A DNA stretch of 64,000 bases from Candidatus Latescibacterota bacterium (GCA_965237675.1 OZ250150.1:1632001-1696000); one strand, 5' to 3'; shown: positions 1-64,000, numbered from the stretch's first letter. Numbers and translations: made by a program. The notes: generated from the sequence alone by a model not told the origin.

Positions 1-431
1 TCGCCGAATCCGGCATGGATGTGCATCCCGCCGACGAGCAGTTCCCTGACTGCCTGTTGATAGGTCATCGCGAATTGCTCGTACCGGCGTCCGGCGGTGA
101 CGACCTGGTTGTGCCAGGCCGCAAAGGGATGTGTGGAGGCGGCCAGCACCGCGGCCCCGTGATTTTCCGCCGCATTGATGACGAAGCGTCGGGTCTCCAC
201 CAGGGCTTCGCGCACCTCCGCCACGGATTGGCAAACTCTGGTCGTGGTTTCTATCTGAGATCGGAGGAATTCGGCCACGACCTTGTGAGGACCGCGGTTT
301 TTCTCGCATTCCTCGAAAATTCGGCCGTCCGGGTCCGGAAGAAGATCGCGCGTACCCGGATCGATCAGGAAGAACTCTTCCTCAACCCCGAGCGTAATCG
401 CCAGGGGGTCGACAATACTGCCCTGCGTCAT
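1..431 (-). CDS. ybdK: YbdK-family carboxylate-amine ligase (GCS2), 5' part; runs off the window edge
   Basis: Manual translation MTQGSIVDPLAITLGVEEEFFLIDP...SQIETTTRVC...AASTHPF...GMHIHAGFG matches GCS2 motifs. Not in the ORF track because it is truncated. Confidence 0.85.
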   Translation of the reverse strand, partial: MTQGSIVDPLAITLGVEEEFFLIDPGTRDLLPDPDGRIFEECEKNRGPHKVVAEFLRSQIETTTRVCQSVAEVREALVETRRFVINAAENHGAAVLAASTHPFAAWHNQVVTAGRRYEQFAMTYQQAVRELLVGGMHIHAGFG

Positions 432-685
432 ATTGTCTTGTCTCCTCAGATGGGAGATATGCGAAGCCGCCCGTCGGTCCGCCGGGCGGCACTCGTTTGT
501 GTACTTGAAGTGCGCCGGAGTTGCTCTATATTGTTCGTCGCCCTCCCGGCGACACGCCGCCGGCCGGGTGTATTTATACTACATTTGCAGCGTACAATGC
601 AACCATTTTCCCTTTCCTCCATCACTGAACATCTGTTTTCCGCACGCGGTACCAGTCGTAACGGCGTTGCGCGCCGGAGGGTTAT

Positions 686-1876
686 ATGGACGACACATCA
701 GATGCGGTTCGGCTGGATAAAATTCGATCCGCAGTGAATCGGGAACGGCTTGTTGAAACGGCGATGGCGCTGATCGCGTTGCCCAGCCCCACGCGGAGCG
801 CCGGCGCCGCGGCGGATTGTCTGGCGGAGATACTGGCCAACGATGGATTCGAAGTGGAACGACCGGACGCAGACTGGCCTGAGGCGCCTGCGGTTGTCGT
901 TCGTTTGGAAACAGATCGGCCGGGACGTACCTTGCAGTTCGACGGCCATCTGGATACGGTGCATCTGCCCTTTGTACCGCCCAGATTGGAAGACGGTGTC
1001 CTGTACGGATCCGGCGCCTCGGATATGAAGGGTGGAATCGCGGCGGCGGTCGAGGCGCTACGGGCGTTGGGTGATGCCGAAGCACTTACTGGCGGGGGTG
1101 TACTGCTCACCGCGCACGACCATCACGAAGGTCCCTGGGGAGATCGGCGCCAGGTGCGCGCGCTGATTGCGGCGGGTTGCGTGGGCGACGCCGTGATGCT
1201 CCCGGAGTATCTGGCGGATCGATTGCCGCTGGCCGGTAGGGGGATGGCGATTTTCGAGATTTCGTTGCGCAGGAAAGGGGATCCGGTGCACGAGGTTCTT
1301 CGGGCGCCGCATACACCCGACGTGCTGGGGGCCGGCGCGGAACTGGTGTGCCGCTTGCGGGAGTTGAACCGGTCGCTGTCGGACATTTCCGACCCCTATT
1401 CCGGGTGCGATACGGTATTTGTAGGACGGATAGATTCGGGTGAGATCTACAATCAGGCGCCGGTCGCATGCACGGTACATGGCACGAGAAGGTGGGTGAC
1501 CCCCGGCGGGGCGGGGGACGTGGAGCGTGAGTTTCGGACAATGCTGGAAGAACTTGCAGTGGAGACCGGGACAGCAGTGACGGCCGATTTTCAGGTTCAG
1601 GGAGACGCGTTCAGGATCTCGCGCGAAGCCGCCATCGTCAACGCGTTTCAGGCAGCGCATGCGGGTGTTTCGGGTAGAGATCTGCCGATTGGAGGCAAGC
1701 CGTTTGTGGACGACGGCAATACATACGCGACGCTTGCGGGGATTCCGGCGCTGACGCATGGGCCGGATGCAAAGGGAGCGCATACGTTGTCCGAGTCGGT
1801 GGCCGTAGACGAGTTGGTTCGGGTGGCGCGGGTATACGCGATGACGGCGATGGGGTACTGTGGTGGGATGGGATAG
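686..1876 (+). CDS. M20/ArgE-DapE family metallopeptidase/deacylase
   Basis: FDGHLDTV, LYGSGASDMKGG, C-terminal HGP..AH..E motifs. Confidence 0.85.
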   Translation: MDDTSDAVRLDKIRSAVNRERLVETAMALIALPSPTRSAGAAADCLAEILANDGFEVERPDADWPEAPAVVVRLETDRPGRTLQFDGHLDTVHLPFVPPRLEDGVLYGSGASDMKGGIAAAVEALRALGDAEALTGGGVLLTAHDHHEGPWGDRRQVRALIAAGCVGDAVMLPEYLADRLPLAGRGMAIFEISLRRKGDPVHEVLRAPHTPDVLGAGAELVCRLRELNRSLSDISDPYSGCDTVFVGRIDSGEIYNQAPVACTVHGTRRWVTPGGAGDVEREFRTMLEELAVETGTAVTADFQVQGDAFRISREAAIVNAFQAAHAGVSGRDLPIGGKPFVDDGNTYATLAGIPALTHGPDAKGAHTLSESVAVDELVRVARVYAMTAMGYCGGMG

Positions 1877-1993
1877 GTACCAAAATAAGCCATACCGTCG
1901 GTTTTCCTTAGGATTCCGTACGTGAAGATTGCAACTGCCGTTGAGGGGTTATGAAGATAGGTGTTGATATCGACGGCGTTACGGCCGATTCGT

Positions 1994-2668
1994 CTACACG
2001 GCCACCCCGTGGTCGTGGAGGTAGGATTCAATTCTTCCTTTAAGGTCGGATGTGAGAGCGATTCGGCCGTTGATGCTGCGGCCGGGCAGGTAATCAAGGA
2101 TGTCGTGGACGGTGATAATGGATCGGACGGGTACGCCTGTGGCGGTCTGGAGCGCCGCCACGGCGTCTTCGCCGTCAGCATTTTTTTCTTTACGGTCCAG
2201 AGCGATGACCAGGCCCGAGATCCGGGCGCTGCAGGTTGCCTTTAGCCTGTCGATCATGTGGATCTTGGTGGCGCCGTCGGTGACGACATCGTCTACCAGC
2301 ACGACGCGGTCCTGCTTGTCGGGTTCCTTGCCTACCAGCCAACCGCCTTCTCCGTGTTCCTTCATCTCTTTGCGGTCGAAACCATAGTACGCGTCCACGT
2401 CGAAACGCTGGCGGAGCGCAATGGCCGCGGCGATGCACAGGGGGATGCCCTTGTAGGCCGGGCCGAAAACAAGCGTGGGTTCGACGTCGAACTCACGGAT
2501 GGCGCATGCGTAGTAGTAGCCAAGGCGCTCGATTTCCGCACCCCTGTTGAATTGTCCGGCGTTGAAGAAGTAGGGTGACCTTCTACCGCTCTTTAGAGTG
2601 AATTCACCGAAGCGGAGGGCGCCGGTCTCGATGAGGAAATCCATGAAATCCTGCTGATAGGCTTGCAT
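1994..2668 (-). CDS. pyrE: Orotate phosphoribosyltransferase
   Basis: FGEFTLKSGRRSPYFFNAG, GPAYKGIP, DRKEMKEHGEGG, VLVDDVVTDG. Confidence 0.97.
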   Translation of the reverse strand: MQAYQQDFMDFLIETGALRFGEFTLKSGRRSPYFFNAGQFNRGAEIERLGYYYACAIREFDVEPTLVFGPAYKGIPLCIAAAIALRQRFDVDAYYGFDRKEMKEHGEGGWLVGKEPDKQDRVVLVDDVVTDGATKIHMIDRLKATCSARISGLVIALDRKEKNADGEDAVAALQTATGVPVRSIITVHDILDYLPGRSINGRIALTSDLKGRIESYLHDHGVAV

Positions 2669-2787
2669 TGCGGGAACTCCTGATTGGTGGTAGCCGGACG
2701 GTAGACGCGGCCTGCAAAATCGTTTAACGGCCGGGTTTGTGCTTGACGCGAATTTGTCAAAATACGATCTTAGAGATCAATTCGAGA

Positions 2788-2961
2788 GGCGACCTGCGCA
2801 AGGTCGGCGAGCGATGGCACTTCGACAAGCTTGCTTCGACAGGCTCAGCACAGGCAGCGCAAGCAACGCAGCGAGACGGGATGAGTCGGCGCCTGCCTGT
2901 GCGTGCTGCCTCACGCACGCAGACAGGGATGAATGGTGACATATTTCTGGGACGGGACACT
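2788..2961 (+). mobile_element. MITE copy (left end lost) carrying nested palindromic insertions
   Basis: Aligns with 31424-31590 from GCGACCTGCGCAAGGTCGGCGAG to TATTTCTGGGACGGGACACTA, with two extra hairpin inserts. Confidence 0.75.
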
Positions 2962-3020
2962 ATACCTCGCCTGCAGAGCAACTTTATCAACGGACTGCTA
3001 AACGGCGAATCGAGGTCGGA

Positions 3021-3464
3021 TTGACAGTCAAACGGTGGCGAATTGCGCTGGCGGGTTGGATGGTACTGATTTTTCTGATGTCGAGCAGATGGCTGGCTTT
3101 CGGGATGTCTGCGGATGCGACGGAGGAAGTTCTGGGCGTATTGAATGGTACGGTTCGCAAGCTCGCTCATCTGACCGAATATGCGATTCTGACGTATCTC
3201 TGGCTGCGGTTAATCTGGACAGAGCCACGGCGGTTCGGTCCACGTCTGGCATGGAGCGCGGTGCTTTCCGTCTGTTACGGTGTGACCGATGAGCTCCACC
3301 AGAATTCCGTGCCGGAGCGCCTTGGAACCTGGTCCGACGTGCTGTATGACGCCGCCGGCGTGTTGTTGATGGTGTATCTGTTGTGGAAAATTAAAAACGG
3401 GAAAAACACGGCGTTGAAACACAGGGTGCTGGGGTCCCCCGTACATGCGGCGGACCGCGCCTAA
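3021..3464 (+). CDS. VanZ-family membrane protein
   Basis: RKLAHLTEYAIL, DELHQ..VPER, D...D motifs with hydrophobic helices. Confidence 0.85.
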   Translation: MTVKRWRIALAGWMVLIFLMSSRWLAFGMSADATEEVLGVLNGTVRKLAHLTEYAILTYLWLRLIWTEPRRFGPRLAWSAVLSVCYGVTDELHQNSVPERLGTWSDVLYDAAGVLLMVYLLWKIKNGKNTALKHRVLGSPVHAADRA

Positions 3465-3528
3465 GATAAATGATCTCACCCGGCCTGACAAGCCGATTCA
3501 CCCTTGGGGAACTCAAAAAGGGACCGCC

Positions 3529-4857
3529 ATGGCGACAGACCATCGCAGCGTACTCTTGTTGATTGCGGACGACTGGAGCCCGATTGCCGGATGTTACGGG
3601 AATTCGGCGATCCGGACGCCTAACGTGGACGCACTGGCGTCTCGCGGAACGGTGTTTACCCAGGCTTTCTGTACGACGCCATCCTGTGCGGCCAGCCGGG
3701 CGTGCGTGTTGACGGGACATTACAGCCATACCCACGGGCAGTACGGGCATACGCATTCGATCCACAATTTTCACACGCATCTGTCCATGCCCTCCATCCC
3801 CCGGACCCTCGGATCGGCGGGGTTCGCTACCGGGATTGTGGGCAAGCTGCACGTGCAGCCCAGAGAGGTATACCCGTGGACCTATGACGGGGAACGGGTG
3901 CGCGGCGGAACGCGGAATGTGGCGGAGATGGCCAGGCTGGCCGGGGCGTTCCTTTCTCAAACGGGCGACCGGCCCTTCTATCTGCATATGGGTTTCGGCG
4001 ATCCGCATCGGGATTTCGGAAATCGGGGGACCTATCCGGAGGTGGCGGAGGTGTATTATTCGCCGGAAGAGGTCGTCGTGCCTGATTTCCTGCCCGACCA
4101 TCCCGCGGTACGGCGGGAACTCGCGGAGTATTACCAGTCGATATCCAGGCTGGATCAGGGTATCGGGATGGCAGTAGATGCGCTGGAGGCCGCCGGCCGG
4201 TCGGAGGATACGCTGATTGTCGTGATGAGCGATCATGGGATGCCGTTTCCCGGTGCGAAGGGGTCGTCGTTTGACTCCGGGCATCGCTGTCCATTAATCC
4301 TGGTGCGGCCGGATGCGGCGTCCGTTCGGTGTGATGCGCTTGTGAATTGGTGTAATATCGCACCGACGGTTCTGGAGTGGTGCGGGGTGGAACCACCGGA
4401 AGGGCTTCCGGAACGCTCCCTCATCCCCATCCTGGATGAGGCGCATCCGGAAGGATGGGAAGAGACCTTCTTTTCGCATTCGTTTCACGAGGTGACGAAC
4501 TACTATCCGTATCGTGTGTTGAGGGGGCGAAATTACAAATACGTGCGCAATCTCTATCCCGAGCTGACAACGCCGATACCGGGCGACCTGTGGGCGTCTC
4601 CAACGTGGCAAGCGATTCTGGCGGAGGGGATCGGGATGATGGGGCAACGGCCCACGGAACGGTTCCTGCATCAGGATGGAGAAGCATTGTTCGACGTTGG
4701 TGCCGATCCGGCTGAGTCGACCAATGTCATCCACGACCCGGACGTCGCGGACGTCGCAGAGGCGATGCGGCGGAAGGTAAAGTCGTTCCGGGTCGGGACA
4801 CGGGATCCGTGGGTCCTCGCGTCGATTCACGCCGGAGAGGAAGGCCTCGAGGCATGA
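3529..4857 (+). CDS. Sulfatase (heparan N-sulfatase/SGSH-like)
   Basis: LLLIADD, PSCAASRACVLTG, GKLH, DPH, SDHG. Start taken at ATG 3529. Confidence 0.9.
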   Translation: MATDHRSVLLLIADDWSPIAGCYGNSAIRTPNVDALASRGTVFTQAFCTTPSCAASRACVLTGHYSHTHGQYGHTHSIHNFHTHLSMPSIPRTLGSAGFATGIVGKLHVQPREVYPWTYDGERVRGGTRNVAEMARLAGAFLSQTGDRPFYLHMGFGDPHRDFGNRGTYPEVAEVYYSPEEVVVPDFLPDHPAVRRELAEYYQSISRLDQGIGMAVDALEAAGRSEDTLIVVMSDHGMPFPGAKGSSFDSGHRCPLILVRPDAASVRCDALVNWCNIAPTVLEWCGVEPPEGLPERSLIPILDEAHPEGWEETFFSHSFHEVTNYYPYRVLRGRNYKYVRNLYPELTTPIPGDLWASPTWQAILAEGIGMMGQRPTERFLHQDGEALFDVGADPAESTNVIHDPDVADVAEAMRRKVKSFRVGTRDPWVLASIHAGEEGLEA

Positions 4858-4878
4858 GGACGCGACATTGGGCCTGCA

Positions 4879-5046
4879 CCCTGAGCCGCTCCCTGAGCTT
4901 GTCGAAGGGTAGCGAAACGCGGGCATTTCGACAAGCTCGTTTCGACGGGCTCAACGCACGCAATGACCACGCATCGGCGAGCCGTTTCGACAGGCTCAGC
5001 ACAGGCAACGCAAGCAGCGCAGGCAGCGACCGCAACGCAGCGAAAC
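4879..5046. repeat. Cluster of nested CCCTGAGC..GTCGAAGGG palindromic micro-elements plus a MITE remnant
   Basis: CCCTGAGCCGCTCCCTGAGCTTGTCGAAGGG, TTCGACAAGCTCGTTTCGACGGGCTCAAC, TTCGACAGGCTCAGCACAGG...GCAACGCAGCGAAACG. Confidence 0.75.
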
Positions 5047-5093
5047 GAATACTACCGCGACGCTCCCGCTGTATCTTTCTTTAGAGGTGTTTC

Positions 5094-5732
5094 TTGATCT
5101 TCAAGTCGATTGTGGTCGGTCCGTTGCAGGTGAACTGTTTCATCCTGGCCTGCGAAAAAACCCTCGAGGGCATCATCGTCGATCCGGGCGACAACATCCC
5201 GGACGTTCTTGAACTGGTCCTGGAAGACAACATCCGCGTTGTGGAAATCATCGCCACACATGGGCATTACGACCACATCGCGCATGCTTCCTCCGCCGTC
5301 CGCGAAACAGGCGCCCCCTTTGCCATTCATCCCGCCGATCGCTTTGATGTGGAAAACCTGGTTGAAATCGCCGCATCGATCGGTATGGACGCGGATCCAC
5401 CGCCACGCATCGATCGTTTCCTCGAAGCGGGCGATGTCGTCAAGATGGGTGAAGAATCGCTTGAGGTTGTACACACGCCGGGCCACGCCCGCGGCAACAT
5501 CACCCTCAAATGGCCGGGGCATGCGATTGTGGGGGACACCCTGTTTGCCGGCTCGATCGGCCGCACCGACCTGCCGGGCGGCGACCTGGCCCTTCTGCTC
5601 AAGTCAATACGGGAGAAGATTCTGATACTGGACGATGAGACCAGAGTCTATCCCGGACATGGTCCCTTCACCACCGTGGCCCGCGAGAAAATGAGCAATC
5701 CCTTTCTCGTGGGACGTTCCGGCGTGTGGTAG
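5094..5732 (+). CDS. MBL-fold metallo-hydrolase (glyoxalase II/YcbL-like)
   Basis: VGPLQVNCFI, IVDPG, THGHYDHI, HTPGH, GDTLFAGSIGRTD, PGHG. Confidence 0.92.
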   Translation: MIFKSIVVGPLQVNCFILACEKTLEGIIVDPGDNIPDVLELVLEDNIRVVEIIATHGHYDHIAHASSAVRETGAPFAIHPADRFDVENLVEIAASIGMDADPPPRIDRFLEAGDVVKMGEESLEVVHTPGHARGNITLKWPGHAIVGDTLFAGSIGRTDLPGGDLALLLKSIREKILILDDETRVYPGHGPFTTVAREKMSNPFLVGRSGVW

Positions 5733-5840
5733 GTCCGGAAGCTCCGCGACCTCACCGGTCCGTACGCCCCTTCGAGGCCGGCTGGACCGTTATGTGAACA
5801 ACCCGGAAGGGCAGTTGCTTCCGGAGGACTCCGAAGACGA

Positions 5841-5904
5841 GGCAACGCAGCGAGACGGGATGAATCGGCGGATGAATGGTAACATATTTCTGGGACGGGA
5901 CACC
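5841..5904 (+). mobile_element. MITE right-half remnant (empty allele) directly upstream of the pepA RBS
   Basis: GGCAACGCAGCGAGACGGGATGAATCGGCGGATGAATGGTAACATATTTCTGGGACGGGACAC, near-identical to 31526-31588. Confidence 0.8.
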
Positions 5905-5916
5905 AAGGGAGGTTTT

Positions 5917-7416
5917 GTGAACATTTCGGTTGCGATCGAAAATATTCTGGAACGGGATGCGGAAGCAATTGTGCTGAATCTCTTCGAGGGGGTCACCGAA
6001 CCGGGCGGCGCCACGGGCGCCGCGGACGCGGCCCTGAACGGCCAGATCCGAAACCTGATCTCCGACGGCGACTTCACCGGCAAATTCAAACAGATTGCCG
6101 TCCTTTATCCGCAGGATGGAATTTCCGCAAAGCGTCTGCTCCTCGTGGGCCTGGGTAAACGCGAGGAATTCACGCTCGACAGGGTCAGGCAGGCCTCCGC
6201 CGTTGCAGCCCAGCGAGCACGCAGCCTAGGGGCAGCCAACCTGGCCACCGTGATTCACGGAGGCGGGGCAGGCGGCATGGACGTAGCCGAGGCCGCGCAG
6301 GCCGTTGTCGAAGGCGCCATCCTCGGTACTTACCGCTTCACGCGGTATAAGAGCGGGGAAGACGACGACGCCAAAGAACTCGAACAGCTTGCACTGGTCG
6401 AATTCGAGGCAGGTAAGCGGACCGACGTTGAAAAAGGGTCGGATGCGGGGCGAATTATCGCCGAAGCGACTTGTCTCGCCCGGGATCTCGGCAGTCATCC
6501 CGGGAACGAGATGACGCCCGCCATACTCGCCGAACGTGCGGAAACGATGGCCCGCGAGACCGGTCTGAGATGCGAGGTCTTCGACGAAAACCGGATTGCA
6601 AAGGAAGGCATGCGAACCATTCAGGCCGTGGCGCAGGGCAGCGCACAACCCCCCAGGTTCATTATCCTCGAACACGAGGGCGGCCGGCCGGCGGCGGCGC
6701 CCGTCGTGCTCATCGGCAAAGGGATCACTTTCGACTCCGGCGGTATTTCCATTAAAGGCTCCGAGGGCATGTGGGATATGAAATTCGACATGGGGGGGGC
6801 CGCAGCCGTCATCGGCGCCATGCAGGCCGTGGCGCGGCTGGACCTGCCGGTACGAACGGTCGGCCTGGTGGCCGCCTCGGAAAACATGCCTGGCAGCCGC
6901 GCGCTCAAGCCGGGCGACATTATCCGGTCCCTTATCGGAAAAACCATCGAAATCCGGTCCACAGACGCCGAGGGCCGGCTGGTTCTGGCCGACGCCGTGG
7001 CCTATGCCGCCCGTTACAAACCCTCTGCCGCCATCGATCTGGCCACGCTTACCGGCGCCTGCATCATTGCCCTTGGACACGAGGCCAGCGGCCTCTTCTC
7101 CAACGATGACCCATTGTCATCTGAAATTGCGGCCGCCGGAGAAAGAACGGGCGAAATCGCGTGGCGCCTCCCCATTCTGGACGGCCACCGCGAGGAGATG
7201 AAGAGCGATGTTGCCGATCTGAAGAACACCGGCGGCCGCCCCGGCGGCGCCATCACGGGTGCGGCGTTCATCGAAGCCTTCGTAGGGGATTTTCCCTGGG
7301 CCCACCTGGACATTGCCGGCACCGCCTGGGCGCACAGAGACCTGCCGCACATCCCCAAGGGCGGCACGGGCGTGGGGGTGCGTCTCCTGGTCGATCTGCT
7401 CCGAAACCGGGGTTGA
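5917..7416 (+). CDS. pepA: Leucyl aminopeptidase (M17)
   Basis: GKGITFDSGG, MKFDMGG, TDAEGRL, DLATLTG, WAHLDIAGT. GTG 5917 follows a GGGAGG RBS; the longer ORF start runs through the MITE. Confidence 0.95.
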   Translation: MNISVAIENILERDAEAIVLNLFEGVTEPGGATGAADAALNGQIRNLISDGDFTGKFKQIAVLYPQDGISAKRLLLVGLGKREEFTLDRVRQASAVAAQRARSLGAANLATVIHGGGAGGMDVAEAAQAVVEGAILGTYRFTRYKSGEDDDAKELEQLALVEFEAGKRTDVEKGSDAGRIIAEATCLARDLGSHPGNEMTPAILAERAETMARETGLRCEVFDENRIAKEGMRTIQAVAQGSAQPPRFIILEHEGGRPAAAPVVLIGKGITFDSGGISIKGSEGMWDMKFDMGGAAAVIGAMQAVARLDLPVRTVGLVAASENMPGSRALKPGDIIRSLIGKTIEIRSTDAEGRLVLADAVAYAARYKPSAAIDLATLTGACIIALGHEASGLFSNDDPLSSEIAAAGERTGEIAWRLPILDGHREEMKSDVADLKNTGGRPGGAITGAAFIEAFVGDFPWAHLDIAGTAWAHRDLPHIPKGGTGVGVRLLVDLLRNRG

Positions 7417-7501
7417 TTCCGTCGAAACAGGACTTGGATGACGCACACATCCCCGTGGCAGCGTGTCTGAATATCCAGGTACTATTGGAGCGTAAAACGA
7501 G

Positions 7502-7536
7502 AAGCGCCGGCACCCTGAAGAGGGTTTCCGGCGCTT
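7502..7536. terminator. Hairpin between convergent pepA and beta-barrel genes
   Basis: AAGCGCCGG-CACCCT-GAAG-AGGGT-TT-CCGGCGCTT. Confidence 0.55.
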
Positions 7537-7573
7537 TCGAATTCCCGATGTTCACCCGCGGTTTGTCCGGTCC

Positions 7574-8077
7574 TCAACCTCCGCCCAGATTGAAGCGTAC
7601 GCCTGCCTGTACTCCAATCTCATTTGCCGCCGTGTGATCTTCAAACGATCGAAACCAGCGTACCTGCATAAACACCCCCGCGTGGGTTCCCACGTCAAAC
7701 GAAAGACCGCCCGCCACTGTGATCATCCCGTCGGTACCCGTTGCAAGGCCCGGGCTGGGTTCACCCCGAATCAGCAACGCGCCTCCGCCGGCGCCGAAAT
7801 ATATCGTGCCGCCGTATTCCGAAAGGGGCGGTTTGTATAGCAGCGAGATGCCTATTGGGATAATCCTTGTGCCCGAATTGCTGTACAGCTCGCAGAAAGG
7901 CGCGAGGTGGGTGGGATACTCATCACTCAGCGACATCTCGAACGAAAAGTGACCGCCCGGCCTGCCCGGGTCGAACAGCGTTCCCCCGCCCGCATTCACC
8001 GCGAAGTCTCTGGCGGCGACGGGCGTGGCCGCCAGCAAGGCGAAGCCCGAAAGCAAAGCCAATATTCGAACCCTCAT
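7574..8077 (-). CDS. Small outer-membrane beta-barrel protein (paralog 3)
   Basis: Signal peptide MRVRILALL...PVAA, YFGAGGG, terminal amphipathic strand QAGVRFNL. GGAGG RBS before ATG 8077. Confidence 0.75.
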   Translation of the reverse strand: MRVRILALLSGFALLAATPVAARDFAVNAGGGTLFDPGRPGGHFSFEMSLSDEYPTHLAPFCELYSNSGTRIIPIGISLLYKPPLSEYGGTIYFGAGGGALLIRGEPSPGLATGTDGMITVAGGLSFDVGTHAGVFMQVRWFRSFEDHTAANEIGVQAGVRFNLGGG

Positions 8078-8243
8078 TATACCTCCAATACATGCGGCCC
8101 GTGGGAGCCGCGAGAAATAAGTCTTGCCGTTTCCAACGGAAACATCTTTGGGGCGGACCGCTGCAAATGACGGTCGCCTTTTGACGCCAGGCGGCGCGCC
8201 GTCAACCACGCATCAATCGAATTTTCAAGCGCGACGGGTTTGC

Positions 8244-8846
8244 CTAATATTCTTCAGATACGGATTTGCCGATATTGATGGACAAACCAACCTGGAATGC
8301 GAAACTCTTCACGGCCAGTTCAGGCGCCACCTCCTCGCCATTGGAGAGCGGGTATTTTTCGGGTTCTCCACTGTACATGCCAATCCACTTGACCTGCAGG
8401 AAAACCGATGCCCTCTCGGTCGTGGCAAATTCCATTCCAATCAGCACATCGACCATGGCCTGTGTTCTTGAAGCTTCGACCGTCTCTACGGATAAATCGG
8501 TGGTTTCGCCAATGTCAACATCAAATTCCTGCGTGTCCTTCACGCTGCCGACCCCGCCGCCGCCCCCGACGTAGAATAGGCCTTTTTCACCCACGGGACG
8601 TTTCACAATTAAATTCAACCCACCCCCCAGCACCTTGCTGCCGGATTTGGAGAAGTAGTCGAGAAATGGCGAAAACGCGACCAACCCCTCCGAGGCATTA
8701 ATGTCGTACGCGAGTCCGATACCGGGCGTATCTTCGTCAAGGTGTATACCGGCGCCCAGCTTGAGCGTATGCTGCGCCCACGTGGTAGAAGTGGTGAGCA
8801 TTGCAGTAAAGCAAACGACAAAGAGAACGCGGATAAACGCCTGCAT
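8244..8846 (-). CDS. Small outer-membrane beta-barrel protein (paralog 2)
   Basis: Signal peptide, FSPFLDYFSKSG, FYVGGGGG, FLQVKW, FQVGLSIN. Confidence 0.75.
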   Translation of the reverse strand: MQAFIRVLFVVCFTAMLTTSTTWAQHTLKLGAGIHLDEDTPGIGLAYDINASEGLVAFSPFLDYFSKSGSKVLGGGLNLIVKRPVGEKGLFYVGGGGGVGSVKDTQEFDVDIGETTDLSVETVEASRTQAMVDVLIGMEFATTERASVFLQVKWIGMYSGEPEKYPLSNGEEVAPELAVKSFAFQVGLSINIGKSVSEEY

Positions 8847-9108
8847 TCAAGCCTCCCTGGATTTGCTGCGGTTTTGATCGTTGGATCGATTGGATATATG
8901 TACGGTTCGACACCAACAATAATCGCTAAAACACCAGCAGAAATCAACCCAAAAACCGCCGAAGAAGATCAAGGGGCCATTCGTACGAATCCGTCCCCCG
9001 TCTTCGGTCGCCGAAACCGGAACACCATTGCCGGACATGATCGACCGTTTTGGCCACGGAAAGGGGGACCCGCACTCGCGGTGGCCCGCCACCCGTCGGA
9101 GATCGCTA

Positions 9109-9690
9109 TCAGCGCCAGAAACCGACCGTGATGCCGGCTTGCGCCGCGAAATCTCTGAGTTCCAGGTCGATCGCGTCCGGAATCGTAACGGTCCTTCCTT
9201 CAACCTGACCCGAAATGTCCACCCGGCCTCCGCCAAAGGTTCCCAGCCACTTCACCTGCAGGAAACCTCCAAGGTTTTCGTTCAAGCTGAATTCCATTCC
9301 CATTACGAAATCTGCCATCGCCTGTGTTTTCGACGCCGAGTCGGTGATGCCGGCCGAGCTTTCTTCCACATTCACGGAGGCGACGCCTCCGCCCACGCCA
9401 ATATAGAGTTGAGACTGCTCGCCTCCGGCACGTTTGACGACGAGATTGAGCCCGCCGCCGAAAAAGCGGAAGCCGGATTTGCCGAAGTAATCCACAAATG
9501 GCGATAGAGCCAGTCCCTCATCGCCCAGGTCAACAGAAACGCCTCCCCCCGGTACATAGTTGTTGAAGAACATCCCGCCACCGGCCTTGAAAGACCCGGC
9601 CAACGCGGGAGAGCAAACAAAGAGAACCGTCATTGCAGTAAAAAAGGCGTAAGATAACGAAATCGTATGCCGGGTTGTTCGACGTCTCAT
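9109..9690 (-). CDS. Small outer-membrane beta-barrel protein (paralog 1)
   Basis: Signal peptide, LSPFVDYFGKSG, LYIGVGGG, FLQVKW, QAGITVGF. Confidence 0.75.
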   Translation of the reverse strand: MRRRTTRHTISLSYAFFTAMTVLFVCSPALAGSFKAGGGMFFNNYVPGGGVSVDLGDEGLALSPFVDYFGKSGFRFFGGGLNLVVKRAGGEQSQLYIGVGGGVASVNVEESSAGITDSASKTQAMADFVMGMEFSLNENLGGFLQVKWLGTFGGGRVDISGQVEGRTVTIPDAIDLELRDFAAQAGITVGFWR

Positions 9691-9754
9691 GTCAGCCAGG
9701 TTCTACCGGGATGCGTTGCAAGTTTTCTGTCGCGGAAATAGATTACCGAAATAG

Positions 9755-9917
9755 GTTCGACAAGCCGTTTCGACAGGCTAAACGAACATGACTGAGCCGG
9801 CACCCTGATCCTGTGGCGGCTAAGCCCTGCCCTGAGCCGCTCCATGAGCTCTCGCCTTGAACTCTCGCCCTGAGCTCGTCGAAGGGTGTCGAAGAGTCGG
9901 CGATGGGTGTCGAAGGG
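9755..9917. repeat. Palindromic micro-element cluster including a four-level self-nested copy (9830-9917)
   Basis: Four left arms (CCCTGAGC, CCATGAGC, CCTTGAAC, CCCTGAGC) followed by four right arms (GTCGAAGGG, GTCGAAGAG, GGCGATGGG, GTCGAAGGG). Confidence 0.8.
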
Positions 9918-10213
9918 CAACGTGCTCACCGCAATATATGACCGGTAAAGAACAGGCGGCAAGGGATTTTTCCATCGGGGCCCCGGCAGGATGGCTATTG
10001 CTCCCTATGACCGGTTATCCTATATTCATCATTGCCTGCCCGTACGGTTGGATGCAGAAAAATTGCGGCGAACACAACGCGCGTGGGTTCGCCGATACCG
10101 CCGGGACGCCTTGACCTGCGCGGCCCGGTGAGCGCTTTTCGGGCAGTCGTTTGCGTTGTGGCCGGTGTCTCTCAACGTGTACGGGTGAACGCCCACGATG
10201 TCCGGACACGCTT

Positions 10214-11494
10214 ATGCCTGAATCTGCCGCTTACCCGGCCGGATGCGCCCGAACACACCGCATCGCGAACCTGGCCCCCGGAGACGAGGCAATACTGGCC
10301 GGTCGGCTTGTTGCAGGCGAGGCCGCGGGTCGAGTGCGACTGATTGACGAATCCGGCGAAGTGTCCCTCGCATTCAGCCAGACTCCGGAAAATCTCCGCC
10401 CGGGAGACGTGGTGGAGTTGCAGGGAATCTGGCGGCCCCCGACATTTCAAATCAGAAGCCACCGCGTTCTGGCGCCGGCCCTGAGCCGGTCCGAAGCCGG
10501 GCCGGCACCCCGGATTCTGCGCACGCGCGCACGCGTTCTATCGTTTGTCCGACGCTTTTTCGAGGCCGCCGGCTTCCTGGAAGTCGAAACCCCGTTGCTC
10601 GTCCACAGCCCGGGCATGGAACCCCATCTGGATGCTTTCGAAACCCTCTACAACGACAATGGACGCGTTGGGCGCCTTTACCTCCCGACTTCACCCGAAT
10701 ACGCGATGAAACGCCTGCTGTCGGCCGGGTACGAACGCATCTTCCAGATCTGTAAATCCTTCCGCCAGGAAACGCCCGGCCCGATGCACAGCCCTGAATT
10801 CACACTCCTCGAATGGTACAGGGCGTATGCCGACTACACGTCCATCATGGCCGACACCGAAACCCTGATTCACGCCCTGGTGTGCGAAATCACGGGGAAA
10901 CCTACGGTCGTGTATCGGGGCCGAACCGTCGATTTCACTCCCCCGTGGCAACGCCTGACCGTGCGGGAAGCATTTGCGCGGTACGCTGGCGTGTACACCG
11001 ATCCCGCTGAGAATCCGGACGCGTTTATTCGAGAAGCCCGCCAACAGGGCCATCGGTCGGTGCGTCCCGGCGATCCGTTTGAGGTCGCTTACTTCAAGGT
11101 GTTTCTGGACGCAGTGGAAAAACACCTCGGCGCGGGGCGCCCCACCTTTCTCGTGGATTACCCGGCCGAAATGGCGGCTCTCGCCAGGTTGAAACAGAAC
11201 GCGCCCGGGATTGCGGAACGGTTCGAACTCTATGTCTCTGGCGTGGAACTCGCCAACGCTTTTACGGAACTGAACGATCCGGCCGAACAGAGAGCCCGCC
11301 TGGAAGAAGAAGCCGGGCAACGCAGAAAAAACGGTCGTCCGGCTTACCCGATCGACGAACGATTTCTGGGAGCCCTCGAAGCCGGGATGCCGCCAGCGGG
11401 TGGCATCGCCCTGGGCGTTGACCGCCTCGTGATGGTGCTTACCGATACGAAGCACATCCGCGACGTCGTCGCCATCCCGTTTGCCAGCTTGTGA
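10214..11494 (+). CDS. epmA: EF-P lysine aminoacylase (EpmA/GenX) with an N-terminal OB-fold-like extension
   Basis: FLEVETP, PGMEPHL, LYLPTSPEYAMKRLL, HSPEFTLLEWYR, AERFELY..GVELAN, GIALGVDRL. Confidence 0.9.
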   Translation: MPESAAYPAGCARTHRIANLAPGDEAILAGRLVAGEAAGRVRLIDESGEVSLAFSQTPENLRPGDVVELQGIWRPPTFQIRSHRVLAPALSRSEAGPAPRILRTRARVLSFVRRFFEAAGFLEVETPLLVHSPGMEPHLDAFETLYNDNGRVGRLYLPTSPEYAMKRLLSAGYERIFQICKSFRQETPGPMHSPEFTLLEWYRAYADYTSIMADTETLIHALVCEITGKPTVVYRGRTVDFTPPWQRLTVREAFARYAGVYTDPAENPDAFIREARQQGHRSVRPGDPFEVAYFKVFLDAVEKHLGAGRPTFLVDYPAEMAALARLKQNAPGIAERFELYVSGVELANAFTELNDPAEQRARLEEEAGQRRKNGRPAYPIDERFLGALEAGMPPAGGIALGVDRLVMVLTDTKHIRDVVAIPFASL

Positions 11495-11537
11495 CTCCAG
11501 AGAACAACCCTGAAAAACCAAAGCGAAAGGATTTATT

Positions 11538-12278
11538 ATGGGCCGTTTAGACGGAAAGGTCGCGCTTGTAACCGGCGGCGGCACAGGGATTGGCAGAGCG
11601 ACCTCCCTGCTCCTGGCGTCGGAAGGGGCCGACGTGGCCGTCAACTACTCGCGTTCGAAAACCGAAGCGGAAGCCACGGCTGCTGACGTTCGCGCCCTCG
11701 GGCGAAATTCGATCGCCATCCGCGCAGATGTGGCGGTCGAGAGCGCCGTTCTTGAAATGGTGGACCGGGTGGCAGACGAACTGGGCCGCCTGGACATCCT
11801 GGTTAACAACGCGGGCACCACCGTCTTCGTGCCGCTGGCCGACCTCGAGGCCCTTACCGACGAAGCCTGGGACCCGGTCTTCGACGTCAACGTCAAAGGC
11901 GCCTTCTACTGTGCGCGGGCCGCGATATCCAGAATGCCCGAGACGGGGGGACAGATCGTCAACGTCGCCTCCATTGCGGGCACCAGCGGGCAGGGCAGTT
12001 CCATCGCGTATTGCGCCTCGAAGGCGGCGTTGATTTCTCTCACGAAGTCCCTGGCCATCAGCCAGGCGCCCCGCATTCGGACGAACGCCGTGGCCCCCGG
12101 CGTGGTGAACACCCGCTGGGTAAAAGGCTGGGACGAATTTGTCCGCGCGAATCGCGAATCCACCCCTCTCAAACGTGTCGCGGAACCTCACGAGATCGCC
12201 AATGCGATTCTGAGTCTGATCATAAACGAATACGTCACCGGACAGGTGATGGTTGTGGACGGCGGCAAAACAATATAA
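11538..12278 (+). CDS. SDR-family oxidoreductase
   Basis: TGGGTGIG, NNAG, YCASK, NAVAPG. Confidence 0.93.
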   Translation: MGRLDGKVALVTGGGTGIGRATSLLLASEGADVAVNYSRSKTEAEATAADVRALGRNSIAIRADVAVESAVLEMVDRVADELGRLDILVNNAGTTVFVPLADLEALTDEAWDPVFDVNVKGAFYCARAAISRMPETGGQIVNVASIAGTSGQGSSIAYCASKAALISLTKSLAISQAPRIRTNAVAPGVVNTRWVKGWDEFVRANRESTPLKRVAEPHEIANAILSLIINEYVTGQVMVVDGGKTI

Positions 12279-12347
12279 CCCATATGCCCACGACCGGGTA
12301 CGGCAACGTCCACGCCAGACCCGATCCATCCCTGGCGGATCACTGAA

Positions 12348-13304
12348 ATGTCACCCCAGACAATTGCTGTCATCGGCCTGGGCACGATGGGCCATGGTAT
12401 CGCGCAGGCGTTCGCGGCTGCAGGCCACGCGGTCCGCTGCTACGACGAATCCGCCGCGGCCCGGGAATCTCTGTATCGCCGTATAGAATCAAACCTGCGG
12501 CAACGTATTCAGGCAGGGATGGACACCTCCGGTTCGGCACGGGAAACGCTTGAACGAATTGCCGTGTACGACAGGGAGGCGGAGGCGGTTGAACCGGCCC
12601 GGTTCGTCACCGAAGCCGTTCGGGAAGACCTGGACGTCAAGCGGGAACTCTTCGCCAGAATCGAGACCATCGTCTCACGGGCAACCATTCTGGCCAGCAA
12701 CACGTCTTCTTTTCCCATCACCGAAATTGCGCGGGACCTTCGAAATCCGGGGCGGGCCGTGGTTACCCACTGGTTCAACCCCCCACATATCGTACCACTC
12801 GTGGAGGTCGTACCTGGAAAACGCACGACCGGGCGAACCGTGGAAAACACCGTCGATCTCTTGAAGCGGATCGGTAAATTGCCAGTGCGCCTCAAGCAGG
12901 AGATTCCCGGTTTCCTGGTCAACCGAATCCAGGTGGCCATGTGTCGCGAAGTCTGGGATCTGCTGGATCGGGGCGTTGCCGATCCCGAAGACATCGACCG
13001 GGCGGTTAGAGCCAGCATCGGCTTTCGCCTGGCCGCAACCGGCCCCCTCTCGGTTCGAGACTTCGCGGGCCTTGACGTCTCGTCCCTCGTTTACGAAATC
13101 CTCGTTTCTGAAATCCGTTCCGACGTCGAACTCCCGCAGAACGTACGAAAACTGGTTGACGAGGGACACTACGGCGTAAAGACGGGTCGCGGATTCTACG
13201 AGTACACGTCCGAATCCATCGATCGGGAACGAAACCGGCGGGACCGGCTCTTCCTTGCCCTTCTCAAACTACTCTATGAAGATGAAAATGCCGGAGGACG
13301 ATGA
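12348..13304 (+). CDS. 3-hydroxyacyl-CoA dehydrogenase family protein
   Basis: GLGTMGHG, EAVRE..K, LASNTSS, HWFNP, GFLVNR, GVKTGRGFY. Confidence 0.92.
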   Translation: MSPQTIAVIGLGTMGHGIAQAFAAAGHAVRCYDESAAARESLYRRIESNLRQRIQAGMDTSGSARETLERIAVYDREAEAVEPARFVTEAVREDLDVKRELFARIETIVSRATILASNTSSFPITEIARDLRNPGRAVVTHWFNPPHIVPLVEVVPGKRTTGRTVENTVDLLKRIGKLPVRLKQEIPGFLVNRIQVAMCREVWDLLDRGVADPEDIDRAVRASIGFRLAATGPLSVRDFAGLDVSSLVYEILVSEIRSDVELPQNVRKLVDEGHYGVKTGRGFYEYTSESIDRERNRRDRLFLALLKLLYEDENAGGR

Positions 13305-13399
13305 AGGCGCCCCGGTTGATTCACGCAGTCCGTTTGAGAAAAGGCGGGACGACGCGATGTGCGTTTCCCGCCAAACATGGGTAGGCGTACGCCCGGTTG

Positions 13400-13434
13400 G
13401 CCTGCCTGCGCCAAGCAACGCGCGGCAGGCAGGC
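13400..13434. repeat. CCTGCCTG..CAGGCAGG hairpin element (same family as the second MITE insert)
   Basis: GCCTGCCTGCGCCAAGCAACGCGCGGCAGGCAGGC between convergent genes. Confidence 0.6.
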
Positions 13435-13454
13435 GCCTGAACGCTCGCCGTCTT

Positions 13455-14534
13455 TCAATCCACGTTCGGGCCAATCCGAATCGAGTGCGCTTTCACCAGG
13501 CACATTACCGGGTCGCCAACCCTCAGGCCCAACTCCTCCAACGCCTCCAGGGTGACCTCCACGGCGAGCCGTTTTCCCACGTCCACGTAGACCAGCTGTT
13601 TACCATCCACGTCCGTCATGTCAAGGATCCGGCCCCGCATCGCGTTGCGAATGCTCAACCCCTTTGGCTGATTCCTGCTCAGAATGATGTCATTTGCGCG
13701 TATGCCGATGAAAATACGGCTTCCCACCGGCCTGTCGCAGGGAGGCACCCGAAGATCCCGATCTCCAAAACGCACACGGCAGCCCTTCCGGACCCCATCG
13801 TGCGCGACCACCTCCACCGGCAGCACATTTTCGAATCCGTGCGCCTCGACCAGCGGCAGCACCTCCGGGTGTTGAGCGACGTGAAAAAAATCGCCGTGCG
13901 CCAGAACGCGTCCGGCTTTCAAGACAATCACCTGCCCCGTCAATTCCAGAATCTCCGCGACCGAGTGGCTCACGTAGAGTATGGGAATGCCGAGGTCCGA
14001 TCTGATGTGCCGCAGGTACGGAATAATGCGGTCTTTCAATTCCTGATCCAGCGAAGCCAGCGGTTCATCCATCAGGAGCAACTCCGGCGAGGCCAGAATC
14101 GCCCGCCCCAGCGCCACCCGTTGCCGCTCGCCGCCCGACAGCCGCATGGGTCGCATGTCCAGCAATGCCGTCAATCCCAGAAGGTCCACAATCGGTCCGA
14201 CCTCGAACCGGCGCGAGTCCGGAGACAGCAGATCGTACCCGTATCGCAGATTCTGCATCACCGTCAGGTGCGGAAACAGCAGGTCCTCCTGAAATACGTA
14301 CCCCACGCGGCGTTGTTCGGGTGGCAGATTGAGGTTCATATCGGAAGAAAAGAGCACGCGATCGCCCAGTTGGATTTCGCCGGCGTCCGGCCGCAGGAGT
14401 CCGGCCACGAGGTTCAACAGCGTGGTTTTCCCCGCTCCGGAAGGTCCGAAAATCGCCGTTACCGGGTACGGACAGTCCACGGCCACGTTCAATGTAAATG
14501 CCGACAGCGTCCGGCTCGCCCGGATGGATAGCAC
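13455..14534 (-). CDS. modC: Molybdate ABC transporter ATP-binding protein
   Basis: GPSGAGKTT, LSGGERQR, MDEPLASLD, C-terminal TOBE (GLSIRN...KAHSI). Confidence 0.93.
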   Translation of the reverse strand: MLSIRASRTLSAFTLNVAVDCPYPVTAIFGPSGAGKTTLLNLVAGLLRPDAGEIQLGDRVLFSSDMNLNLPPEQRRVGYVFQEDLLFPHLTVMQNLRYGYDLLSPDSRRFEVGPIVDLLGLTALLDMRPMRLSGGERQRVALGRAILASPELLLMDEPLASLDQELKDRIIPYLRHIRSDLGIPILYVSHSVAEILELTGQVIVLKAGRVLAHGDFFHVAQHPEVLPLVEAHGFENVLPVEVVAHDGVRKGCRVRFGDRDLRVPPCDRPVGSRIFIGIRANDIILSRNQPKGLSIRNAMRGRILDMTDVDGKQLVYVDVGKRLAVEVTLEALEELGLRVGDPVMCLVKAHSIRIGPNVD

Positions 14535-14535
14535 G

Positions 14536-15228
14536 TCAGTTCCTCCTCAATCGTCGGGCTACCGCCTCGCTGGCCACCAGGGCCGCAAAAGACAATATCA
14601 CGGAAAGAACCGCCAGCCGGACGACGGCCGCGTCACCCCCCGGCCGGTTGATATACGTGAAAATGGCCAGGGGTAGTGTCCGGGTCTCACCGGCGATATT
14701 CGACACAAAAGTGATCGTGGCGCCGAATTCTCCCAGGCTTCTTGCGAATGCCAGCAACGCGCCAGCCAGCAGCCCGGGCGCGGCCAGTCGCATCGTTACC
14801 GTCAGGAAGACCCTGAGGCGGCCGGCGCCCAGGGTGCGCGCAGCGTGTTCGAGGCGTGGATCCACCGCTTCAATGGCCAGCCGGATGGCGCGGAGCGCAA
14901 GAGGAAATCCCACTACGGCCGATGCAATCGCCGCCCCTTTCCACGTAAAGGCCACCTGGATTCCCAGCGACTCCTCCAGAAAACCGCCCAGAATGCCCCT
15001 GCGGCTGAAGAGCAAGAGGAGTACGTATCCGGTCACCACGGGCGGCAGCACCAGGGGCAGATGGCACAAACCGTCCAGCAGCATTTTGCCCTTGAATTCG
15101 CCACGGGCCAGCGCCCATCCCAAAATGACCGCCGGAGGAAGGCTCAACAACACGCAGACCAGCCCCACGCGCAGCGAGAGGGCCAGAACCATCCACTCTT
15201 CGGAAGTCAACAAGACATCCAACTCCAT
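14536..15228 (-). CDS. modB: Molybdate ABC transporter permease
   Basis: LPLVLPPVVTGY, AFARSLGEFGAT, TRTLPLAI. Confidence 0.95.
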   Translation of the reverse strand: MELDVLLTSEEWMVLALSLRVGLVCVLLSLPPAVILGWALARGEFKGKMLLDGLCHLPLVLPPVVTGYVLLLLFSRRGILGGFLEESLGIQVAFTWKGAAIASAVVGFPLALRAIRLAIEAVDPRLEHAARTLGAGRLRVFLTVTMRLAAPGLLAGALLAFARSLGEFGATITFVSNIAGETRTLPLAIFTYINRPGGDAAVVRLAVLSVILSFAALVASEAVARRLRRN

Positions 15229-15893
15229 CAGAAGCCGACTCCCCGGGGGAATCTGTCGATAGTCTTTTCAACAGTCAGTGACGGACGTGTAAGTAAAAGC
15301 AGGCCCTGTCGGGAAAAGAACCGAAATGCTGCGGTCCAACGGTCGCACCGCGATGCAGCACCCGCTTCCTGCTCGTCCCGGCGTGTGGACCTGATTATAT
15401 AACATGGATCGAACTACCGATCAAGCCGGTTCTATTCACTGTACTTCCTCTGAAAGAGCCGCGCCCCGGCGGTTGAAGCGCAATTTTCAAAATGGGTCTG
15501 GACTCGCAAGAAAAAGGATGCAAACCGATCGCTGAGTAACGGCTTGAAGAAATCCAGACGCCGGGGGAGGGTGGCCGTTCAGGATAGTCTTGAAATCAAG
15601 TTCCTCAAGACTTCCATACCTGTATCTCATTTCATCGAGACTGACTTCGCCATTCTCAAAGGACCACGTCATCACCAGGTTCAACGCCCCTGATCACGAT
15701 TCCCACCCTTGATTCTTTGCGCAGTGACGGGATTATCGCCATCGCCGCATAGTGGTTTCGGGTTGAGTGGGTTTGTGACGTGTCCGCGGATGCACTGTTA
15801 TCGGCTGTCGCTAAGGATCAGGTCGCCACTTACAACGCTCAAGATCGGGGCCACAATCCGGCGTGCAACACAGGCCTGGTTGTGTTTCTTTTT

Positions 15894-16931
15894 TCAGAGG
15901 TCCTCCATCCATTCAAGGACGAACCGTTCGCCGTTGAGATATTTCTTACAGGCACGTTCTATAAAACAGGACAGCGTCGGGAAATCCGCCTTTGGATTCT
16001 CCGTCCGCCAGGATAGCAGGCGAATGCAGGATTCGACAAAGAAACTTTCGATTGTCTGTAGATAATTGTCGGGCAACGTGTGCTGTTGCCTGTAACCGTC
16101 GAGAAAAGCCTGACAAAGCGTGGGACTCATGGGGTTCACGGCGAAGCACCATCCCACATCGGCCAGGAAATACCCGAAGCAACACCAGTCAAAATCAATG
16201 GGACGGATCTCGTCCCGATGTACAATGCAGTTGCCGCACGAGAAATCCCCATGAAGTAATCCCCAGTCTTGTGGAGATTTGTCCATTCCTGCGACATCGG
16301 CAATGAGACGGGAAGCAGCCTGTTCCATAACTGCGAAATCACCGGCGCCAATGCGGCCTTGGTCTGCGGCCAGACGTAAGTGGTTCAGGTTCCGGGACAG
16401 GTCTTCGGTTTCGCTCCCGGGACGAAAGAAGCCTTCGGGAAGGGTCCATTGACTGCTGTGCCTGTGGAGTTTGCCGAGGACAGTTCCCACATTGTGTAGC
16501 ATTCCTGAAGGCAGGTCAACGAACGCCTCGTCACTGTAGTTGTCCCAGACCATCTCGCCTTCGACCCAACGCAGAAGCGTGATGAGAAAGGAATTTTCGA
16601 CATCGGACTGGACGTCGGTGATGAAGTCGCCTGACCCGCTGCGGATGGGTTTCTGAATGACCAGATCGGTGTCGCGGTTCAAGGCTTCGATCCAGAGAAG
16701 GTGGGAATTGATGGCCGTTCGATAGCTATGGATGTCCCGGTCACCGTGGGTATAATACACGGTGATAAGGAAACTGCCATTTGCCCCGGCTGCACGGAAC
16801 TTGACCATGTGGTAGCCGGAAAAGCCTATATGGCCCACTTCTTTGCTCTCGTCGATGTCGACTTCCCCTATATCGTAGTTTTCCAGGGCCAGTCTGGCGG
16901 CGTGAATAAAGTGGAGAAGATGTTCTTTCAT
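15894..16931 (-). CDS. APH/homoserine kinase type II family phosphotransferase
   Basis: LGKLH, LLHGDFSCGN, PIDFDWCCFGY..D. Confidence 0.85.
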   Translation of the reverse strand: MKEHLLHFIHAARLALENYDIGEVDIDESKEVGHIGFSGYHMVKFRAAGANGSFLITVYYTHGDRDIHSYRTAINSHLLWIEALNRDTDLVIQKPIRSGSGDFITDVQSDVENSFLITLLRWVEGEMVWDNYSDEAFVDLPSGMLHNVGTVLGKLHRHSSQWTLPEGFFRPGSETEDLSRNLNHLRLAADQGRIGAGDFAVMEQAASRLIADVAGMDKSPQDWGLLHGDFSCGNCIVHRDEIRPIDFDWCCFGYFLADVGWCFAVNPMSPTLCQAFLDGYRQQHTLPDNYLQTIESFFVESCIRLLSWRTENPKADFPTLSCFIERACKKYLNGERFVLEWMEDL

Positions 16932-17034
16932 AGGCTTTCAACCCGGGTTTCGACGAATTGAATCTTGAAGTCGGGATTGGTCGTTCTGGTGGCAAGTATG
17001 CTCCCGGAGTATTTTGTGCCGTGCCGAGCGAGTT

Positions 17035-17733
17035 TCAATCCGAGCACGAGTCGAGGCCCTGTTTCTTGCGTGCTACCAATAGTGTATTCGGCGGCTCCCG
17101 CCACGCGAATTCAGCGTTAAATCCGGCTTCCCGCAGGGCGGCGAGCTCATCGTCGAGCGGGAAGTAAGTGTCTTCGGAGGCCCACTCGTCGAAGTGTTCA
17201 TAGGCGCGCTGTTCGTCGATGCCGCACGAAACCAGGTGGGCCGCCCAGATGCGGTAACACCGCTCCCGTTCCACCGGGTGTGCGCTTATGATCACGTCGG
17301 CGTTCACGAACAGCCCGCCGGGGCGGAGCGCCCGGAAAACCTGCTCGTACAGGGCATGCTTGCGTTCCATCGCAGGAATATGGTGCAGGGCCAGTGAAGC
17401 GGCCACGGCGTCACACGCGGGGAGCGGAGCCTCGAATGAACACTTGCGGAAACGCGCTCGGGATCCGAATCGCTTCAGCCGGGTGCGGGCCCGGTCCAGC
17501 ATCTCCCCATCGACGTCGATGGCTTCGACGGCGCCCACGCTTGCGTGTTCGAGCACCACCTCGGCCAGAGCCCCCGTTCCCGTGCCCAGGTCCAGCACCA
17601 GGGCGGGGCGTATGCCGGCGATTTCACGGGCGATCCGGTTCAATCCTTCCTCGTAGCCCGGGATGAACCGCCGGATGGTCTCGTCGTAGGCATCGATCTT
17701 AAGACGAAGATGGCTGCGGACGGAGTGATTCAT
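17035..17733 (-). CDS. Class I SAM-dependent methyltransferase
   Basis: VLDLGTGTG, SLALHH, ALRPGGLFVNAD. Confidence 0.9.
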   Translation of the reverse strand: MNHSVRSHLRLKIDAYDETIRRFIPGYEEGLNRIAREIAGIRPALVLDLGTGTGALAEVVLEHASVGAVEAIDVDGEMLDRARTRLKRFGSRARFRKCSFEAPLPACDAVAASLALHHIPAMERKHALYEQVFRALRPGGLFVNADVIISAHPVERERCYRIWAAHLVSCGIDEQRAYEHFDEWASEDTYFPLDDELAALREAGFNAEFAWREPPNTLLVARKKQGLDSCSD

Positions 17734-17737
17734 TCAC

Positions 17738-17791
17738 TTTCCCTGATCCGGGCTCGCCCGTGACGACAATACAACTGTGTGTGCTGCTCAT
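17738..17791 (-). pseudogene. N-terminal stub of a P-loop kinase/AAA protein
   Basis: MSSTHSCIVVTGEPGSGK stops after Walker A and abuts the methyltransferase start out of frame. Confidence 0.45.
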
Positions 17792-17836
17792 GACTCTGTT
17801 TTCTTTCGTTTTCCCGACGACGGCGATCCAGAGGAG

Positions 17837-18115
17837 ATGACGGAACGAACTCGGAAGGTTCGTATGCTGATTGAGGCTGGCGCCGACGTGAATGCAACGG
17901 CCTGTGTAAACGTGCGCTCCGATTGGGGGCACGGTTACGCTGTGCAGGGCGAGACACCCCTTCACATTGCGGCCAGGTGTGGCGGGAAAGAGATGATTGG
18001 ACTCTTACTCGACGCGGGCGCCGACAAGGCGATGAAAACGGCGCTGGGTGAGACGCCGTTGGATTTCGCGAAGAAGGAAAGGCGTTCTGAGGATATTCTC
18101 GAGGTTTTGAAGTAA
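17837..18115 (+). CDS. Short (probably 5'-truncated) ankyrin-repeat protein
   Basis: LIEAGADVNA, GETPLHIAA, LLLDAGAD, GETPLDFA. Confidence 0.75.
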   Translation: MTERTRKVRMLIEAGADVNATACVNVRSDWGHGYAVQGETPLHIAARCGGKEMIGLLLDAGADKAMKTALGETPLDFAKKERRSEDILEVLK

Positions 18116-18169
18116 TGGGTCAGGTGAATAATCAATAGGCGACTCCAAAATGGGAGTCGCCCGGCGAAA

Positions 18170-18448
18170 TCAGGTCAACTGGATGCGGAGCTGCTTGCCC
18201 AGAGCCCGTGCAGCGCGGTCCATTGTCCGTAGCGTTACGGAGGGATTGGACGAGTCAAGCAAACGGTCCAGCGCTGACCGACTGGTTTGCATGCGCCTGG
18301 CCATCGCCGACCTGGACAGCTTGTTTTCCTCCATGAACTGACTCAACTGAAAGGCAATTACGCGTTTCACTGCCGTAGCCTCTGCTTCACTGAGAAGGCC
18401 CTCTTCTGTGAGGAACTCGTCAAAACTGCTGCCGATATGTTTTCTCAT
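18170..18448 (-). CDS. XRE/HigA-type antitoxin (orphan)
   Basis: MRKHIGSSFDEFLTEEG...AVKRVIA...MARRMQTSRSALDRLLD...SVTLRT. Confidence 0.88.
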   Translation of the reverse strand: MRKHIGSSFDEFLTEEGLLSEAEATAVKRVIAFQLSQFMEENKLSRSAMARRMQTSRSALDRLLDSSNPSVTLRTMDRAARALGKQLRIQLT

Positions 18449-18515
18449 CGTGTCCCCCGAAGGCGCGGGCAGACTAATGTTATGGCCCGGTGTTGAGCGG
18501 CTGGTTTGATCGTCT

Positions 18516-19349
18516 TCAAATCGCAATGTTCGACGCGTGCGACTTCTCGACGACAAAGTGAACGTGATCTGTTGTATCCCTGAACTGAGGCAAGTCCGAC
18601 GTTTCCGCGGCGAATTCCAGGACGTTCTCGTACGCCTCCGGGTCATTCTCCCTGAGCGCCTCAAGGAGTGGCGCCATGCCCCCGACAAAGCCTTCCGCGC
18701 CCGCGTGGCTGACGATTCTCAGCCCTGCATCCTGGATTTCTTTGCCGGCGATCTCAGGATTCGACCAGTGACATTCGGTGAAACCGGAAAGTTCATGGTC
18801 TTCAAAGGCCTTTTCGCCGAGCATGCTCCGTAGAAAGGCGGGATTGAGGAAGCGCTTCGGGAAATCAACCACCCCGGACCTGATCAAGCCCCACGAATTG
18901 AGGAAGGCTACAATGGCACTTCCGCCCGGCTTCAGAATGCGGACCAGTTCACTCATAGCCTGAGATCGATCATCCCTCCTGACCAGGTGGTATAGAGGAC
19001 CGAGAAGGAGGGCGGCATCGAACGATTCGTCCTCAAAGACGCCAAGATCGCGTGCATCCCCCTGGATAAACTGCGTCGCTCTGATTCCTTCCGATGCAAA
19101 GGCACGTTGTGCCAGCTCCAGCAGTTTCCCGGAAAGGTCGAATAAAGTGACCCGGTACCCGCGTTTGGCGAGCTCAATAGAATAACGGCCTGGTCCGCTC
19201 CCGACGTCACACACGGTGCCGTTTGCGGGAAAGTATTTCTCAATAAGGCGCAGGGTGGAAGCGAACTCGATTCGTGGAAGCCCCGCTTCCAACCGTTGCC
19301 ACTCCCTATCGGGCGCTGCGTCGTAGAAGCTTCTGACGTATTTGCTCAT
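18516..19349 (-). CDS. Class I SAM-dependent methyltransferase
   Basis: EWQRL, DVGSGPGRYS, LLLGPLYHL, RILKPGG. Confidence 0.9.
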   Translation of the reverse strand: MSKYVRSFYDAAPDREWQRLEAGLPRIEFASTLRLIEKYFPANGTVCDVGSGPGRYSIELAKRGYRVTLFDLSGKLLELAQRAFASEGIRATQFIQGDARDLGVFEDESFDAALLLGPLYHLVRRDDRSQAMSELVRILKPGGSAIVAFLNSWGLIRSGVVDFPKRFLNPAFLRSMLGEKAFEDHELSGFTECHWSNPEIAGKEIQDAGLRIVSHAGAEGFVGGMAPLLEALRENDPEAYENVLEFAAETSDLPQFRDTTDHVHFVVEKSHASNIAI

Positions 19350-19452
19350 TCAATCTCAATTTCAGTAAACGTCACCACTGCGCCCGAACCCTGAATGCGA
19401 ATTGGCGAAGGGGCGGCTCCCCGAAGCCGGTGGCACAATGTCAGAGGATATC

Positions 19453-20181
19453 TCATCCGGGGCGGGAAGGTGCATTCCGTCCCCCGAAGAATGTTTTATA
19501 GATGAAATGCCGGTCGGGAACATCGCGACTTTCGAACTCCTGAAACAGGGCGCTATCATCGTAAGGTACGTGACGCATTCCCAATTCGTAGCTCCCGCTC
19601 TCGCACGCCAGGATGGCAAACCGCGCAATGGGTTCAGAATGGCAGCCCAGAGAACCGGGATTTACGTATCTGGCCGTCCCCACTAAATCTGAAGGTGAAT
19701 GATCGTGGCCATAACATACGAGATCGGATTTTATATCCGCGAAGACTTTGTCCAGGTCCACAGGACGAGGGTTCTGGATGACGGACTTGAAGTCAACCTG
19801 CGACTCTGTAAGGCCGTAGTGAAGAAACGATATTCGAACGCCTTCATACGCATCTTGAATCAGGTACGGCCATTGTCTCACTGTATAACGCAGTGATGGA
19901 TCAAGGCAGGAATGTACCCACTCCTGATGTTTCAACTCGCCGTCGCTCATCCTCGATGGTTTTGGAAGCCCGCTCGAAAACCACAAATCATGATTACCGC
20001 AAATCAGATTCATACCAGGCGTGCTCAGCAGCAGTTCCAGGCATTCTGCCGGGAATGGACCAATACCGATGGCATCGCCTGTATGAAAAATCGCATCGAC
20101 ACCCTCTCGCCGAATTGCACTCAGGGCAACCTGAAGTGCCGGCAAATTGCCGTGGACATCTGTCAGTACCGCGATCTTCAT
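19453..20181 (-). CDS. Calcineurin-like metallophosphoesterase
   Basis: DVHGN, HTGD, GNHD, GHDH, NPGSLG. Confidence 0.9.
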   Translation of the reverse strand: MKIAVLTDVHGNLPALQVALSAIRREGVDAIFHTGDAIGIGPFPAECLELLLSTPGMNLICGNHDLWFSSGLPKPSRMSDGELKHQEWVHSCLDPSLRYTVRQWPYLIQDAYEGVRISFLHYGLTESQVDFKSVIQNPRPVDLDKVFADIKSDLVCYGHDHSPSDLVGTARYVNPGSLGCHSEPIARFAILACESGSYELGMRHVPYDDSALFQEFESRDVPDRHFIYKTFFGGRNAPSRPG

Positions 20182-20203
20182 GTTCCTTCCAGGGCCATTT
20201 ATC

Positions 20204-20322
20204 CTCTAACGTTTCACGGTTTGCGAACCCCGAGCGGAGCCGCTGAGCCTGTACCCTGAGCTTGCCGAAGGCCAATCCGCCCAAAAGGCGACACAGCGCG
20301 AACCGCTGCAGATGTGGTGAGC
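20204..20322 (-). other. Degenerate attC-like site interrupted by a nested micro-element
   Basis: Minus strand CAGCGGTTCGCG...CGCAAACCGTGAAAC-GTTAGAG just before the next start codon; contains CTTCGGCAAGCTCAGGGTACAGGCTCAGC. Confidence 0.4.
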
Positions 20323-20341
20323 GGTCGACTCCTGCCCGAAG

Positions 20342-20941
20342 TCAATTCTCAAACAAGATGGCACCAACGGCTTCGAGTCCATATCGGTTGCCATCGTAGT
20401 CAATGGTCGTCACGGAGCATTCACGCATTGCTTCAGCACTGTATGGATCATTGCAGAATTCCGGACTGATGCGACTCAGCTCTTCAGAGGAAAAGACGTT
20501 GAGAAGGAAGTCCGCCAGGACACCGCCATGGGTCACCCCAATCACTGTATCTCCGGATGACTGAAAGTAGCAATCAGAAACAAAAGCCTCGATGCGTCTG
20601 CCAGCCCCAATGCTTGAATCGCCAACACCGGGCTGGTAATCCCTTTCTCTCGAACAACGCTCCCACTGAGCCATGAATTCATCGAAAGACTGGCTTTCGA
20701 TGTCTCCCCAGTTCATTCGTTCACGCAGCCGTGAATCTTGAGTCACTTCAAGATCCAAAATGGCGGCGATGATCTCTGCTGTTTCTCTTGTTCGTGCCAG
20801 TGGACTGCTGAAGATTCGTGTGATGCCGTCTGATGCCAACTTCCTGGCGAGTCGTTTAGCCTCTTCCCGACCCTCGGATGTCAATGACGGATCGCCGATC
20901 CTGCGGTCTCTCTTACCGTGGCGAATAAAGTAAAAACACAT
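20342..20941 (-). CDS. Histidine phosphatase (PGAM-like)
   Basis: YFIRHG, SSPLARTRETA, LRER, VTHGG. Confidence 0.9.
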   Translation of the reverse strand: MCFYFIRHGKRDRRIGDPSLTSEGREEAKRLARKLASDGITRIFSSPLARTRETAEIIAAILDLEVTQDSRLRERMNWGDIESQSFDEFMAQWERCSRERDYQPGVGDSSIGAGRRIEAFVSDCYFQSSGDTVIGVTHGGVLADFLLNVFSSEELSRISPEFCNDPYSAEAMRECSVTTIDYDGNRYGLEAVGAILFEN

Positions 20942-21111
20942 TAAGTCTACCTGTGATCCTATTTTTCTCGTGCACAATTTGCCGGAATGGGGTTGCCTAA
21001 GGCCAGTGCGCCCGTCGGCACGCTCAGGACAAACTCCGCGACAGCAAAGGCAACCGTGTTGTTAAAGGATGTGGGACATCCATACGCAAGTTGGCTGCGA
21101 AGACCCTTCTG

Positions 21112-21696
21112 TCACGACTCGATAGGAGGAAGATCAATCGGGGTCAGCACGCCGAAAAAGCCATACTTGATTCCGGAAGGATCTCCCTTGCCGGGTGGAA
21201 AGTACTCCTCTATCAGGTCCAGGAGCCGACGGTTGAATTCGGCCGCCTGCCCTTCCGAGAGTCGAGCGCGGTTATGGTTGACAGAGCTCTGAAAATCAGG
21301 GCCGAATATGCCGTCCGCACTTTCGCGAAAGGCCTGGTTAAACTGGCTGACAATCTCCGAATCTACCGGCTCGGAGGTTTTGGTCGTCTCATCCAGCGGG
21401 TCCCGGATTCGAATCTTGCCCGCCGCCGGGAGGCAACGCCAGGCCCTTGGGTCGCTACCCGTTTCTTGAAGATGTACGATATCCGATTCCGCGAGTCGCC
21501 CCAGGTGGCGGAGAATCCGTGTATCGGTAACTCCCAACATCGACGAAATCTCCGCCACGGACTTTCCCTCCCCAAGAGTCTCCAGGATGCGCCGCCGGAG
21601 AGGATCCGCGAGCAAATGGACTCGTTCGTCATCGATAACAAGCACGGATCCCTTTCCCGCGTCACCCGGGAATGTCAATTCGATCCAGCCGGCCAT
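21112..21696 (-). CDS. ArsR-type winged-helix transcriptional regulator
   Basis: LADPLRRRILETL..GKSVAEIS...RHLGRL. Confidence 0.75.
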   Translation of the reverse strand: MAGWIELTFPGDAGKGSVLVIDDERVHLLADPLRRRILETLGEGKSVAEISSMLGVTDTRILRHLGRLAESDIVHLQETGSDPRAWRCLPAAGKIRIRDPLDETTKTSEPVDSEIVSQFNQAFRESADGIFGPDFQSSVNHNRARLSEGQAAEFNRRLLDLIEEYFPPGKGDPSGIKYGFFGVLTPIDLPPIES

Positions 21697-21789
21697 TCAG
21701 ATCCTCCATTTGACTGTCTTTGACCTTGTAGAATTGGGCAATCTGAGCATTAATTCCACGACCGCGACGCGACCGGGAGGGTTATACGC

Positions 21790-21827
21790 TGACAGCCCCC
21801 TTCGCGTTAAACGATAGAGGGCTGTCA
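21790..21827. terminator. Stem-loop downstream of the PIN pair
   Basis: TGACAGCCC...GGGCTGTCA inverted repeat. Confidence 0.5.
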
Positions 21828-21862
21828 CATCCCGGGCGTACCATCGTCAATTACGTATGCAA

Positions 21863-22048
21863 CTAAACCGATGTCTTCTGACTTGAGCCTTCAAAAAAGC
21901 GAAGGCGTTCTTCCAACGAGGAATCTTTAGTCTGAAGATAATGCACCTGCCGAATGAAGTGTATTTCCTGCATCATTTCATCATTTGGAAATTCCTTCCG
22001 TACATCCTCCCGGATCTTCTCCTTCTCTACCTGGGTCAATTCCCTCAT
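21863..22048 (-). CDS. Small helical protein, putative antitoxin partner of the PIN protein
   Basis: MRELTQVEKEKIREDVRKEFPNDEMMQEIH... lies 10 bp downstream of the PIN gene. Confidence 0.6.
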   Translation of the reverse strand: MRELTQVEKEKIREDVRKEFPNDEMMQEIHFIRQVHYLQTKDSSLEERLRFFEGSSQKTSV

Positions 22049-22058
22049 GGACCTTCTC

Positions 22059-22514
22059 CTATAACTCCGGCGGAGCGAATATCTCCAGCGGACCATACCC
22101 CTTCAATACATTGATCACATTTACTTCCCGTCGCGTGTTCACCTTTACAAGATGTGTGAAATTCCAACTGCAAAAATACCCAATTCCATTGGTCACTGCA
22201 ATAGCAACGTGGTTGGCGTCATCTATGTATTTTTCGGGAAATACTCCCCTTCGGACATATTCCTGAGCGAGAGCGTCGGCTTCTTCGTCGAACGCCAGGA
22301 CTCCAAATCCCTCCACCAGATCTTCCAATTGCCGTCTTCTGTCGGCATCTGGAGTGCCGCGAATTTCTGACAAGACAACGCTTGAAATAACAGCTTCAAA
22401 TTTAAACAAAAGAAACTCCCAGAATTGAAGGGTCTGTCCCTGCCGTTCAGGCGTTCTTGAATCGTAATATGCGCTTGGAACAGTTGAGTCTAAATAGACC
22501 TTCAGTTTTGCCAT
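22059..22514 (-). CDS. PIN-domain (VapC-like) ribonuclease
   Basis: KVYLDSTV, EI, DDANHVAIA, SWNFTHLV. Confidence 0.88.
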   Translation of the reverse strand: MAKLKVYLDSTVPSAYYDSRTPERQGQTLQFWEFLLFKFEAVISSVVLSEIRGTPDADRRRQLEDLVEGFGVLAFDEEADALAQEYVRRGVFPEKYIDDANHVAIAVTNGIGYFCSWNFTHLVKVNTRREVNVINVLKGYGPLEIFAPPEL

Positions 22515-22701
22515 ACTTTTTTTCTATCAATCTGGAAGCGAAAAATACGGGTTCAGATGGAGGCCGGAGTAGCTGTCGTTGCCGTTGTCGCTTCGGAAGA
22601 GCCAGGATTCTAAACGTCAAGGAAACCGCATACTCGGTGCGAGATCAGCCGCGACCGACCCCCAACAATGGAGGCAGGTCAGCCCCGCGGGCGGCCAACA
22701 C

Positions 22702-23142
22702 CTACGCCGCGTCCCCGCTGGCGCCGCGCAATGCACCCTTCTTCGCTATCCTGGCAATCGACGCGGTTCCAACGGCCGAGGCCGAACTCAGAATTGTCAC
22801 GGCACCGATGGTAATGATGCCCCACAGCCAAAGCGGAAGGGCGGGATTCACCGTTCCGACCACAAACGGAAGCACGCCTACCAGCAGACCACTCGCCGCC
22901 CCCCACGCGCCGACTCGCGACAGCGCCAACTCGTCGATTCTGCGACGGGCCTCCGCAATCCCCACGACTGCGGAAAAGACCGCGCCGCACAGGAAGCCCG
23001 GATACGCCCCTACCGCCACCCACATTTCATCCATGGAACCGCCGGGATCCACGATCATTCCTGTCAGTACTCCAACCGGCGCCCACACCACGGCCCAGAC
23101 CAGGGCCACCATGACCACACCGAAGATACGTCTGAAGCACAT
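22702..23142 (-). CDS. Four-helix membrane protein of unknown function
   Basis: Four hydrophobic segments; DPGGSMDEMW, RRRIDEL. Confidence 0.7.
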   Translation of the reverse strand: MCFRRIFGVVMVALVWAVVWAPVGVLTGMIVDPGGSMDEMWVAVGAYPGFLCGAVFSAVVGIAEARRRIDELALSRVGAWGAASGLLVGVLPFVVGTVNPALPLWLWGIITIGAVTILSSASAVGTASIARIAKKGALRGASGDAA

Positions 23143-23153
23143 GTTAATTACTC

Positions 23154-23345
23154 CTATCGACCTATGTCAGCTATTCCAAGCTGTCTGCAGATCTTGAAGG
23201 CTAGAAAGTTTGGAGTCTCGATATGTCGCGGTACTGCCTCAACTGCCCCCGTGAGAGGATTTCTCCAAAGAGAGTGAGAACGTCCCTCGCGTTTGAGATG
23301 GCAACCGTGACGACGCAAGTGCTTTAGCAATGCCTGGCGTTTCAT
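23154..23345 (-). CDS. hicA: HicA toxin (mRNA interferase)
   Basis: MKRQALLKHLRRHGC.LKREGRSHSLW...AVPRH.E...KICRQL. Confidence 0.9.
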   Translation of the reverse strand: MKRQALLKHLRRHGCHLKREGRSHSLWRNPLTGAVEAVPRHIETPNFLAFKICRQLGIADIGR

Positions 23346-23557
23346 TCGATCACGACAATTTCACGTTCGGCCTCGTCGGGTACAGCGCGAAGTCCGTCCT
23401 CGCGCCGGTCCTCCAGGATAAGCGATATCGCATCCCGCAAGCTCGCAAGTGCTTCGTCCCTGGTCTTACCCTGTCCATTGGCACCCGGGATCTCGGGGCA
23501 ATATGCAATGATCCATTCGTGGTCGCGTTCGATTACCGCCGTGAATTCATTTCTCAT
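23342..23557 (-). CDS. hicB: Short HicB antitoxin (no DNA-binding domain); hicBA order
   Basis: FTAVIE...AYCPEIPGANGQGKT.DEA..L.DAI; ATGA overlap with hicA. Confidence 0.9.
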   Translation of the reverse strand: MRNEFTAVIERDHEWIIAYCPEIPGANGQGKTRDEALASLRDAISLILEDRREDGLRAVPDEAEREIVVIE

Positions 23558-23626
23558 GTTCAAACCTCCTGGAATCCTGGCCCAAGGCTGATTCTATAAA
23601 ACGACGAATTTTTCGGATTGCGTACG

Positions 23627-23809
23627 TCATTCTTGAGCCTGCGATTGGATGTGGTCGTCGTCTGAACGTCCGCGAAATTCGCCCGTCACGCGCGCTCGCA
23701 TATGGTTGACCTTCAACGACAACTCGGTAAGCTGTCGCTCCTCCTCATACAGTCGCCTGAATCGCTCATCCTTGAGCTTTTCGTTCAGATGACGTCTAAA
23801 GTTCCTCAT
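23627..23809 (-). pseudogene. Truncated XRE antitoxin
   Basis: MRNFRRHLNEKLKDERFRRLYEEER... is the typical N-terminus of HigA-like proteins, but the HTH is missing. Strong AAGGAGG RBS. Confidence 0.55.
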
Positions 23810-23883
23810 CCAGTTCCTCCTTTAGACTGCTCTCGTCAAATCGATACAGGAAATCCTCACGATAGTCCCTGGCGAGGTGAATT

Positions 23884-24105
23884 TCAGTGACCGGCACGCG
23901 ATTCGAACGGCTCAGTCTTGCCTGCCCGGTATTCAGCAAGAGCCTCATTTGCAGGGCTCGCTAACTGCTCTGCCGTCGAGTCAAATGCGCGTTCCCATTG
24001 GCGCTCTGACTTCAACTCCGCCACCAGGACCACCGCAATCGCATCCTGTTCATCATTCGAAAGCTTCTTGATTTCCGAAATCGCTTTATCGAGAAGTTGA
24101 GTCAT
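23884..24105 (-). CDS. Antitoxin-like protein of the type usually preceding a ParE/RelE-like toxin (orphan)
   Basis: MTQLLDKAISEIKKL...EQDAIA...W.RAF...EALAEYRAGKT. Confidence 0.7.
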   Translation of the reverse strand: MTQLLDKAISEIKKLSNDEQDAIAVVLVAELKSERQWERAFDSTAEQLASPANEALAEYRAGKTEPFESRAGH

Positions 24106-24148
24106 TTAAGCCTCCAAATGCTGAATTACAACAGGCTATTCGCCCTCA

Positions 24149-24330
24149 CACCTAACAGATCAAAATACGGCAGTTTCACATGAGAGTATTCGTGAGATTC
24201 TGTAAAGTTTGAGGTCTATCGGTTCGCGAACCCGTGTAGTGGGTTTCAGCAAGCAAGTGGCAGGAAAAAGACCCAGGAGCCTGCCTGGCCAAAGCGTGAA
24301 TTCGCGTAGCCTGCAGGGCGATGTTATGTG
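24149..24330 (-). other. attC-like site
   Basis: Minus strand CACATAAC (7 bp after the stop codon) ... GTTAGGTG; ends complementary at 7/8 positions. Confidence 0.45.
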
Positions 24331-24337
24331 AAGAAGA

Positions 24338-24871
24338 TCAGGTTGATCTGCGCTTTAATGCTAACTCTTCCTGCGAGGGAGTTCTATTAAATATTAACTG
24401 CATCCAAATTCTCGCCGGCAAGTAGTCTTCCAACTGATCAGGCTGCAAAAGACCAAAAGCTTCATTTCTTGTAGGCTCCAAAACAAAAGATCGTAGAAGA
24501 GATTCTACTCCATTAGGATCATCGGATTTGCTTTCTGCTCCCACATCGCACCGTAGCCATTTATGTAGCCAATACATCAGACCATCCCAATTACTACAGT
24601 CAAAAGTTCGAGTTTTCTGATCAGCAGGTTGACATCTAAAATCATCCCGAATATTGGACGCACTTTCAATGCGTATCAAACGTCGTTGTTCGTCAACTGC
24701 GATGACAAACGACCTCTCCAATACCAGGTTGAGTCTTGATGCCTCGCATATCTGATGTCTTTCTACTACTACATGAAAATGCGACTGTAACTCGGTGCAA
24801 TCGGACTTGGCACGACTCTGAATCTGGTCGAAGGTGTAAAAACTGGTTTTTAATTGGATAGAAGGGGACAT
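24338..24871 (-). CDS. Hypothetical protein, third gene of the AT-rich ATPase/TOPRIM operon
   Basis: 177-aa ORF 28 bp downstream of the TOPRIM gene, same composition, no recognisable motif. Confidence 0.6.
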   Translation of the reverse strand: MSPSIQLKTSFYTFDQIQSRAKSDCTELQSHFHVVVERHQICEASRLNLVLERSFVIAVDEQRRLIRIESASNIRDDFRCQPADQKTRTFDCSNWDGLMYWLHKWLRCDVGAESKSDDPNGVESLLRSFVLEPTRNEAFGLLQPDQLEDYLPARIWMQLIFNRTPSQEELALKRRST

Positions 24872-24899
24872 TTTGGAAATCGCAATACAATCGTCACAT

Positions 24900-25787
24900 T
24901 CAGATGTCTTTACCTGCTTGCCTCACTCGGTCACTAAGACGAGTGAACAGTTCGTACTCCTGCAGCTCTTCGACGGTCAGCGTGAGCACTAACGAGTGTC
25001 GAAGGGTCTCATAGCTCATCTGCTTTTTGGTAACGCCACGCTGACCAAGAAACCAAGCCAGATGCTTAATTGCATCTCGTCCGTTCGACGAATGTCGTAC
25101 ATCCTGGGGCATCTCAGACAAAAAGACTGACACTCGCTCCTTCAAATCCACATATCTATCACTAACCTGCCCTTTGTTGGCCACACGCCAAACGTATTCG
25201 TCCAAGTCTAGAACAGCGGAATCACCGTCAAGATGTACACAGCGCACATTGTCTAGGAGTGAGACCTCAAGAGATAACTGTTCCAAGCTCGCCCTTAGTC
25301 CGAACAGAGATCGCAGAACTTGAGAAAGTGCCTCGATGACCTGGCGACCTGAAAGGTCATCGCAACCCCAGGTTAAAGTGAGGCACTTTGCAATCGCTGA
25401 CTCGTTAAAGAAGTACATGTCCATACAGGTAAAATCGGTGTAAAGTAGACATGAAATCTCCAATGGAGCTCTACCAAATACACGATCGAGATCTCGATCC
25501 ACGATACATGTTACTGAGCACAGTTTGTCTTCGAGCGATGTAGCCAAGATCTGAGCGAGACGTACCACACGTCCTCTATTACCACCGGAAATTTCTCGTG
25601 CCTCTTCGCCCAGATCTACGGCATCGATCGGATAGACATTGACGCCCTTTAAACCAGTCTCTTGCACGAAATACATCACGATGCCCTGATCCGTTGTGCC
25701 CTCTACAAATACGTTATGGATGGACGGCTCATGTTCGTGCAGAAAAATGAGTTCTTGGACTTGTCTTCTTGGGATCATATTCGCCAT
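24900..25787 (-). CDS. TOPRIM/DUF4435-like nuclease (AriB-like)
   Basis: VFVEGTTD, CIVDRDLD, YTDFTCMDMY; abuts the ATPase stop codon. Confidence 0.75.
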   Translation of the reverse strand: MANMIPRRQVQELIFLHEHEPSIHNVFVEGTTDQGIVMYFVQETGLKGVNVYPIDAVDLGEEAREISGGNRGRVVRLAQILATSLEDKLCSVTCIVDRDLDRVFGRAPLEISCLLYTDFTCMDMYFFNESAIAKCLTLTWGCDDLSGRQVIEALSQVLRSLFGLRASLEQLSLEVSLLDNVRCVHLDGDSAVLDLDEYVWRVANKGQVSDRYVDLKERVSVFLSEMPQDVRHSSNGRDAIKHLAWFLGQRGVTKKQMSYETLRHSLVLTLTVEELQEYELFTRLSDRVRQAGKDI

Positions 25788-27101
25788 CTAGTCGTCGATG
25801 TCCCTAAGTGGAACTACATACTCTCTGTATTGGGATAGAATCTCTATTGAATGAGTCGCCAGTATTAGTTGTGCTTTAACTCCCTTGAGGCACTCCATCA
25901 TGGCACCGACAAGAAGCCGTTGCCACTTGACGTTCAGCGAGAGTTCTGGCTCGTCAACAATGAACACAGTGTTATCTCGACGGGCTTGTATTGCGTTACA
26001 GAACAGCAGGAGTAACTGTTTCTCACCTGACGATAACACGCTCGGGTCGAGGTCTAGCCCGGCAGACGACTTAATCGTGAGCCCTCTGCCAACGTGAATT
26101 GAGACAGACTTTTGAGAGTAGAACTCTCCAAGTAGTGTGACAAAGGTGTCCATGACTTTCTGTAGGTCTTGTAACGCATTAAGGCGCGCCTGATGTCCAT
26201 CGAGATAAGGGGTAAGAACCGAACTCAGGAGAGCAGACTGATTGTCCGCCGCTTCGTCAAGCAGGTCAGAGATTGCGCCTGCATCAAGTTCTGGAACTAG
26301 ACCAAATCTCGCGAATGTCTCATTCCGAGTCCCCAATCCAATAAGGCGTTCATTTAGATCCTGAAGAGACTCGCTGGCGTCCGTCTGTGCGTTTCCCCCA
26401 AACTTTACTAACTGACGAACGATGTCACGGTAGATCGTGTACACAGATGAATATCCAATGTTCGACTGCGATAGTGCTTGTTGCCCAAACGTTTGAATTG
26501 TGTTTCCAATGGTCTGTTCTAATAGAGCCTCGGGGGAGCTGGGGTCGTCCTCATCGCTGTCATTCAACCGTACTCTCCTTCCTGACGAATCTCTAATAAT
26601 CCTGTGTCTTCGTCCCTGTGTGGTTTCGTCATCAACGCGACGATTGTCTGGGAGAAAGTGGAGGCCGATCTTTAGCCCAGCTAGGGCTTCGCAAGCTTGG
26701 CGGTATGCTGGCTCATCGTCTTCGCCCGGTTTGTTTTCTTTCCACTCCCATTTGGTAATCGGTGTTCCGTCTGGATCGCTGATGGTGAGCTCATAGGGAC
26801 CAGGAGCGCTGTCACCTGTACGCTCGACCACGACACGGGTGCCGTCGGTAGCCCAAACTCGGAATCCTTGGAACGGAACCTCGGCAATGTTTGTCTTGTG
26901 TCCTTCAAAGATCCGAGGAGAAAGGAGATGGTACAACAACCTCAGGATTGTCGATTTCCCAGTGCCGTTGTCCCCATACAAAAGCAGTAGCTGGCCGGAC
27001 TCTGGGTCTGATGTCTTCGGTACCATAATATTGTAAGACAAGCTACCAAAGAGACGGGTGATTTCGATTCTCTGAATTAACCTTTGCGTTTTGGATTCCA
27101 T
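25788..27101 (-). CDS. ABC/AAA_15-21 family ATPase (AriA-like)
   Basis: Walker A GDNGTGKST, signature LSSGEKQ, Walker B IVDEPELSLNVKWQ, H-loop ATHS, long helical insert. Confidence 0.88.
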   Translation of the reverse strand: MESKTQRLIQRIEITRLFGSLSYNIMVPKTSDPESGQLLLLYGDNGTGKSTILRLLYHLLSPRIFEGHKTNIAEVPFQGFRVWATDGTRVVVERTGDSAPGPYELTISDPDGTPITKWEWKENKPGEDDEPAYRQACEALAGLKIGLHFLPDNRRVDDETTQGRRHRIIRDSSGRRVRLNDSDEDDPSSPEALLEQTIGNTIQTFGQQALSQSNIGYSSVYTIYRDIVRQLVKFGGNAQTDASESLQDLNERLIGLGTRNETFARFGLVPELDAGAISDLLDEAADNQSALLSSVLTPYLDGHQARLNALQDLQKVMDTFVTLLGEFYSQKSVSIHVGRGLTIKSSAGLDLDPSVLSSGEKQLLLLFCNAIQARRDNTVFIVDEPELSLNVKWQRLLVGAMMECLKGVKAQLILATHSIEILSQYREYVVPLRDIDD

Positions 27102-27220
27102 ACCAATAGCCCTTCACTGAATTACGACGCTGCCCAAAATACCGGTCTATAGCCAAGAACCAAAAGAGGGAAATACGGTTATTTCTGCGAGTTATGCTTC
27201 CATTTCATGCATTTGGAATA

Positions 27221-27351
27221 CTACGTAACAAATGCCGGGATGTGGGTCGATGCTGAACATCTCCGAACTTCCGAGATAATTCTAGCCGGGAGGCTTGTAC
27301 TCCGAATATATCGAAGGATGCCATCCAACGGTCGCATCGTTTGTTATGTAG
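27221..27351 (-). other. attC-like site
   Basis: Minus strand CTACATAACAAA ... TTTGTTACGTAG (11/12 complementary), 131 bp. Confidence 0.55.
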
Positions 27352-27475
27352 ACCGTTCTCCTGTATACCAGTCAATTCATCCGGCGGGCTCCGCATATTT
27401 GTATTAACCCGATACGTGACCTCGCAGGCGGTGACCGGGGTGTTACAGGAACGGGTTTAAAGTTAACCCTGTATT

Positions 27476-27703
27476 TCAATCGCTGCTCTTCCAAGCGTCC
27501 ACCGACCCTTCTTCCGCGTTCATAAATGACCGAAGCGCATCATTTACGGCTTCCTCGGTTGGAAATGCCTTCGCGACGTCAGGTTGTAGCAAAACCAGGT
27601 TGGTCCCTGATCGGAAAGATTCCAGATACTTTCCACGGACGCCGGGACCGAGATCTTCACGGCGATATTCGGGACGAAGCTCTTCCGGATCAGCCTTCTT
27701 CAT
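27476..27703 (-). CDS. BrnA-like antitoxin (orphan)
   Basis: ELRPEY....GVRGKY....GTNLVLLQPDVAKAFPTEEAVNDALR. Confidence 0.8.
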   Translation of the reverse strand: MKKADPEELRPEYRREDLGPGVRGKYLESFRSGTNLVLLQPDVAKAFPTEEAVNDALRSFMNAEEGSVDAWKSSD

Positions 27704-27877
27704 AGATTCTCCTCCTCGACCGATATAATGCATTAAACTCGGAGGGAATGTTGTCTCACTAATATAGGCACAGAGGGGTGGACTCCGATTAATTGAGTTA
27801 TCCTGCTACGTTACTGCGAAGCGGTAACCTTGGTGTAGTGGGCCGTGGAACGCATTGGATCTGGCCCAACTGAACAG

Positions 27878-28111
27878 TCAGGGGATCGCAGGCGAAACAT
27901 CTCTGACATGTAGAATCTCACCCGCCATTGGAGGACGCACGGCGGAATCTTCCAGGGTCAGAACCGCGATAGTGGTACCGCGGGTATCCACGAACTCTAC
28001 TTCCGACGCTCCCTCATCGTCGTATCTATGCACGATCGTACCGACGTCGCCCACCACTAGACCGTGTTCTACTATTGACTCCTTGAGAACTACCAGATCC
28101 AATTCAGTCAT
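27878..28111 (-). CDS. DUF4926 protein
   Basis: ELDLVVL....EHGLVVGDVGTIVHRY....EVEF...G.TIAVLTL. Confidence 0.85.
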   Translation of the reverse strand: MTELDLVVLKESIVEHGLVVGDVGTIVHRYDDEGASEVEFVDTRGTTIAVLTLEDSAVRPPMAGEILHVRDVSPAIP

Positions 28112-28139
28112 CTTGAATAAATCTTCCTTGGTCTGTCTT

Positions 28140-31100
28140 CTACGCAACAACCGCGGCGGCTTTTTCCTTCAGCGCCGGCAGCAACGCTCCGGCCTCCCGC
28201 TCAAGCCTGGCCAGCGCCTTGTCCACGTCTTCAAGATCCCCTTCGTGCGCCATGTTTTCCAGCCGCAGCGCCGCCTCGACGGTCGGATCCGCATGGAAAA
28301 TAGCCGCCGACCCCTTCAGTGTATGGGCCGCGCGTCGCAGCAGGGAGCAATCGCCATGCCCGATAGCCCGTTTCATTTCTTCAAGGTGCTTCGCGTACTC
28401 CGTAACAAACAGGCCGGCCAGTTCACCCAGCATCGCCTCGTTGCCGCCCACCTGGTCCAGGGCCCCCTGCCAATCCAGTGCGCCGCCATCCACGCCAGGC
28501 TCCGACTGCGATGCACTGTCCGATGAGACGTTATTCTCCACAACATCGTAGAGTTGTCCCGCCCTGATCGGCTTGGGGAGATAGTCGTCCATCCCCTGTT
28601 CCAGGCACCGCTCACGGTCTCCCTGCATCACGTGGGCCGTCATCGCCGCAATTCGAATATGTCCCCCCGTCGTCTTCTCCCGTTCCCTGATCATCCGCGT
28701 TGCCTCCAGCCCGTCCATCTCCGGCATCTGAACGTCCATCAGGACCAGATCGAATGCCCCGTTATCCACCGCCGCGAGCGCCTCTCTGCCGTTGTTGACG
28801 AGCGTAACGTGATGGCCGCGCTGCTCGAGTAAGTCCACAATGACTTTCTGGTTCACCATCCCGTCCTCCGCCAACAGGACGCGGCGCCTATCGGCGGGCG
28901 GCAACGGTTCCATTATCTTTGCGATATCTACGGGCTCGATAACGCTCACTTTGAGGGCCGCCAGCGTCGCATCGAGCAGGTCGGACTGCTTGACCGGTTT
29001 TGTCAGACAGCGCGCAAGCCCCAGCGCATCGCACCGGACAACGTCCTGCGTCCTTCCCGCGGACGACAGAATCAGAATCGGTACATCTTTAACGGCGGGA
29101 TCCCGCCGGAGGCGCTCCGCCAGCGCAAACCCGTCCATATCGGGCATCATCGCATCCAACAAAAACAGGTGGAACGGAAAACCGGTCTTGCCAGCCTTTC
29201 GAACTGTATCCAGCGCCGTCGGACCCGAATCCGCGACCTCAATATTCATACCCCAGGTTCCCAGCATCTCCTCGAATATAAACCGGTTTGTACGGTTGTT
29301 GTCCACCACCAGCGCGCGGAGACCCACCAGAGACTGGAGATCGGCCGCCGACCGCTTCGCCATTTGGGGTTGCGCCTCGAAGATCGCTGTGAAATAAAAG
29401 GTACTCCCTTTGTCCAGTTCGCTCTCCAACCACATCCGTCCGCCCATCATCGCGGCCAGCTGAGATGATATAGCCAGGCCCAGTCCCGTTCCTCCAAACC
29501 GCCGGGAAGTTGAAGAATCCACCTGGCTGAAAGAGTCGAAAATCAGCCGCTGATCTTCCGGTTCGATGCCGATGCCCATGTCTCGAACAAAAAACCTCAG
29601 GCAAACCTTCTCCTCTTCCCGTGCGTCCACCTTGACGTCAACCAGCACATCGCCTTTCGCCGTGAACTTGATGGCGTTGTCCACCAGGTTGATCACGATC
29701 TGCCGCAAACGGCCCGGGTCCCCCACCAGCCTGTCCGGAACATCCGGTGAGATATGGCACGCCAACTCCAGCCCCTTTTGTGTGGCTTTCACTGCAAGGG
29801 TCTGCACGGTGTCCCCCAGCGTATCGCTGAGGTCGAAGCCGATTGCTTCCAGTTCCAGCCTGTCCACCTCAAGCTTGGAAAAATCGAGAATGTCGTTCAA
29901 GAGTGCCAGCAATGCCTCAGAAGACTCCCTGCTCAACTTGAGATACTCGCGCTGTTGAGGTGTCAACTCCGTGTTGCCCAGCAACTCCGTCATGCCCATG
30001 ATGCCATTCATCGGCGTGCGAATCTCGTGGCTCATATTGGCCAGAAACTCGCTTTTTGCGCGATTCGCCTTTTCCGCTACGTCTTTTGCTTTCTGCAACT
30101 CCGCCCGCGAGCGCTCCAGGGCGACCGTACTCTTCTTCAGCGCCTCGTTCGCTTCACGCTCGGCGGCTGCCGTTTTCTCCAGTTGCCGGTTCTTTTTCTG
30201 AAGCTGTATCTCGGCGTGCTTGCGCAGCGTGATATCCCGGACCGTACCGATCATATGCACAGACTGCCCCGCCGTGTCGCCGAATACGCGGCCTTTGTTT
30301 CCCAGCCACCGAATCGTCCCGTCCGGCCATACAACCCGGTGCTCGACTTCAAAATCCACGCGTTCCTTGGTCGTCCGCCGCACCGCACTACGGACCATCT
30401 CCCTGTCTTCCGGGTGCACGTATCCATAAAACGCTTCGCGCGTCCCTTCGAAATCTTCCGGGGCAAGGCCGAACAAAGGCGCAACCAGATCCGACCAGAC
30501 CAGTTCCCCGGTCAGCAGGTTGGAATCCCAACTTCCCATATGGGCGGCTTCCATTGCCAGCTTGAGCCGGGCTTCACTCTCTCTCAACGCTCGCTCTGAG
30601 CGCTTCCGCTCGGAATCCAGATAAGCGAGTGACCGCGAGTACCACCAAATCAGGATGTTCAGCGCTACGATCACCCCAAGGGAGAACAGAGACATTCCGG
30701 ATTCGAACCCCAATATCACTTCGCCGTGAGGCCAGAGCCAGCCCAACGCCAGCGGAATCAGGAAGGCGGGCGGCAGCAACCGGCGCGCCATAGAACCGCC
30801 GGCGGTCGAGCTGACGATGGTTGTCGTTGGTTCCAGGTCCGGACGGGACAAAAACATGCCAATGCACAACAGGCCGAATGTGAGCGTTGTGACGGCGCTC
30901 ATTTGAATATCCCATGTCACTTCCCTGGGAGAGAGCGTCAGATAAAAATGTCCAATTGCATAGCCGGACGATACGATTGAGGCGACAGACAGACACGTCA
31001 GCGCCGGCCACGCGCTTCCTTTGACTCTGAATTGCCAGAGAAACAAGGCCAGGCCGATCAGGGCGAAGTTACACGCCTCATCGCGCAACATATGCCCCGC

Positions 31101-31412
31101 ACCTTCCTCGAAACCGATAAATACGGGGCCCGCGCCAACCAGTTCCAGAAATGCGAATACCACCACGACCGCGCTGATTGCCTTCCCCAGGAACTGCCGC
31201 CTGTCGGATGACCTCCCGCTCCGCAGCAGCCACAGCGCGGTGCCGGCCAGTACGAACATCCCAGCCGTCAACAAAGACATCCATTCCGCGACGGGGGCGT
31301 TGACCAGCCATCCGAACAGAACCAGCAGGGACAACAGAACTACGGCCAGGTTCGCCGCTTGTGCGGCTATCGAGGTCAGCCGCACCAGACGAGGGTCGGC
31401 ATCAGTGTTCAT
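28140..31412 (-). CDS. Membrane hybrid sensor histidine kinase (TM-PAS-HisKA-HATPase-REC-REC-Hpt)
   Basis: [32 protein letters not shown], two receiver domains (LLDAMMP, LMDVQMP), Hpt AHTLKGS. True start 31412; the longer ORF reads through the MITE. Confidence 0.95.
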
Positions 31413-31423
31413 ATCAGACCATC

Positions 31424-31590
31424 CTATTGTTCTGTCCCAGAAATAGATTGCCGAAATTCGGCCGCCGAGTCGCCCGGCTGGCAAGGCGCCTGAGCAAGGC
31501 GCCCTGCCCAAGGTCGGCGAGCGAAGGCAACGTAGCGAGACGGGATGAATCGGCGGATGAATGGTAACATATTTCTGGGACGGGACACTA
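31424..31590 (+). mobile_element. Full-length empty MITE (~165 bp) with ~21-bp imperfect TIRs
   Basis: Left CTATTGTTCTGTCCCAGAAATA, right TATTTCTGGGACGGGACACTA; the right end overlaps the TAG stop of the gdh fusion. Confidence 0.8.
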
Positions 31591-33237
31591 TGGGAAGACG
31601 CCCCTCAGGAGTTTCGCCTGAGTCACGCGGTGGATCCCTTCAATCAGCGCCGCCGTACGTATATCCAGCCCATCCCGTTCGGACCGCTGCATCGTCCGTT
31701 GGAACGCGTGGAGCAGTATCTGCCTGAGTCGTTCGTTAATCTCCGCGAGCGTCCACATATAATTCTGCGTGTCCTGCACCCACTCGAAATAGGAAACCGT
31801 AACCCCGCCGGCGTTGCCAAGTACATCCGGCAGAATAAACACCCCTTTTTCCTCCAGAATCTCATCCGCTTCCAGGGACGTGGGCCCGTTGGCGCCCTCG
31901 GCCAGGATTCTGCACCGGATCCGTTCGGCATTGTCCGCGGTGATCTGGTTCTGTATTGCCGCGGGAACAAGGATGTCACAGGGTATTTCGAGCAATTCCG
32001 GGTTGCTCACGGCGTCGCCGCCGGCGTATCCTTCCAGACTCCGGTTTTCGTCCGCATATTGCAGCAACGAATCCACGGACAGACCATCGGGATTGTAGAT
32101 TCCGGTGGTCACATCGCTCACGCCCACCACCCTGACACCGCAGGCTTCCAGGAATCGCGCCGCATTGCTGCCCACGTTTCCGAACCCCTGGACAATGGCG
32201 GTTGCGCCGCTCAAGTCCATCCCGATATGTTTGGCCGCCTCCTCCACCAGATACACCAGCCCCCGTCCCGTCGCCTCACGGCGTCCTTCGGAGCCGCCCA
32301 GCACCACCGGCTTCCCTGTGACGACCGCAGGAACGGTATGTCCCATCTGGTGGCTGTAGGTGTCCATCATCCAGGCCATTACGTGTTCGTCGGTGCCCAT
32401 ATCCGGCGCGGGGATATCTTTTTGCGGTCCGATAACGTCGATGATCTCCGAGGTATACCGGCGCGTGAGGCGCTGCAGTTCGGGGCGTGAGAGTACGGTC
32501 GGATCGATCCGTACTCCGCCCTTGGCGCCGCCAAACGGCAGGTTCATCAGAGCGCACTTCCACGTCATCCACATGGCCAGGGCGGTTACCTCGCCCAGGT
32601 TCACGTCCTGATGATAGCGCACGCCGCCCTTGGTGGGGCCCATTGTCAACAGATGCTGAATCCGATAACCCGAGACCGTTTCCACCTGATCGTGTTCATC
32701 CCGCCGGAACGGAAAGGTGACCACGTGGGTGCGCTGAGGAAACAACAGCCGCTGCCGGATGTTGTCGTCCAGTTCCATCAGGTGGGCGGCCTTCAGAAAC
32801 TGCTGCTGCGCCAGCCGGAACATCGGCGACTCCCATTCGGCGTGCAGCGCCCGGCTGCGTTCAACGGCGTATCGGATCGACCTCACCAGCACCGTGCTGT
32901 TCAACTTCGATTTCACGAGATAATCCTGCGCGCCCGCCTGAACGGCACGAGCCGCCAGTTTTATGTCCTTCAGGCTGGACAGGATCACAACCGTCAGGTC
33001 CGGATACGCGGCGCGGACCCGGAAATAGGTGTCCAGATCCTCGCTGTCGGGCAGCACCAGGTCCAGCAGCAGCAACTCGTATCCGTCCGCCGCAAGCCGG
33101 TTCAGCCCGGCCGCGAGCGTATTCGCCGCATCCACCTCGAATACCGGACCGTGTGATTCGGAGAGCAGTTCTCGAATCAAGCGCGTGTGCAGGGGATTGT
33201 CTTCAATCAACAACGTCTTTAGGTTCGTTCCAGGCAT
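31588..33237 (-). CDS. Response-regulator receiver fused to Glu/Leu/Phe/Val dehydrogenase (REC-GDH)
   Basis: REC: LIEDN, LLLLDLVLPD, VILSS, DYLVK. GDH: GPTKGGVRY, WMTWKC, GGAKGG, DIPAPDMGT, VTGKP, ATGRG, QGFGNVG, EGANGP, SYFEWVQ. No stop between the domains. Confidence 0.93.
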   Translation of the reverse strand: MPGTNLKTLLIEDNPLHTRLIRELLSESHGPVFEVDAANTLAAGLNRLAADGYELLLLDLVLPDSEDLDTYFRVRAAYPDLTVVILSSLKDIKLAARAVQAGAQDYLVKSKLNSTVLVRSIRYAVERSRALHAEWESPMFRLAQQQFLKAAHLMELDDNIRQRLLFPQRTHVVTFPFRRDEHDQVETVSGYRIQHLLTMGPTKGGVRYHQDVNLGEVTALAMWMTWKCALMNLPFGGAKGGVRIDPTVLSRPELQRLTRRYTSEIIDVIGPQKDIPAPDMGTDEHVMAWMMDTYSHQMGHTVPAVVTGKPVVLGGSEGRREATGRGLVYLVEEAAKHIGMDLSGATAIVQGFGNVGSNAARFLEACGVRVVGVSDVTTGIYNPDGLSVDSLLQYADENRSLEGYAGGDAVSNPELLEIPCDILVPAAIQNQITADNAERIRCRILAEGANGPTSLEADEILEEKGVFILPDVLGNAGGVTVSYFEWVQDTQNYMWTLAEINERLRQILLHAFQRTMQRSERDGLDIRTAALIEGIHRVTQAKLLRGVFP

Positions 33238-33477
33238 GGTTCCATTGCCCACGCAATTTCAGGTGCGTTTAAGGTACGACCGCGGTACATCGAATATTTA
33301 GCCCTATTGCCGATTCCAGTCAAGTCCAAAGCGCCGCATGAGACGCATTTATGCAATTCGACCTGGTATTTCCTGTGGAAACAGGTAGGGATTCTCCGAT
33401 GCCCCGCCCGTTTTTCGTCACGAAACCTATCCTGAGGATTTAGACGAATAGATCCATCTCCGGTTGCACGTTATCCG

Positions 33478-34446
33478 TCATCGGCTGCCCCGTCGCAGAT
33501 CCAGCCAGTCCACCTCCCCAGGCGTAAGCGGGATATCCAGAGCCTCGAGGTTTAGCCGGCTCTCGTCGACCGACCTGCAACCGGCCACGGTGAAGAGGTT
33601 CAGCGGCTGGTTGACGAGAAACGCGAGCGCGATCTGCGCCACGGTCTTTCCGCGCTCGTTGGCAAGTTCGACCGCGCGGTCCAGCCGCTTGAAGTTCTCT
33701 TCGTACCCGTAGACCTGCGCGCAGCCTTCCGTCATTTCATTCACCATCTCCGTGATATTTTCGCGCCCCAAAAGACCGGAGAAAAAGCCCTGCGCCAGGC
33801 TGGACCAGGAAAACACCGGCATCCGCGATTGCTGGTACCAGGCCCGTTCCTCAGCCCCCCGAGGGCCGGAGATACTCAGACAGCCCTCCCAGATCTCCTT
33901 CAGGCGCACGGCCAGGCTGAAATTCGGACTGCTGGCCACAAAGGGCCTCAGGCCGTGGGTCTCCGCGTACAAATTCGCTTCACGGATGCGATTCACCGAC
34001 CAGTTGGATCCGCCGAAAGCACGGATACGCCCTTCGGACATGTGCTCGTTCAGCGCCTCCACGAGCGGCCCCACGGGCACCCCGAGATCGTCCCGATGAA
34101 GCATGTAGAGGTCGATGTAATCGGTTTTGAGCCGCGCGAGCGAATCGAACAGGTCGGACGCGATGTCGAAAACCGTCACGCGGCGCCGGTCCGCATTGTG
34201 ATGACCGCCCTTGCTCAGAATGAATACCTCGTTTCGATTTCCTCGCCGATCCATCCAGGCGCCTAGCGTCCGCTCCGCCTGTCCGTTCCCATATATCTGC
34301 GCGGTATCAAAGCTGTTGCAACCCAGCGCCCGAATCCCGTCAAGAAACGCGATGCTCGCCTCCAGGTCGTCCGTCGACAACATCAACGTACCCTGTACCA
34401 GCCGGGAAACCGGTTTGTCAATCCCTCCAACGCGTCCGTACTTCAT
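33478..34446 (-). CDS. Aldo/keto reductase
   Basis: FDTAQIYG, SKGG, DYIDLYMLHRD, GGSNW; GGAGG RBS before ATG 34446. Confidence 0.92.
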   Translation of the reverse strand: MKYGRVGGIDKPVSRLVQGTLMLSTDDLEASIAFLDGIRALGCNSFDTAQIYGNGQAERTLGAWMDRRGNRNEVFILSKGGHHNADRRRVTVFDIASDLFDSLARLKTDYIDLYMLHRDDLGVPVGPLVEALNEHMSEGRIRAFGGSNWSVNRIREANLYAETHGLRPFVASSPNFSLAVRLKEIWEGCLSISGPRGAEERAWYQQSRMPVFSWSSLAQGFFSGLLGRENITEMVNEMTEGCAQVYGYEENFKRLDRAVELANERGKTVAQIALAFLVNQPLNLFTVAGCRSVDESRLNLEALDIPLTPGEVDWLDLRRGSR

Positions 34447-34456
34447 CGGTTCCTCC

Positions 34457-34483
34457 ATATTATATTTAGTATAAATATAATAT
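34457..34483. promoter_or_regulatory. Perfect AT-rich palindrome, candidate operator
   Basis: ATATTATATTTA-GTA-TAAATATAATAT immediately upstream of the AKR RBS. Confidence 0.55.
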
Positions 34484-34590
34484 AAAAGGTATGTATCGCG
34501 TCGAAGAAGCTATCAGCTGTCAGCCGTCAGCTAACACTGGAAAGCGATAAGGCCTGGCGATGTCGACCATCGATATCTGCACCGTTACGT

Positions 34591-34695
34591 GGGCAACTTT
34601 GAAAGTTGCCCCTACAAATTCAACAACGGCGCGTAACACGGCGAAATTAATATCACGGATGTCCGGTTTTTGTAGGGGCGGTTCGAGAACCGCCC
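34591..34695. repeat. Pair of GTAG-footed REP hairpins in inverted orientation
   Basis: (-) GTAG-GGGCAACTTTCAAAGTTGCCC at 34591-34615; (+) GTAG-GGGCGGTTCGAGAACCGCCC at 34672-34695. Confidence 0.75.
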
Positions 34696-35392
34696 GCCCG
34701 GCGCCGCGGCGGAAGGGAGAAGGGCAAAACCAAATTTAAAATCCTCACCTCCACAAATTCCCTGCCTCCGGCGGGTTCCTTAAAACCGTGAGACGTAAGA
34801 CGGTAGAGGTAAGAAGGCCACTCAGCCACCCACCGGTTACGCGCCCTCTTTCGCGATCCACTTCTGTATTCCCTTTAGCGAAAGTCCGGCTCCGAGGGTG
34901 TCATATGACAAAGTTACCAACCCCTCTCCCTTCTTGCCTCTTTCTTCTTACCACATTATGTAACCAAAAGTCGCCGCTCGGCGCGGGGCCGTTCATATGC
35001 ACAGCGCGAATTGCCTCACGGGATGCACATAATCTGCTGCCCTACCATCGAAGGCGGATATCGAGGTTCCGTGCGGGACGGAACCTCGCGCTCTGCTATA
35101 TAAGCGCTCTGGAATACGGTCGCGTTCGAAACCGGCTTGGCTTCCTGAGTACGAGGAGCAATTAGCCGTCAGCAGTCAGCTTGAAGCAAAACCGAAAACC
35201 ATACAGAGAGAGGCGAACAGCAATCAACAAAGGCGGTTCGACCCACAATCCACGCGACTGTCCAAACCGGTCAACCACCAGCCAGCCCGGTCTGGCTGAA
35301 GGGAGAGTAGATGCCTGTGGCCGCCCGGAACGCAGCATAAGGGATGAATTGTCGGCAGAATACCGGCGTATTTAAGAGGCCGGACTCTAAGG

Positions 35393-36385
35393 TTATTCCA
35401 TCGGGAATTTCAGCGCTATCCGGTCGCGGACCCTATCCATCGTACCCATGATCGCAACGGTCTCATCCAGCGGAATAACGTCGCTTTCCAGTTTCCCGTC
35501 ACGCAAATAACGTCCCACCGCTTCCGCCTGGCAGTTGTAGCCATTCCCGGCGTACCGTCGCTCGGCCACCGTCTCCTTGCCGTTTCTCACCAGCGACGCG
35601 GTCGTACCACGCCAGAACGGCGGATGGATGCGGATCATCCCATTCCTTCCCATAATATATGCACAGTGAGGCGTGCTGCATTGGATCGACGTATACAGCA
35701 GGGCCATCTCTCCCCTATCGTATCCGAGCATGATCCCGGCCTGCTCGTCCACCGCCAATTCACCGATATGCGCCATGCTTACGACCCGCGACGGCTGGCG
35801 TTGGAACACCATGGACGCGAATGACAGTGTATAGATGCCCACGTCCATCAGCGCACCGCCGCCCAGCGCGGGATCGTAGAGGCGGGGTTTTGAAGTGCCG
35901 GGACTGGATCCGAACCCGAAGTCCGCAGACACCATCCGGACCTCGCCGATCGCGCCTTCACGCAGCCACTGCCTCACCTGGAACATGATCGGCAGAAAGC
36001 GCGTCCACATGGCCTCCATCAGAAAAAGGCCCTCCTCACGCGCCACCGCAACGACTTCTTCGGCCTCCGAACGATTTATCGTAAAGGGCTTCTCGCACAG
36101 TACCGGCTTCCCCGCCTTCAGGCACAGGATACTGTTCTCTTTGTGGAGTGAATGCGGTGTGGCAACGTAGATGACATCGACTTCCGGATCGTTCGCCAGA
36201 TCCGCATAGCACGGGTGTCGCCGTGGAATACCGAATTCATTTCCGAACGTATCCGCCGCTTCCTGCGTCCGCGATCCCACGGCGACCAGTTGCACATCCG
36301 GAACCGCTTCCAGGCCCTTCGCAAACGACCTTGCAATCGACGCCGTGCTCAATATGCCCCACCGGATTCTGTCGCCCATCTCCAT
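35393..36385 (-). CDS. Gfo/Idh/MocA oxidoreductase
   Basis: IRWGILSTASIA, YVATPH, LCEKPF, MEAMWTRF, GGGALMDVGIY. Confidence 0.93.
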   Translation of the reverse strand: MEMGDRIRWGILSTASIARSFAKGLEAVPDVQLVAVGSRTQEAADTFGNEFGIPRRHPCYADLANDPEVDVIYVATPHSLHKENSILCLKAGKPVLCEKPFTINRSEAEEVVAVAREEGLFLMEAMWTRFLPIMFQVRQWLREGAIGEVRMVSADFGFGSSPGTSKPRLYDPALGGGALMDVGIYTLSFASMVFQRQPSRVVSMAHIGELAVDEQAGIMLGYDRGEMALLYTSIQCSTPHCAYIMGRNGMIRIHPPFWRGTTASLVRNGKETVAERRYAGNGYNCQAEAVGRYLRDGKLESDVIPLDETVAIMGTMDRVRDRIALKFPME

Positions 36386-36455
36386 TCCTCACTCGTGATT
36401 TTCTGGCCTGGCGGATTCGCGTAATCGGCCGAAACGGCGGATTGACCACCCACGT

Positions 36456-38327
36456 TCAACTTCCGGCGCTGGAGGACGTTCCTTCCCGCCAGGACGGCAG
36501 CACACCTGGCAATAGCGCCTCCAGTTGTGCCAGCGGTTCCTCCAGGCTGCGAATCGCGCGCACCCAGAATTCCGGCTGATCCAGGGCGCTGCCGATACTT
36601 CGTTTCGCCACATTCTCGGCCGTGTCTTTGCCCGTCAGCCGCAAGAACTTCTCGTACCGGGGCAGGAAGTCCGGCCCTTCCTTCTTGAACATTGCAAAAA
36701 GCCCACGGCTCAACAGATAGCCGAATGTATAGGGAAAATTGTAAAACGTAACGCCCGTAATGTAAAAATGCAGCTTGGATGCCCAGAAATAGGGATCCTC
36801 GCCCCCAACCTGAAGCACCTCGCCAAACACCCTGCGCTGCTTTTCCGCCATCAACGCCTTTAGCTGAGACACGCTCAACTCTCCGCTGCCCCTCTCCTCG
36901 TACAGCGCCCTTTCGAACTCAAACCGCACCGGAATATCCAACAGGTATGCCCCCGCGTGGCCCACCTCCGAGTCTAGAATCACCGCCCTCTGCAGGTCAT
37001 CCATTTCCGGATCTGAAAGAACCCCGTCGGCCAGAATCATCTCCGCGAACGTGGAGGCCGACTCCGCCAGCGTCATCGGGTACCCCCGCGCGAACGGACG
37101 CAGATCGCGCATGACATGGCTGTGAAACGCGTGTCCGGCCTCGTGCGCCAGGGTCAGTGCGTCACCCATGGTCCGGTTATACGTCATAAAGATCCGCGAC
37201 TCCGAGATCATCGACGAACCAGTACAAAAACCACCGGGACGTTTTCCCGGACGCGGTTCATAGTCGATCCACCGCTTGTCGTACATCTGCTGTGTAAACC
37301 GTCCCAGCGCGGGATAAGCCCGTGCGAATGCCCGCTGCACCAGGCCCTTGCCCTCATCCCAATCCATTGGCGACACGTCGGGAAACGGCAGCGGCGCTCC
37401 CAGATCAAACCAGGACACTTTTTCGATGCCCATTGCCTTTGCCTTGAAACGCAAAATCCGGCGCCCAAGCTCAACCTCGGAAAAGATCGCTTCGAACATG
37501 GCGTCCAGCGTCTTCCGCGTGATGGCGGACTGGAACAGGGCCACCTCCAGGAAATGTGGAACTCTCCGGTACCGATTCAACGTCAGTCGCGCGCCGGATA
37601 TCGCATTGAGTGCGGCCGCCGTCACGTCCTCAACGCTTTGCCACGCGGCGTTGCCGCCCTCGAATGCAGCCTTGCGGACCCGCCGATCCGGATTTTCCAT
37701 CAACGACCGCCGCTGGGAAATGGGCAGCGTCTCGGTCCGTTCATCCGGAAACCTCATTTCAAACTCGAGCTTTCCGGACAGGGTGTCGTAAAGCCGGCCC
37801 CACGCCGATAACCCATCCACCCTCAGGTCCGCGGCCAGTGCCTCGCGCTCCGAATCCATCGTATATCGCGCCTCCCGGCGCATCCGTCCTAGGAAATAGC
37901 CGGCGTCCGATAGCGCCTCCCGGCCGGCGAACGTCTTGAAGCTGCCGTCGGATGCCGTTTTCAAACCCCGCAACAGCTCGGTCTGCAGTTTTGAGCCCTC
38001 GGCGTATTGGAGCGTCAGGGCGGCTTCCTCCTTCAAATACGCCTCGTTCCGCGCGTCCGCCGCCGTCAGACATCCCACGTACGATCCGAGATGACGCAGC
38101 CGCGTAAACAGGTCCTCGCTTCGGAGAAAGATGTCCTCCCACGTATCTACGTTGTCCTCCGCCAGCGGCGGCAGCGCCCTTGCTTTATCCAATAGATCCC
38201 GGGTATCCCGTTCCAGGGATTCCTTGAACCGCACCATCTTCGGCCCGTTGAACGCCGGGAAATAACTCGTCAGATCCCAGTTCATCTCCTGCTCGGCATC
38301 TTTCCTCACCATGCGCGCGTTCCTCAT
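36456..38327 (-). CDS. Oligoendopeptidase F (M3B)
   Basis: WDL..F, GKRPGGFC, TLAHEAGHAFH, TLAESASTFAE, FYNFPYTFG. Start at the ATGA overlap; 38312 and 38285 are alternatives. Confidence 0.92.
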   Translation of the reverse strand: MRNARMVRKDAEQEMNWDLTSYFPAFNGPKMVRFKESLERDTRDLLDKARALPPLAEDNVDTWEDIFLRSEDLFTRLRHLGSYVGCLTAADARNEAYLKEEAALTLQYAEGSKLQTELLRGLKTASDGSFKTFAGREALSDAGYFLGRMRREARYTMDSEREALAADLRVDGLSAWGRLYDTLSGKLEFEMRFPDERTETLPISQRRSLMENPDRRVRKAAFEGGNAAWQSVEDVTAAALNAISGARLTLNRYRRVPHFLEVALFQSAITRKTLDAMFEAIFSEVELGRRILRFKAKAMGIEKVSWFDLGAPLPFPDVSPMDWDEGKGLVQRAFARAYPALGRFTQQMYDKRWIDYEPRPGKRPGGFCTGSSMISESRIFMTYNRTMGDALTLAHEAGHAFHSHVMRDLRPFARGYPMTLAESASTFAEMILADGVLSDPEMDDLQRAVILDSEVGHAGAYLLDIPVRFEFERALYEERGSGELSVSQLKALMAEKQRRVFGEVLQVGGEDPYFWASKLHFYITGVTFYNFPYTFGYLLSRGLFAMFKKEGPDFLPRYEKFLRLTGKDTAENVAKRSIGSALDQPEFWVRAIRSLEEPLAQLEALLPGVLPSWREGTSSSAGS

Positions 38328-39460
38328 GTATTTAGATCCAGCCCCAGAATCCTCGCGGTGGTCCCGCCCATAATCATCCTCAGGTCGTCCTCGCTCAATG
38401 AATCGCAATACTTCTCAATCCAATTCCTCGACTGCCGGTACGTACAGAAACGATTCTGAAACGGCATATCCGTGCCCCAGTTCAGGTGATCGGCGCCCAC
38501 GTGTTCCACCATGGACTCCAGTACCGGCCGCACCTCCCGGTATGGAAAGTCGAACCCATCACCAATTCGCACGGGGAAGCAGACCTCCAGATTACAGTTC
38601 GGACTTTCAAACGGCAGCCAGATCTCCCGGGGCATGGGCAGAAACGCTCCGTCCTCGACGAACGCGCGCCACGGGAATCCGTGCGTTAAATTCACGACCG
38701 CATCGGGATATCGTTCCATCCAGCGTATCAACACCTTTTGCTCGTCCAGATACCCCTGGCGGGCGCCCTTCGGCGTCATCCGCCGCGTGACGTCCCCCGG
38801 ACCGGAACCCAGCGTAAAGAAAATGGGCACGCCCAAAGAGGTCGCCGCATCCCAGAACGGACGGCAGGATGCCGCATCCCACGGCTCCGTCGTGCCGAAA
38901 TAGGCCGGCCGGGCGTTGAACTTGATGGCGTGGAGCCCATGTTCCTGAATGCCTGTCTGGAGTTCCTGAATCACGGCATCCGTCTCGGACCGGATGCGCC
39001 ACTCGTCCACGGGCGCCATGGATCGGAGCCGGTCCGGGTACTGTCGCACGCAATCGGCCAGGAATTCACTGTTGCGGGTCAACATCGGATTCGTGTGGAT
39101 GAGCGCCATGTCGACGTCCGCGTAATCCATCTCAGCGATCAGGCTGTGTGGCGTATACTCCAGGTTCGTCAGATTGGGCGGATAAAACTGCTTGGTATAG
39201 TCCTCCCCGTCGATGGTCCAGAGTACCCGCCCTTTCAGTTTATCCACTCGAAAGTTCACATCGGGCAGTTTCCACAGGAACTCGTAATCCGGCGGGATCA
39301 ATCCGTCCGAAGTCGCCGGCGCCCGATCTCTCACGCGCCAGGCCGGCTGCTGGTGCAGGCCCTGAGCCTCCTGGATCCAACTCAAATGCGCATTGCTGGT
39401 TTCGAAACCGGCCGGCGCATCTCCAGGCTCAAAACAATACGCGTGGGAATCGATAATCAT
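38324..39460 (-). CDS. Amidohydrolase_2 family protein
   Basis: MIIDSHAY, WGTDMPFQNR, IMGGTTARI; GGGAGG RBS at the MITE end. Confidence 0.85.
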   Translation of the reverse strand: MIIDSHAYCFEPGDAPAGFETSNAHLSWIQEAQGLHQQPAWRVRDRAPATSDGLIPPDYEFLWKLPDVNFRVDKLKGRVLWTIDGEDYTKQFYPPNLTNLEYTPHSLIAEMDYADVDMALIHTNPMLTRNSEFLADCVRQYPDRLRSMAPVDEWRIRSETDAVIQELQTGIQEHGLHAIKFNARPAYFGTTEPWDAASCRPFWDAATSLGVPIFFTLGSGPGDVTRRMTPKGARQGYLDEQKVLIRWMERYPDAVVNLTHGFPWRAFVEDGAFLPMPREIWLPFESPNCNLEVCFPVRIGDGFDFPYREVRPVLESMVEHVGADHLNWGTDMPFQNRFCTYRQSRNWIEKYCDSLSEDDLRMIMGGTTARILGLDLNT

Positions 39461-39472
39461 TGCACACCTCCC

Positions 39473-39687
39473 GGTGTTCTGCTCCGGAAATATGTCACCA
39501 TTCTTCCGCCTGTCTGTGTGCAGGTCTTCCGCACAGGCAGGCCGGTTCATACCGTCTCCCTGCGTTGCTTGCGCTGAGCTTGTCGAAGTGCCTTCACTCG
39601 CCGACCTTGGGCAGGTCGCAGGTGCCTTGCGAGCCGGGCGACTCGTCGGCCGAATTTCGGCAATCTATTCCCGGGACAGAACAATAG
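39473..39687 (-). mobile_element. Full-length MITE with two single hairpin insertions
   Basis: Reverse complement CTATTGTTCTGTCCCGGGAATAGATTGCCG...GGCA[CTTCGACAAGCTCAGCGCAAGCA]ACGCAG...CGGC[CTGCCTGTG...CAGACAGGC]GGAAGAATGGTGACATATTTCCGGAGCAGAACAC. Confidence 0.82.
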
Positions 39688-40488
39688 CTATGCCGCGACC
39701 TGTTCGGGCATCAATGCGCTCTCTCCGAAGATCATCGAGAATGATGATTTGCGACTGGAGCGGGTTCGTGCGTCAATATAACACGCGCTGAACGCCCGCC
39801 TGGCGATATCCATCCGGTTCACCCCGGACCGGTGCAGCAGCCAGTTGTGCAGAATCACGACCTCCCCCGGATCCATTGTCAGGTCCGCGATCCTTTCTTC
39901 GGGGCACAAGTCCCGTTCCTGTTTGCCCGTAATGGTATGTCCATGCCCGCTCAGAATCCCCAACTGATGCGAACCCGGCACCACCTGCACGCATCCATTC
40001 TCCGGTTTGGCCGGGTCCAGCGCCGTCCAGATCGTCACCAGCGGATCCCGATCCACATGCCACGAACCCCCGCCGTCCTGATGCCAGGGCAGATCGGAAC
40101 CCTGATGTGCCGGTTTGTTCATGAACATTGCCCGAAAACAGGCGATCGATGCGTGGGCTCCGTAGATATACGCGCAGATTTCCCTGAAAACAGGCTTCTT
40201 CATATAGGATAAAAATAAGGGATCGAACTCCAGCCCCTGGATCTTGCGATAGCCCAGACTCGCCCCCTGATGGCCGATTCCACCGCCCTTCACGTCGTCA
40301 TACCGGTCGGTGTTCGGATCCAACTGCATCGTCAGCCGGTCATAATCCAGCGGCGCCCGACCCAGCATGATCTCGTCGATTCGCCGCTGCAACCCCGCCA
40401 GTTCCCCCTCGCTGCACTGCCTGCCGATTTTCAGAAACCCGTTCCGGTGGTAGTCACTCCATTGGTCCTGCGAAATCATACGCTTCAT
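39688..40488 (-). CDS. Phytanoyl-CoA dioxygenase (PhyH) family Fe(II)/2OG oxygenase
   Basis: KPAHQGSDLPWHQD, WTALD...ENGC..VVPGSH, LLHRSG.N...RR. Confidence 0.92.
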   Translation of the reverse strand: MKRMISQDQWSDYHRNGFLKIGRQCSEGELAGLQRRIDEIMLGRAPLDYDRLTMQLDPNTDRYDDVKGGGIGHQGASLGYRKIQGLEFDPLFLSYMKKPVFREICAYIYGAHASIACFRAMFMNKPAHQGSDLPWHQDGGGSWHVDRDPLVTIWTALDPAKPENGCVQVVPGSHQLGILSGHGHTITGKQERDLCPEERIADLTMDPGEVVILHNWLLHRSGVNRMDIARRAFSACYIDARTRSSRKSSFSMIFGESALMPEQVAA

Positions 40489-40556
40489 AGGGTTTCCTCC
40501 GGTGTAGATTGTAAACGAAAAGTGGGTGCCAAGGCGGTCAGCTCCGTACGTCTTCG

Positions 40557-42131
40557 TCACGGCGCAGATACCAACCGGTCCCGTACAACCTGCTTCTGGA
40601 TTTTACCCACCGACGTTCTCGGCAACGTATCCACAAATTCGATGCGTTCCGGCACCTTGAACGCCGCGAGCCGTTTCTTGCAATACGTCCGTATCGCTTC
40701 TTCGCTCAGATCGGCTTCCGGTTTCGACACGACGGCCGCAACGACGCGTTCATCCCGAATCTCGTCAGGCACGCCAATCACGCAGACATCCACGACACCT
40801 TCGCATACCTGAATCACGCCCTCTACTTCGATACTGGAGATATTTTCTCCGGCCCGCTTGATTAAATCCTTTCCACGATCCAGAAAATACAGAAACCCGT
40901 CGTCATCCGCACGCACCGTATCCCCCGAATGCAACCAGGTCCCGTCCGGATGGATTTGAAGGGTTTCGGCCGTTGCCCCGGGATTCTTCAGATAGCCCAG
41001 CATGATCGTTCGTCCCGGAATCCCCTTCACAATCACTTCGCCCGGTGTGCCCACGCCCACTTCCTCACGCTGCTCATCCACCACCTTCACTTCATATCCG
41101 GGTACCGGCTTTCCCATCGCCGGGAGGTTGCGTCTGCCCGTCAAAGGACTCATCACGGGGAGCCCGCACGTCTCCGTCATCCCCCACAACTGCTGCAACG
41201 GGGCCTTGTACCGCCGCCGCCACGTCTCGTACTGCGCGGTGGTGAGATTCTGGGCGAACGTGACGTTCCGGATGCCGTGTGCCGCATCGGTCTTCCGCTC
41301 CGGCTGGTTCAAGAGCATCCGCAACAAGGCCCCGAACATGGCGGCCACGGTGCAGCCGTATTCGATGGCCTGTTCAAAGAACCGGCTCGCGCTGAATCGG
41401 GCCATCACCGCCACACTCGCGCCAGCAATCAGGGACGGCCACAACGCGTGGCATTGCGCCCCCGCGTGAAAGAGCGGGAGCGCAACCAGATGCCGGTCCT
41501 CCCGCCGCAACCCCGTACACCTGGCGAACACCTCCGCGCCATAGATAAAACAGGTATTGGTCAGCATCACCCCTTTGGGCCGCGACGTGGTCCCCGAAGT
41601 ATAGAGGAGTTGCACCACGCCCTCCGCAGAGCCGGCTCCATCCGGCGGTTCGACGCTCTGCCCGGACAGCGCATCTTCATACACCGGATATCCGCCGGGG
41701 ATCATCTCGCCCGTCTCGCAAACCACGGGTACGATCCTGGAATCCGCCGCAACCCGGTTCGCCACATCCAGACACCCTGCCTCCGTAAATATCGCCTTGC
41801 TCTCGGAATGTGCGACAAGGTACGCCAGTTCATCCTCGGTAGACGCCGGATTCGTGGGCATTGCCGTTGCCCCGAGGTGTGATGCGGCAAGTATCAACTG
41901 CGCGTAGGCCGGATGGTTGGACAGGTGAAGATTGAAAACGTCCCCTGCACGGATTCCCAGTTCGATCAGCAGATTGGCCGCCTGATGCACGCTTTGAAGA
42001 AACGTGGCGTACGTCCATCGCAACACGTCCCCGTCTCCCCGTTCGTACACCATCCACTCCTCATCCGGCTGTTGTTCAGCGTAACCCGCAAAATCCTGGT
42101 AGAGCGTGCGATCCCACGCAATGTCCATCAT
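40557..42131 (-). CDS. Acyl-CoA synthetase (CaiC-like)
   Basis: LYTSGTTSRPKGV, WGMTET, HSGD, DLIKRAGENISS, LPRTSVGK; ATGA-coupled to the crotonase gene. Confidence 0.9.
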   Translation of the reverse strand: MMDIAWDRTLYQDFAGYAEQQPDEEWMVYERGDGDVLRWTYATFLQSVHQAANLLIELGIRAGDVFNLHLSNHPAYAQLILAASHLGATAMPTNPASTEDELAYLVAHSESKAIFTEAGCLDVANRVAADSRIVPVVCETGEMIPGGYPVYEDALSGQSVEPPDGAGSAEGVVQLLYTSGTTSRPKGVMLTNTCFIYGAEVFARCTGLRREDRHLVALPLFHAGAQCHALWPSLIAGASVAVMARFSASRFFEQAIEYGCTVAAMFGALLRMLLNQPERKTDAAHGIRNVTFAQNLTTAQYETWRRRYKAPLQQLWGMTETCGLPVMSPLTGRRNLPAMGKPVPGYEVKVVDEQREEVGVGTPGEVIVKGIPGRTIMLGYLKNPGATAETLQIHPDGTWLHSGDTVRADDDGFLYFLDRGKDLIKRAGENISSIEVEGVIQVCEGVVDVCVIGVPDEIRDERVVAAVVSKPEADLSEEAIRTYCKKRLAAFKVPERIEFVDTLPRTSVGKIQKQVVRDRLVSAP

Positions 42132-42880
42132 CGGCCTTTTTTTCGCTCCATGAAAGCCGCCACGTTCGCGCGGGCCGCGTCGGTACCGAAACAAGCCTCG
42201 AACGCCTCCGAGGCGGCGGCATCCCACCTGGCGTCGCGAAGCGTGGATATCCGGTTCAACAGGGCCTTGGTCCGGCTCAGTGCCTCCGTCGGAAACGACG
42301 CGAGACGCAGCGCAAATGTCCTGACCCGATCCCTCAACGCGTCGTCCGCAACGCAGTCGTGCACCAGGCCGAGCCCCTTCGCCTCGCTGCCCGTCACGGT
42401 TTCGCACCCCATGGCGATCCATCTTGCGGCCGATCCGCCAACGACGTCGACCAGCCGTCCCATCCCCCACGGCGGCGTCCATCCGAGTTTCACTTCCGGC
42501 ATCCCAAGCCGCGCCGATACCGATGCGATCCGGAAGTCATGATATAGCGCCATTCCCACGCCGCCGCCGAGCACGTAACCGTGCAACATGGCGACAGTCG
42601 GCTGCGGCATCGCGTCTATGAGGGCGAATGCATTCTCATGTTCCCGTTCCACGGCCGCGGCCTCCGCGGGAGACAACGCCGCCAGATCCGTCAGATCGCT
42701 CCCCGCACAGAACGCCCGACCCGCGCCTTCGGTGACCACGACCCGCACGTCCTCCCGTTCGCGTATCCCTTCCAGGTGCGCGGCGAGTGCCCGCACACTT
42801 CCCAGATCCATCGCGTTCAACACCTCCGGCCGGTTCAGCGTCAGCCATGCGATCCCGTCTTCAACCGTGAGACCGATCAT
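42128..42880 (-). CDS. Enoyl-CoA hydratase/isomerase family protein
   Basis: LNRPEVLNA, AFCAGSDL, VLGGG, GMPEVKLG. Confidence 0.92.
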   Translation of the reverse strand: MIGLTVEDGIAWLTLNRPEVLNAMDLGSVRALAAHLEGIREREDVRVVVTEGAGRAFCAGSDLTDLAALSPAEAAAVEREHENAFALIDAMPQPTVAMLHGYVLGGGVGMALYHDFRIASVSARLGMPEVKLGWTPPWGMGRLVDVVGGSAARWIAMGCETVTGSEAKGLGLVHDCVADDALRDRVRTFALRLASFPTEALSRTKALLNRISTLRDARWDAAASEAFEACFGTDAARANVAAFMERKKGR

Positions 42881-43380
42881 TATTTCGACCTGTGTTTTTT
42901 CGGATAGTCGTACGATACCATCCGACCGATACCGGCCGATACGTGAGCCCAGGAGTCAACCGCCAGATCCACGCAGCAGACGGCGCAGGTTGGCATATGG
43001 AGCGGCGGGTCGGAAGTGAGATAGCCGGCCAACGCGGTGAAACCCGGATTGTGTCCCACCAGGATGACCTCTTCGCAAACGTCGGGAATTTCCTCCACCA
43101 CGGCGTTGAGATCCTGCAGACTCGCCTCGTAAATCGCCATTTCCTCGGCGATTTTTCCGACCGGGTATCCCACTGCCTTCGCAAGCGCGCGGGCCGTCTG
43201 CGACGCACGTCTGGCCGGGCTGGAGATGACCATGTCGGGTTTCGCCCCGTCTTTTTTCAGACGCGTACCCATAAACGGCGCGTCCCGCTTGCCACGTTTG
43301 TTCAACGGGCGCTCGAAGTCCCCCAGCCCCGGATCGCTCCAACTCGATTTTGCATGTCGAATCACATAAAGCCGTTTCAT
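42880..43380 (-). CDS. sixA: SixA-type phosphohistidine phosphatase
   Basis: RHAKSSW, DFERPLNKRG, SSPARRA, LVGHNP, MPTC. Confidence 0.88.
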   Translation of the reverse strand: MKRLYVIRHAKSSWSDPGLGDFERPLNKRGKRDAPFMGTRLKKDGAKPDMVISSPARRASQTARALAKAVGYPVGKIAEEMAIYEASLQDLNAVVEEIPDVCEEVILVGHNPGFTALAGYLTSDPPLHMPTCAVCCVDLAVDSWAHVSAGIGRMVSYDYPKKHRSK

Positions 43381-43430
43381 ACAGTTGCGCCCCCAATCGT
43401 GTCGATGAGAGCCCGCCGCGTTTACCCGTT

Positions 43431-44081
43431 TTATACCCTTCTTACCCGGCACACCGCCCGGGAACCGGCGTCACAGTACCAGAACGCCCCCTCCCACATC
43501 GTCATCCCGTGCGGTTCAGGGTAGTCTTCGGGAATCTCGATCTTTTCGCGGATAGCTCCGTCCGCCGCGTTCAACCGGTAAATTGCACGGTGGTTGGTTT
43601 CGACACACCAGAGATCCCTGCCCTCCCAGGCAATACCGTGCGGCCGTTCCCCGGGAGAGGGAAAAGAATGTACCACTTTGAAACCGCTCTGCAGATCCAC
43701 CTGATATATCGTCGCCGATGGCGGCACGGCCATCCACAGGTGGCTGTCACGGATCTCAAGGCCGTGAGCCCCGGTGACATCCGCGCCAGGGGTATCGAAC
43801 CGTTCCAGCGTTTCACCCGTCTGCCGGTCCACACACAGAATTTCCCGGTTATATGTGGACGCCAGCCACAGCGCCGGCCCCGTATCCGTAATCCCGCTCC
43901 CGCGATCCGACGCCGTATCCATTGTCTTTAATACTTCACCCGAGAAGGAAACCAGATCCGCCTGGTTCGTTTTCTGATCCAGAATCCAGATTCCGTCGGG
44001 CGTTGCCTGCATGCCATTCGGCTGCGGCCCGGGCGCGTAAAATTCGTGTGTAATTTCCACCATGCGATTGTTCCCGATCAC
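43431..44081 (-). CDS. Beta-propeller protein (glutamine cyclotransferase/Vgb-like repeats)
   Basis: Repeated P.G..WDG..LW units (PNGMQ, AHGLE, PHGIAWEG, PHGMTMWEG); ATG 44063 is an alternative start. Confidence 0.7.
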   Translation of the reverse strand: MIGNNRMVEITHEFYAPGPQPNGMQATPDGIWILDQKTNQADLVSFSGEVLKTMDTASDRGSGITDTGPALWLASTYNREILCVDRQTGETLERFDTPGADVTGAHGLEIRDSHLWMAVPPSATIYQVDLQSGFKVVHSFPSPGERPHGIAWEGRDLWCVETNHRAIYRLNAADGAIREKIEIPEDYPEPHGMTMWEGAFWYCDAGSRAVCRVRRV

Positions 44082-44251
44082 CCGTTTTCCAGTTTAAGAG
44101 GTCCTGTCCAGTCCGATTTCCCAGGCGCCCCGAGGGCTTCGCAGCGCGAGAAGTGTGAGAACGTCCTTAACCTACCCTTCGACCATTGCCCCAACGGCCA
44201 CGGCGACTGAATCGCCAGCGGAGAGGAGGACAGCATCCGCGACCTCTTCGG

Positions 44252-44911
44252 CTAGAGTTGGAGCCGGCTACGCTCCAATGCCCGTTTCACTAACTCAGTA
44301 GGAACAGACGCCTGCGAAGTCCAGAATCGGCTTGGGTGGGTCAGTTGCACCACCTGCAACCCATACCCATTTTTAAAAGTGAGGCTCTCATATCCGCGTC
44401 TGTTTTTTTCTGTAAAGGAGTCTATTGGCCCAGAATCGGCCTTCAAGAAATTTCGAACGAGGTTCCCGCATTTCCGCTTTCCCAAGCAGACAACCACCTT
44501 AACTCCCAATTTTCCTATGACTTCCTCGTGGAATGGCCAACACTTTCTTGCAAGACGCCTCATCGCTAGCGTTTGTTCGCTTTGCGATCTCAAGAAGACC
44601 AGGTTGCTTGCTGGCACTTCGCAAGGATCAAGTTCAAGATAATCGAAGAAATGGTGGCGTAGTCTCTTGTGGAAATCGTCCGCGCCTTCCCGATATCTTG
44701 ACCAATTCTCCATTTCCGGGCGGTTGAGGATACTCTCTACGTTGTCCCCGACTCGATCTTTTGCGTCTGCAGGGTCTCCCCCGGAATTTATGCCAAGCAA
44801 GTACAAATCTCTTGGCGACTCAAAGGCCTTCCTGCCGGAGTAAAACACTCGGCCTGGTTTCTCTATTAGCGATTCGGGCACCAGCGCTGCGAACTCTTCA
44901 ATTGTCGCCAT
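44252..44911 (-). CDS. Uracil-DNA glycosylase-superfamily-like protein
   Basis: LYLLGINSGG, SNLVFLRS, VVCLG, QLTHPSRF; AT-richer than its flanks. Confidence 0.6.
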   Translation of the reverse strand: MATIEEFAALVPESLIEKPGRVFYSGRKAFESPRDLYLLGINSGGDPADAKDRVGDNVESILNRPEMENWSRYREGADDFHKRLRHHFFDYLELDPCEVPASNLVFLRSQSEQTLAMRRLARKCWPFHEEVIGKLGVKVVVCLGKRKCGNLVRNFLKADSGPIDSFTEKNRRGYESLTFKNGYGLQVVQLTHPSRFWTSQASVPTELVKRALERSRLQL

Positions 44912-45023
44912 ACACCTTCCCCATCCTGATTAATTCATGATTTGTTAGCTGCTTTGTTCGCGAATCCATCATCTCCTCGCCCGCACAATGGCGTGTAGAA
45001 CCGTTGAGGAAGTAAATATGAAG

Positions 45024-45048
45024 GTGGGGTAGACATTCCTGTCTGCCC
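45024..45048 (+). repeat. GTGG-footed REP downstream of the RAYT
   Basis: GTGG-GGTAGACA-TTCC-TGTCTGCC. Confidence 0.7.
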
Positions 45049-45051
45049 TTC

Positions 45052-45681
45052 TCATCGTTCTTCTGCCGGAATGCACACACAAGAATGGCTTGCGCCGCCT
45101 TTATAGAGCCAATACTCGTGGTCGCGCAGTCCGGATTTTGTGGGGTTTTCCGCGATGTAGCGGACGAATCGCCAATACTGCTTATCGCTGCGCACAATGT
45201 GATCATAGGACTCGCCAAGCCAGAAAGTACCGGTGACGCCCATGAGTTTGTTGATTTCGCGGGCAGATGCACCTTTAATGCCCTGCAAAATCCGCGAAAG
45301 CTCATGGCCTCCGAGCGGCTCCGTAAGGAGGTGAACATGTGTGGGCATGATGACGGCTGCGTGAAGCCGGTGTCTCTCGCCGTCGAACCGCAAAGGACAG
45401 TTCTTGACAGCTTCACGGGCATCGACGCGCGCCAGGGCACGAGAACCCATGCCGGCATCGAGCCAGGATTCGATCTTTTCATCGAAACGTCTGTTGTTTT
45501 CTTTCCAATCGGCGTCAGTCCACGGTTCAGGGTGGCGCTTGAGCCACAGCTTACGCGCTTCCTGAAAGGCGCGGCGTTTGTCCGGGGGGATCGCGTCGGC
45601 GATGCGAAAGGTGATCCAATAGATAGCGCCGTCCTTTTGCCAGTGGGGGAGACGGCGGCGCGTCGCGGTGTGTCCAGACAC
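45052..45681 (-). mobile_element. REP-associated tyrosine transposase (RAYT, Y1/HUH family)
   Basis: RRRLPHW...YWITFR, VIMPTHVHLL (HUH), IKG.SA, FW.GESYDHIVR, YIAENP. Confidence 0.9.
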
Positions 45682-45712
45682 AGGATTCGGAGGTTCCGGT
45701 TTGATGTATGTG

Positions 45713-45736
45713 AGCAGACAAGAATGTCCGCTCCAC
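45713..45736 (-). repeat. GTGG-footed REP upstream of the RAYT
   Basis: Minus strand GTGG-AGCGGACA-TTCT-TGTCTGCT. Confidence 0.7.
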
Positions 45737-45788
45737 CCTTTCAGGCTCTCGTTCGATGTTTACATAACAGCCTATCAGGCTGCTCTCT

Positions 45789-45941
45789 TCACGAATCCAT
45801 CATCTCCGCCGCATCCGCCCGATCGCACATCGTCTCCCAGAGCGCCTTCAGATGCCCGGCGCGTATCCCTGCCTTCACTTCTTCCACCGAGCGCAGGCCA
45901 TCATCGATCTTCTCGGCCGTAACGAAAATATGCGGTCTCAT
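45789..45941 (-). pseudogene. 50-aa N-terminal fragment, possibly of a heparinase/DUF4962-like protein
   Basis: MRPHIFVTAEKIDDGLRSVEEVKAGIRAGHLKALWETM... ends inside a direct repeat. Confidence 0.35.
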
Positions 45942-45993
45942 CGGGACTCACTCGAGTATTGTGAAACCGGATAACGACCAATCGGCAGGTGCG

Positions 45994-46818
45994 TCACGCC
46001 ACTCTCGTCGACGCCATATTCATCAAGCCGATGATGCTGTCGGGGTGCTCGTCGCGGGTGCTGAAACCCGGTGTATCGCCGCGCTTTCTGTAACGCGCGG
46101 TACGCACGTACGGAGGCATCATCTCCGGATATCGGAAAGCCGCCCGATTCGTCTTCAGCTTTTCAATCGCCTCCAGGGCTCCCTCGCGGATCAGCGCGCG
46201 GGACCGTGCCGGCGCAAGGTTGACAGCGCTCAGCTTGGCGCGGCCGTACGCTTCGGCATCCAGATCGTCCAGACCGTCGGGAAGGAGCCCGCGCTTGACG
46301 CCCACCGTTACCACGCCCGACGTAAGCGCCTCCGCCTCCCTCGAAAACGCGTCCTCGCCCGCCGCGAAAATCGTAGGCACCCCCAGTTCCATCGCACACA
46401 ACACGAGTTGCCCGTATTCACCAATCGAAATCCCGTTGATTGCATAGTCCACGCAGGCGAAACTTCCCGTATGGGTCAGGTGCGAATAGGGTGTACCCGC
46501 CTTCGCGTGCTGTCCCACGTATGCCAGCCCCTGGTACGATCCATCCAGACTCCAGGGCCAAATCGGGTCGGCGTGGCCCCGCATCAACTGCGCGCGCTCG
46601 TCCAGAATCTCCGGATCCATCGCGCCGTGCCCGTGTCCGTCGACCACCAGGATCTCCTCGGCGCCGCCTTCGCAAAACCCGTCCACCGCGGCGTTCACCT
46701 CTTGAGTCAAGAGTCTCTTCGCTTTATCGTAATACATCGCGCCCGGCACGCACCAGTCCTCGAAATTCAAAATGCCTGCCACGCCCTCCAGATCCGTCAT
46801 AATCATCAGCTTCATCAT
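45994..46818 (-). CDS. D-aminopeptidase DppA (M55) family
   Basis: MTDLEGVAG, EVNAAVDG, VDGHG, VGQHA, LTHT, IGE.G. Confidence 0.9.
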   Translation of the reverse strand: MMKLMIMTDLEGVAGILNFEDWCVPGAMYYDKAKRLLTQEVNAAVDGFCEGGAEEILVVDGHGHGAMDPEILDERAQLMRGHADPIWPWSLDGSYQGLAYVGQHAKAGTPYSHLTHTGSFACVDYAINGISIGEYGQLVLCAMELGVPTIFAAGEDAFSREAEALTSGVVTVGVKRGLLPDGLDDLDAEAYGRAKLSAVNLAPARSRALIREGALEAIEKLKTNRAAFRYPEMMPPYVRTARYRKRGDTPGFSTRDEHPDSIIGLMNMASTRVA

Positions 46819-46831
46819 CGATCTCCTGTCA

Positions 46832-48049
46832 CTAAGTATTTATCGCAATGCGCGCTGACGCTTCGCGCCCAACCCAGAGGTCGTTAAAGCCCGTCACAGG
46901 CCCGTCGTTATTCGGCCCGCTCGCCAGGTCCAGCCCGCCGAACAGATAAACCGATTCATCCATGGCCACCATGCCCGGCACCCGCCGGACGCCGGGATAC
47001 GCCGCGGATGCCGAATAGTCTTTCGATCCGTCGTGCGCCTGGTGACAGGTCCACTTCCCGGAACTCAGGTTCAAACACCAGAGATCGTTCAGTTGCGGTC
47101 CATTCACTTCTTCCGGCATGAACGTCCCCTGCGGTCCGAACCCGCCGAAAACGTACCATCGATCTCCTATCCGGGCCGAACCCTGGCCGTAGCGGGCGGA
47201 AGGCCGGTCTCCCGCGCCGAAGTCGTTCTTCCCGAGGCAAGTCCATACGCGGGTATCCGGATCGAACCGCCAGAGATCGTTATAGAATTGCGGATCACGG
47301 TCCTGCGTGTCCCGCCCCGCCCACAGATAAATCCGATCCTTCCAGGCTATCATCGACATCACATAACGCTTCGGCGGCCAGGCCGCGCCATCCGCCGCTT
47401 CAATCCGCTCCCACGTCCCGGTACCGGTATCATAAGTCCAGAGTTGCCTGCTCAGCACCGCGGTCTCTATCGTCGGGGGAAGCGGCGCCCGGTGACCCCA
47501 TCCGCCGAACAGATGGATCTTCCTCCCGATAACGGCCGTTCCGAACCCGCCCATCGTCGTCGGACGACCGATGCCGGCGCAGTCCGTATGCTCCAGCAGT
47601 TCGCCGTCGTCGGGTTCCAACAGCGTCCAGCGTGCCTCAGAAGGATCGTACATCCACAGGTCGTTCAGCAGGGTGAACTTCCATCCCTCGCTCAGGATCG
47701 ACAAGCCGCCGAACAAATAGAACCGGTCGTCTATCTCAACCCATGCCGGTAACATACGGGCGCACGGACGATCTGCCGAGATGTCGAACCCGGCCGCACC
47801 GTCGTTCTCTTCCAGCAACGTCCATCTCTCGACCGACGGTTCGTACACCCAAAGGTCGTTCAATGCGCCGAGCGTGGACTTGTTGCCCTGTCCGGACGAC
47901 GCGCCGTATCTGAGCGTGCCGCCCCCGAACATAACTATCCGTCCTCGATAGGCCAGCATGGCCCCCGGCGCCTCCCTGGCGCAGGGCACGTCGCCATCTG
48001 TCGCCTCGACTTCAGGATGACAGAGACGCCAACGGAATGCGGAAGTCAT
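46832..48049 (-). CDS. Kelch-repeat protein
   Basis: Six (Y/V)LFGG...NDLW repeats. Confidence 0.88.
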   Translation of the reverse strand: MTSAFRWRLCHPEVEATDGDVPCAREAPGAMLAYRGRIVMFGGGTLRYGASSGQGNKSTLGALNDLWVYEPSVERWTLLEENDGAAGFDISADRPCARMLPAWVEIDDRFYLFGGLSILSEGWKFTLLNDLWMYDPSEARWTLLEPDDGELLEHTDCAGIGRPTTMGGFGTAVIGRKIHLFGGWGHRAPLPPTIETAVLSRQLWTYDTGTGTWERIEAADGAAWPPKRYVMSMIAWKDRIYLWAGRDTQDRDPQFYNDLWRFDPDTRVWTCLGKNDFGAGDRPSARYGQGSARIGDRWYVFGGFGPQGTFMPEEVNGPQLNDLWCLNLSSGKWTCHQAHDGSKDYSASAAYPGVRRVPGMVAMDESVYLFGGLDLASGPNNDGPVTGFNDLWVGREASARIAINT

Positions 48050-48107
48050 GTGATTTTCGCGCCGCCTTACCCGGTTTCCACGCGTATCCGCTTCGCTTGT
48101 CGCCGAT

Positions 48108-49808
48108 TCAGTCCACAACCTTCAGGATCAAACGTGAAGGATATTTCTCCGTGTGATGGACTTCCTGTGTCGCCGTCACCAGTTCTGTCCCGGCGAGGTC
48201 GTTCCCGCCCGTGTTGTGATTCCGGTCGTGATTCGGAAAATCGCTGCTGGTGATTTCCAACCGGATCCGGTGCCCCGCGAGGAATCTGCAGGCCGTTGGC
48301 GTCATGCGGATGCAATACTCGGTCACCTCTCCGGGTGTGATGAAATCTTCTTCGTCCATCGACAGACGATGCCGGGCGCGGACCATCCCATAGGCGACCT
48401 CCATCGCCGGACCGTCCGGTGCTTCGTCCACAAGCCGTGAGAAAAAATCGGTGTCCGGCGCCGAAGTCGCCGCGTACAGCACCATTTCGGGATACCCCAC
48501 GGTTTCGAGTTCAACCTCCAGGGGAGGGGTCCGAAAGATCAGGATGTCCTGGCGGTAATCGAGTATCCTCCTGTCCGAAGGCTCCGTAAACAACGCCCGC
48601 GACCAGAGGGTGGGTACCGGGTCGTTCGGATCGTACTCGTATCCATCGGGTTTCCGGCCAGCTCCGGGTTCGTCCTGCAGACTTCCCGACCCCGAGGCCA
48701 GGTGCGCGTCGCCGTCGCTGTCCAGATAGTAGTCGGCCCGAATCGTTCCCCCGGGGGGCCAGGTCGCCGCCGACTTCCATTTGCCCGAGCCCATCACGAA
48801 GTACCGCACCGGCGGTTCCCTGTCCACTCCGTTATCGGTATCCTTCAGCCAGCGGTCGAACCACCGGATCATCCGATCCTGCATATCCATTTGGGCCGCG
48901 GGTCCGAAATCTACCGCGCCCTGGCGCCGGTTTCCCAGCCCACTGTGGTTCCAGGGACCGATAACGAGTCGGGTTTGTGTTTTTGCGATATCCGTTCGAC
49001 CGTTCTCCTGCATGAGCCCCAGGTGAGCCATCGTTCCGCCGCAGTGGTCGTACCAACCGCTGAAATCCAGGTTCGGCACTTCCACCTCCCGGTGCACCTC
49101 GTCGAATTTCCAGCATTTTCGGTTCGGATGCCGCAACCAGTCCTGGGCGTACCCTGCCATTCCTTCGGGCAGATAACGTGGAAAGTCCAACCATGGCATA
49201 AAGTAGAGCCAGCGCATATGCTCCACGTTCTCCCAGACTTCCAGCGCTTCTTCCTTCCGGTGCGGTCCAGGTGCGCCCTCCCGCCTGCGGAGATCCGGCG
49301 CGATTGTGCCCATCCACCATTTGATGCGCCGGCCGGGTCTGAAAGCACCCCACCAGTCGACCTCGGTGTTTTCCAGTGGAATCGACCAGGCGCACATGGC
49401 GACCAGGTGCGGCGGCCGGAGCTTTGCAAGCATCCACTGCATCCAGGCGTTGTAAGACCCACCGAACGTGCCGACCCTTCCGTTACAGAACGGCTGACGC
49501 GCCAGCCACTCGACGCTCTCGTAGCCATCCTTTGCATCCGGGGTGCCGCCCTCAACCGTGTACGGAATATACGTTCCGTCCGAGGCATAGCGGCCGCGGG
49601 AATCCTGGGTGACAACCGCATAACCGGACCGGACGAACCGCTCGAATCCGCCCTGGGGTTTTCCATACGGGGTTCGCATCAAGAGGCCGGGATACCGTCC
49701 CGGAGCATCCGGTCTGAACACGTTTGCTCGCAGTACCACACCGTCCGACATCGGCACTGCAACGTCTTTCTCTGCAACGACCTTGTGTACGCCCGCTTTC
49801 TCGCTCAT
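48108..49808 (-). CDS. CocE/NonD family serine hydrolase
   Basis: RTPYGK, QDSRGRYASDG, GGSY, GWYD, GPWNH, SSDFP. Confidence 0.92.
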   Translation of the reverse strand: MSEKAGVHKVVAEKDVAVPMSDGVVLRANVFRPDAPGRYPGLLMRTPYGKPQGGFERFVRSGYAVVTQDSRGRYASDGTYIPYTVEGGTPDAKDGYESVEWLARQPFCNGRVGTFGGSYNAWMQWMLAKLRPPHLVAMCAWSIPLENTEVDWWGAFRPGRRIKWWMGTIAPDLRRREGAPGPHRKEEALEVWENVEHMRWLYFMPWLDFPRYLPEGMAGYAQDWLRHPNRKCWKFDEVHREVEVPNLDFSGWYDHCGGTMAHLGLMQENGRTDIAKTQTRLVIGPWNHSGLGNRRQGAVDFGPAAQMDMQDRMIRWFDRWLKDTDNGVDREPPVRYFVMGSGKWKSAATWPPGGTIRADYYLDSDGDAHLASGSGSLQDEPGAGRKPDGYEYDPNDPVPTLWSRALFTEPSDRRILDYRQDILIFRTPPLEVELETVGYPEMVLYAATSAPDTDFFSRLVDEAPDGPAMEVAYGMVRARHRLSMDEEDFITPGEVTEYCIRMTPTACRFLAGHRIRLEITSSDFPNHDRNHNTGGNDLAGTELVTATQEVHHTEKYPSRLILKVVD

Positions 49809-49847
49809 ATCCTTCCTTTTGAGTCCTGCTGGTGCGGGATCTGCCTT

Positions 49848-51413
49848 TCAAATCCGCTCGATTATTTCCCGAAACCCATTTACGGATCGCCAGAAACCGG
49901 AACGGCCGGGCAATGGCCGGAGGCAGATGACCCCGTTGAAACTTCGACATCGGAGATTGGATAGAATCTCGACGAGTTCCGCGTTTCCGGTGCCCGGAAC
50001 CGGCTGTTGTCCATTCGCGCTCACGACGTCTCGCAGGTCGACGTGCGCCACGAATCGGCGCACTGGCCCCTTGTACAACCCCATATAAAACGGGCTTCCT
50101 CCCGAAAGCGCGACGGCCGCCGGATCGTATGCCATCTGCATCCTGGCCGACCCGATCTTACTCAACGATCTGGCGATTTCCGACGGGTCCACACCTGCGG
50201 GATTCCCCACAAGCACGTCCATCCCATTGTCATCGGCGACCCGGGAGAGCCGTTCAAGTGCACCGTTCAGGTCCGCCCGATCGAGGTCCTCAGGCAGCCG
50301 GACATGCAGGTGCTTTGCATCGAAACCGGCTGCAATTTCACAAGCTTCCGCCAGCGTCTCAGCAGATGCGAACGGCGTGCGCAATACAACAACGTTGAGG
50401 CCCCGATCCCCCAGGCCTTCACCAAGGATAGCCATATGGACCAGATGATTCGTATGCATTTCGACCCACGAAACCCCCGCCTTTGCGATCGAATCAAGCG
50501 TTTTATCGGGAGCGGCATCAACCGCCCACAGCGGCACGCTAAGCCTGAATTTCTCGTCTTCCAATATGGACGCCAGGGAGTCGGTTCGTATCAGCCGATC
50601 TTCTCCCCGAACCGCCTGACGGCTGCCGGACTGTTTCCGGATCTTCTCTCTGTATCCCACGCAGTCCGTGCAGTTCGGATTCTCGTCCAGCGCAAACCCC
50701 GGATCCCGCGACATTTCCCGACGCATGATCGCTGCGGCCCCGGGCGCGTCGATCAGCCGGCAGACGGCCGGTCCGATCCTGCCCACGTCCATGGCCCCTT
50801 CGGCTCGGAACAGGCGGTCGAACTTCAAGACGCCCCCACGGTGTCCGCCCGGACAACGGCGTATCGACAACGTACGGACCTCGCCACCCGCATCGATATA
50901 CTTCATTTCCAGTTCGCGGAGGTAGGGCAGGTCCAGTTCCGCCTCCACCGTATGCAGCAGCGTCATCGTATCCAGGTCGCATCCCAGGTGCAACACCTTT
51001 CCGCCAAGAGGAATCAGGCGGCCATACGGCGTTTCCGGTCCATCGGGCGCCGCGCTCATCTCATGATTGCACAGGATCTCCTCCGCCCTCGCTCCGCACC
51101 CCGCCACCGGATGATACGGATGCCGGCTGCGCGACACGCCCGCCCGCAACCGGAACGTCTCGCTGATGACGCCCATGTCCGAAGGGATGGCGTCCGGATC
51201 GAAGGTGCGACCATCCCGGGCCGGGTGCGTGGGCATCAACAACGTTCCATGCCTCCCGAGTACCTCCACCAGAGCGTCGATTACCGCGTTCGCGCCGCCG
51301 GATACAGGCCCCAGACTGCTCAGGGACGAATGTACCATCACAATCGTTCCCGGTTGCAGCCCCAGGTCCCCGACCCCATCGACAATATCCTGTTGGGATA
51401 GCATCGCGGCCAT
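49848..51413 (-). CDS. AAC(3)/YokD-family N-acetyltransferase fused to a xylose-isomerase-like TIM barrel
   Basis: VHSSLSSLG, LMPT, MGVISETFR, RSRHP, TLLHTVE; then CxxC; then YDPA, HVDLRD, PGTG.AEL..I, FNGVICL. Confidence 0.82.
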   Translation of the reverse strand: MAAMLSQQDIVDGVGDLGLQPGTIVMVHSSLSSLGPVSGGANAVIDALVEVLGRHGTLLMPTHPARDGRTFDPDAIPSDMGVISETFRLRAGVSRSRHPYHPVAGCGARAEEILCNHEMSAAPDGPETPYGRLIPLGGKVLHLGCDLDTMTLLHTVEAELDLPYLRELEMKYIDAGGEVRTLSIRRCPGGHRGGVLKFDRLFRAEGAMDVGRIGPAVCRLIDAPGAAAIMRREMSRDPGFALDENPNCTDCVGYREKIRKQSGSRQAVRGEDRLIRTDSLASILEDEKFRLSVPLWAVDAAPDKTLDSIAKAGVSWVEMHTNHLVHMAILGEGLGDRGLNVVVLRTPFASAETLAEACEIAAGFDAKHLHVRLPEDLDRADLNGALERLSRVADDNGMDVLVGNPAGVDPSEIARSLSKIGSARMQMAYDPAAVALSGGSPFYMGLYKGPVRRFVAHVDLRDVVSANGQQPVPGTGNAELVEILSNLRCRSFNGVICLRPLPGRSGFWRSVNGFREIIERI

Positions 51414-51550
51414 CTCTCCTCTTCGCTAAAGCGGTCGGCCCGCTACCTGCCACAAGATTTCTGCCTCTGTTACAAGCGACGTCCCCGGCTCCAAACCGGA
51501 AAGGCGTCCCGCGGAATCCCGCCTCTCAATCCTCCACGCCGGTCTCGCGA

Positions 51551-52246
51551 TTAGCGCCATTCGATCAACGCCTTCGCATACGCGCGTCCGACCAGTCTAT
51601 AGCCGTCCCGCAGATACGGCATATGGTGTCCTGACAGAATACAATCCACGTGCCGTTCCGAAAGTCGCTTCAGGGTCCGTATATACGTGGGTTTGTCGAA
51701 TTCCTCTCCGCCCTGCCAGCCCAACTCCGGCTGGTAGTTCGTATTTCCGCAGAACAATACGTCGCCGGCCAGCCAGATGGTCTTTCCCGCGTGTTGGAAC
51801 TGAAAGATGACACATCCGTTCGTGTGGCCCGGCGCATGGATGACCTCGAACCGAAATCCGCAGGCCTCGATTGTGTCGCCGTCCTCAACCACCCGATCCA
51901 CCCTGCAGGCCGGCAACCGGAATCCCGCGGCGTACGGAATGGTGCGCGCGTCCGAACGCTCAATTCCCTCCGCGTCGCCGGGCCCGGCGATCACGAACGC
52001 GCCTCGCTCGCGAATCGCGGCCGCATTGCCGATATGGTCGTAGTGGCTATGCGTCAGGAAGAGGAAATCGACTTTCTCCAGCGAGATTCCCCAAACGCCC
52101 AACTGTGCTTCGGCTCGATCCAGGTCGCCGGGCACCGACCCGGCGTCGACTACGATCGTACCCGCGTCGCTATGCAACACGTAGAAATTCGGGTGCTGCG
52201 CATACGCAAACCCGTCTGCGAGATAGATATCGGGTAGAATCTGCAT
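51551..52246 (-). CDS. MBL-fold metallo-hydrolase
   Basis: THSHYDHIG, HAPGHT, AGD, SGH. Confidence 0.88.
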   Translation of the reverse strand: MQILPDIYLADGFAYAQHPNFYVLHSDAGTIVVDAGSVPGDLDRAEAQLGVWGISLEKVDFLFLTHSHYDHIGNAAAIRERGAFVIAGPGDAEGIERSDARTIPYAAGFRLPACRVDRVVEDGDTIEACGFRFEVIHAPGHTNGCVIFQFQHAGKTIWLAGDVLFCGNTNYQPELGWQGGEEFDKPTYIRTLKRLSERHVDCILSGHHMPYLRDGYRLVGRAYAKALIEWR

Positions 52247-52272
52247 ACCTGCCTCCGTCGGCTGTCATCCGG

Positions 52273-53149
52273 TTACACGTCCGAGACACCCCGGTACCCC
52301 GGGGGAATAAGCCCTCTCTGATGATCCCGGCACTGCTCGATAAAGCTGCGGTCCTTCAGCAAAAAGCCGGGATCTTCCAGGATACACCGCGTCCCCGCGT
52401 CGATCAGTTCCCTGGCGTTCATAAGCGTCACGGTCGCGTCGCCGATTTTGCCGTACTGAACAAGATTCCGCCTCCGCATCTCGGGCTCCATCAGGAAATA
52501 ATCCCTGGGCACGTTGGGCGTATGCACCTTCTGCACGTGGAGATGAATCCGGCCATTTTCGTCCGCCACTTCCAGACGGGAGGGCTCGTCCATCAACGCG
52601 TAGGGCGCATGCGCGTATTCCTCGCATGCGTGCATCATCGTGCAACTGTTCCATCCAGTTCCCAGGAACATATAGTGAGCCTCCAGCTCTCCCAGCTTTC
52701 CCCAGGCCGTATCCCGTCCACACGGTGTGAAGCAGCGAATCGCGCCTTCCGCCAGGTACTCCGCGCCGTGCCCGATCGCGCACATCGGATTGCTCGAATC
52801 CAGGCATCTGACGGCCCCTTGATGATGCCGACAACACTTCCGTGATCCGTCCCATCCTGGACGGCGAGTGGCGCACGTCGAACGCTGGCGTCTTGTTCGT
52901 GCGGGCATACTCGCAGTGCCATCCGTTGAAATGACACGTATGTACAGCGATGGTTCCCCGGGGCCCTACGGCTTCCATGAAAGCCTCGATCACGGTGTCC
53001 GCTCCGCCTTCTACGTATCCCATACTGCTGAGGGAATTATGGAAAAACACCGAGTCGCCGGGGTTCACTCCCAGTTTTCGAAGGCCGTCGATGATGTCGT
53101 TTTTTTCAACGGTTGCCTTTCCTTCCGGGGAGTATGGCTTTTTTCCCAT
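52273..53149 (-). pseudogene. AAC(3)/YokD-family acetyltransferase with a +1 frameshift near 52831
   Basis: FHNSLSSMG...SRMGRITEVL in one frame continues RHHQGAVR...CTMMHACEE in the next; removing one T (TTG-T-CGG) restores it. Confidence 0.8.
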
Positions 53150-53173
53150 CCAAAGGCCTCCTGTGAATTCAAA

Positions 53174-53779
53174 TCAGCTGTGGTAAGTCGCCAGAGACGG
53201 GTGGCCCAGGACGGTGGCGAGCCAGGCCCAGCCCTCGGCGCATCGGCTGGATGTTTCAAACGGGACAAAACCAAAGTCCAGATATAGATTGATCGCGCGC
53301 ACACTGGTGGTCTGGGTGGTCAGGTAGGCCCGATCGTGAAGCTCCGCGATTCGTCCCAGGGTGGCCGCGAGAAGCGGCTTGGCCAGACCTCGGCCCTGAT
53401 ACTCCGGGCGGACGGCGATCCAGTGGATGCGGCCATAGTCCCTGCCGTTGAACGCGTCGTTGTACCAGGCCGTGCTCGTCCCGATCGCGTGGCTGTCCGT
53501 GTCTTCCAGAAACAGACACCGGGCTTCCATCCCGTCGCGGTCCTGTCCGAACTCGCGTTCGAAGCAGGCCAGTGCCCTGTGCCTGGCATCGAAAGACGCG
53601 ACTGCGACCTCGATGTCGGCCCAGAGGTGGTCTTCGCCGTTCCTGTAGTAGCGGAGGCGGTAGCCCCGCGGGAGCGGAAACGACGGAGGGTCCGTCAGAT
53701 CTTCCCTGACCATGACCACGGGTATGTGCTCCTGCTCCCGTTCCCAGGCCGCATTGATTCTCACAATGTCTTCCTCCAT
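53174..53779 (-). CDS. GNAT acetyltransferase
   Basis: GRIHWIAVRPEYQGRGLAK, AINLYLDFGF. Confidence 0.9.
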   Translation of the reverse strand: MEEDIVRINAAWEREQEHIPVVMVREDLTDPPSFPLPRGYRLRYYRNGEDHLWADIEVAVASFDARHRALACFEREFGQDRDGMEARCLFLEDTDSHAIGTSTAWYNDAFNGRDYGRIHWIAVRPEYQGRGLAKPLLAATLGRIAELHDRAYLTTQTTSVRAINLYLDFGFVPFETSSRCAEGWAWLATVLGHPSLATYHS

Positions 53780-53831
53780 TTCGAATCCGAAGCGGATCGG
53801 CCGGGCGTATCCACCGCTCTTCTGTCTATAC

Positions 53832-55931
53832 CTATAAACGAGCCGTTCCGGCCTCCGTCAAACCATATGCCTGGCCCTCGCCCAGCACCGTCCCCCATCG
53901 CTCGTCGTCCAGGTGCTCGAGCGCGAGCCCGATCCGGCCGCCGGACGGCCCTCCAAGCACATATATGCTCTCCGGCCGTTCCGGAAGCACCGGGCCCCGG
54001 ACAGGGGCCGCATCGTCCTCGGACGAAGGCACAAGAACAAGCTGTGGCGAACTGCCGGGGACTGCATACCAGAGAGAGATCATCGAATCGTCCGCCGTCC
54101 CAGTGACGATGCAATCTCCGCCGTGAGGCAAAATCGCCCACAGGACGTCCAGGGTCGTCTCGCCGGCCATCGCGAAACGAATGCGGAGGTCCACCTGATC
54201 CATCGCATCCAGATCTTCGGGCGGAATGTCGTAACCGGACAGATAGACTTTCCAATAGGGGTCGACCGGCTGCGGGACCCGTTCGACCGTCGACGCCTGC
54301 GAACAGATCTGATAGAGCCGGCATGCCTGCCCGGAAGGCGCTTGCAGCCGGATCGATCCGTCCGTACCGATCCGGGTTTCGACCTCATGCCCGACGTGAA
54401 AATGGGCTTCCACGGGGCGGGGCTCACGGCCGGAGAACCGGACACGATCCAGAACGAACACGGTGTGGCGGTCCCTTGCGTGCAACACGGTTCGTTCGAA
54501 GGAGAACAGGCCCGGTACGTCGGGATACGCCCCCGCCGCCTCACACCGCACGGCCGAATACACGTTTTTCTCACCGCAGTAAACGCCCGTCACCTCGCCG
54601 CTGGTGTCGGGGTCGACCGACTGTCCCCGCCCGTCGAAGGTGAGCGTATTTTTGAACCCGGTATCAAACCGAAAATACCCCGAAGGTCTGAAAAAATAGT
54701 GCCCGTTGACAAAATACGTAAAACTCGCACGGTCCCGATAATGGGCGTGTTTATTGTGGGTGATGGTCTGTATCGGAAGCCACGAATCTCTCCGCGCCTG
54801 CGACAGACGGCCGCCCGGAAGCGTACACTCGAAACTCAACACCGACGCGTCGTTGTCGAATCCGGTGCGTGAAAAAAACTGACCCAATGAGGGGAAATAG
54901 GCCGCTGCCGGCAGACCGTCCGGCGGCCGCGCCTCGACCCGTGGATCGTACCACAAGAGGCTCCAGCCGTATTCGTGGTAATCCTTCAGAAACGTCCGGT
55001 AAGACTCCTGTTCCGCCTGCCACTGCGCCAGGCCGTCGTTGAACTCGGACGCGAGTTTGTATAGCTGGAACGCCACGACGCCGCCGGTTTCCCCGTGATA
55101 CCGGCCGCTGGGCGTCGAATCGTCCAGAAATACGTACGTTCCGTCCGGCAGAAGGTGGTACGCACGCCAGCAGGACAGCGCCTTGAGCCATGCGATATCA
55201 AACGCATTTTCTCCGAAGATTCGCTTGCGGCCCTCCAGGTAGAACAACATCGGCCCCAGCGCGTAGTTCAGTGGCGCCACGCCCTCGTTCCACGCGCCAT
55301 CGCTCCCCTGAATGGAGACAATCCGTTCCACCTCTTTTTCAACCGTAGACAACCAGTTCCCGGCTTCGTCCGTGAACGGAAGCAGCGCCAGACAGCCGAC
55401 GCCGGCGCCGAAAATCGGCACCCAACAGTCGTGGTAATGGTATCGCCGGCTCCAGCCGGCCTCCCCCGTATCCATATGCCGGACCATCCGCCCGGTCTCG
55501 ACCCGCAACACCTCCACCGCCCGGCGCACGAGCGCATCCGGGAGAACTTTCCCGAACAGGTCCACGCCATAGGCCAGCGCCATGACGTGGAAGGCCACCA
55601 GATAGGAGGATTTGACCTTTTCGTCATCGGCGGCGCCTGCCTCGATCCATCTGGCCAGCCAGCGTTCGGCCAGATCGCTCCAACGTTTGTCGCCGCTGAG
55701 ATGATAGGCGATGCCACAGTTCACAACCAGAGAAAAACAGATCTCGAGGATATCGCTATACGCCGGCTCCTCCAGATCCCAGAGCGTATTGGGAGGATCG
55801 TGGGCCAACCGTCCGTTCAGATCTTCGACCAGCGCCCGGTAGAACTGCGCATGCGAAGAGGCGATGCGCCCGCGCAGTTCGTCGAGATCATCGGCAGACA
55901 GAATCAGACGCGGCGCCGCTGGATCCACCAT
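53832..55931 (-). CDS. Heparinase II/III-like (DUF4962) polysaccharide lyase-like protein
   Basis: PRLIL, DGAWNEG...Y, YF...G..FSRTG, HAH.DR.SF, NTLTFDG.GQ. Confidence 0.75.
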   Translation of the reverse strand: MVDPAAPRLILSADDLDELRGRIASSHAQFYRALVEDLNGRLAHDPPNTLWDLEEPAYSDILEICFSLVVNCGIAYHLSGDKRWSDLAERWLARWIEAGAADDEKVKSSYLVAFHVMALAYGVDLFGKVLPDALVRRAVEVLRVETGRMVRHMDTGEAGWSRRYHYHDCWVPIFGAGVGCLALLPFTDEAGNWLSTVEKEVERIVSIQGSDGAWNEGVAPLNYALGPMLFYLEGRKRIFGENAFDIAWLKALSCWRAYHLLPDGTYVFLDDSTPSGRYHGETGGVVAFQLYKLASEFNDGLAQWQAEQESYRTFLKDYHEYGWSLLWYDPRVEARPPDGLPAAAYFPSLGQFFSRTGFDNDASVLSFECTLPGGRLSQARRDSWLPIQTITHNKHAHYRDRASFTYFVNGHYFFRPSGYFRFDTGFKNTLTFDGRGQSVDPDTSGEVTGVYCGEKNVYSAVRCEAAGAYPDVPGLFSFERTVLHARDRHTVFVLDRVRFSGREPRPVEAHFHVGHEVETRIGTDGSIRLQAPSGQACRLYQICSQASTVERVPQPVDPYWKVYLSGYDIPPEDLDAMDQVDLRIRFAMAGETTLDVLWAILPHGGDCIVTGTADDSMISLWYAVPGSSPQLVLVPSSEDDAAPVRGPVLPERPESIYVLGGPSGGRIGLALEHLDDERWGTVLGEGQAYGLTEAGTARL

Positions 55932-56510
55932 CGGGGAAATTCTCTACCGAATCGGGGATGAAATCGAGTGGCCCAACCTGCACAACATACACGAGATGAC
56001 AGGGATCTCCGGGTTGAAAACAGTTCCCGCGTTGCGCCGACGGCACAGCGAAATTCCGCTCCGATACCGTTCAAATCCCAAAGAGCGCCAACTTTACGAA
56101 ATTCCTCATCCCAAGTCTAAACCATACCAGGAGCAATTGCAAGTCCCATTGACCGTGGAGTGAACGGCGGCGTTTCAATGACACGACGTTTTTGGACCTC
56201 AGTCGCTGGAAAAACAGTTTGGCCGGATCAACCAACACGTCCTGATAGCGGAAGTGGCACCGAGATTCGGGCAATGCGCGTCCTGTGGATGCAGAAGGGA
56301 CCGAGAGGCTCCTCCGTCCCCGACGTTAGTCGCCGGCGATCTCGTGCGACTGATCGCCTGCAGGTACGTGCGGCATAGGGCGATTATTCAGGGGAACTGT
56401 GTCCCCGATGCCGACCCGGATGAGGTATTTTGGTGATTTTTTTTGTGGGACAACCTGTTGCGGCGCATACACTATTAACCTAAAAAATACTACAAATTAT
56501 AATATTTCAT

Positions 56511-56538
56511 TTGACTCTTTGAGAATGAAACTTATAAA
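56511..56538 (+). promoter_or_regulatory. Candidate sigma70 promoter for the FN3 gene
   Basis: TTGACT-16bp-TATAAA preceded by an AT-rich tract in a GC-rich genome. Confidence 0.45.
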
Positions 56539-56881
56539 TTGGCGTCGCATAGTACGAAAAAAATGTCTCCGAAACAGCGTCCGCGAACGGTCCGAGGACA
56601 CGTCGTCAGGGAAACTGCCCGCCGGCGCCACCGTGCCTCATCTCCCAAAGAAACTGTTCGCCCTATTGCAAGGACATCTTGTGCAACTTCACAGATTCGA
56701 ATCGCCCGGTGCCCGGCACACCTCTGCCTCTTCTGGGATGCGAAGGCAGTACTGTGCCTTAAACCGACGGCGCTTCGCACGCTATGAAATTTTCCCGGAA
56801 AAGTGGGCCGACAATATACCCCTGAGCAAGCAGAAAAAACGCAATTTGTGTAGAAATCACAAACATTAAGGGTGCGACATA

Positions 56882-59800
56882 ATGTATTACGCTAAAAGAA
56901 ACGCCGCCAGCGGTATCGCTTTGTTCTTTGTTACAGTGTGGCTCTTGGGCTCTCCTAACCAATCTCACGGTCAGGATATACCAACGCCGACCGTAACTGC
57001 CGTCGCGGGCGACGGGCAGGTGACGCTGACGTGGGGTGAAGTTCAGAGTACAGATCGAGTTACATCCTGGAGATACGGCGTCAAGGAGGGCAGAAATCCG
57101 TATGATTGGAATGAAATACCAGGAAGCAACAGGAACACGACAACCTATACTGTGACGGGTCTGACCAACGGGATCTCGTACCGGTTCAAGGTTCAGGCGC
57201 GAGACGGAACAGAGACCGGTGCTTCGTCGAATACGGTGTCTGCCACCCCCGGGCAGGGGCAGGAATTCCCGACGCCGACCTTGAGTGCGTTAGCGGGAGA
57301 CGAGCAGGTGACGCTCACGTGGAGTGAGGCCGGCGCCACCGATCGAATTTTATCCTGGAGATACGGCGTCAAGGAGGGCAGACAATCGTATGTTTGGAAT
57401 GACGTGCCTGACAGCGACAGGAACACGACGTCCTATATCGTGACCGATCTGACCAACGGTACCTCGTATCGGTTCAAAGTCAGGGCGCAAGACGGAAACA
57501 ACCTTGGACCTTCGTCTGACACTGCCTTCGCCACGCCTGGCCCGCCGCCGGGTGATGCGCCCGGTGCGGTGACGGGGCTGGGTGCGAGTGGGGGCGTGGG
57601 AGAGGTGACGCTGTCGTGGACGAATCCGAGCGGCACGGTCACGTCGAACGAGATCCGCTATGCGGCGGCGGGCGAGTCGCTGCCGGAGACGTGGACGGAC
57701 ATTGGGGTTGCGACGAGCTATACGGTGGGGAGTCTGACGGACTGCACGGAGTATACGTTCGAGGTGCGTGCCGAGAACGCGACAGGCGCGGGCCCTTCGG
57801 AGAGCGTAACGGAGACGCCGGGTGATGCGCCCGGTGCGGTGACGGGGCTGGGAGCGACGGCGGGCGTGGGAGAAGTGGCGTTGACGTGGACGAATCCGAG
57901 CGGCACGGTCACGTCGAACGAGATCCGATACGCGGCGGCGGGCGAGTCTTTGCCGGAGACGTGGACGGACATCGGGGTTGCGACGAGCTATACGGTGGGG
58001 AGTCTGACGGACTGCACGGAGTATACGTTCGAGGTGCGCGCGACGAACAGTTGCGACGATGGCGGGTCGGACAGCGTAACGGAGACGCCGGGTGATGCGC
58101 CCGGTGCGGTGACGGGGCTGGGAGCGACGGCGGGCGTGGGAGAAGTGGCGTTGACGTGGACGAATCCGAGCGGCACGGTCACGTCGAACGAGATCCGATA
58201 CGCGGCGGCGGGCGAGTCTTTGCCGGAGACGTGGACGGACATCGGGGTTGCGACGAGCTATACGGTGGGGAGTCTGACGGACTGCACGGAGTATACGTTC
58301 GAGGTGCGCGCGGTGAATGGGTGCGGCGATGGCGGGTCGGACAGCGTAACGGAGACGCCGGGTGATGCGCCGGGTGTGGTGGCGGGGCTGGGTGCGAGTG
58401 GGGGCGTGGGAGAGGTGACGCTGTCGTGGACGAACCCGAGCGGCACGGTCACGTCGAACGAGATCCGATACGCGGCGGCGGGCGAGTCGCTGCCGGAGAC
58501 GTGGACGGACATCGGGGTTGCGACGAGCTATACGGCTGGGAGTCTGACGGACTGCACGGAGTATACGTTCGAGGTACGTGCGATCAACGGCTGCGGCGAT
58601 GGCGGGTCGGACAGCGTAACGGAGACGCCCGGCAGCGCGCCGGGTGTGGTGGCGGGGCTGGGTGCGAGTGGGGGCGTGGGAGAGGTGACGCTGTCGTGGA
58701 CGAACCCGAGCGGCACGGTCACGTCGAACGAGATCCGATACGCGGCGGCGGGCGAGTCGCTGCCGGAGACGTGGACGGACATCGGGGTTGCGACGAGCTA
58801 TACGGTGGGGAGTCTGACGGACTGCACGGAGTATACGTTCGAGGTACGTGCGATCAACGGCTGCGGCGATGGCGGGTCGGACAGCGTAACGGAGACGCCC
58901 GGCAGCGCGCCGGGTGTGGTGGCGGGGCTGGGTGCGAGTGGGGGCGTGGGAGAGGTGACGCTGTCGTGGACGAATCCTGGCGGCACGGTCACGTCGAACG
59001 AGATCCGATACGCGGCGGCGGGCGAGTCGCTGCCGGAGACGTGGACGGACATCGGGGTTGCGACGAGCTATACGGTGGGGAGTCTGACGGACTGCACGGA
59101 GTATACGTTCGAGGTACGTGCGATCAACGGCTGCGGCGATGGCGGGTCGGACAGCGTGACGGAGACGCCCGGCAGCGCGCCGGGTGTGGTGGCGGGGCTG
59201 GGTGCGAGTGGGGGCGTGGGAGAGGTGACGCTGTCGTGGACGAATCCTGGCGGCACGGTCACGTCGAACGAGATCCGATACGCGGCGGCGGGCGAGTCGC
59301 TGCCGGAGACGTGGACGGACATCGGGGTTGCGACGAGCTATACGGTGGGGAGTCTGACGGACTGCACGGAGTATACGTTCGAGGTACGTGCGATCAACGG
59401 CTGCGGCGATGGCGGGTCGGACAGCGTGACGGAGACGCCCGGCAGCGCGCCGGGTGTGGTGGCGGGGCTGGGTGCGAGTGGGGGCGTGGGAGAGGTGACG
59501 CTGTCGTGGACGAATCCTGGCGGCACGGTCACGTCGAACGAGATCCGATACGCGGCGGCGGGCGAGTCGCTGCCGGAGACGTGGACGGACATCGGGGTTG
59601 CGACGAGCTATACGGTGGGGAGTCTGACGGACTGCACGGAGTATACGTTCGAGGTACGTGCGATCAACGGCTGCGGCGATGGCGGGTCGGACAGCGTGAC
59701 GGAGACGCCCGGCAGCGCGCCGGGTGTGGTGGCGGGGCTGGGTGCGAGTGGGGGCGTGGGAGAGGTGACGCTGTCGTGGACGAATCCTGGCGGCACGGTC

Positions 59801-62800
59801 ACGTCGAACGAGATCCGATACGCGGCGGCGGGCGAGTCGCTGCCGGAGACGTGGACGGACATCGGGGTTGCGACGAGCTATACGGTGGGGAGTCTGACGG
59901 ACTGCACGGAGTATACGTTCGAGGTACGTGCGATCAACGGCTGCGGCGATGGCGGGTCGGACAGCGTGACGGAGACGCCCGGCAGCGCGCCGGGTGTGGT
60001 GACGGGGCTGGGTGCGAGTGGGGGCGTGGGAGAGGTGACGCTGTCGTGGACGAACCCAAGCGGGACGATCACGAACAATCAGGTTCGTTACGCGAAGGAA
60101 GGCACGGATATTAACACGAAGAGCTGGACGGATATCGGGGTGCTGACGAGCCACACGGTGGGCGGTCTGGACGATTGCGCTGAGTATACGTTCGAGGTGC
60201 GCGCGGTGAATGGGTGCGGCGATGGCGGTTCGGACAGCGTGACGGAGACGCCGACTGCGGGTTCAACCGCCGGTCCGGTGAGCGGCCTGACGGTGGCGGC
60301 GGTGCGCGCCAGCGCGGTGGATCTGTCGTGGACGAATCCGGCTGGCGTCACAAAGGTAGAGATCCGTCACGCGCAAAAGGGCGCGGCGTGGTCGTCCTGG
60401 TCGAACGTAGGTGTGGTGACGAGCTACACGGTATCGGGTGTGGACACTTACTGTAACGGCTATAATTTCGAGGTGCGGGCGTACGTCTGCGGTGGTGACG
60501 GATCGTCCAGCACGATGACGCAGGCGACCGGGTCCGCCCCAGGGCCGGTGCGCAACCTGAGCGCGACGGCGGGAAACCGGAGCGTGACGCTGAACTGGGA
60601 TGCTCCCAATACCGGCGGTACTGTCGGGATATATAAGATCCGGATTGGAGACATCACTAAGACCACCACGGGGACCAGCATTACAGTGTCGAACCTGACC
60701 AACTGCGCGGAGTATACCTTCACGGTGCTTGCCAACAACTGTATAGACGATGGCCCATCCAGAAGCGAGGATGCGACGCCGACTGCGGGTTCAACCGCCG
60801 GTCCGGTGAGCGGCCTGGGGGTGGCGGCGGTGCGCGCCAGCGCGGTGGATCTGTCGTGGACGAATCCGGCTGGCGTCACAAAGGTAGAGATCCGTCACGC
60901 GCAAAAGGGCGCGGCGTGGTCGTCCTGGTCGAACGTAGGTGTGGTGACGAGCTACACGGTATCGGGTGTGGACACTTACTGTAACGGCTATAATTTCGAA
61001 GTGCGGGCGTACGTCTGCGGCGGTGGCGGCGGATCGTCCAGCACGATGACGCAGGCGACCGGGTCCGCCCCAGGGCCGGTGCGCAACCTGAGCGAGACGG
61101 CGGGAAACCGGAGCGTGACGCTGAACTGGGATGCTCCCAATACCGGCGGTACTGTCGGGATATATAAGATCCGGATTGGAGACATCACTAAGACCACCAC
61201 GGGGACCAGCATTACAGTGTCGAACCTGACCAACTGCGCGGAGTATACCTTCACGGTGCTTGCCAACAACTGTATAGACGATGGCCCATCCAGAAGCGAG
61301 GATGCGACGCCGACTGCGGGTTCAACCGCCGGTCCGGTGAGCGGCCTGACGGTGGCGGTGCGCGCCAGCGCGGTGGATCTGTCGTGGACGAATCCGGCTG
61401 GCGTCACAAAGGTAGAGATCCGTCACGCGCAAAAGGGCGCGGCGTGGTCGTCCTGGTCGAACGTAGGTGTGGTGACGAGCTACACGGTATCGGGTGTGGA
61501 CACTTACTGTAACGGCTATAATTTCGAAGTGCGGGCGTACGTCTGCGGCGGTGGCGGCGGATCGTCCAGCACGATGACGCAGGCGACCGGGTCCGCCCCA
61601 GGGCCGGTGCGCAACCTGAGCGAGACGGCGGGAAACCGGAGCGTGACGCTGAACTGGGATGCTCCCAATACCGGCGGTACTGTCGGGATATATAAGATCC
61701 GGATTGGAGACATCACTAAGACCACCACGGGGACCAGCATTACAGTGTCGAACCTGACCAACTGCGCGGAGTATACCTTCACGGTGCTTGCCAACAACTG
61801 TATAGACGATGGTCCATCCAGAAGCGAGGATGCGACGCCGACTGCGGGTTCAACCGCCGGTCCGGTGAGCGGCCTGACGGTGGCGGTGCGCGCCAGCGCG
61901 GTGGATCTGTCGTGGACGAATCCGGCTGGCGTCACAAAGGTAGAGATCCGTCACGCGCAAAAGGGCGCGGCGTGGTCGTCCTGGTCGAACGTAGGTGTGG
62001 TGACGAGCTACACGGTATCGGGCCTGGACACCTACTGTAACGGCTATAATTTCGAGGTGCGGGCGTACGTCTGCGGTGGTGACGGCGGATCGTCCAGCAC
62101 GATGACGCAGGCGACCGGGTCCGCCCCAGGGCCGGTGCGCAACCTGAGCGCGACGGCGGGAAACCGGAGCGTGACGCTGAACTGGGATGCTCCCAATACC
62201 GGCGGTACTGTCGGGATATATAAGATCCGGATTGGAGACATCACTAAGACCACCACGGGGACCAGCATTACAGTGTCGAACCTGACCAACTGCGCGGAGT
62301 ATACCTTCACGGTGCTTGCCAACAACTGTATAGACGATGGCCCATCCAGAAGCGAGGATGCGACGCCGACTGCGGGTTCAACCGCCGGTCCGGTGAGCGG
62401 CCTGACGGTGGCGGCGGTGCGCGCCAGCGCGGTGGATCTGTCGTGGACGAATCCGGCTGGCGTCACAAAGGTAGAGATCCGTCACGCGCAAAAGGGCGCG
62501 GCGTGGTCGTCCTGGTCGAACGTAGGTGTGGTGACGAGCTACACGGTATCGGGCCTGGACACCTACTGTAACGGGTATAATTTCGAGGTGCGGGCGTACG
62601 TTTGCGGTGGCGATGGATCGTCCAGCACGATGACGCAGGCGACCGGGTCCGCGCCCGGGGCCGTGACCAACCTCGGTGCGAGGCGGGAGGGTAGCGGGAA
62701 TATTAGTTTGACATGGACGAATCCAGGCGGCCCGATAACCGAGAGTCAGATCCGTTATGCGAAAACGAGCACGTTACTTCCGACCACTTGGACCGACATA

Positions 62801-63658
62801 GGCGTCAAGACGAGCTACAAGGTGACCGGCCTGACCAATTGTGCCGAGTATACCTTCCAAGTGCGTGCGAAAAACTGCCGCGGTGAGGGCGGCCCCGACA
62901 GCGACACCGAAACGCCAGCGGCATATTTGTCCGTGGCCTCAATATCGAAGGTGGCGGCCTCCAGAAACGAGTTTATTACTGCGATCCAGGTGAGTCCAAG
63001 TGGCGGATGTACACCTTACACGTATAGTCTTTCGGCAAACGCAAGTGCTGCCGGTCTCTCTATTTCGTCTGGTGGGAAGATCAGTGGCGACCCGCCAACG
63101 CTTGGCAGTTGGACGATCACCGTGTCTGTAACCGACGCCAATAGCAGCACGGTCTCCAAGTCATTCAAGATAGTCGTGGCTGAGCCCCTCGTAATTGGTC
63201 CGATCCACGAATTTTCCGGGCAAGTTGGCCTGTATTTTTCAGAAGGTCCTTTGGATGTCTCCGGCGGGCAGACCCCCTATTCTTATTCGCTTTCCGGCGC
63301 GCCAACCGGACTGGAGATTACCAGTTCCGGTGTGATTCAGGGCACGCCGACGGCGGATGGTTATTTCGACGTTACTTTGACCGTGACCGATAATGACGGA
63401 CGCACCGAATCGCACTTGTTTGGAATAGATATCCCGTTGGACGGCGACTTCAACGGCGACGGCACGCGAGACGCTTCCGACGCTGCCCTGTTCAAGAAGA
63501 AATCGGGGCTCAGGTCGTCGGATTCGGGGTTTGACTCCAGAATGGACCTGAACGGCGACGGGACCATCAATTTCGCCGATCTCGTCATTCTGAGCGGCTA
63601 TATTCAACGAGACGCGTCGTCGCAGAGCAATAGTGAATCAGATGATGATTCAGAATGA
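56882..63658 (+). CDS. Giant secreted fibronectin type III repeat protein (~22 FN3, 2 putative-Ig, C-terminal dockerin/EF-hand)
   Basis: Signal peptide; VTLSW...SYTV.GL....YTFEVRA repeats; GGxTPY.YS..GL.IS..G.I.G.P; GDFNGDG..D..D...DLNGDG.INFADL. Confidence 0.92.
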   Translation: MYYAKRNAASGIALFFVTVWLLGSPNQSHGQDIPTPTVTAVAGDGQVTLTWGEVQSTDRVTSWRYGVKEGRNPYDWNEIPGSNRNTTTYTVTGLTNGISYRFKVQARDGTETGASSNTVSATPGQGQEFPTPTLSALAGDEQVTLTWSEAGATDRILSWRYGVKEGRQSYVWNDVPDSDRNTTSYIVTDLTNGTSYRFKVRAQDGNNLGPSSDTAFATPGPPPGDAPGAVTGLGASGGVGEVTLSWTNPSGTVTSNEIRYAAAGESLPETWTDIGVATSYTVGSLTDCTEYTFEVRAENATGAGPSESVTETPGDAPGAVTGLGATAGVGEVALTWTNPSGTVTSNEIRYAAAGESLPETWTDIGVATSYTVGSLTDCTEYTFEVRATNSCDDGGSDSVTETPGDAPGAVTGLGATAGVGEVALTWTNPSGTVTSNEIRYAAAGESLPETWTDIGVATSYTVGSLTDCTEYTFEVRAVNGCGDGGSDSVTETPGDAPGVVAGLGASGGVGEVTLSWTNPSGTVTSNEIRYAAAGESLPETWTDIGVATSYTAGSLTDCTEYTFEVRAINGCGDGGSDSVTETPGSAPGVVAGLGASGGVGEVTLSWTNPSGTVTSNEIRYAAAGESLPETWTDIGVATSYTVGSLTDCTEYTFEVRAINGCGDGGSDSVTETPGSAPGVVAGLGASGGVGEVTLSWTNPGGTVTSNEIRYAAAGESLPETWTDIGVATSYTVGSLTDCTEYTFEVRAINGCGDGGSDSVTETPGSAPGVVAGLGASGGVGEVTLSWTNPGGTVTSNEIRYAAAGESLPETWTDIGVATSYTVGSLTDCTEYTFEVRAINGCGDGGSDSVTETPGSAPGVVAGLGASGGVGEVTLSWTNPGGTVTSNEIRYAAAGESLPETWTDIGVATSYTVGSLTDCTEYTFEVRAINGCGDGGSDSVTETPGSAPGVVAGLGASGGVGEVTLSWTNPGGTVTSNEIRYAAAGESLPETWTDIGVATSYTVGSLTDCTEYTFEVRAINGCGDGGSDSVTETPGSAPGVVTGLGASGGVGEVTLSWTNPSGTITNNQVRYAKEGTDINTKSWTDIGVLTSHTVGGLDDCAEYTFEVRAVNGCGDGGSDSVTETPTAGSTAGPVSGLTVAAVRASAVDLSWTNPAGVTKVEIRHAQKGAAWSSWSNVGVVTSYTVSGVDTYCNGYNFEVRAYVCGGDGSSSTMTQATGSAPGPVRNLSATAGNRSVTLNWDAPNTGGTVGIYKIRIGDITKTTTGTSITVSNLTNCAEYTFTVLANNCIDDGPSRSEDATPTAGSTAGPVSGLGVAAVRASAVDLSWTNPAGVTKVEIRHAQKGAAWSSWSNVGVVTSYTVSGVDTYCNGYNFEVRAYVCGGGGGSSSTMTQATGSAPGPVRNLSETAGNRSVTLNWDAPNTGGTVGIYKIRIGDITKTTTGTSITVSNLTNCAEYTFTVLANNCIDDGPSRSEDATPTAGSTAGPVSGLTVAVRASAVDLSWTNPAGVTKVEIRHAQKGAAWSSWSNVGVVTSYTVSGVDTYCNGYNFEVRAYVCGGGGGSSSTMTQATGSAPGPVRNLSETAGNRSVTLNWDAPNTGGTVGIYKIRIGDITKTTTGTSITVSNLTNCAEYTFTVLANNCIDDGPSRSEDATPTAGSTAGPVSGLTVAVRASAVDLSWTNPAGVTKVEIRHAQKGAAWSSWSNVGVVTSYTVSGLDTYCNGYNFEVRAYVCGGDGGSSSTMTQATGSAPGPVRNLSATAGNRSVTLNWDAPNTGGTVGIYKIRIGDITKTTTGTSITVSNLTNCAEYTFTVLANNCIDDGPSRSEDATPTAGSTAGPVSGLTVAAVRASAVDLSWTNPAGVTKVEIRHAQKGAAWSSWSNVGVVTSYTVSGLDTYCNGYNFEVRAYVCGGDGSSSTMTQATGSAPGAVTNLGARREGSGNISLTWTNPGGPITESQIRYAKTSTLLPTTWTDIGVKTSYKVTGLTNCAEYTFQVRAKNCRGEGGPDSDTETPAAYLSVASISKVAASRNEFITAIQVSPSGGCTPYTYSLSANASAAGLSISSGGKISGDPPTLGSWTITVSVTDANSSTVSKSFKIVVAEPLVIGPIHEFSGQVGLYFSEGPLDVSGGQTPYSYSLSGAPTGLEITSSGVIQGTPTADGYFDVTLTVTDNDGRTESHLFGIDIPLDGDFNGDGTRDASDAALFKKKSGLRSSDSGFDSRMDLNGDGTINFADLVILSGYIQRDASSQSNSESDDDSE
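57551..60250 (+). repeat. Ten tandem 270-bp intragenic repeats (one FN3 each)
   Basis: Units start at 57551, 57821, ... 59981; units 6-9 appear identical. Confidence 0.95.
60251..62650 (+). repeat. ~4.5 tandem 528-531-bp intragenic repeats (two FN3 each)
   Basis: CCGACTGCGGGTTCAACC at 60251, 60779, 61310, 61838 and 62366. Confidence 0.95.
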
Positions 63659-63832
63659 AGGACTGCACCGCAGGGTTTAATCGCGGCGACTATTCCACCT
63701 TGATTCGATGCGCTCGCGCGAGCCTTTTTCATCGCCGGTTCCATTTGCATTCACGGCGATGTTCGCTCGGATTCAACTGTTCGCAACACTCACGACGTCA
63801 CCGCAACGGCGACATCAAACCGGGAGGCAGCT

Positions 63833-64000
63833 ATGTGGAACCGTATTTTTTCAACCATCTGTTCAGCGTTTGTGTTGACTGGTCCGGCATTGGCGGGAGA
63901 GATGACCACGGGCCTTGACATTGGCGGAGGCCGCAACGCGTCTGCAAAACTGACGCTGGTTCGGGTGAATGATCCTGCCGCCGATAACGAAACTCTGAAG
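63833..64000 (+). CDS. Secreted protein, 5' part only
   Basis: GGGAGG RBS; MWNRIFSTICSAFVLTGPALA-GEMTT... open to the window end. Confidence 0.7.
   Translation, partial: MWNRIFSTICSAFVLTGPALAGEMTTGLDIGGGRNASAKLTLVRVNDPAADNETLK

Follow-up and report, generated by a model that had tools for sequence, protein, structure and literature searches.

Two genes on the minus strand, separated by a short repeat, lie within a window of 64,000 nucleotides from the genome of a Candidatus Latescibacterota bacterium (GCA_965237675.1, OZ250150.1:1632001-1696000), the window being the whole stretch of DNA that was analysed. One gene encodes a glutamate dehydrogenase (GDH) fused to a receiver (REC) domain and the other a hybrid sensor histidine kinase. 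The features are given in positions of the window, with the evidence in brackets.

31588..33237, minus strand: REC-GDH coding sequence, 549 aa plus stop (frame, translation, Pfam, shared architecture)
32839..33237, minus strand: receiver domain, residues 1-133 (Pfam, AF2 model, conservation in 139 members)
33061..33063, minus strand: codon of Asp59, the predicted phospho-acceptor (invariant in 139/139 members and in alignment A1)
32827..32838, minus strand: fixed-length junction, residues 134-137 (E-W-E-S), linking helix alpha5 of the REC to the first helix of the GDH (alignments, AF2 model)
31588..32832, minus strand: complete GDH body, residues 136-549 plus stop (1b26 alignment, Foldseek, conserved residues)
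31424..31587, no strand assigned: MITE-like interspersed repeat, 164 bp, between the GDH stop and the ribosome-binding site of the kinase (copies, arms, fold)
28140..31412, minus strand: hybrid sensor histidine kinase, 1090 aa from the first ATG plus stop (translation, Pfam, homologues)
30588..31412, minus strand: multi-TM sensor region of the kinase, residues 1-275, of no named family (absence of Pfam matches, identity to homologues)
30231..30569, minus strand: PAS domain of the kinase, residues 282-394 (PF08447, PAS_3, 76 bits, and PF00989)
29388..30059, minus strand: HisKA and HATPase_c core, residues 452-675, H-box SHEIRTP (Pfam, 15-kinase alignment)
28968..29321, minus strand: kinase receiver 1 (REC1), residues ~698-815, with the acidic pair D-N and not D-D (15-kinase alignment)
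28539..28880, minus strand: kinase receiver 2 (REC2), residues 845-958, fully canonical (Pfam, alignment)
28182..28424, minus strand: Hpt domain, residues 997-1077, phospho-histidine in AHTLKGS (PF01627, 51.2 bits)

Reading and translation of the fusion gene gave a frame open without interruption over 31588..33252 on the minus strand, in which the ATG at 33237, the same start as in the homologues, yields the protein of 549 aa. The CheY-like Response_reg family (PF00072) matches residues 9-110 with 56.7 bits against a cut-off of 30.2, and secondary structure of the receiver spans residues 5-133, with helix alpha5 at 114-133. The set of residues for phosphorylation chemistry is complete, comprising E12-D13, D59 in LLLLDLVLPD, S87, Y106 and K109 in DYLVK, which we take to act as the acidic pair, phospho-acceptor Asp, Thr/Ser, aromatic switch residue and Lys of CheY. 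Conservation of this set among 139 members of the family is nearly total (E12 139, D13 136, D59 139, T/S87 135, Y/F106 139, K109 139). The enzyme part is matched by ELFV_dehydrog_N (PF02812, residues 167-296, 177.5 bits) and ELFV_dehydrog (PF00208, residues 314-546, 267.9 bits), and its residues 136-549 align end to end with residues 3-416 of the solved GDH 1b26 (E 7e-139, 52% identity; Foldseek TM 0.92 on the target, rmsd 2.5 A). Both the GGAKGG and the GFGNVG motif are present. K203, K227, G236-G240 with K239 of GGAKGG, D279, G351-G356, N475 and S482 show no or almost no variation among 60 sequences, K203, K227, K239, D279 and G351-G356 being invariant or at least 90% conserved; among them are presumably the catalytic Lys, the substrate Lys, the catalytic Asp and the GxGxxG of Clostridium symbiosum GDH. 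The top NCBIfam GDH equivalogs are GdhB_Halo with 498 bits (cut-off 620) and GdhA_Arch with 484 bits (cut-off 750), and the close solved relatives found by sequence matches are all GDHs. Judged by its sequence, the enzyme part is a complete hexameric-type GDH, with glutamate, as opposed to Leu, Phe or Val, as its putative substrate. The receiver region, residues 1-130, is covered by none of 41 sequence matches to solved chains and none of the best 50 of at least 500 structural matches. In the AF2 model of the fusion (mean pLDDT 77), the receiver reaches 83-92 and GDH domain I 44-66; the model is of moderate confidence and provides no reliable picture of the placement of REC on the GDH.

In the kinase, the HisKA, HATPase_c, REC, REC and Hpt domains all score above the Pfam cut-offs. 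The N-terminal ~275 aa have no Pfam match at E 0.01 and gave weak Atlas leads (MASE3 at 0.83); they are 37-46% identical to the sensor region of other kinases adjoining the fusion (loci L001, L003, L102, L103, L105, L107-L109). Alignment of these cassette kinases demonstrated the H-box His and the REC1 Asp in 15/15, the E-D, D, T and K of REC2 in 16/16, with the stand-alone REC-Hpt protein of locus L101 included, and the Hpt His in 15/16, the exception being locus L008 with Hpt on a separate gene. The D-N pair of REC1 occurs only in the window kinase and its same-genus relative among the 15 kinases; this D-N instead of D-D in the genus is an observation that speaks against the relay to Asp59 proposed below. 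The best NCBIfam kinase matches are BarA (484 bits, cut-off 890) and TorS (479 bits, cut-off 676.5), and of the named equivalogs BarA, TorS, ArcB, LuxQ, RcsC and EvgS every one scored under its curated cut-off.

The repeat between the two genes carries 28-nt terminal inverted repeats with arms 79% complementary, folds as a long hairpin (-73.4 kcal/mol, z -3.6) and is flanked on both sides by ATAG at this one site. At least 26 further near-full-length copies with 76-94% identity are found in the genome (40 candidates scored of 155), and the repeat is missing at the locus in 13/14 same-genus genomes. The gap between fusion and kinase in the genus amounts to 11-16 nt in three aligned cases and at most ~55 nt, a close spacing that resembles a tight operon, while the hairpin-forming repeat in this genome may uncouple expression of the two genes. 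A first-pass annotation of the locus had proposed this arrangement, and its components were confirmed. All motifs quoted for a single frame uniting a canonical receiver and a complete GDH were found, in agreement with Pfam and the 1b26 alignment; in the kinase that follows, with only the repeat in between, Pfam retrieved the PAS/HisKA/HATPase/REC/REC/Hpt organization behind the multi-TM region; and the designation of the latter as a MITE is borne out by the terminal inverted repeats, the dispersed copies and the presence/absence difference among same-genus genomes. Equally, the statement that no DNA-binding regulator lies nearby stands, as the scan of 52 window ORFs, 23 of them without any Pfam match, turned up no DNA-binding domain.

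The connection between receiver and enzyme is highly constrained. E134 is invariant in alignments A1 and A2, A2 shows no variation at W135 and S137 either, W135 is nearly invariant in A1, the spacing from K109 to Q146 is 38 residues in 139/139 members and an indel within residues 100-200 occurs in none of the 139. The AF2 model separates helices 114-133 and 138-154 by a break of four residues. Furthermore, Leu148 is specific to the fusion clade, with Asp/Glu at this position in plain GDHs. Invariant length and conserved residues would fit mechanical coupling better than a tethered interaction module.

The uninterrupted REC-GDH architecture is common to all of the at least 120 protein clusters listed and recurs in 17 related genomes, and because of this recurrence the fusion is not an assembly artefact; the stop or misassembly between the domains that had been considered beforehand was thus not encountered in the open frame. 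The GDH parts of the fusions form one clade across several phyla with ~70% identity, and culturable bacteria such as Halomonas, Gimesia, Pontibacterium and Lujinxingia possess the fusion. Two plain GDHs nest inside the clade, so the receiver can be lost. The organism's own genome (99.9% complete) encodes a single ELFV GDH together with GOGAT and GS, and no large Bac_GDH was found in it; the fusion is the sole GDH of this organism. Many kinases and receivers besides these are encoded in the genome, further REC matches being among those listed. Table 1 of the P2CS paper lists 'EC 1.4.1.3 glutamate dehydrogenase: probable' among two-component protein enzymes (PMC2716373, 2009), where the fusion is a list entry only, as far as this part of the paper extends without kinase-partner analysis, phylogeny or experiment. 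The rarity of REC-GDH implied by the first-pass annotation finds no support, the family being large, distributed over several phyla and catalogued by 2009. An experimental study of the architecture was not found in the literature.

A homologous HisKA-HATPase-REC-REC-Hpt kinase adjoins the fusion in 6/8 genome loci with flanks of at least 3.5 kb on both sides, the kinase-bearing loci deriving from Gemmatimonadota, Pirellulales, Halomonas, Microbulbifer and Lujinxingia. The kinase is also found beside the fusion in 14/14 same-genus genomes, in genome G021 and at loci L102, L103 and L105; identity of the homologues in other lineages is 41-89%. Among 28 metagenome loci (23 clusters at 95% nucleotide identity) where the fusion is full-length and flanked on either side by 3.5 kb or more, a kinase core is adjacent on the same strand in 20 and an Hpt domain in 22. 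Gene order is not fixed, with the kinase downstream of the fusion in 27 and upstream in 20 of 84 rows. Hpt can be fused to the kinase, reside on a REC-Hpt protein alone (L101) or have a gene of its own beside the fusion (L008, L133, L151). The neighbouring sensor modules vary from multi-TM, multi-TM with PAS, GAF-PAS and CHASE to REC-REC beside CheA/CheB, that is from membrane, PAS, GAF and CHASE sensors even to a chemotaxis-like pathway. In another genus, a stand-alone receiver of 123 aa, ~52% identical to the fusion REC, is located 3 nt upstream of a homologous kinase, which indicates that the receiver and kinase lineages are partners even without the GDH. Seen from the other side, this pair demonstrates that fusion to an enzyme is not required for the receiver to act, so that alternative explanations keep some ground.

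No kinase or Hpt neighbour is present in 9/60 rows with a callable neighbourhood. One fusion clade of 15 rows accounts for six, its nine other rows having flanks too short to tell, and three further loci lie outside this clade. The receiver residues are retained in the kinase-less clade. The linkage thus has exceptions, and a source other than an adjacent kinase can evidently serve the receiver. The survey of homologues for kinase linkage, the lack of which had been set beforehand as a refuting condition, spoke for the proposal: a hybrid kinase or Hpt partner is conserved beside the fusion in different phyla, whichever of the two genes comes first, with interchangeable sensors and a sometimes split Hpt, although the proposed linkage does not extend to one clade of the family.

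That the fusion REC is the terminal receiver of a phosphorelay is well supported on comparative grounds, because the Hpt/kinase partner is conserved and the REC phosphorylation residues are kept in 135-139 of the 139 members. On balance, we lean towards a His-Asp-His-Asp relay that ends on Asp59 and allosterically modulates activity or hexamer behaviour of the sole GDH. In this relay, the membrane/PAS sensor kinase would autophosphorylate on the H-box histidine, the phosphoryl group would pass to an internal kinase receiver, most likely REC2, subsequently to the Hpt histidine at the C-terminus of the kinase and finally to Asp59. A change of the receiver's alpha4-beta5-alpha5 face would then be transmitted through the rigid, invariant-length junction to the first helix of the GDH subunit-contact domain and alter catalytic activity or hexamer behaviour of the organism's only GDH, so that the sensed signal would set the glutamate/2-oxoglutarate/ammonium node without transcription. 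We infer the phosphotransfer from the Hpt partner to the fused receiver, as well as a change of catalysis upon its phosphorylation and the direction of this change, for which activation, by analogy with CheB and PleD, would be a guess of little confidence. Whether the two genes constitute a horizontally mobile module that lets almost any sensor switch the cell's GDH on or off by phosphorylation via the rigid junction is, in our estimation, evenly balanced.

Relay phosphorylation might be real and yet govern protein-protein interaction, localisation or stability of the GDH and not catalysis, an alternative that we regard as unlikely, even if the foremost among those considered. 'Trigger enzymes' such as Bacillus RocG/GudB do bind regulators and partner enzymes. 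By their PDB titles, some of the closest solved relatives occur in regulatory complexes (3aoe, a Thermus hetero-hexamer; 7mfm, GudB with its counter-enzyme glutamate synthase; 9a5j, a DnaK-GudB model), and the bare receiver served by a homologous kinase must act via protein contacts. However, the junction fits mechanical coupling better, and, the kinase aside, no candidate partner is conserved at the cassette. Somewhat less probable still is a reverse flow, in which the GDH would sense glutamate, 2-oxoglutarate or NAD(P)H and the fusion would be a metabolite-gated phosphate sink tuning kinase output to an unlinked regulator. Such sensing would change the receiver's readiness to gain or lose phosphate. 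Phosphate transfer between Hpt and receiver is reversible, which counts for this explanation, single-domain receivers often act as sinks and one occupies the same position in the related cassette; with no DNA-binding regulator nearby, any transcriptional output would be encoded elsewhere. On the other hand, the GDH part shows the conservation of a working enzyme and is the genome's only one, catalytic residues could be dispensed with in some lineages if it were just a sensor, yet no such loss was seen in the 60 aligned sequences, and the receiver residues are kept in the clade without kinase. That the adjacent kinase is not the donor, with another kinase or acetyl phosphate feeding the receiver or the receiver being a structural relic and adjacency reflecting only co-transfer, is improbable: the rows without kinase or Hpt neighbour and the many other kinases and receivers of the genome would suit it, but adjacency outlasts reversed gene order, exchange of the sensor module and separation of Hpt in several phyla, for which co-transfer alone is insufficient, and the REC phospho-residues are strongly constrained.

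Textbooks present two-component systems as switches of genes, of motility and of second messengers. The known control of bacterial GDH is exerted at the level of transcription, by small-molecule effectors, or by partner subunits and other partner proteins. Here, a signalling relay is probably the direct switch of an enzyme at the centre of carbon-nitrogen metabolism. If so, a fast, signal-driven control layer would exist where carbon and nitrogen metabolism meet, of greatest consequence where the fusion is the only GDH, as in this organism; such a relay would be the first of the two-component kind with a demonstrated end point on an enzyme of central carbon-nitrogen metabolism, and nature's own blueprint for dehydrogenases that phosphorylation can switch. 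Since the family comprises many strongly conserved members, some of them from culturable bacteria, the hypothesis is open to ordinary biochemistry, and the fixed-length junction provides an attractive system for how the state of a receiver passes into a large oligomeric enzyme.

The P2CS entry, derived from an automated census, has the same domain combination, as far as its listing goes (PMC2716373). The window kinase shares with the unorthodox kinases BarA, TorS and ArcB the HisKA-HATPase-REC-Hpt order and all phospho-sites; it is none of the three, because its NCBIfam scores are below the equivalog cut-offs, and unlike them it combines a pair of receivers with a multi-TM sensor of no named family, and its inferred target would be an enzyme and not a DNA-binding regulator. 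Response regulators with enzymatic outputs are CheB, a REC-methylesterase, and PleD/WspR, which are REC-GGDEF proteins. As in these, an enzyme bears at its N-terminus a receiver whose Asp, Thr/Ser and Lys are canonical, the cognate kinase gene is adjacent, and by analogy post-translational control by phosphorylation would be expected. Unlike in these, the output is an oxidoreductase of central metabolism, normally a free-standing hexamer, and not a signalling enzyme, and the link between REC and GDH is short and of fixed length instead of a flexible linker. With the GDHs of Thermotoga maritima (1b26), Thermus thermophilus (GdhA/GdhB; 3aoe, 3aog) and Bacillus (RocG/GudB; 3k92, 3k8z, 7mfm), the enzyme part has in common the two-domain fold and the motifs. 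The solved chains of those GDHs are without receiver, and their known control is by a partner subunit, small molecules or partner proteins, whereas in the present protein the receiver is fused.

In the first-pass annotation, an uninterrupted reading frame joining a receiver to a glutamate dehydrogenase (GDH), a MITE and a hybrid sensor kinase had been described as an operon, and all of these elements were recovered at the positions given:

33252 to 31588, minus strand: open frame of the receiver-GDH fusion, with its first ATG at 33237 giving 549 residues
31424-31587: the 164-base MITE, within a spacer of 175 bases
31412-28140, minus strand: kinase gene, 1090 residues, with PAS, HisKA, HATPase_c, two receivers (REC1 and REC2) and an Hpt domain

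Translation of the fusion from the ATG at 33237 begins at the same point as in its homologues, and Pfam places, above the curated cut-offs, a receiver (PF00072) at residues 9-110 and the Glu/Leu/Phe/Val dehydrogenase domains (PF02812 and PF00208) at residues 167-296 and 314-546. The GDH part is complete: residues 136-549 match the full chain of the solved hexameric GDH 1b26 (3-416, E 7e-139) in one unbroken alignment, and the AlphaFold2 model superposes on the same structure (TM 0.92 on the target, rmsd 2.5 Å). A word-indexed protein search with the fusion as query scored 8000 candidates, and the best 120 clusters listed, with source names including Gimesia, Pontibacterium, Amphritea, Latescibacteria, Gemmatimonadota and Longimicrobiaceae, all carry PF00072, PF02812 and PF00208 in 539-566 residues at 68-91% identity to the query. 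The combination of Response_reg with ELFV_dehydrog, which had been proposed as a search target, is thus common to all 120 of these best clusters. A misassembly or frameshift between the two halves is ruled out by the uninterrupted architecture in the listed clusters and in related genomes; the fusion is evidently a real, large and old family, present in 23 of 168 genomes of the phylum. In a tree of the GDH part, built from 22 fusions and 68 plain GDHs with 13 near-identical same-genus rows left out, every fusion falls into one clade (SH-aLRT 99) that also holds two plain GDHs, in neither of which Pfam detects a receiver. This topology points to a single origin of the fusion, at least two losses and a spread over Planctomycetota, Gemmatimonadota, Pseudomonadota, Myxococcota and relatives. 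One locus, L054, was considered as a split receiver and GDH and rejected, the upstream gene being an ordinary LuxR-type regulator by Pfam.

Both halves of the protein, as judged from the alignments, are under purifying selection, each for its own chemistry. The window receiver possesses E12-D13, D59, S87, Y106 and K109, and among 139 members E12, D59, Y/F106 and K109 are kept in all, D13 in 136 and T/S87 in 135, while the motif residues of the GDH are fully or almost fully conserved in 60 aligned sequences. In the AlphaFold2 model receiver helix alpha5 (114-133) and the first GDH helix (138-154) are only approximately four residues (134-137) apart; K109 and Q146 lie at a distance of 38 residues in 139 of 139 members, and residues 100-200 are free of insertions and deletions in all of them. 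E134 is invariant in both family alignments (A1 and A2); S137 is invariant in A2, as is W135, which in A1 is nearly so. Position 148, in the first helix of the GDH, is Leu in the fusion clade and Asp, Glu or Asn in 53 of 66 plain GDHs, and further clade-specific positions are R179, V188, A347 and R518. It is mainly the fixed junction length that favours a mechanical or allosteric transmission, which would run from the alpha4-beta5-alpha5 face of the receiver to GDH domain I, since a mere tether would tolerate changes in length. Model confidence is good for the receiver and the NAD domain and weak in GDH domain I (pLDDT 44-66), so that no interface was drawn from the model; a solved chain joining a receiver to a GDH was found neither in 41 sequence matches nor in the best 50 of at least 500 structural matches.

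The proposal that an adjacent Hpt kinase is conserved in homologues held in genome loci, in relatives within the phylum and in metagenome loci. A scan of species-representative genomes gave 12 full-length fusion loci, eight of them flanked by 3.5 kb or more on either side, and in six of these eight a homologous kinase (41-49% identity) directly adjoins the fusion; the remaining two, L009 and L010, are without it. The kinase is present at 84-89% identity in all 14 same-genus genomes. Elsewhere in the phylum it occurs in G021 (56% identity), whereas in G017 a 269-residue REC-Hpt protein, 61% identical to REC2-Hpt of the window kinase, replaces it, and the contig of G018 stops 232 nt beyond the fusion gene. 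Among further loci of the phylum the kinase is found at L102, L103 and L105 and not at L106; the flank of L104 is short. A metagenome scan with the N-terminal 175 residues yielded 80 loci, of which 28 (23 clusters at 95% nucleotide identity) hold a full-length fusion whose flanks each measure at least 3.5 kb, a filter chosen to avoid counting by the feature itself. Next to the fusion and on the same strand, a kinase core lies in 20 of the 28 and an Hpt domain in 22; six have neither. Over all 84 full-length rows the kinase is downstream in 27 (window counted) and upstream in 20, with Hpt alone in four (one a truncated contig), nothing in nine and flanks too short in 24, a count that is biased upward because a match on a short contig was scored as positive and a miss was not scored.

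On the tree, the order of kinase and fusion has switched six times or more, and the Hpt always stays near the fusion, even where the kinase protein is split: in Microbulbifer (L008) a 118-residue Hpt gene sits between kinase and fusion, and at L133 and L151 a stand-alone Hpt gene adjoins the fusion. The adjacency is best read as more than hitch-hiking, and the wiring of the relay to the enzyme is well supported and probable. The full statement, that relay-fed phosphorylation of the fusion would change GDH catalysis, is plausible and lies slightly on the likely side.

Members without the kinase show other neighbours. At L009, L010 and L104 the fusion lies beside a cyclopropane-fatty-acid-synthase-like (CMAS) methyltransferase, at L010 also beside a DUF1295 protein, and the receivers of L009 and L010 have diverged (33-35% identity) with the phospho-residues kept. 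As a general alternative partner CMAS/DUF1295 was rejected, with none found in the 28 metagenome loci, the kinase-less ones included. In some kinase-less loci arginase or ornithine cyclodeaminase genes adjoin the fusion.

Across the cassette kinases the HisKA-HATPase-REC-REC-Hpt transmitter core is constant and the input module depends on the lineage:

Gemmatimonadota: multi-TM alone
Window: multi-TM and PAS
Halomonas: GAF-PAS-PAS
Microbulbifer and Lujinxingia: CHASE
Pirellulales genome (L004): two additional receivers, with CheA- and CheB-like genes immediately upstream of the kinase

The relay sites are kept, with the H-box His and the REC1 Asp in 15 of 15 kinases, the REC2 residues in 16 of 16 proteins and the Hpt His in 15 of 16, the sole exception being the Microbulbifer kinase with its separate Hpt gene. 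In REC1 of the window kinase (28968-29321) the acidic pair is D-N and not D-D, as otherwise only in a same-genus relative; metal binding may be weakened by this, in which case REC2 would be the receiver that works in the relay. The N-terminal ~275 residues of the window kinase contain several hydrophobic spans, for which Pfam gave no family at E 0.01; the Atlas matches of this multi-TM sensor are unnamed clusters at 0.94 and 0.90, and MASE3 at 0.83, below the trusted level. At L004 (1570-9644) a CheA-like protein (Hpt-HATPase-CheW-REC) and a CheB-like protein are followed by the kinase with its two additional N-terminal receivers and then by the fusion; a chemotaxis-type pathway may feed a relay that ends on GDH. 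The kinase is likewise upstream of the fusion in loci of this clade from metagenomes (L117-L121, L127-L129, L134 and L137).

Related receivers also occur independently of GDH. In 29 of 31 genomes of another genus of the phylum, a 123-residue single-domain receiver approximately 52% identical to that of the fusion lies 3 nt upstream of a homologous kinase of the multi-TM HisKA-HATPase-REC-REC-Hpt type, and no GDH lies nearby (L107, 6911-10158; L108, 7035-10321; L109). By this evidence the fusion-receiver lineage and the kinase lineage are partners in their own right, with GDH attached to the receiver in the fusion family; whether the stand-alone receiver is ancestral or reflects loss of GDH receives no direction from the receiver-domain tree, which is a polytomy. 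Receivers 41-46% identical to that of the fusion are joined to other C-terminal parts at L110-L113 (genomes G015, G067, G105 and G061), in open frames of 284-798 residues, clustered in twos or threes in G061 and G105; the same polytomous tree places them with the fusion receivers.

The MITE between the two genes has 28-nt inverted terminal arms, is flanked by ATAG on both sides and forms a long hairpin (-73.4 kcal/mol, z -3.6). Its near-full-length copies elsewhere in the genome number at least 26 (76-94% identity; 40 of 155 candidates scored), and partial copies lie in the window at 5840-5902 (63 nt, 98% identity) and 39589-39687 (99 nt, 87%). G008 alone among 14 further genomes of the genus has it at the equivalent site (99% identity). 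In those free of it the GDH stop and the kinase ATG are 11-16 nt apart (three gaps aligned), at most ~55 nt, and the aligned spacers contain an AGGA-type ribosome-binding site. This close spacing argues for a translationally close-coupled ancestral pair, and the element is evidently a recent mobile insertion into a tight operon that left both genes intact. Scans of 27700-33600 gave no sigma-70 promoter-like site and six terminator-like sites against a shuffled mean of 5.0, which is chance level; for this phylum such an outcome is uninformative.

The host genome (99.9% complete, 8% contamination) encodes exactly one ELFV-type GDH, the fusion, and no large Bac_GDH, together with several glutamine synthetases and a glutamate synthase of 1547 residues; the fusion is equally the only GDH-length match listed in each of the 14 same-genus genomes. 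With this inventory GS-GOGAT can assimilate ammonium and the fusion would be the sole dehydrogenation route between glutamate and 2-oxoglutarate. Peptidase genes (M20, M17, M3 and S15) are abundant in the window, and together with the arginase and ornithine cyclodeaminase neighbours they hint weakly at a catabolic role. As the first-pass annotation had noted, a DNA-binding regulator is not apparent nearby: no DNA-binding domain was detected in the 52 window ORFs scanned, 23 of which matched no family.

Apart from the cassette, the following were recorded in the window, in which no tRNA genes were found:

25788-27101: AAA_21 ATPase with best PADLOC matches to AriA (E 4e-23) and PtuA (E 2e-16), ATPases of PARIS/Septu-type defence
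49848-51413: 521-residue ORF, its N-terminal 232 residues matching aminoglycoside 3-N-acetyltransferase (PF02522, E 3.5e-51), its C-terminal half matching no family
56882-63658: ORF of 2258 residues, probably a giant surface protein, in which at least 13 fibronectin type III repeats precede a dockerin domain at the C-terminus

Over 24338-28100, immediately downstream of the kinase, G+C falls from ~0.60 to 0.46-0.50; the segment holds the ATPase and three ORFs without family and probably represents a small defence island of acquired origin.

At the domain level the cassette conforms to what defines a receiver, a GDH and a hybrid kinase, and its proteins fall below every cut-off of the named NCBIfam equivalogs. 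Table 1 of the 2009 P2CS database paper contains 'EC 1.4.1.3 ... Probable' among the enzymes in two-component proteins (PMC2716373), and no experimental or analytical treatment of a receiver-GDH fusion was found in full-text searches, which for the most part did not extend to subscription journals. The fusion therefore appears to have been catalogued before and left uncharacterised; the comparative evidence for its wiring is unusually strong. In operation, as a receiver joined to an enzyme, it would resemble the response regulators with enzymatic output CheB and PleD, and the kinase that would serve it is like the unorthodox kinases of the BarA/TorS type.
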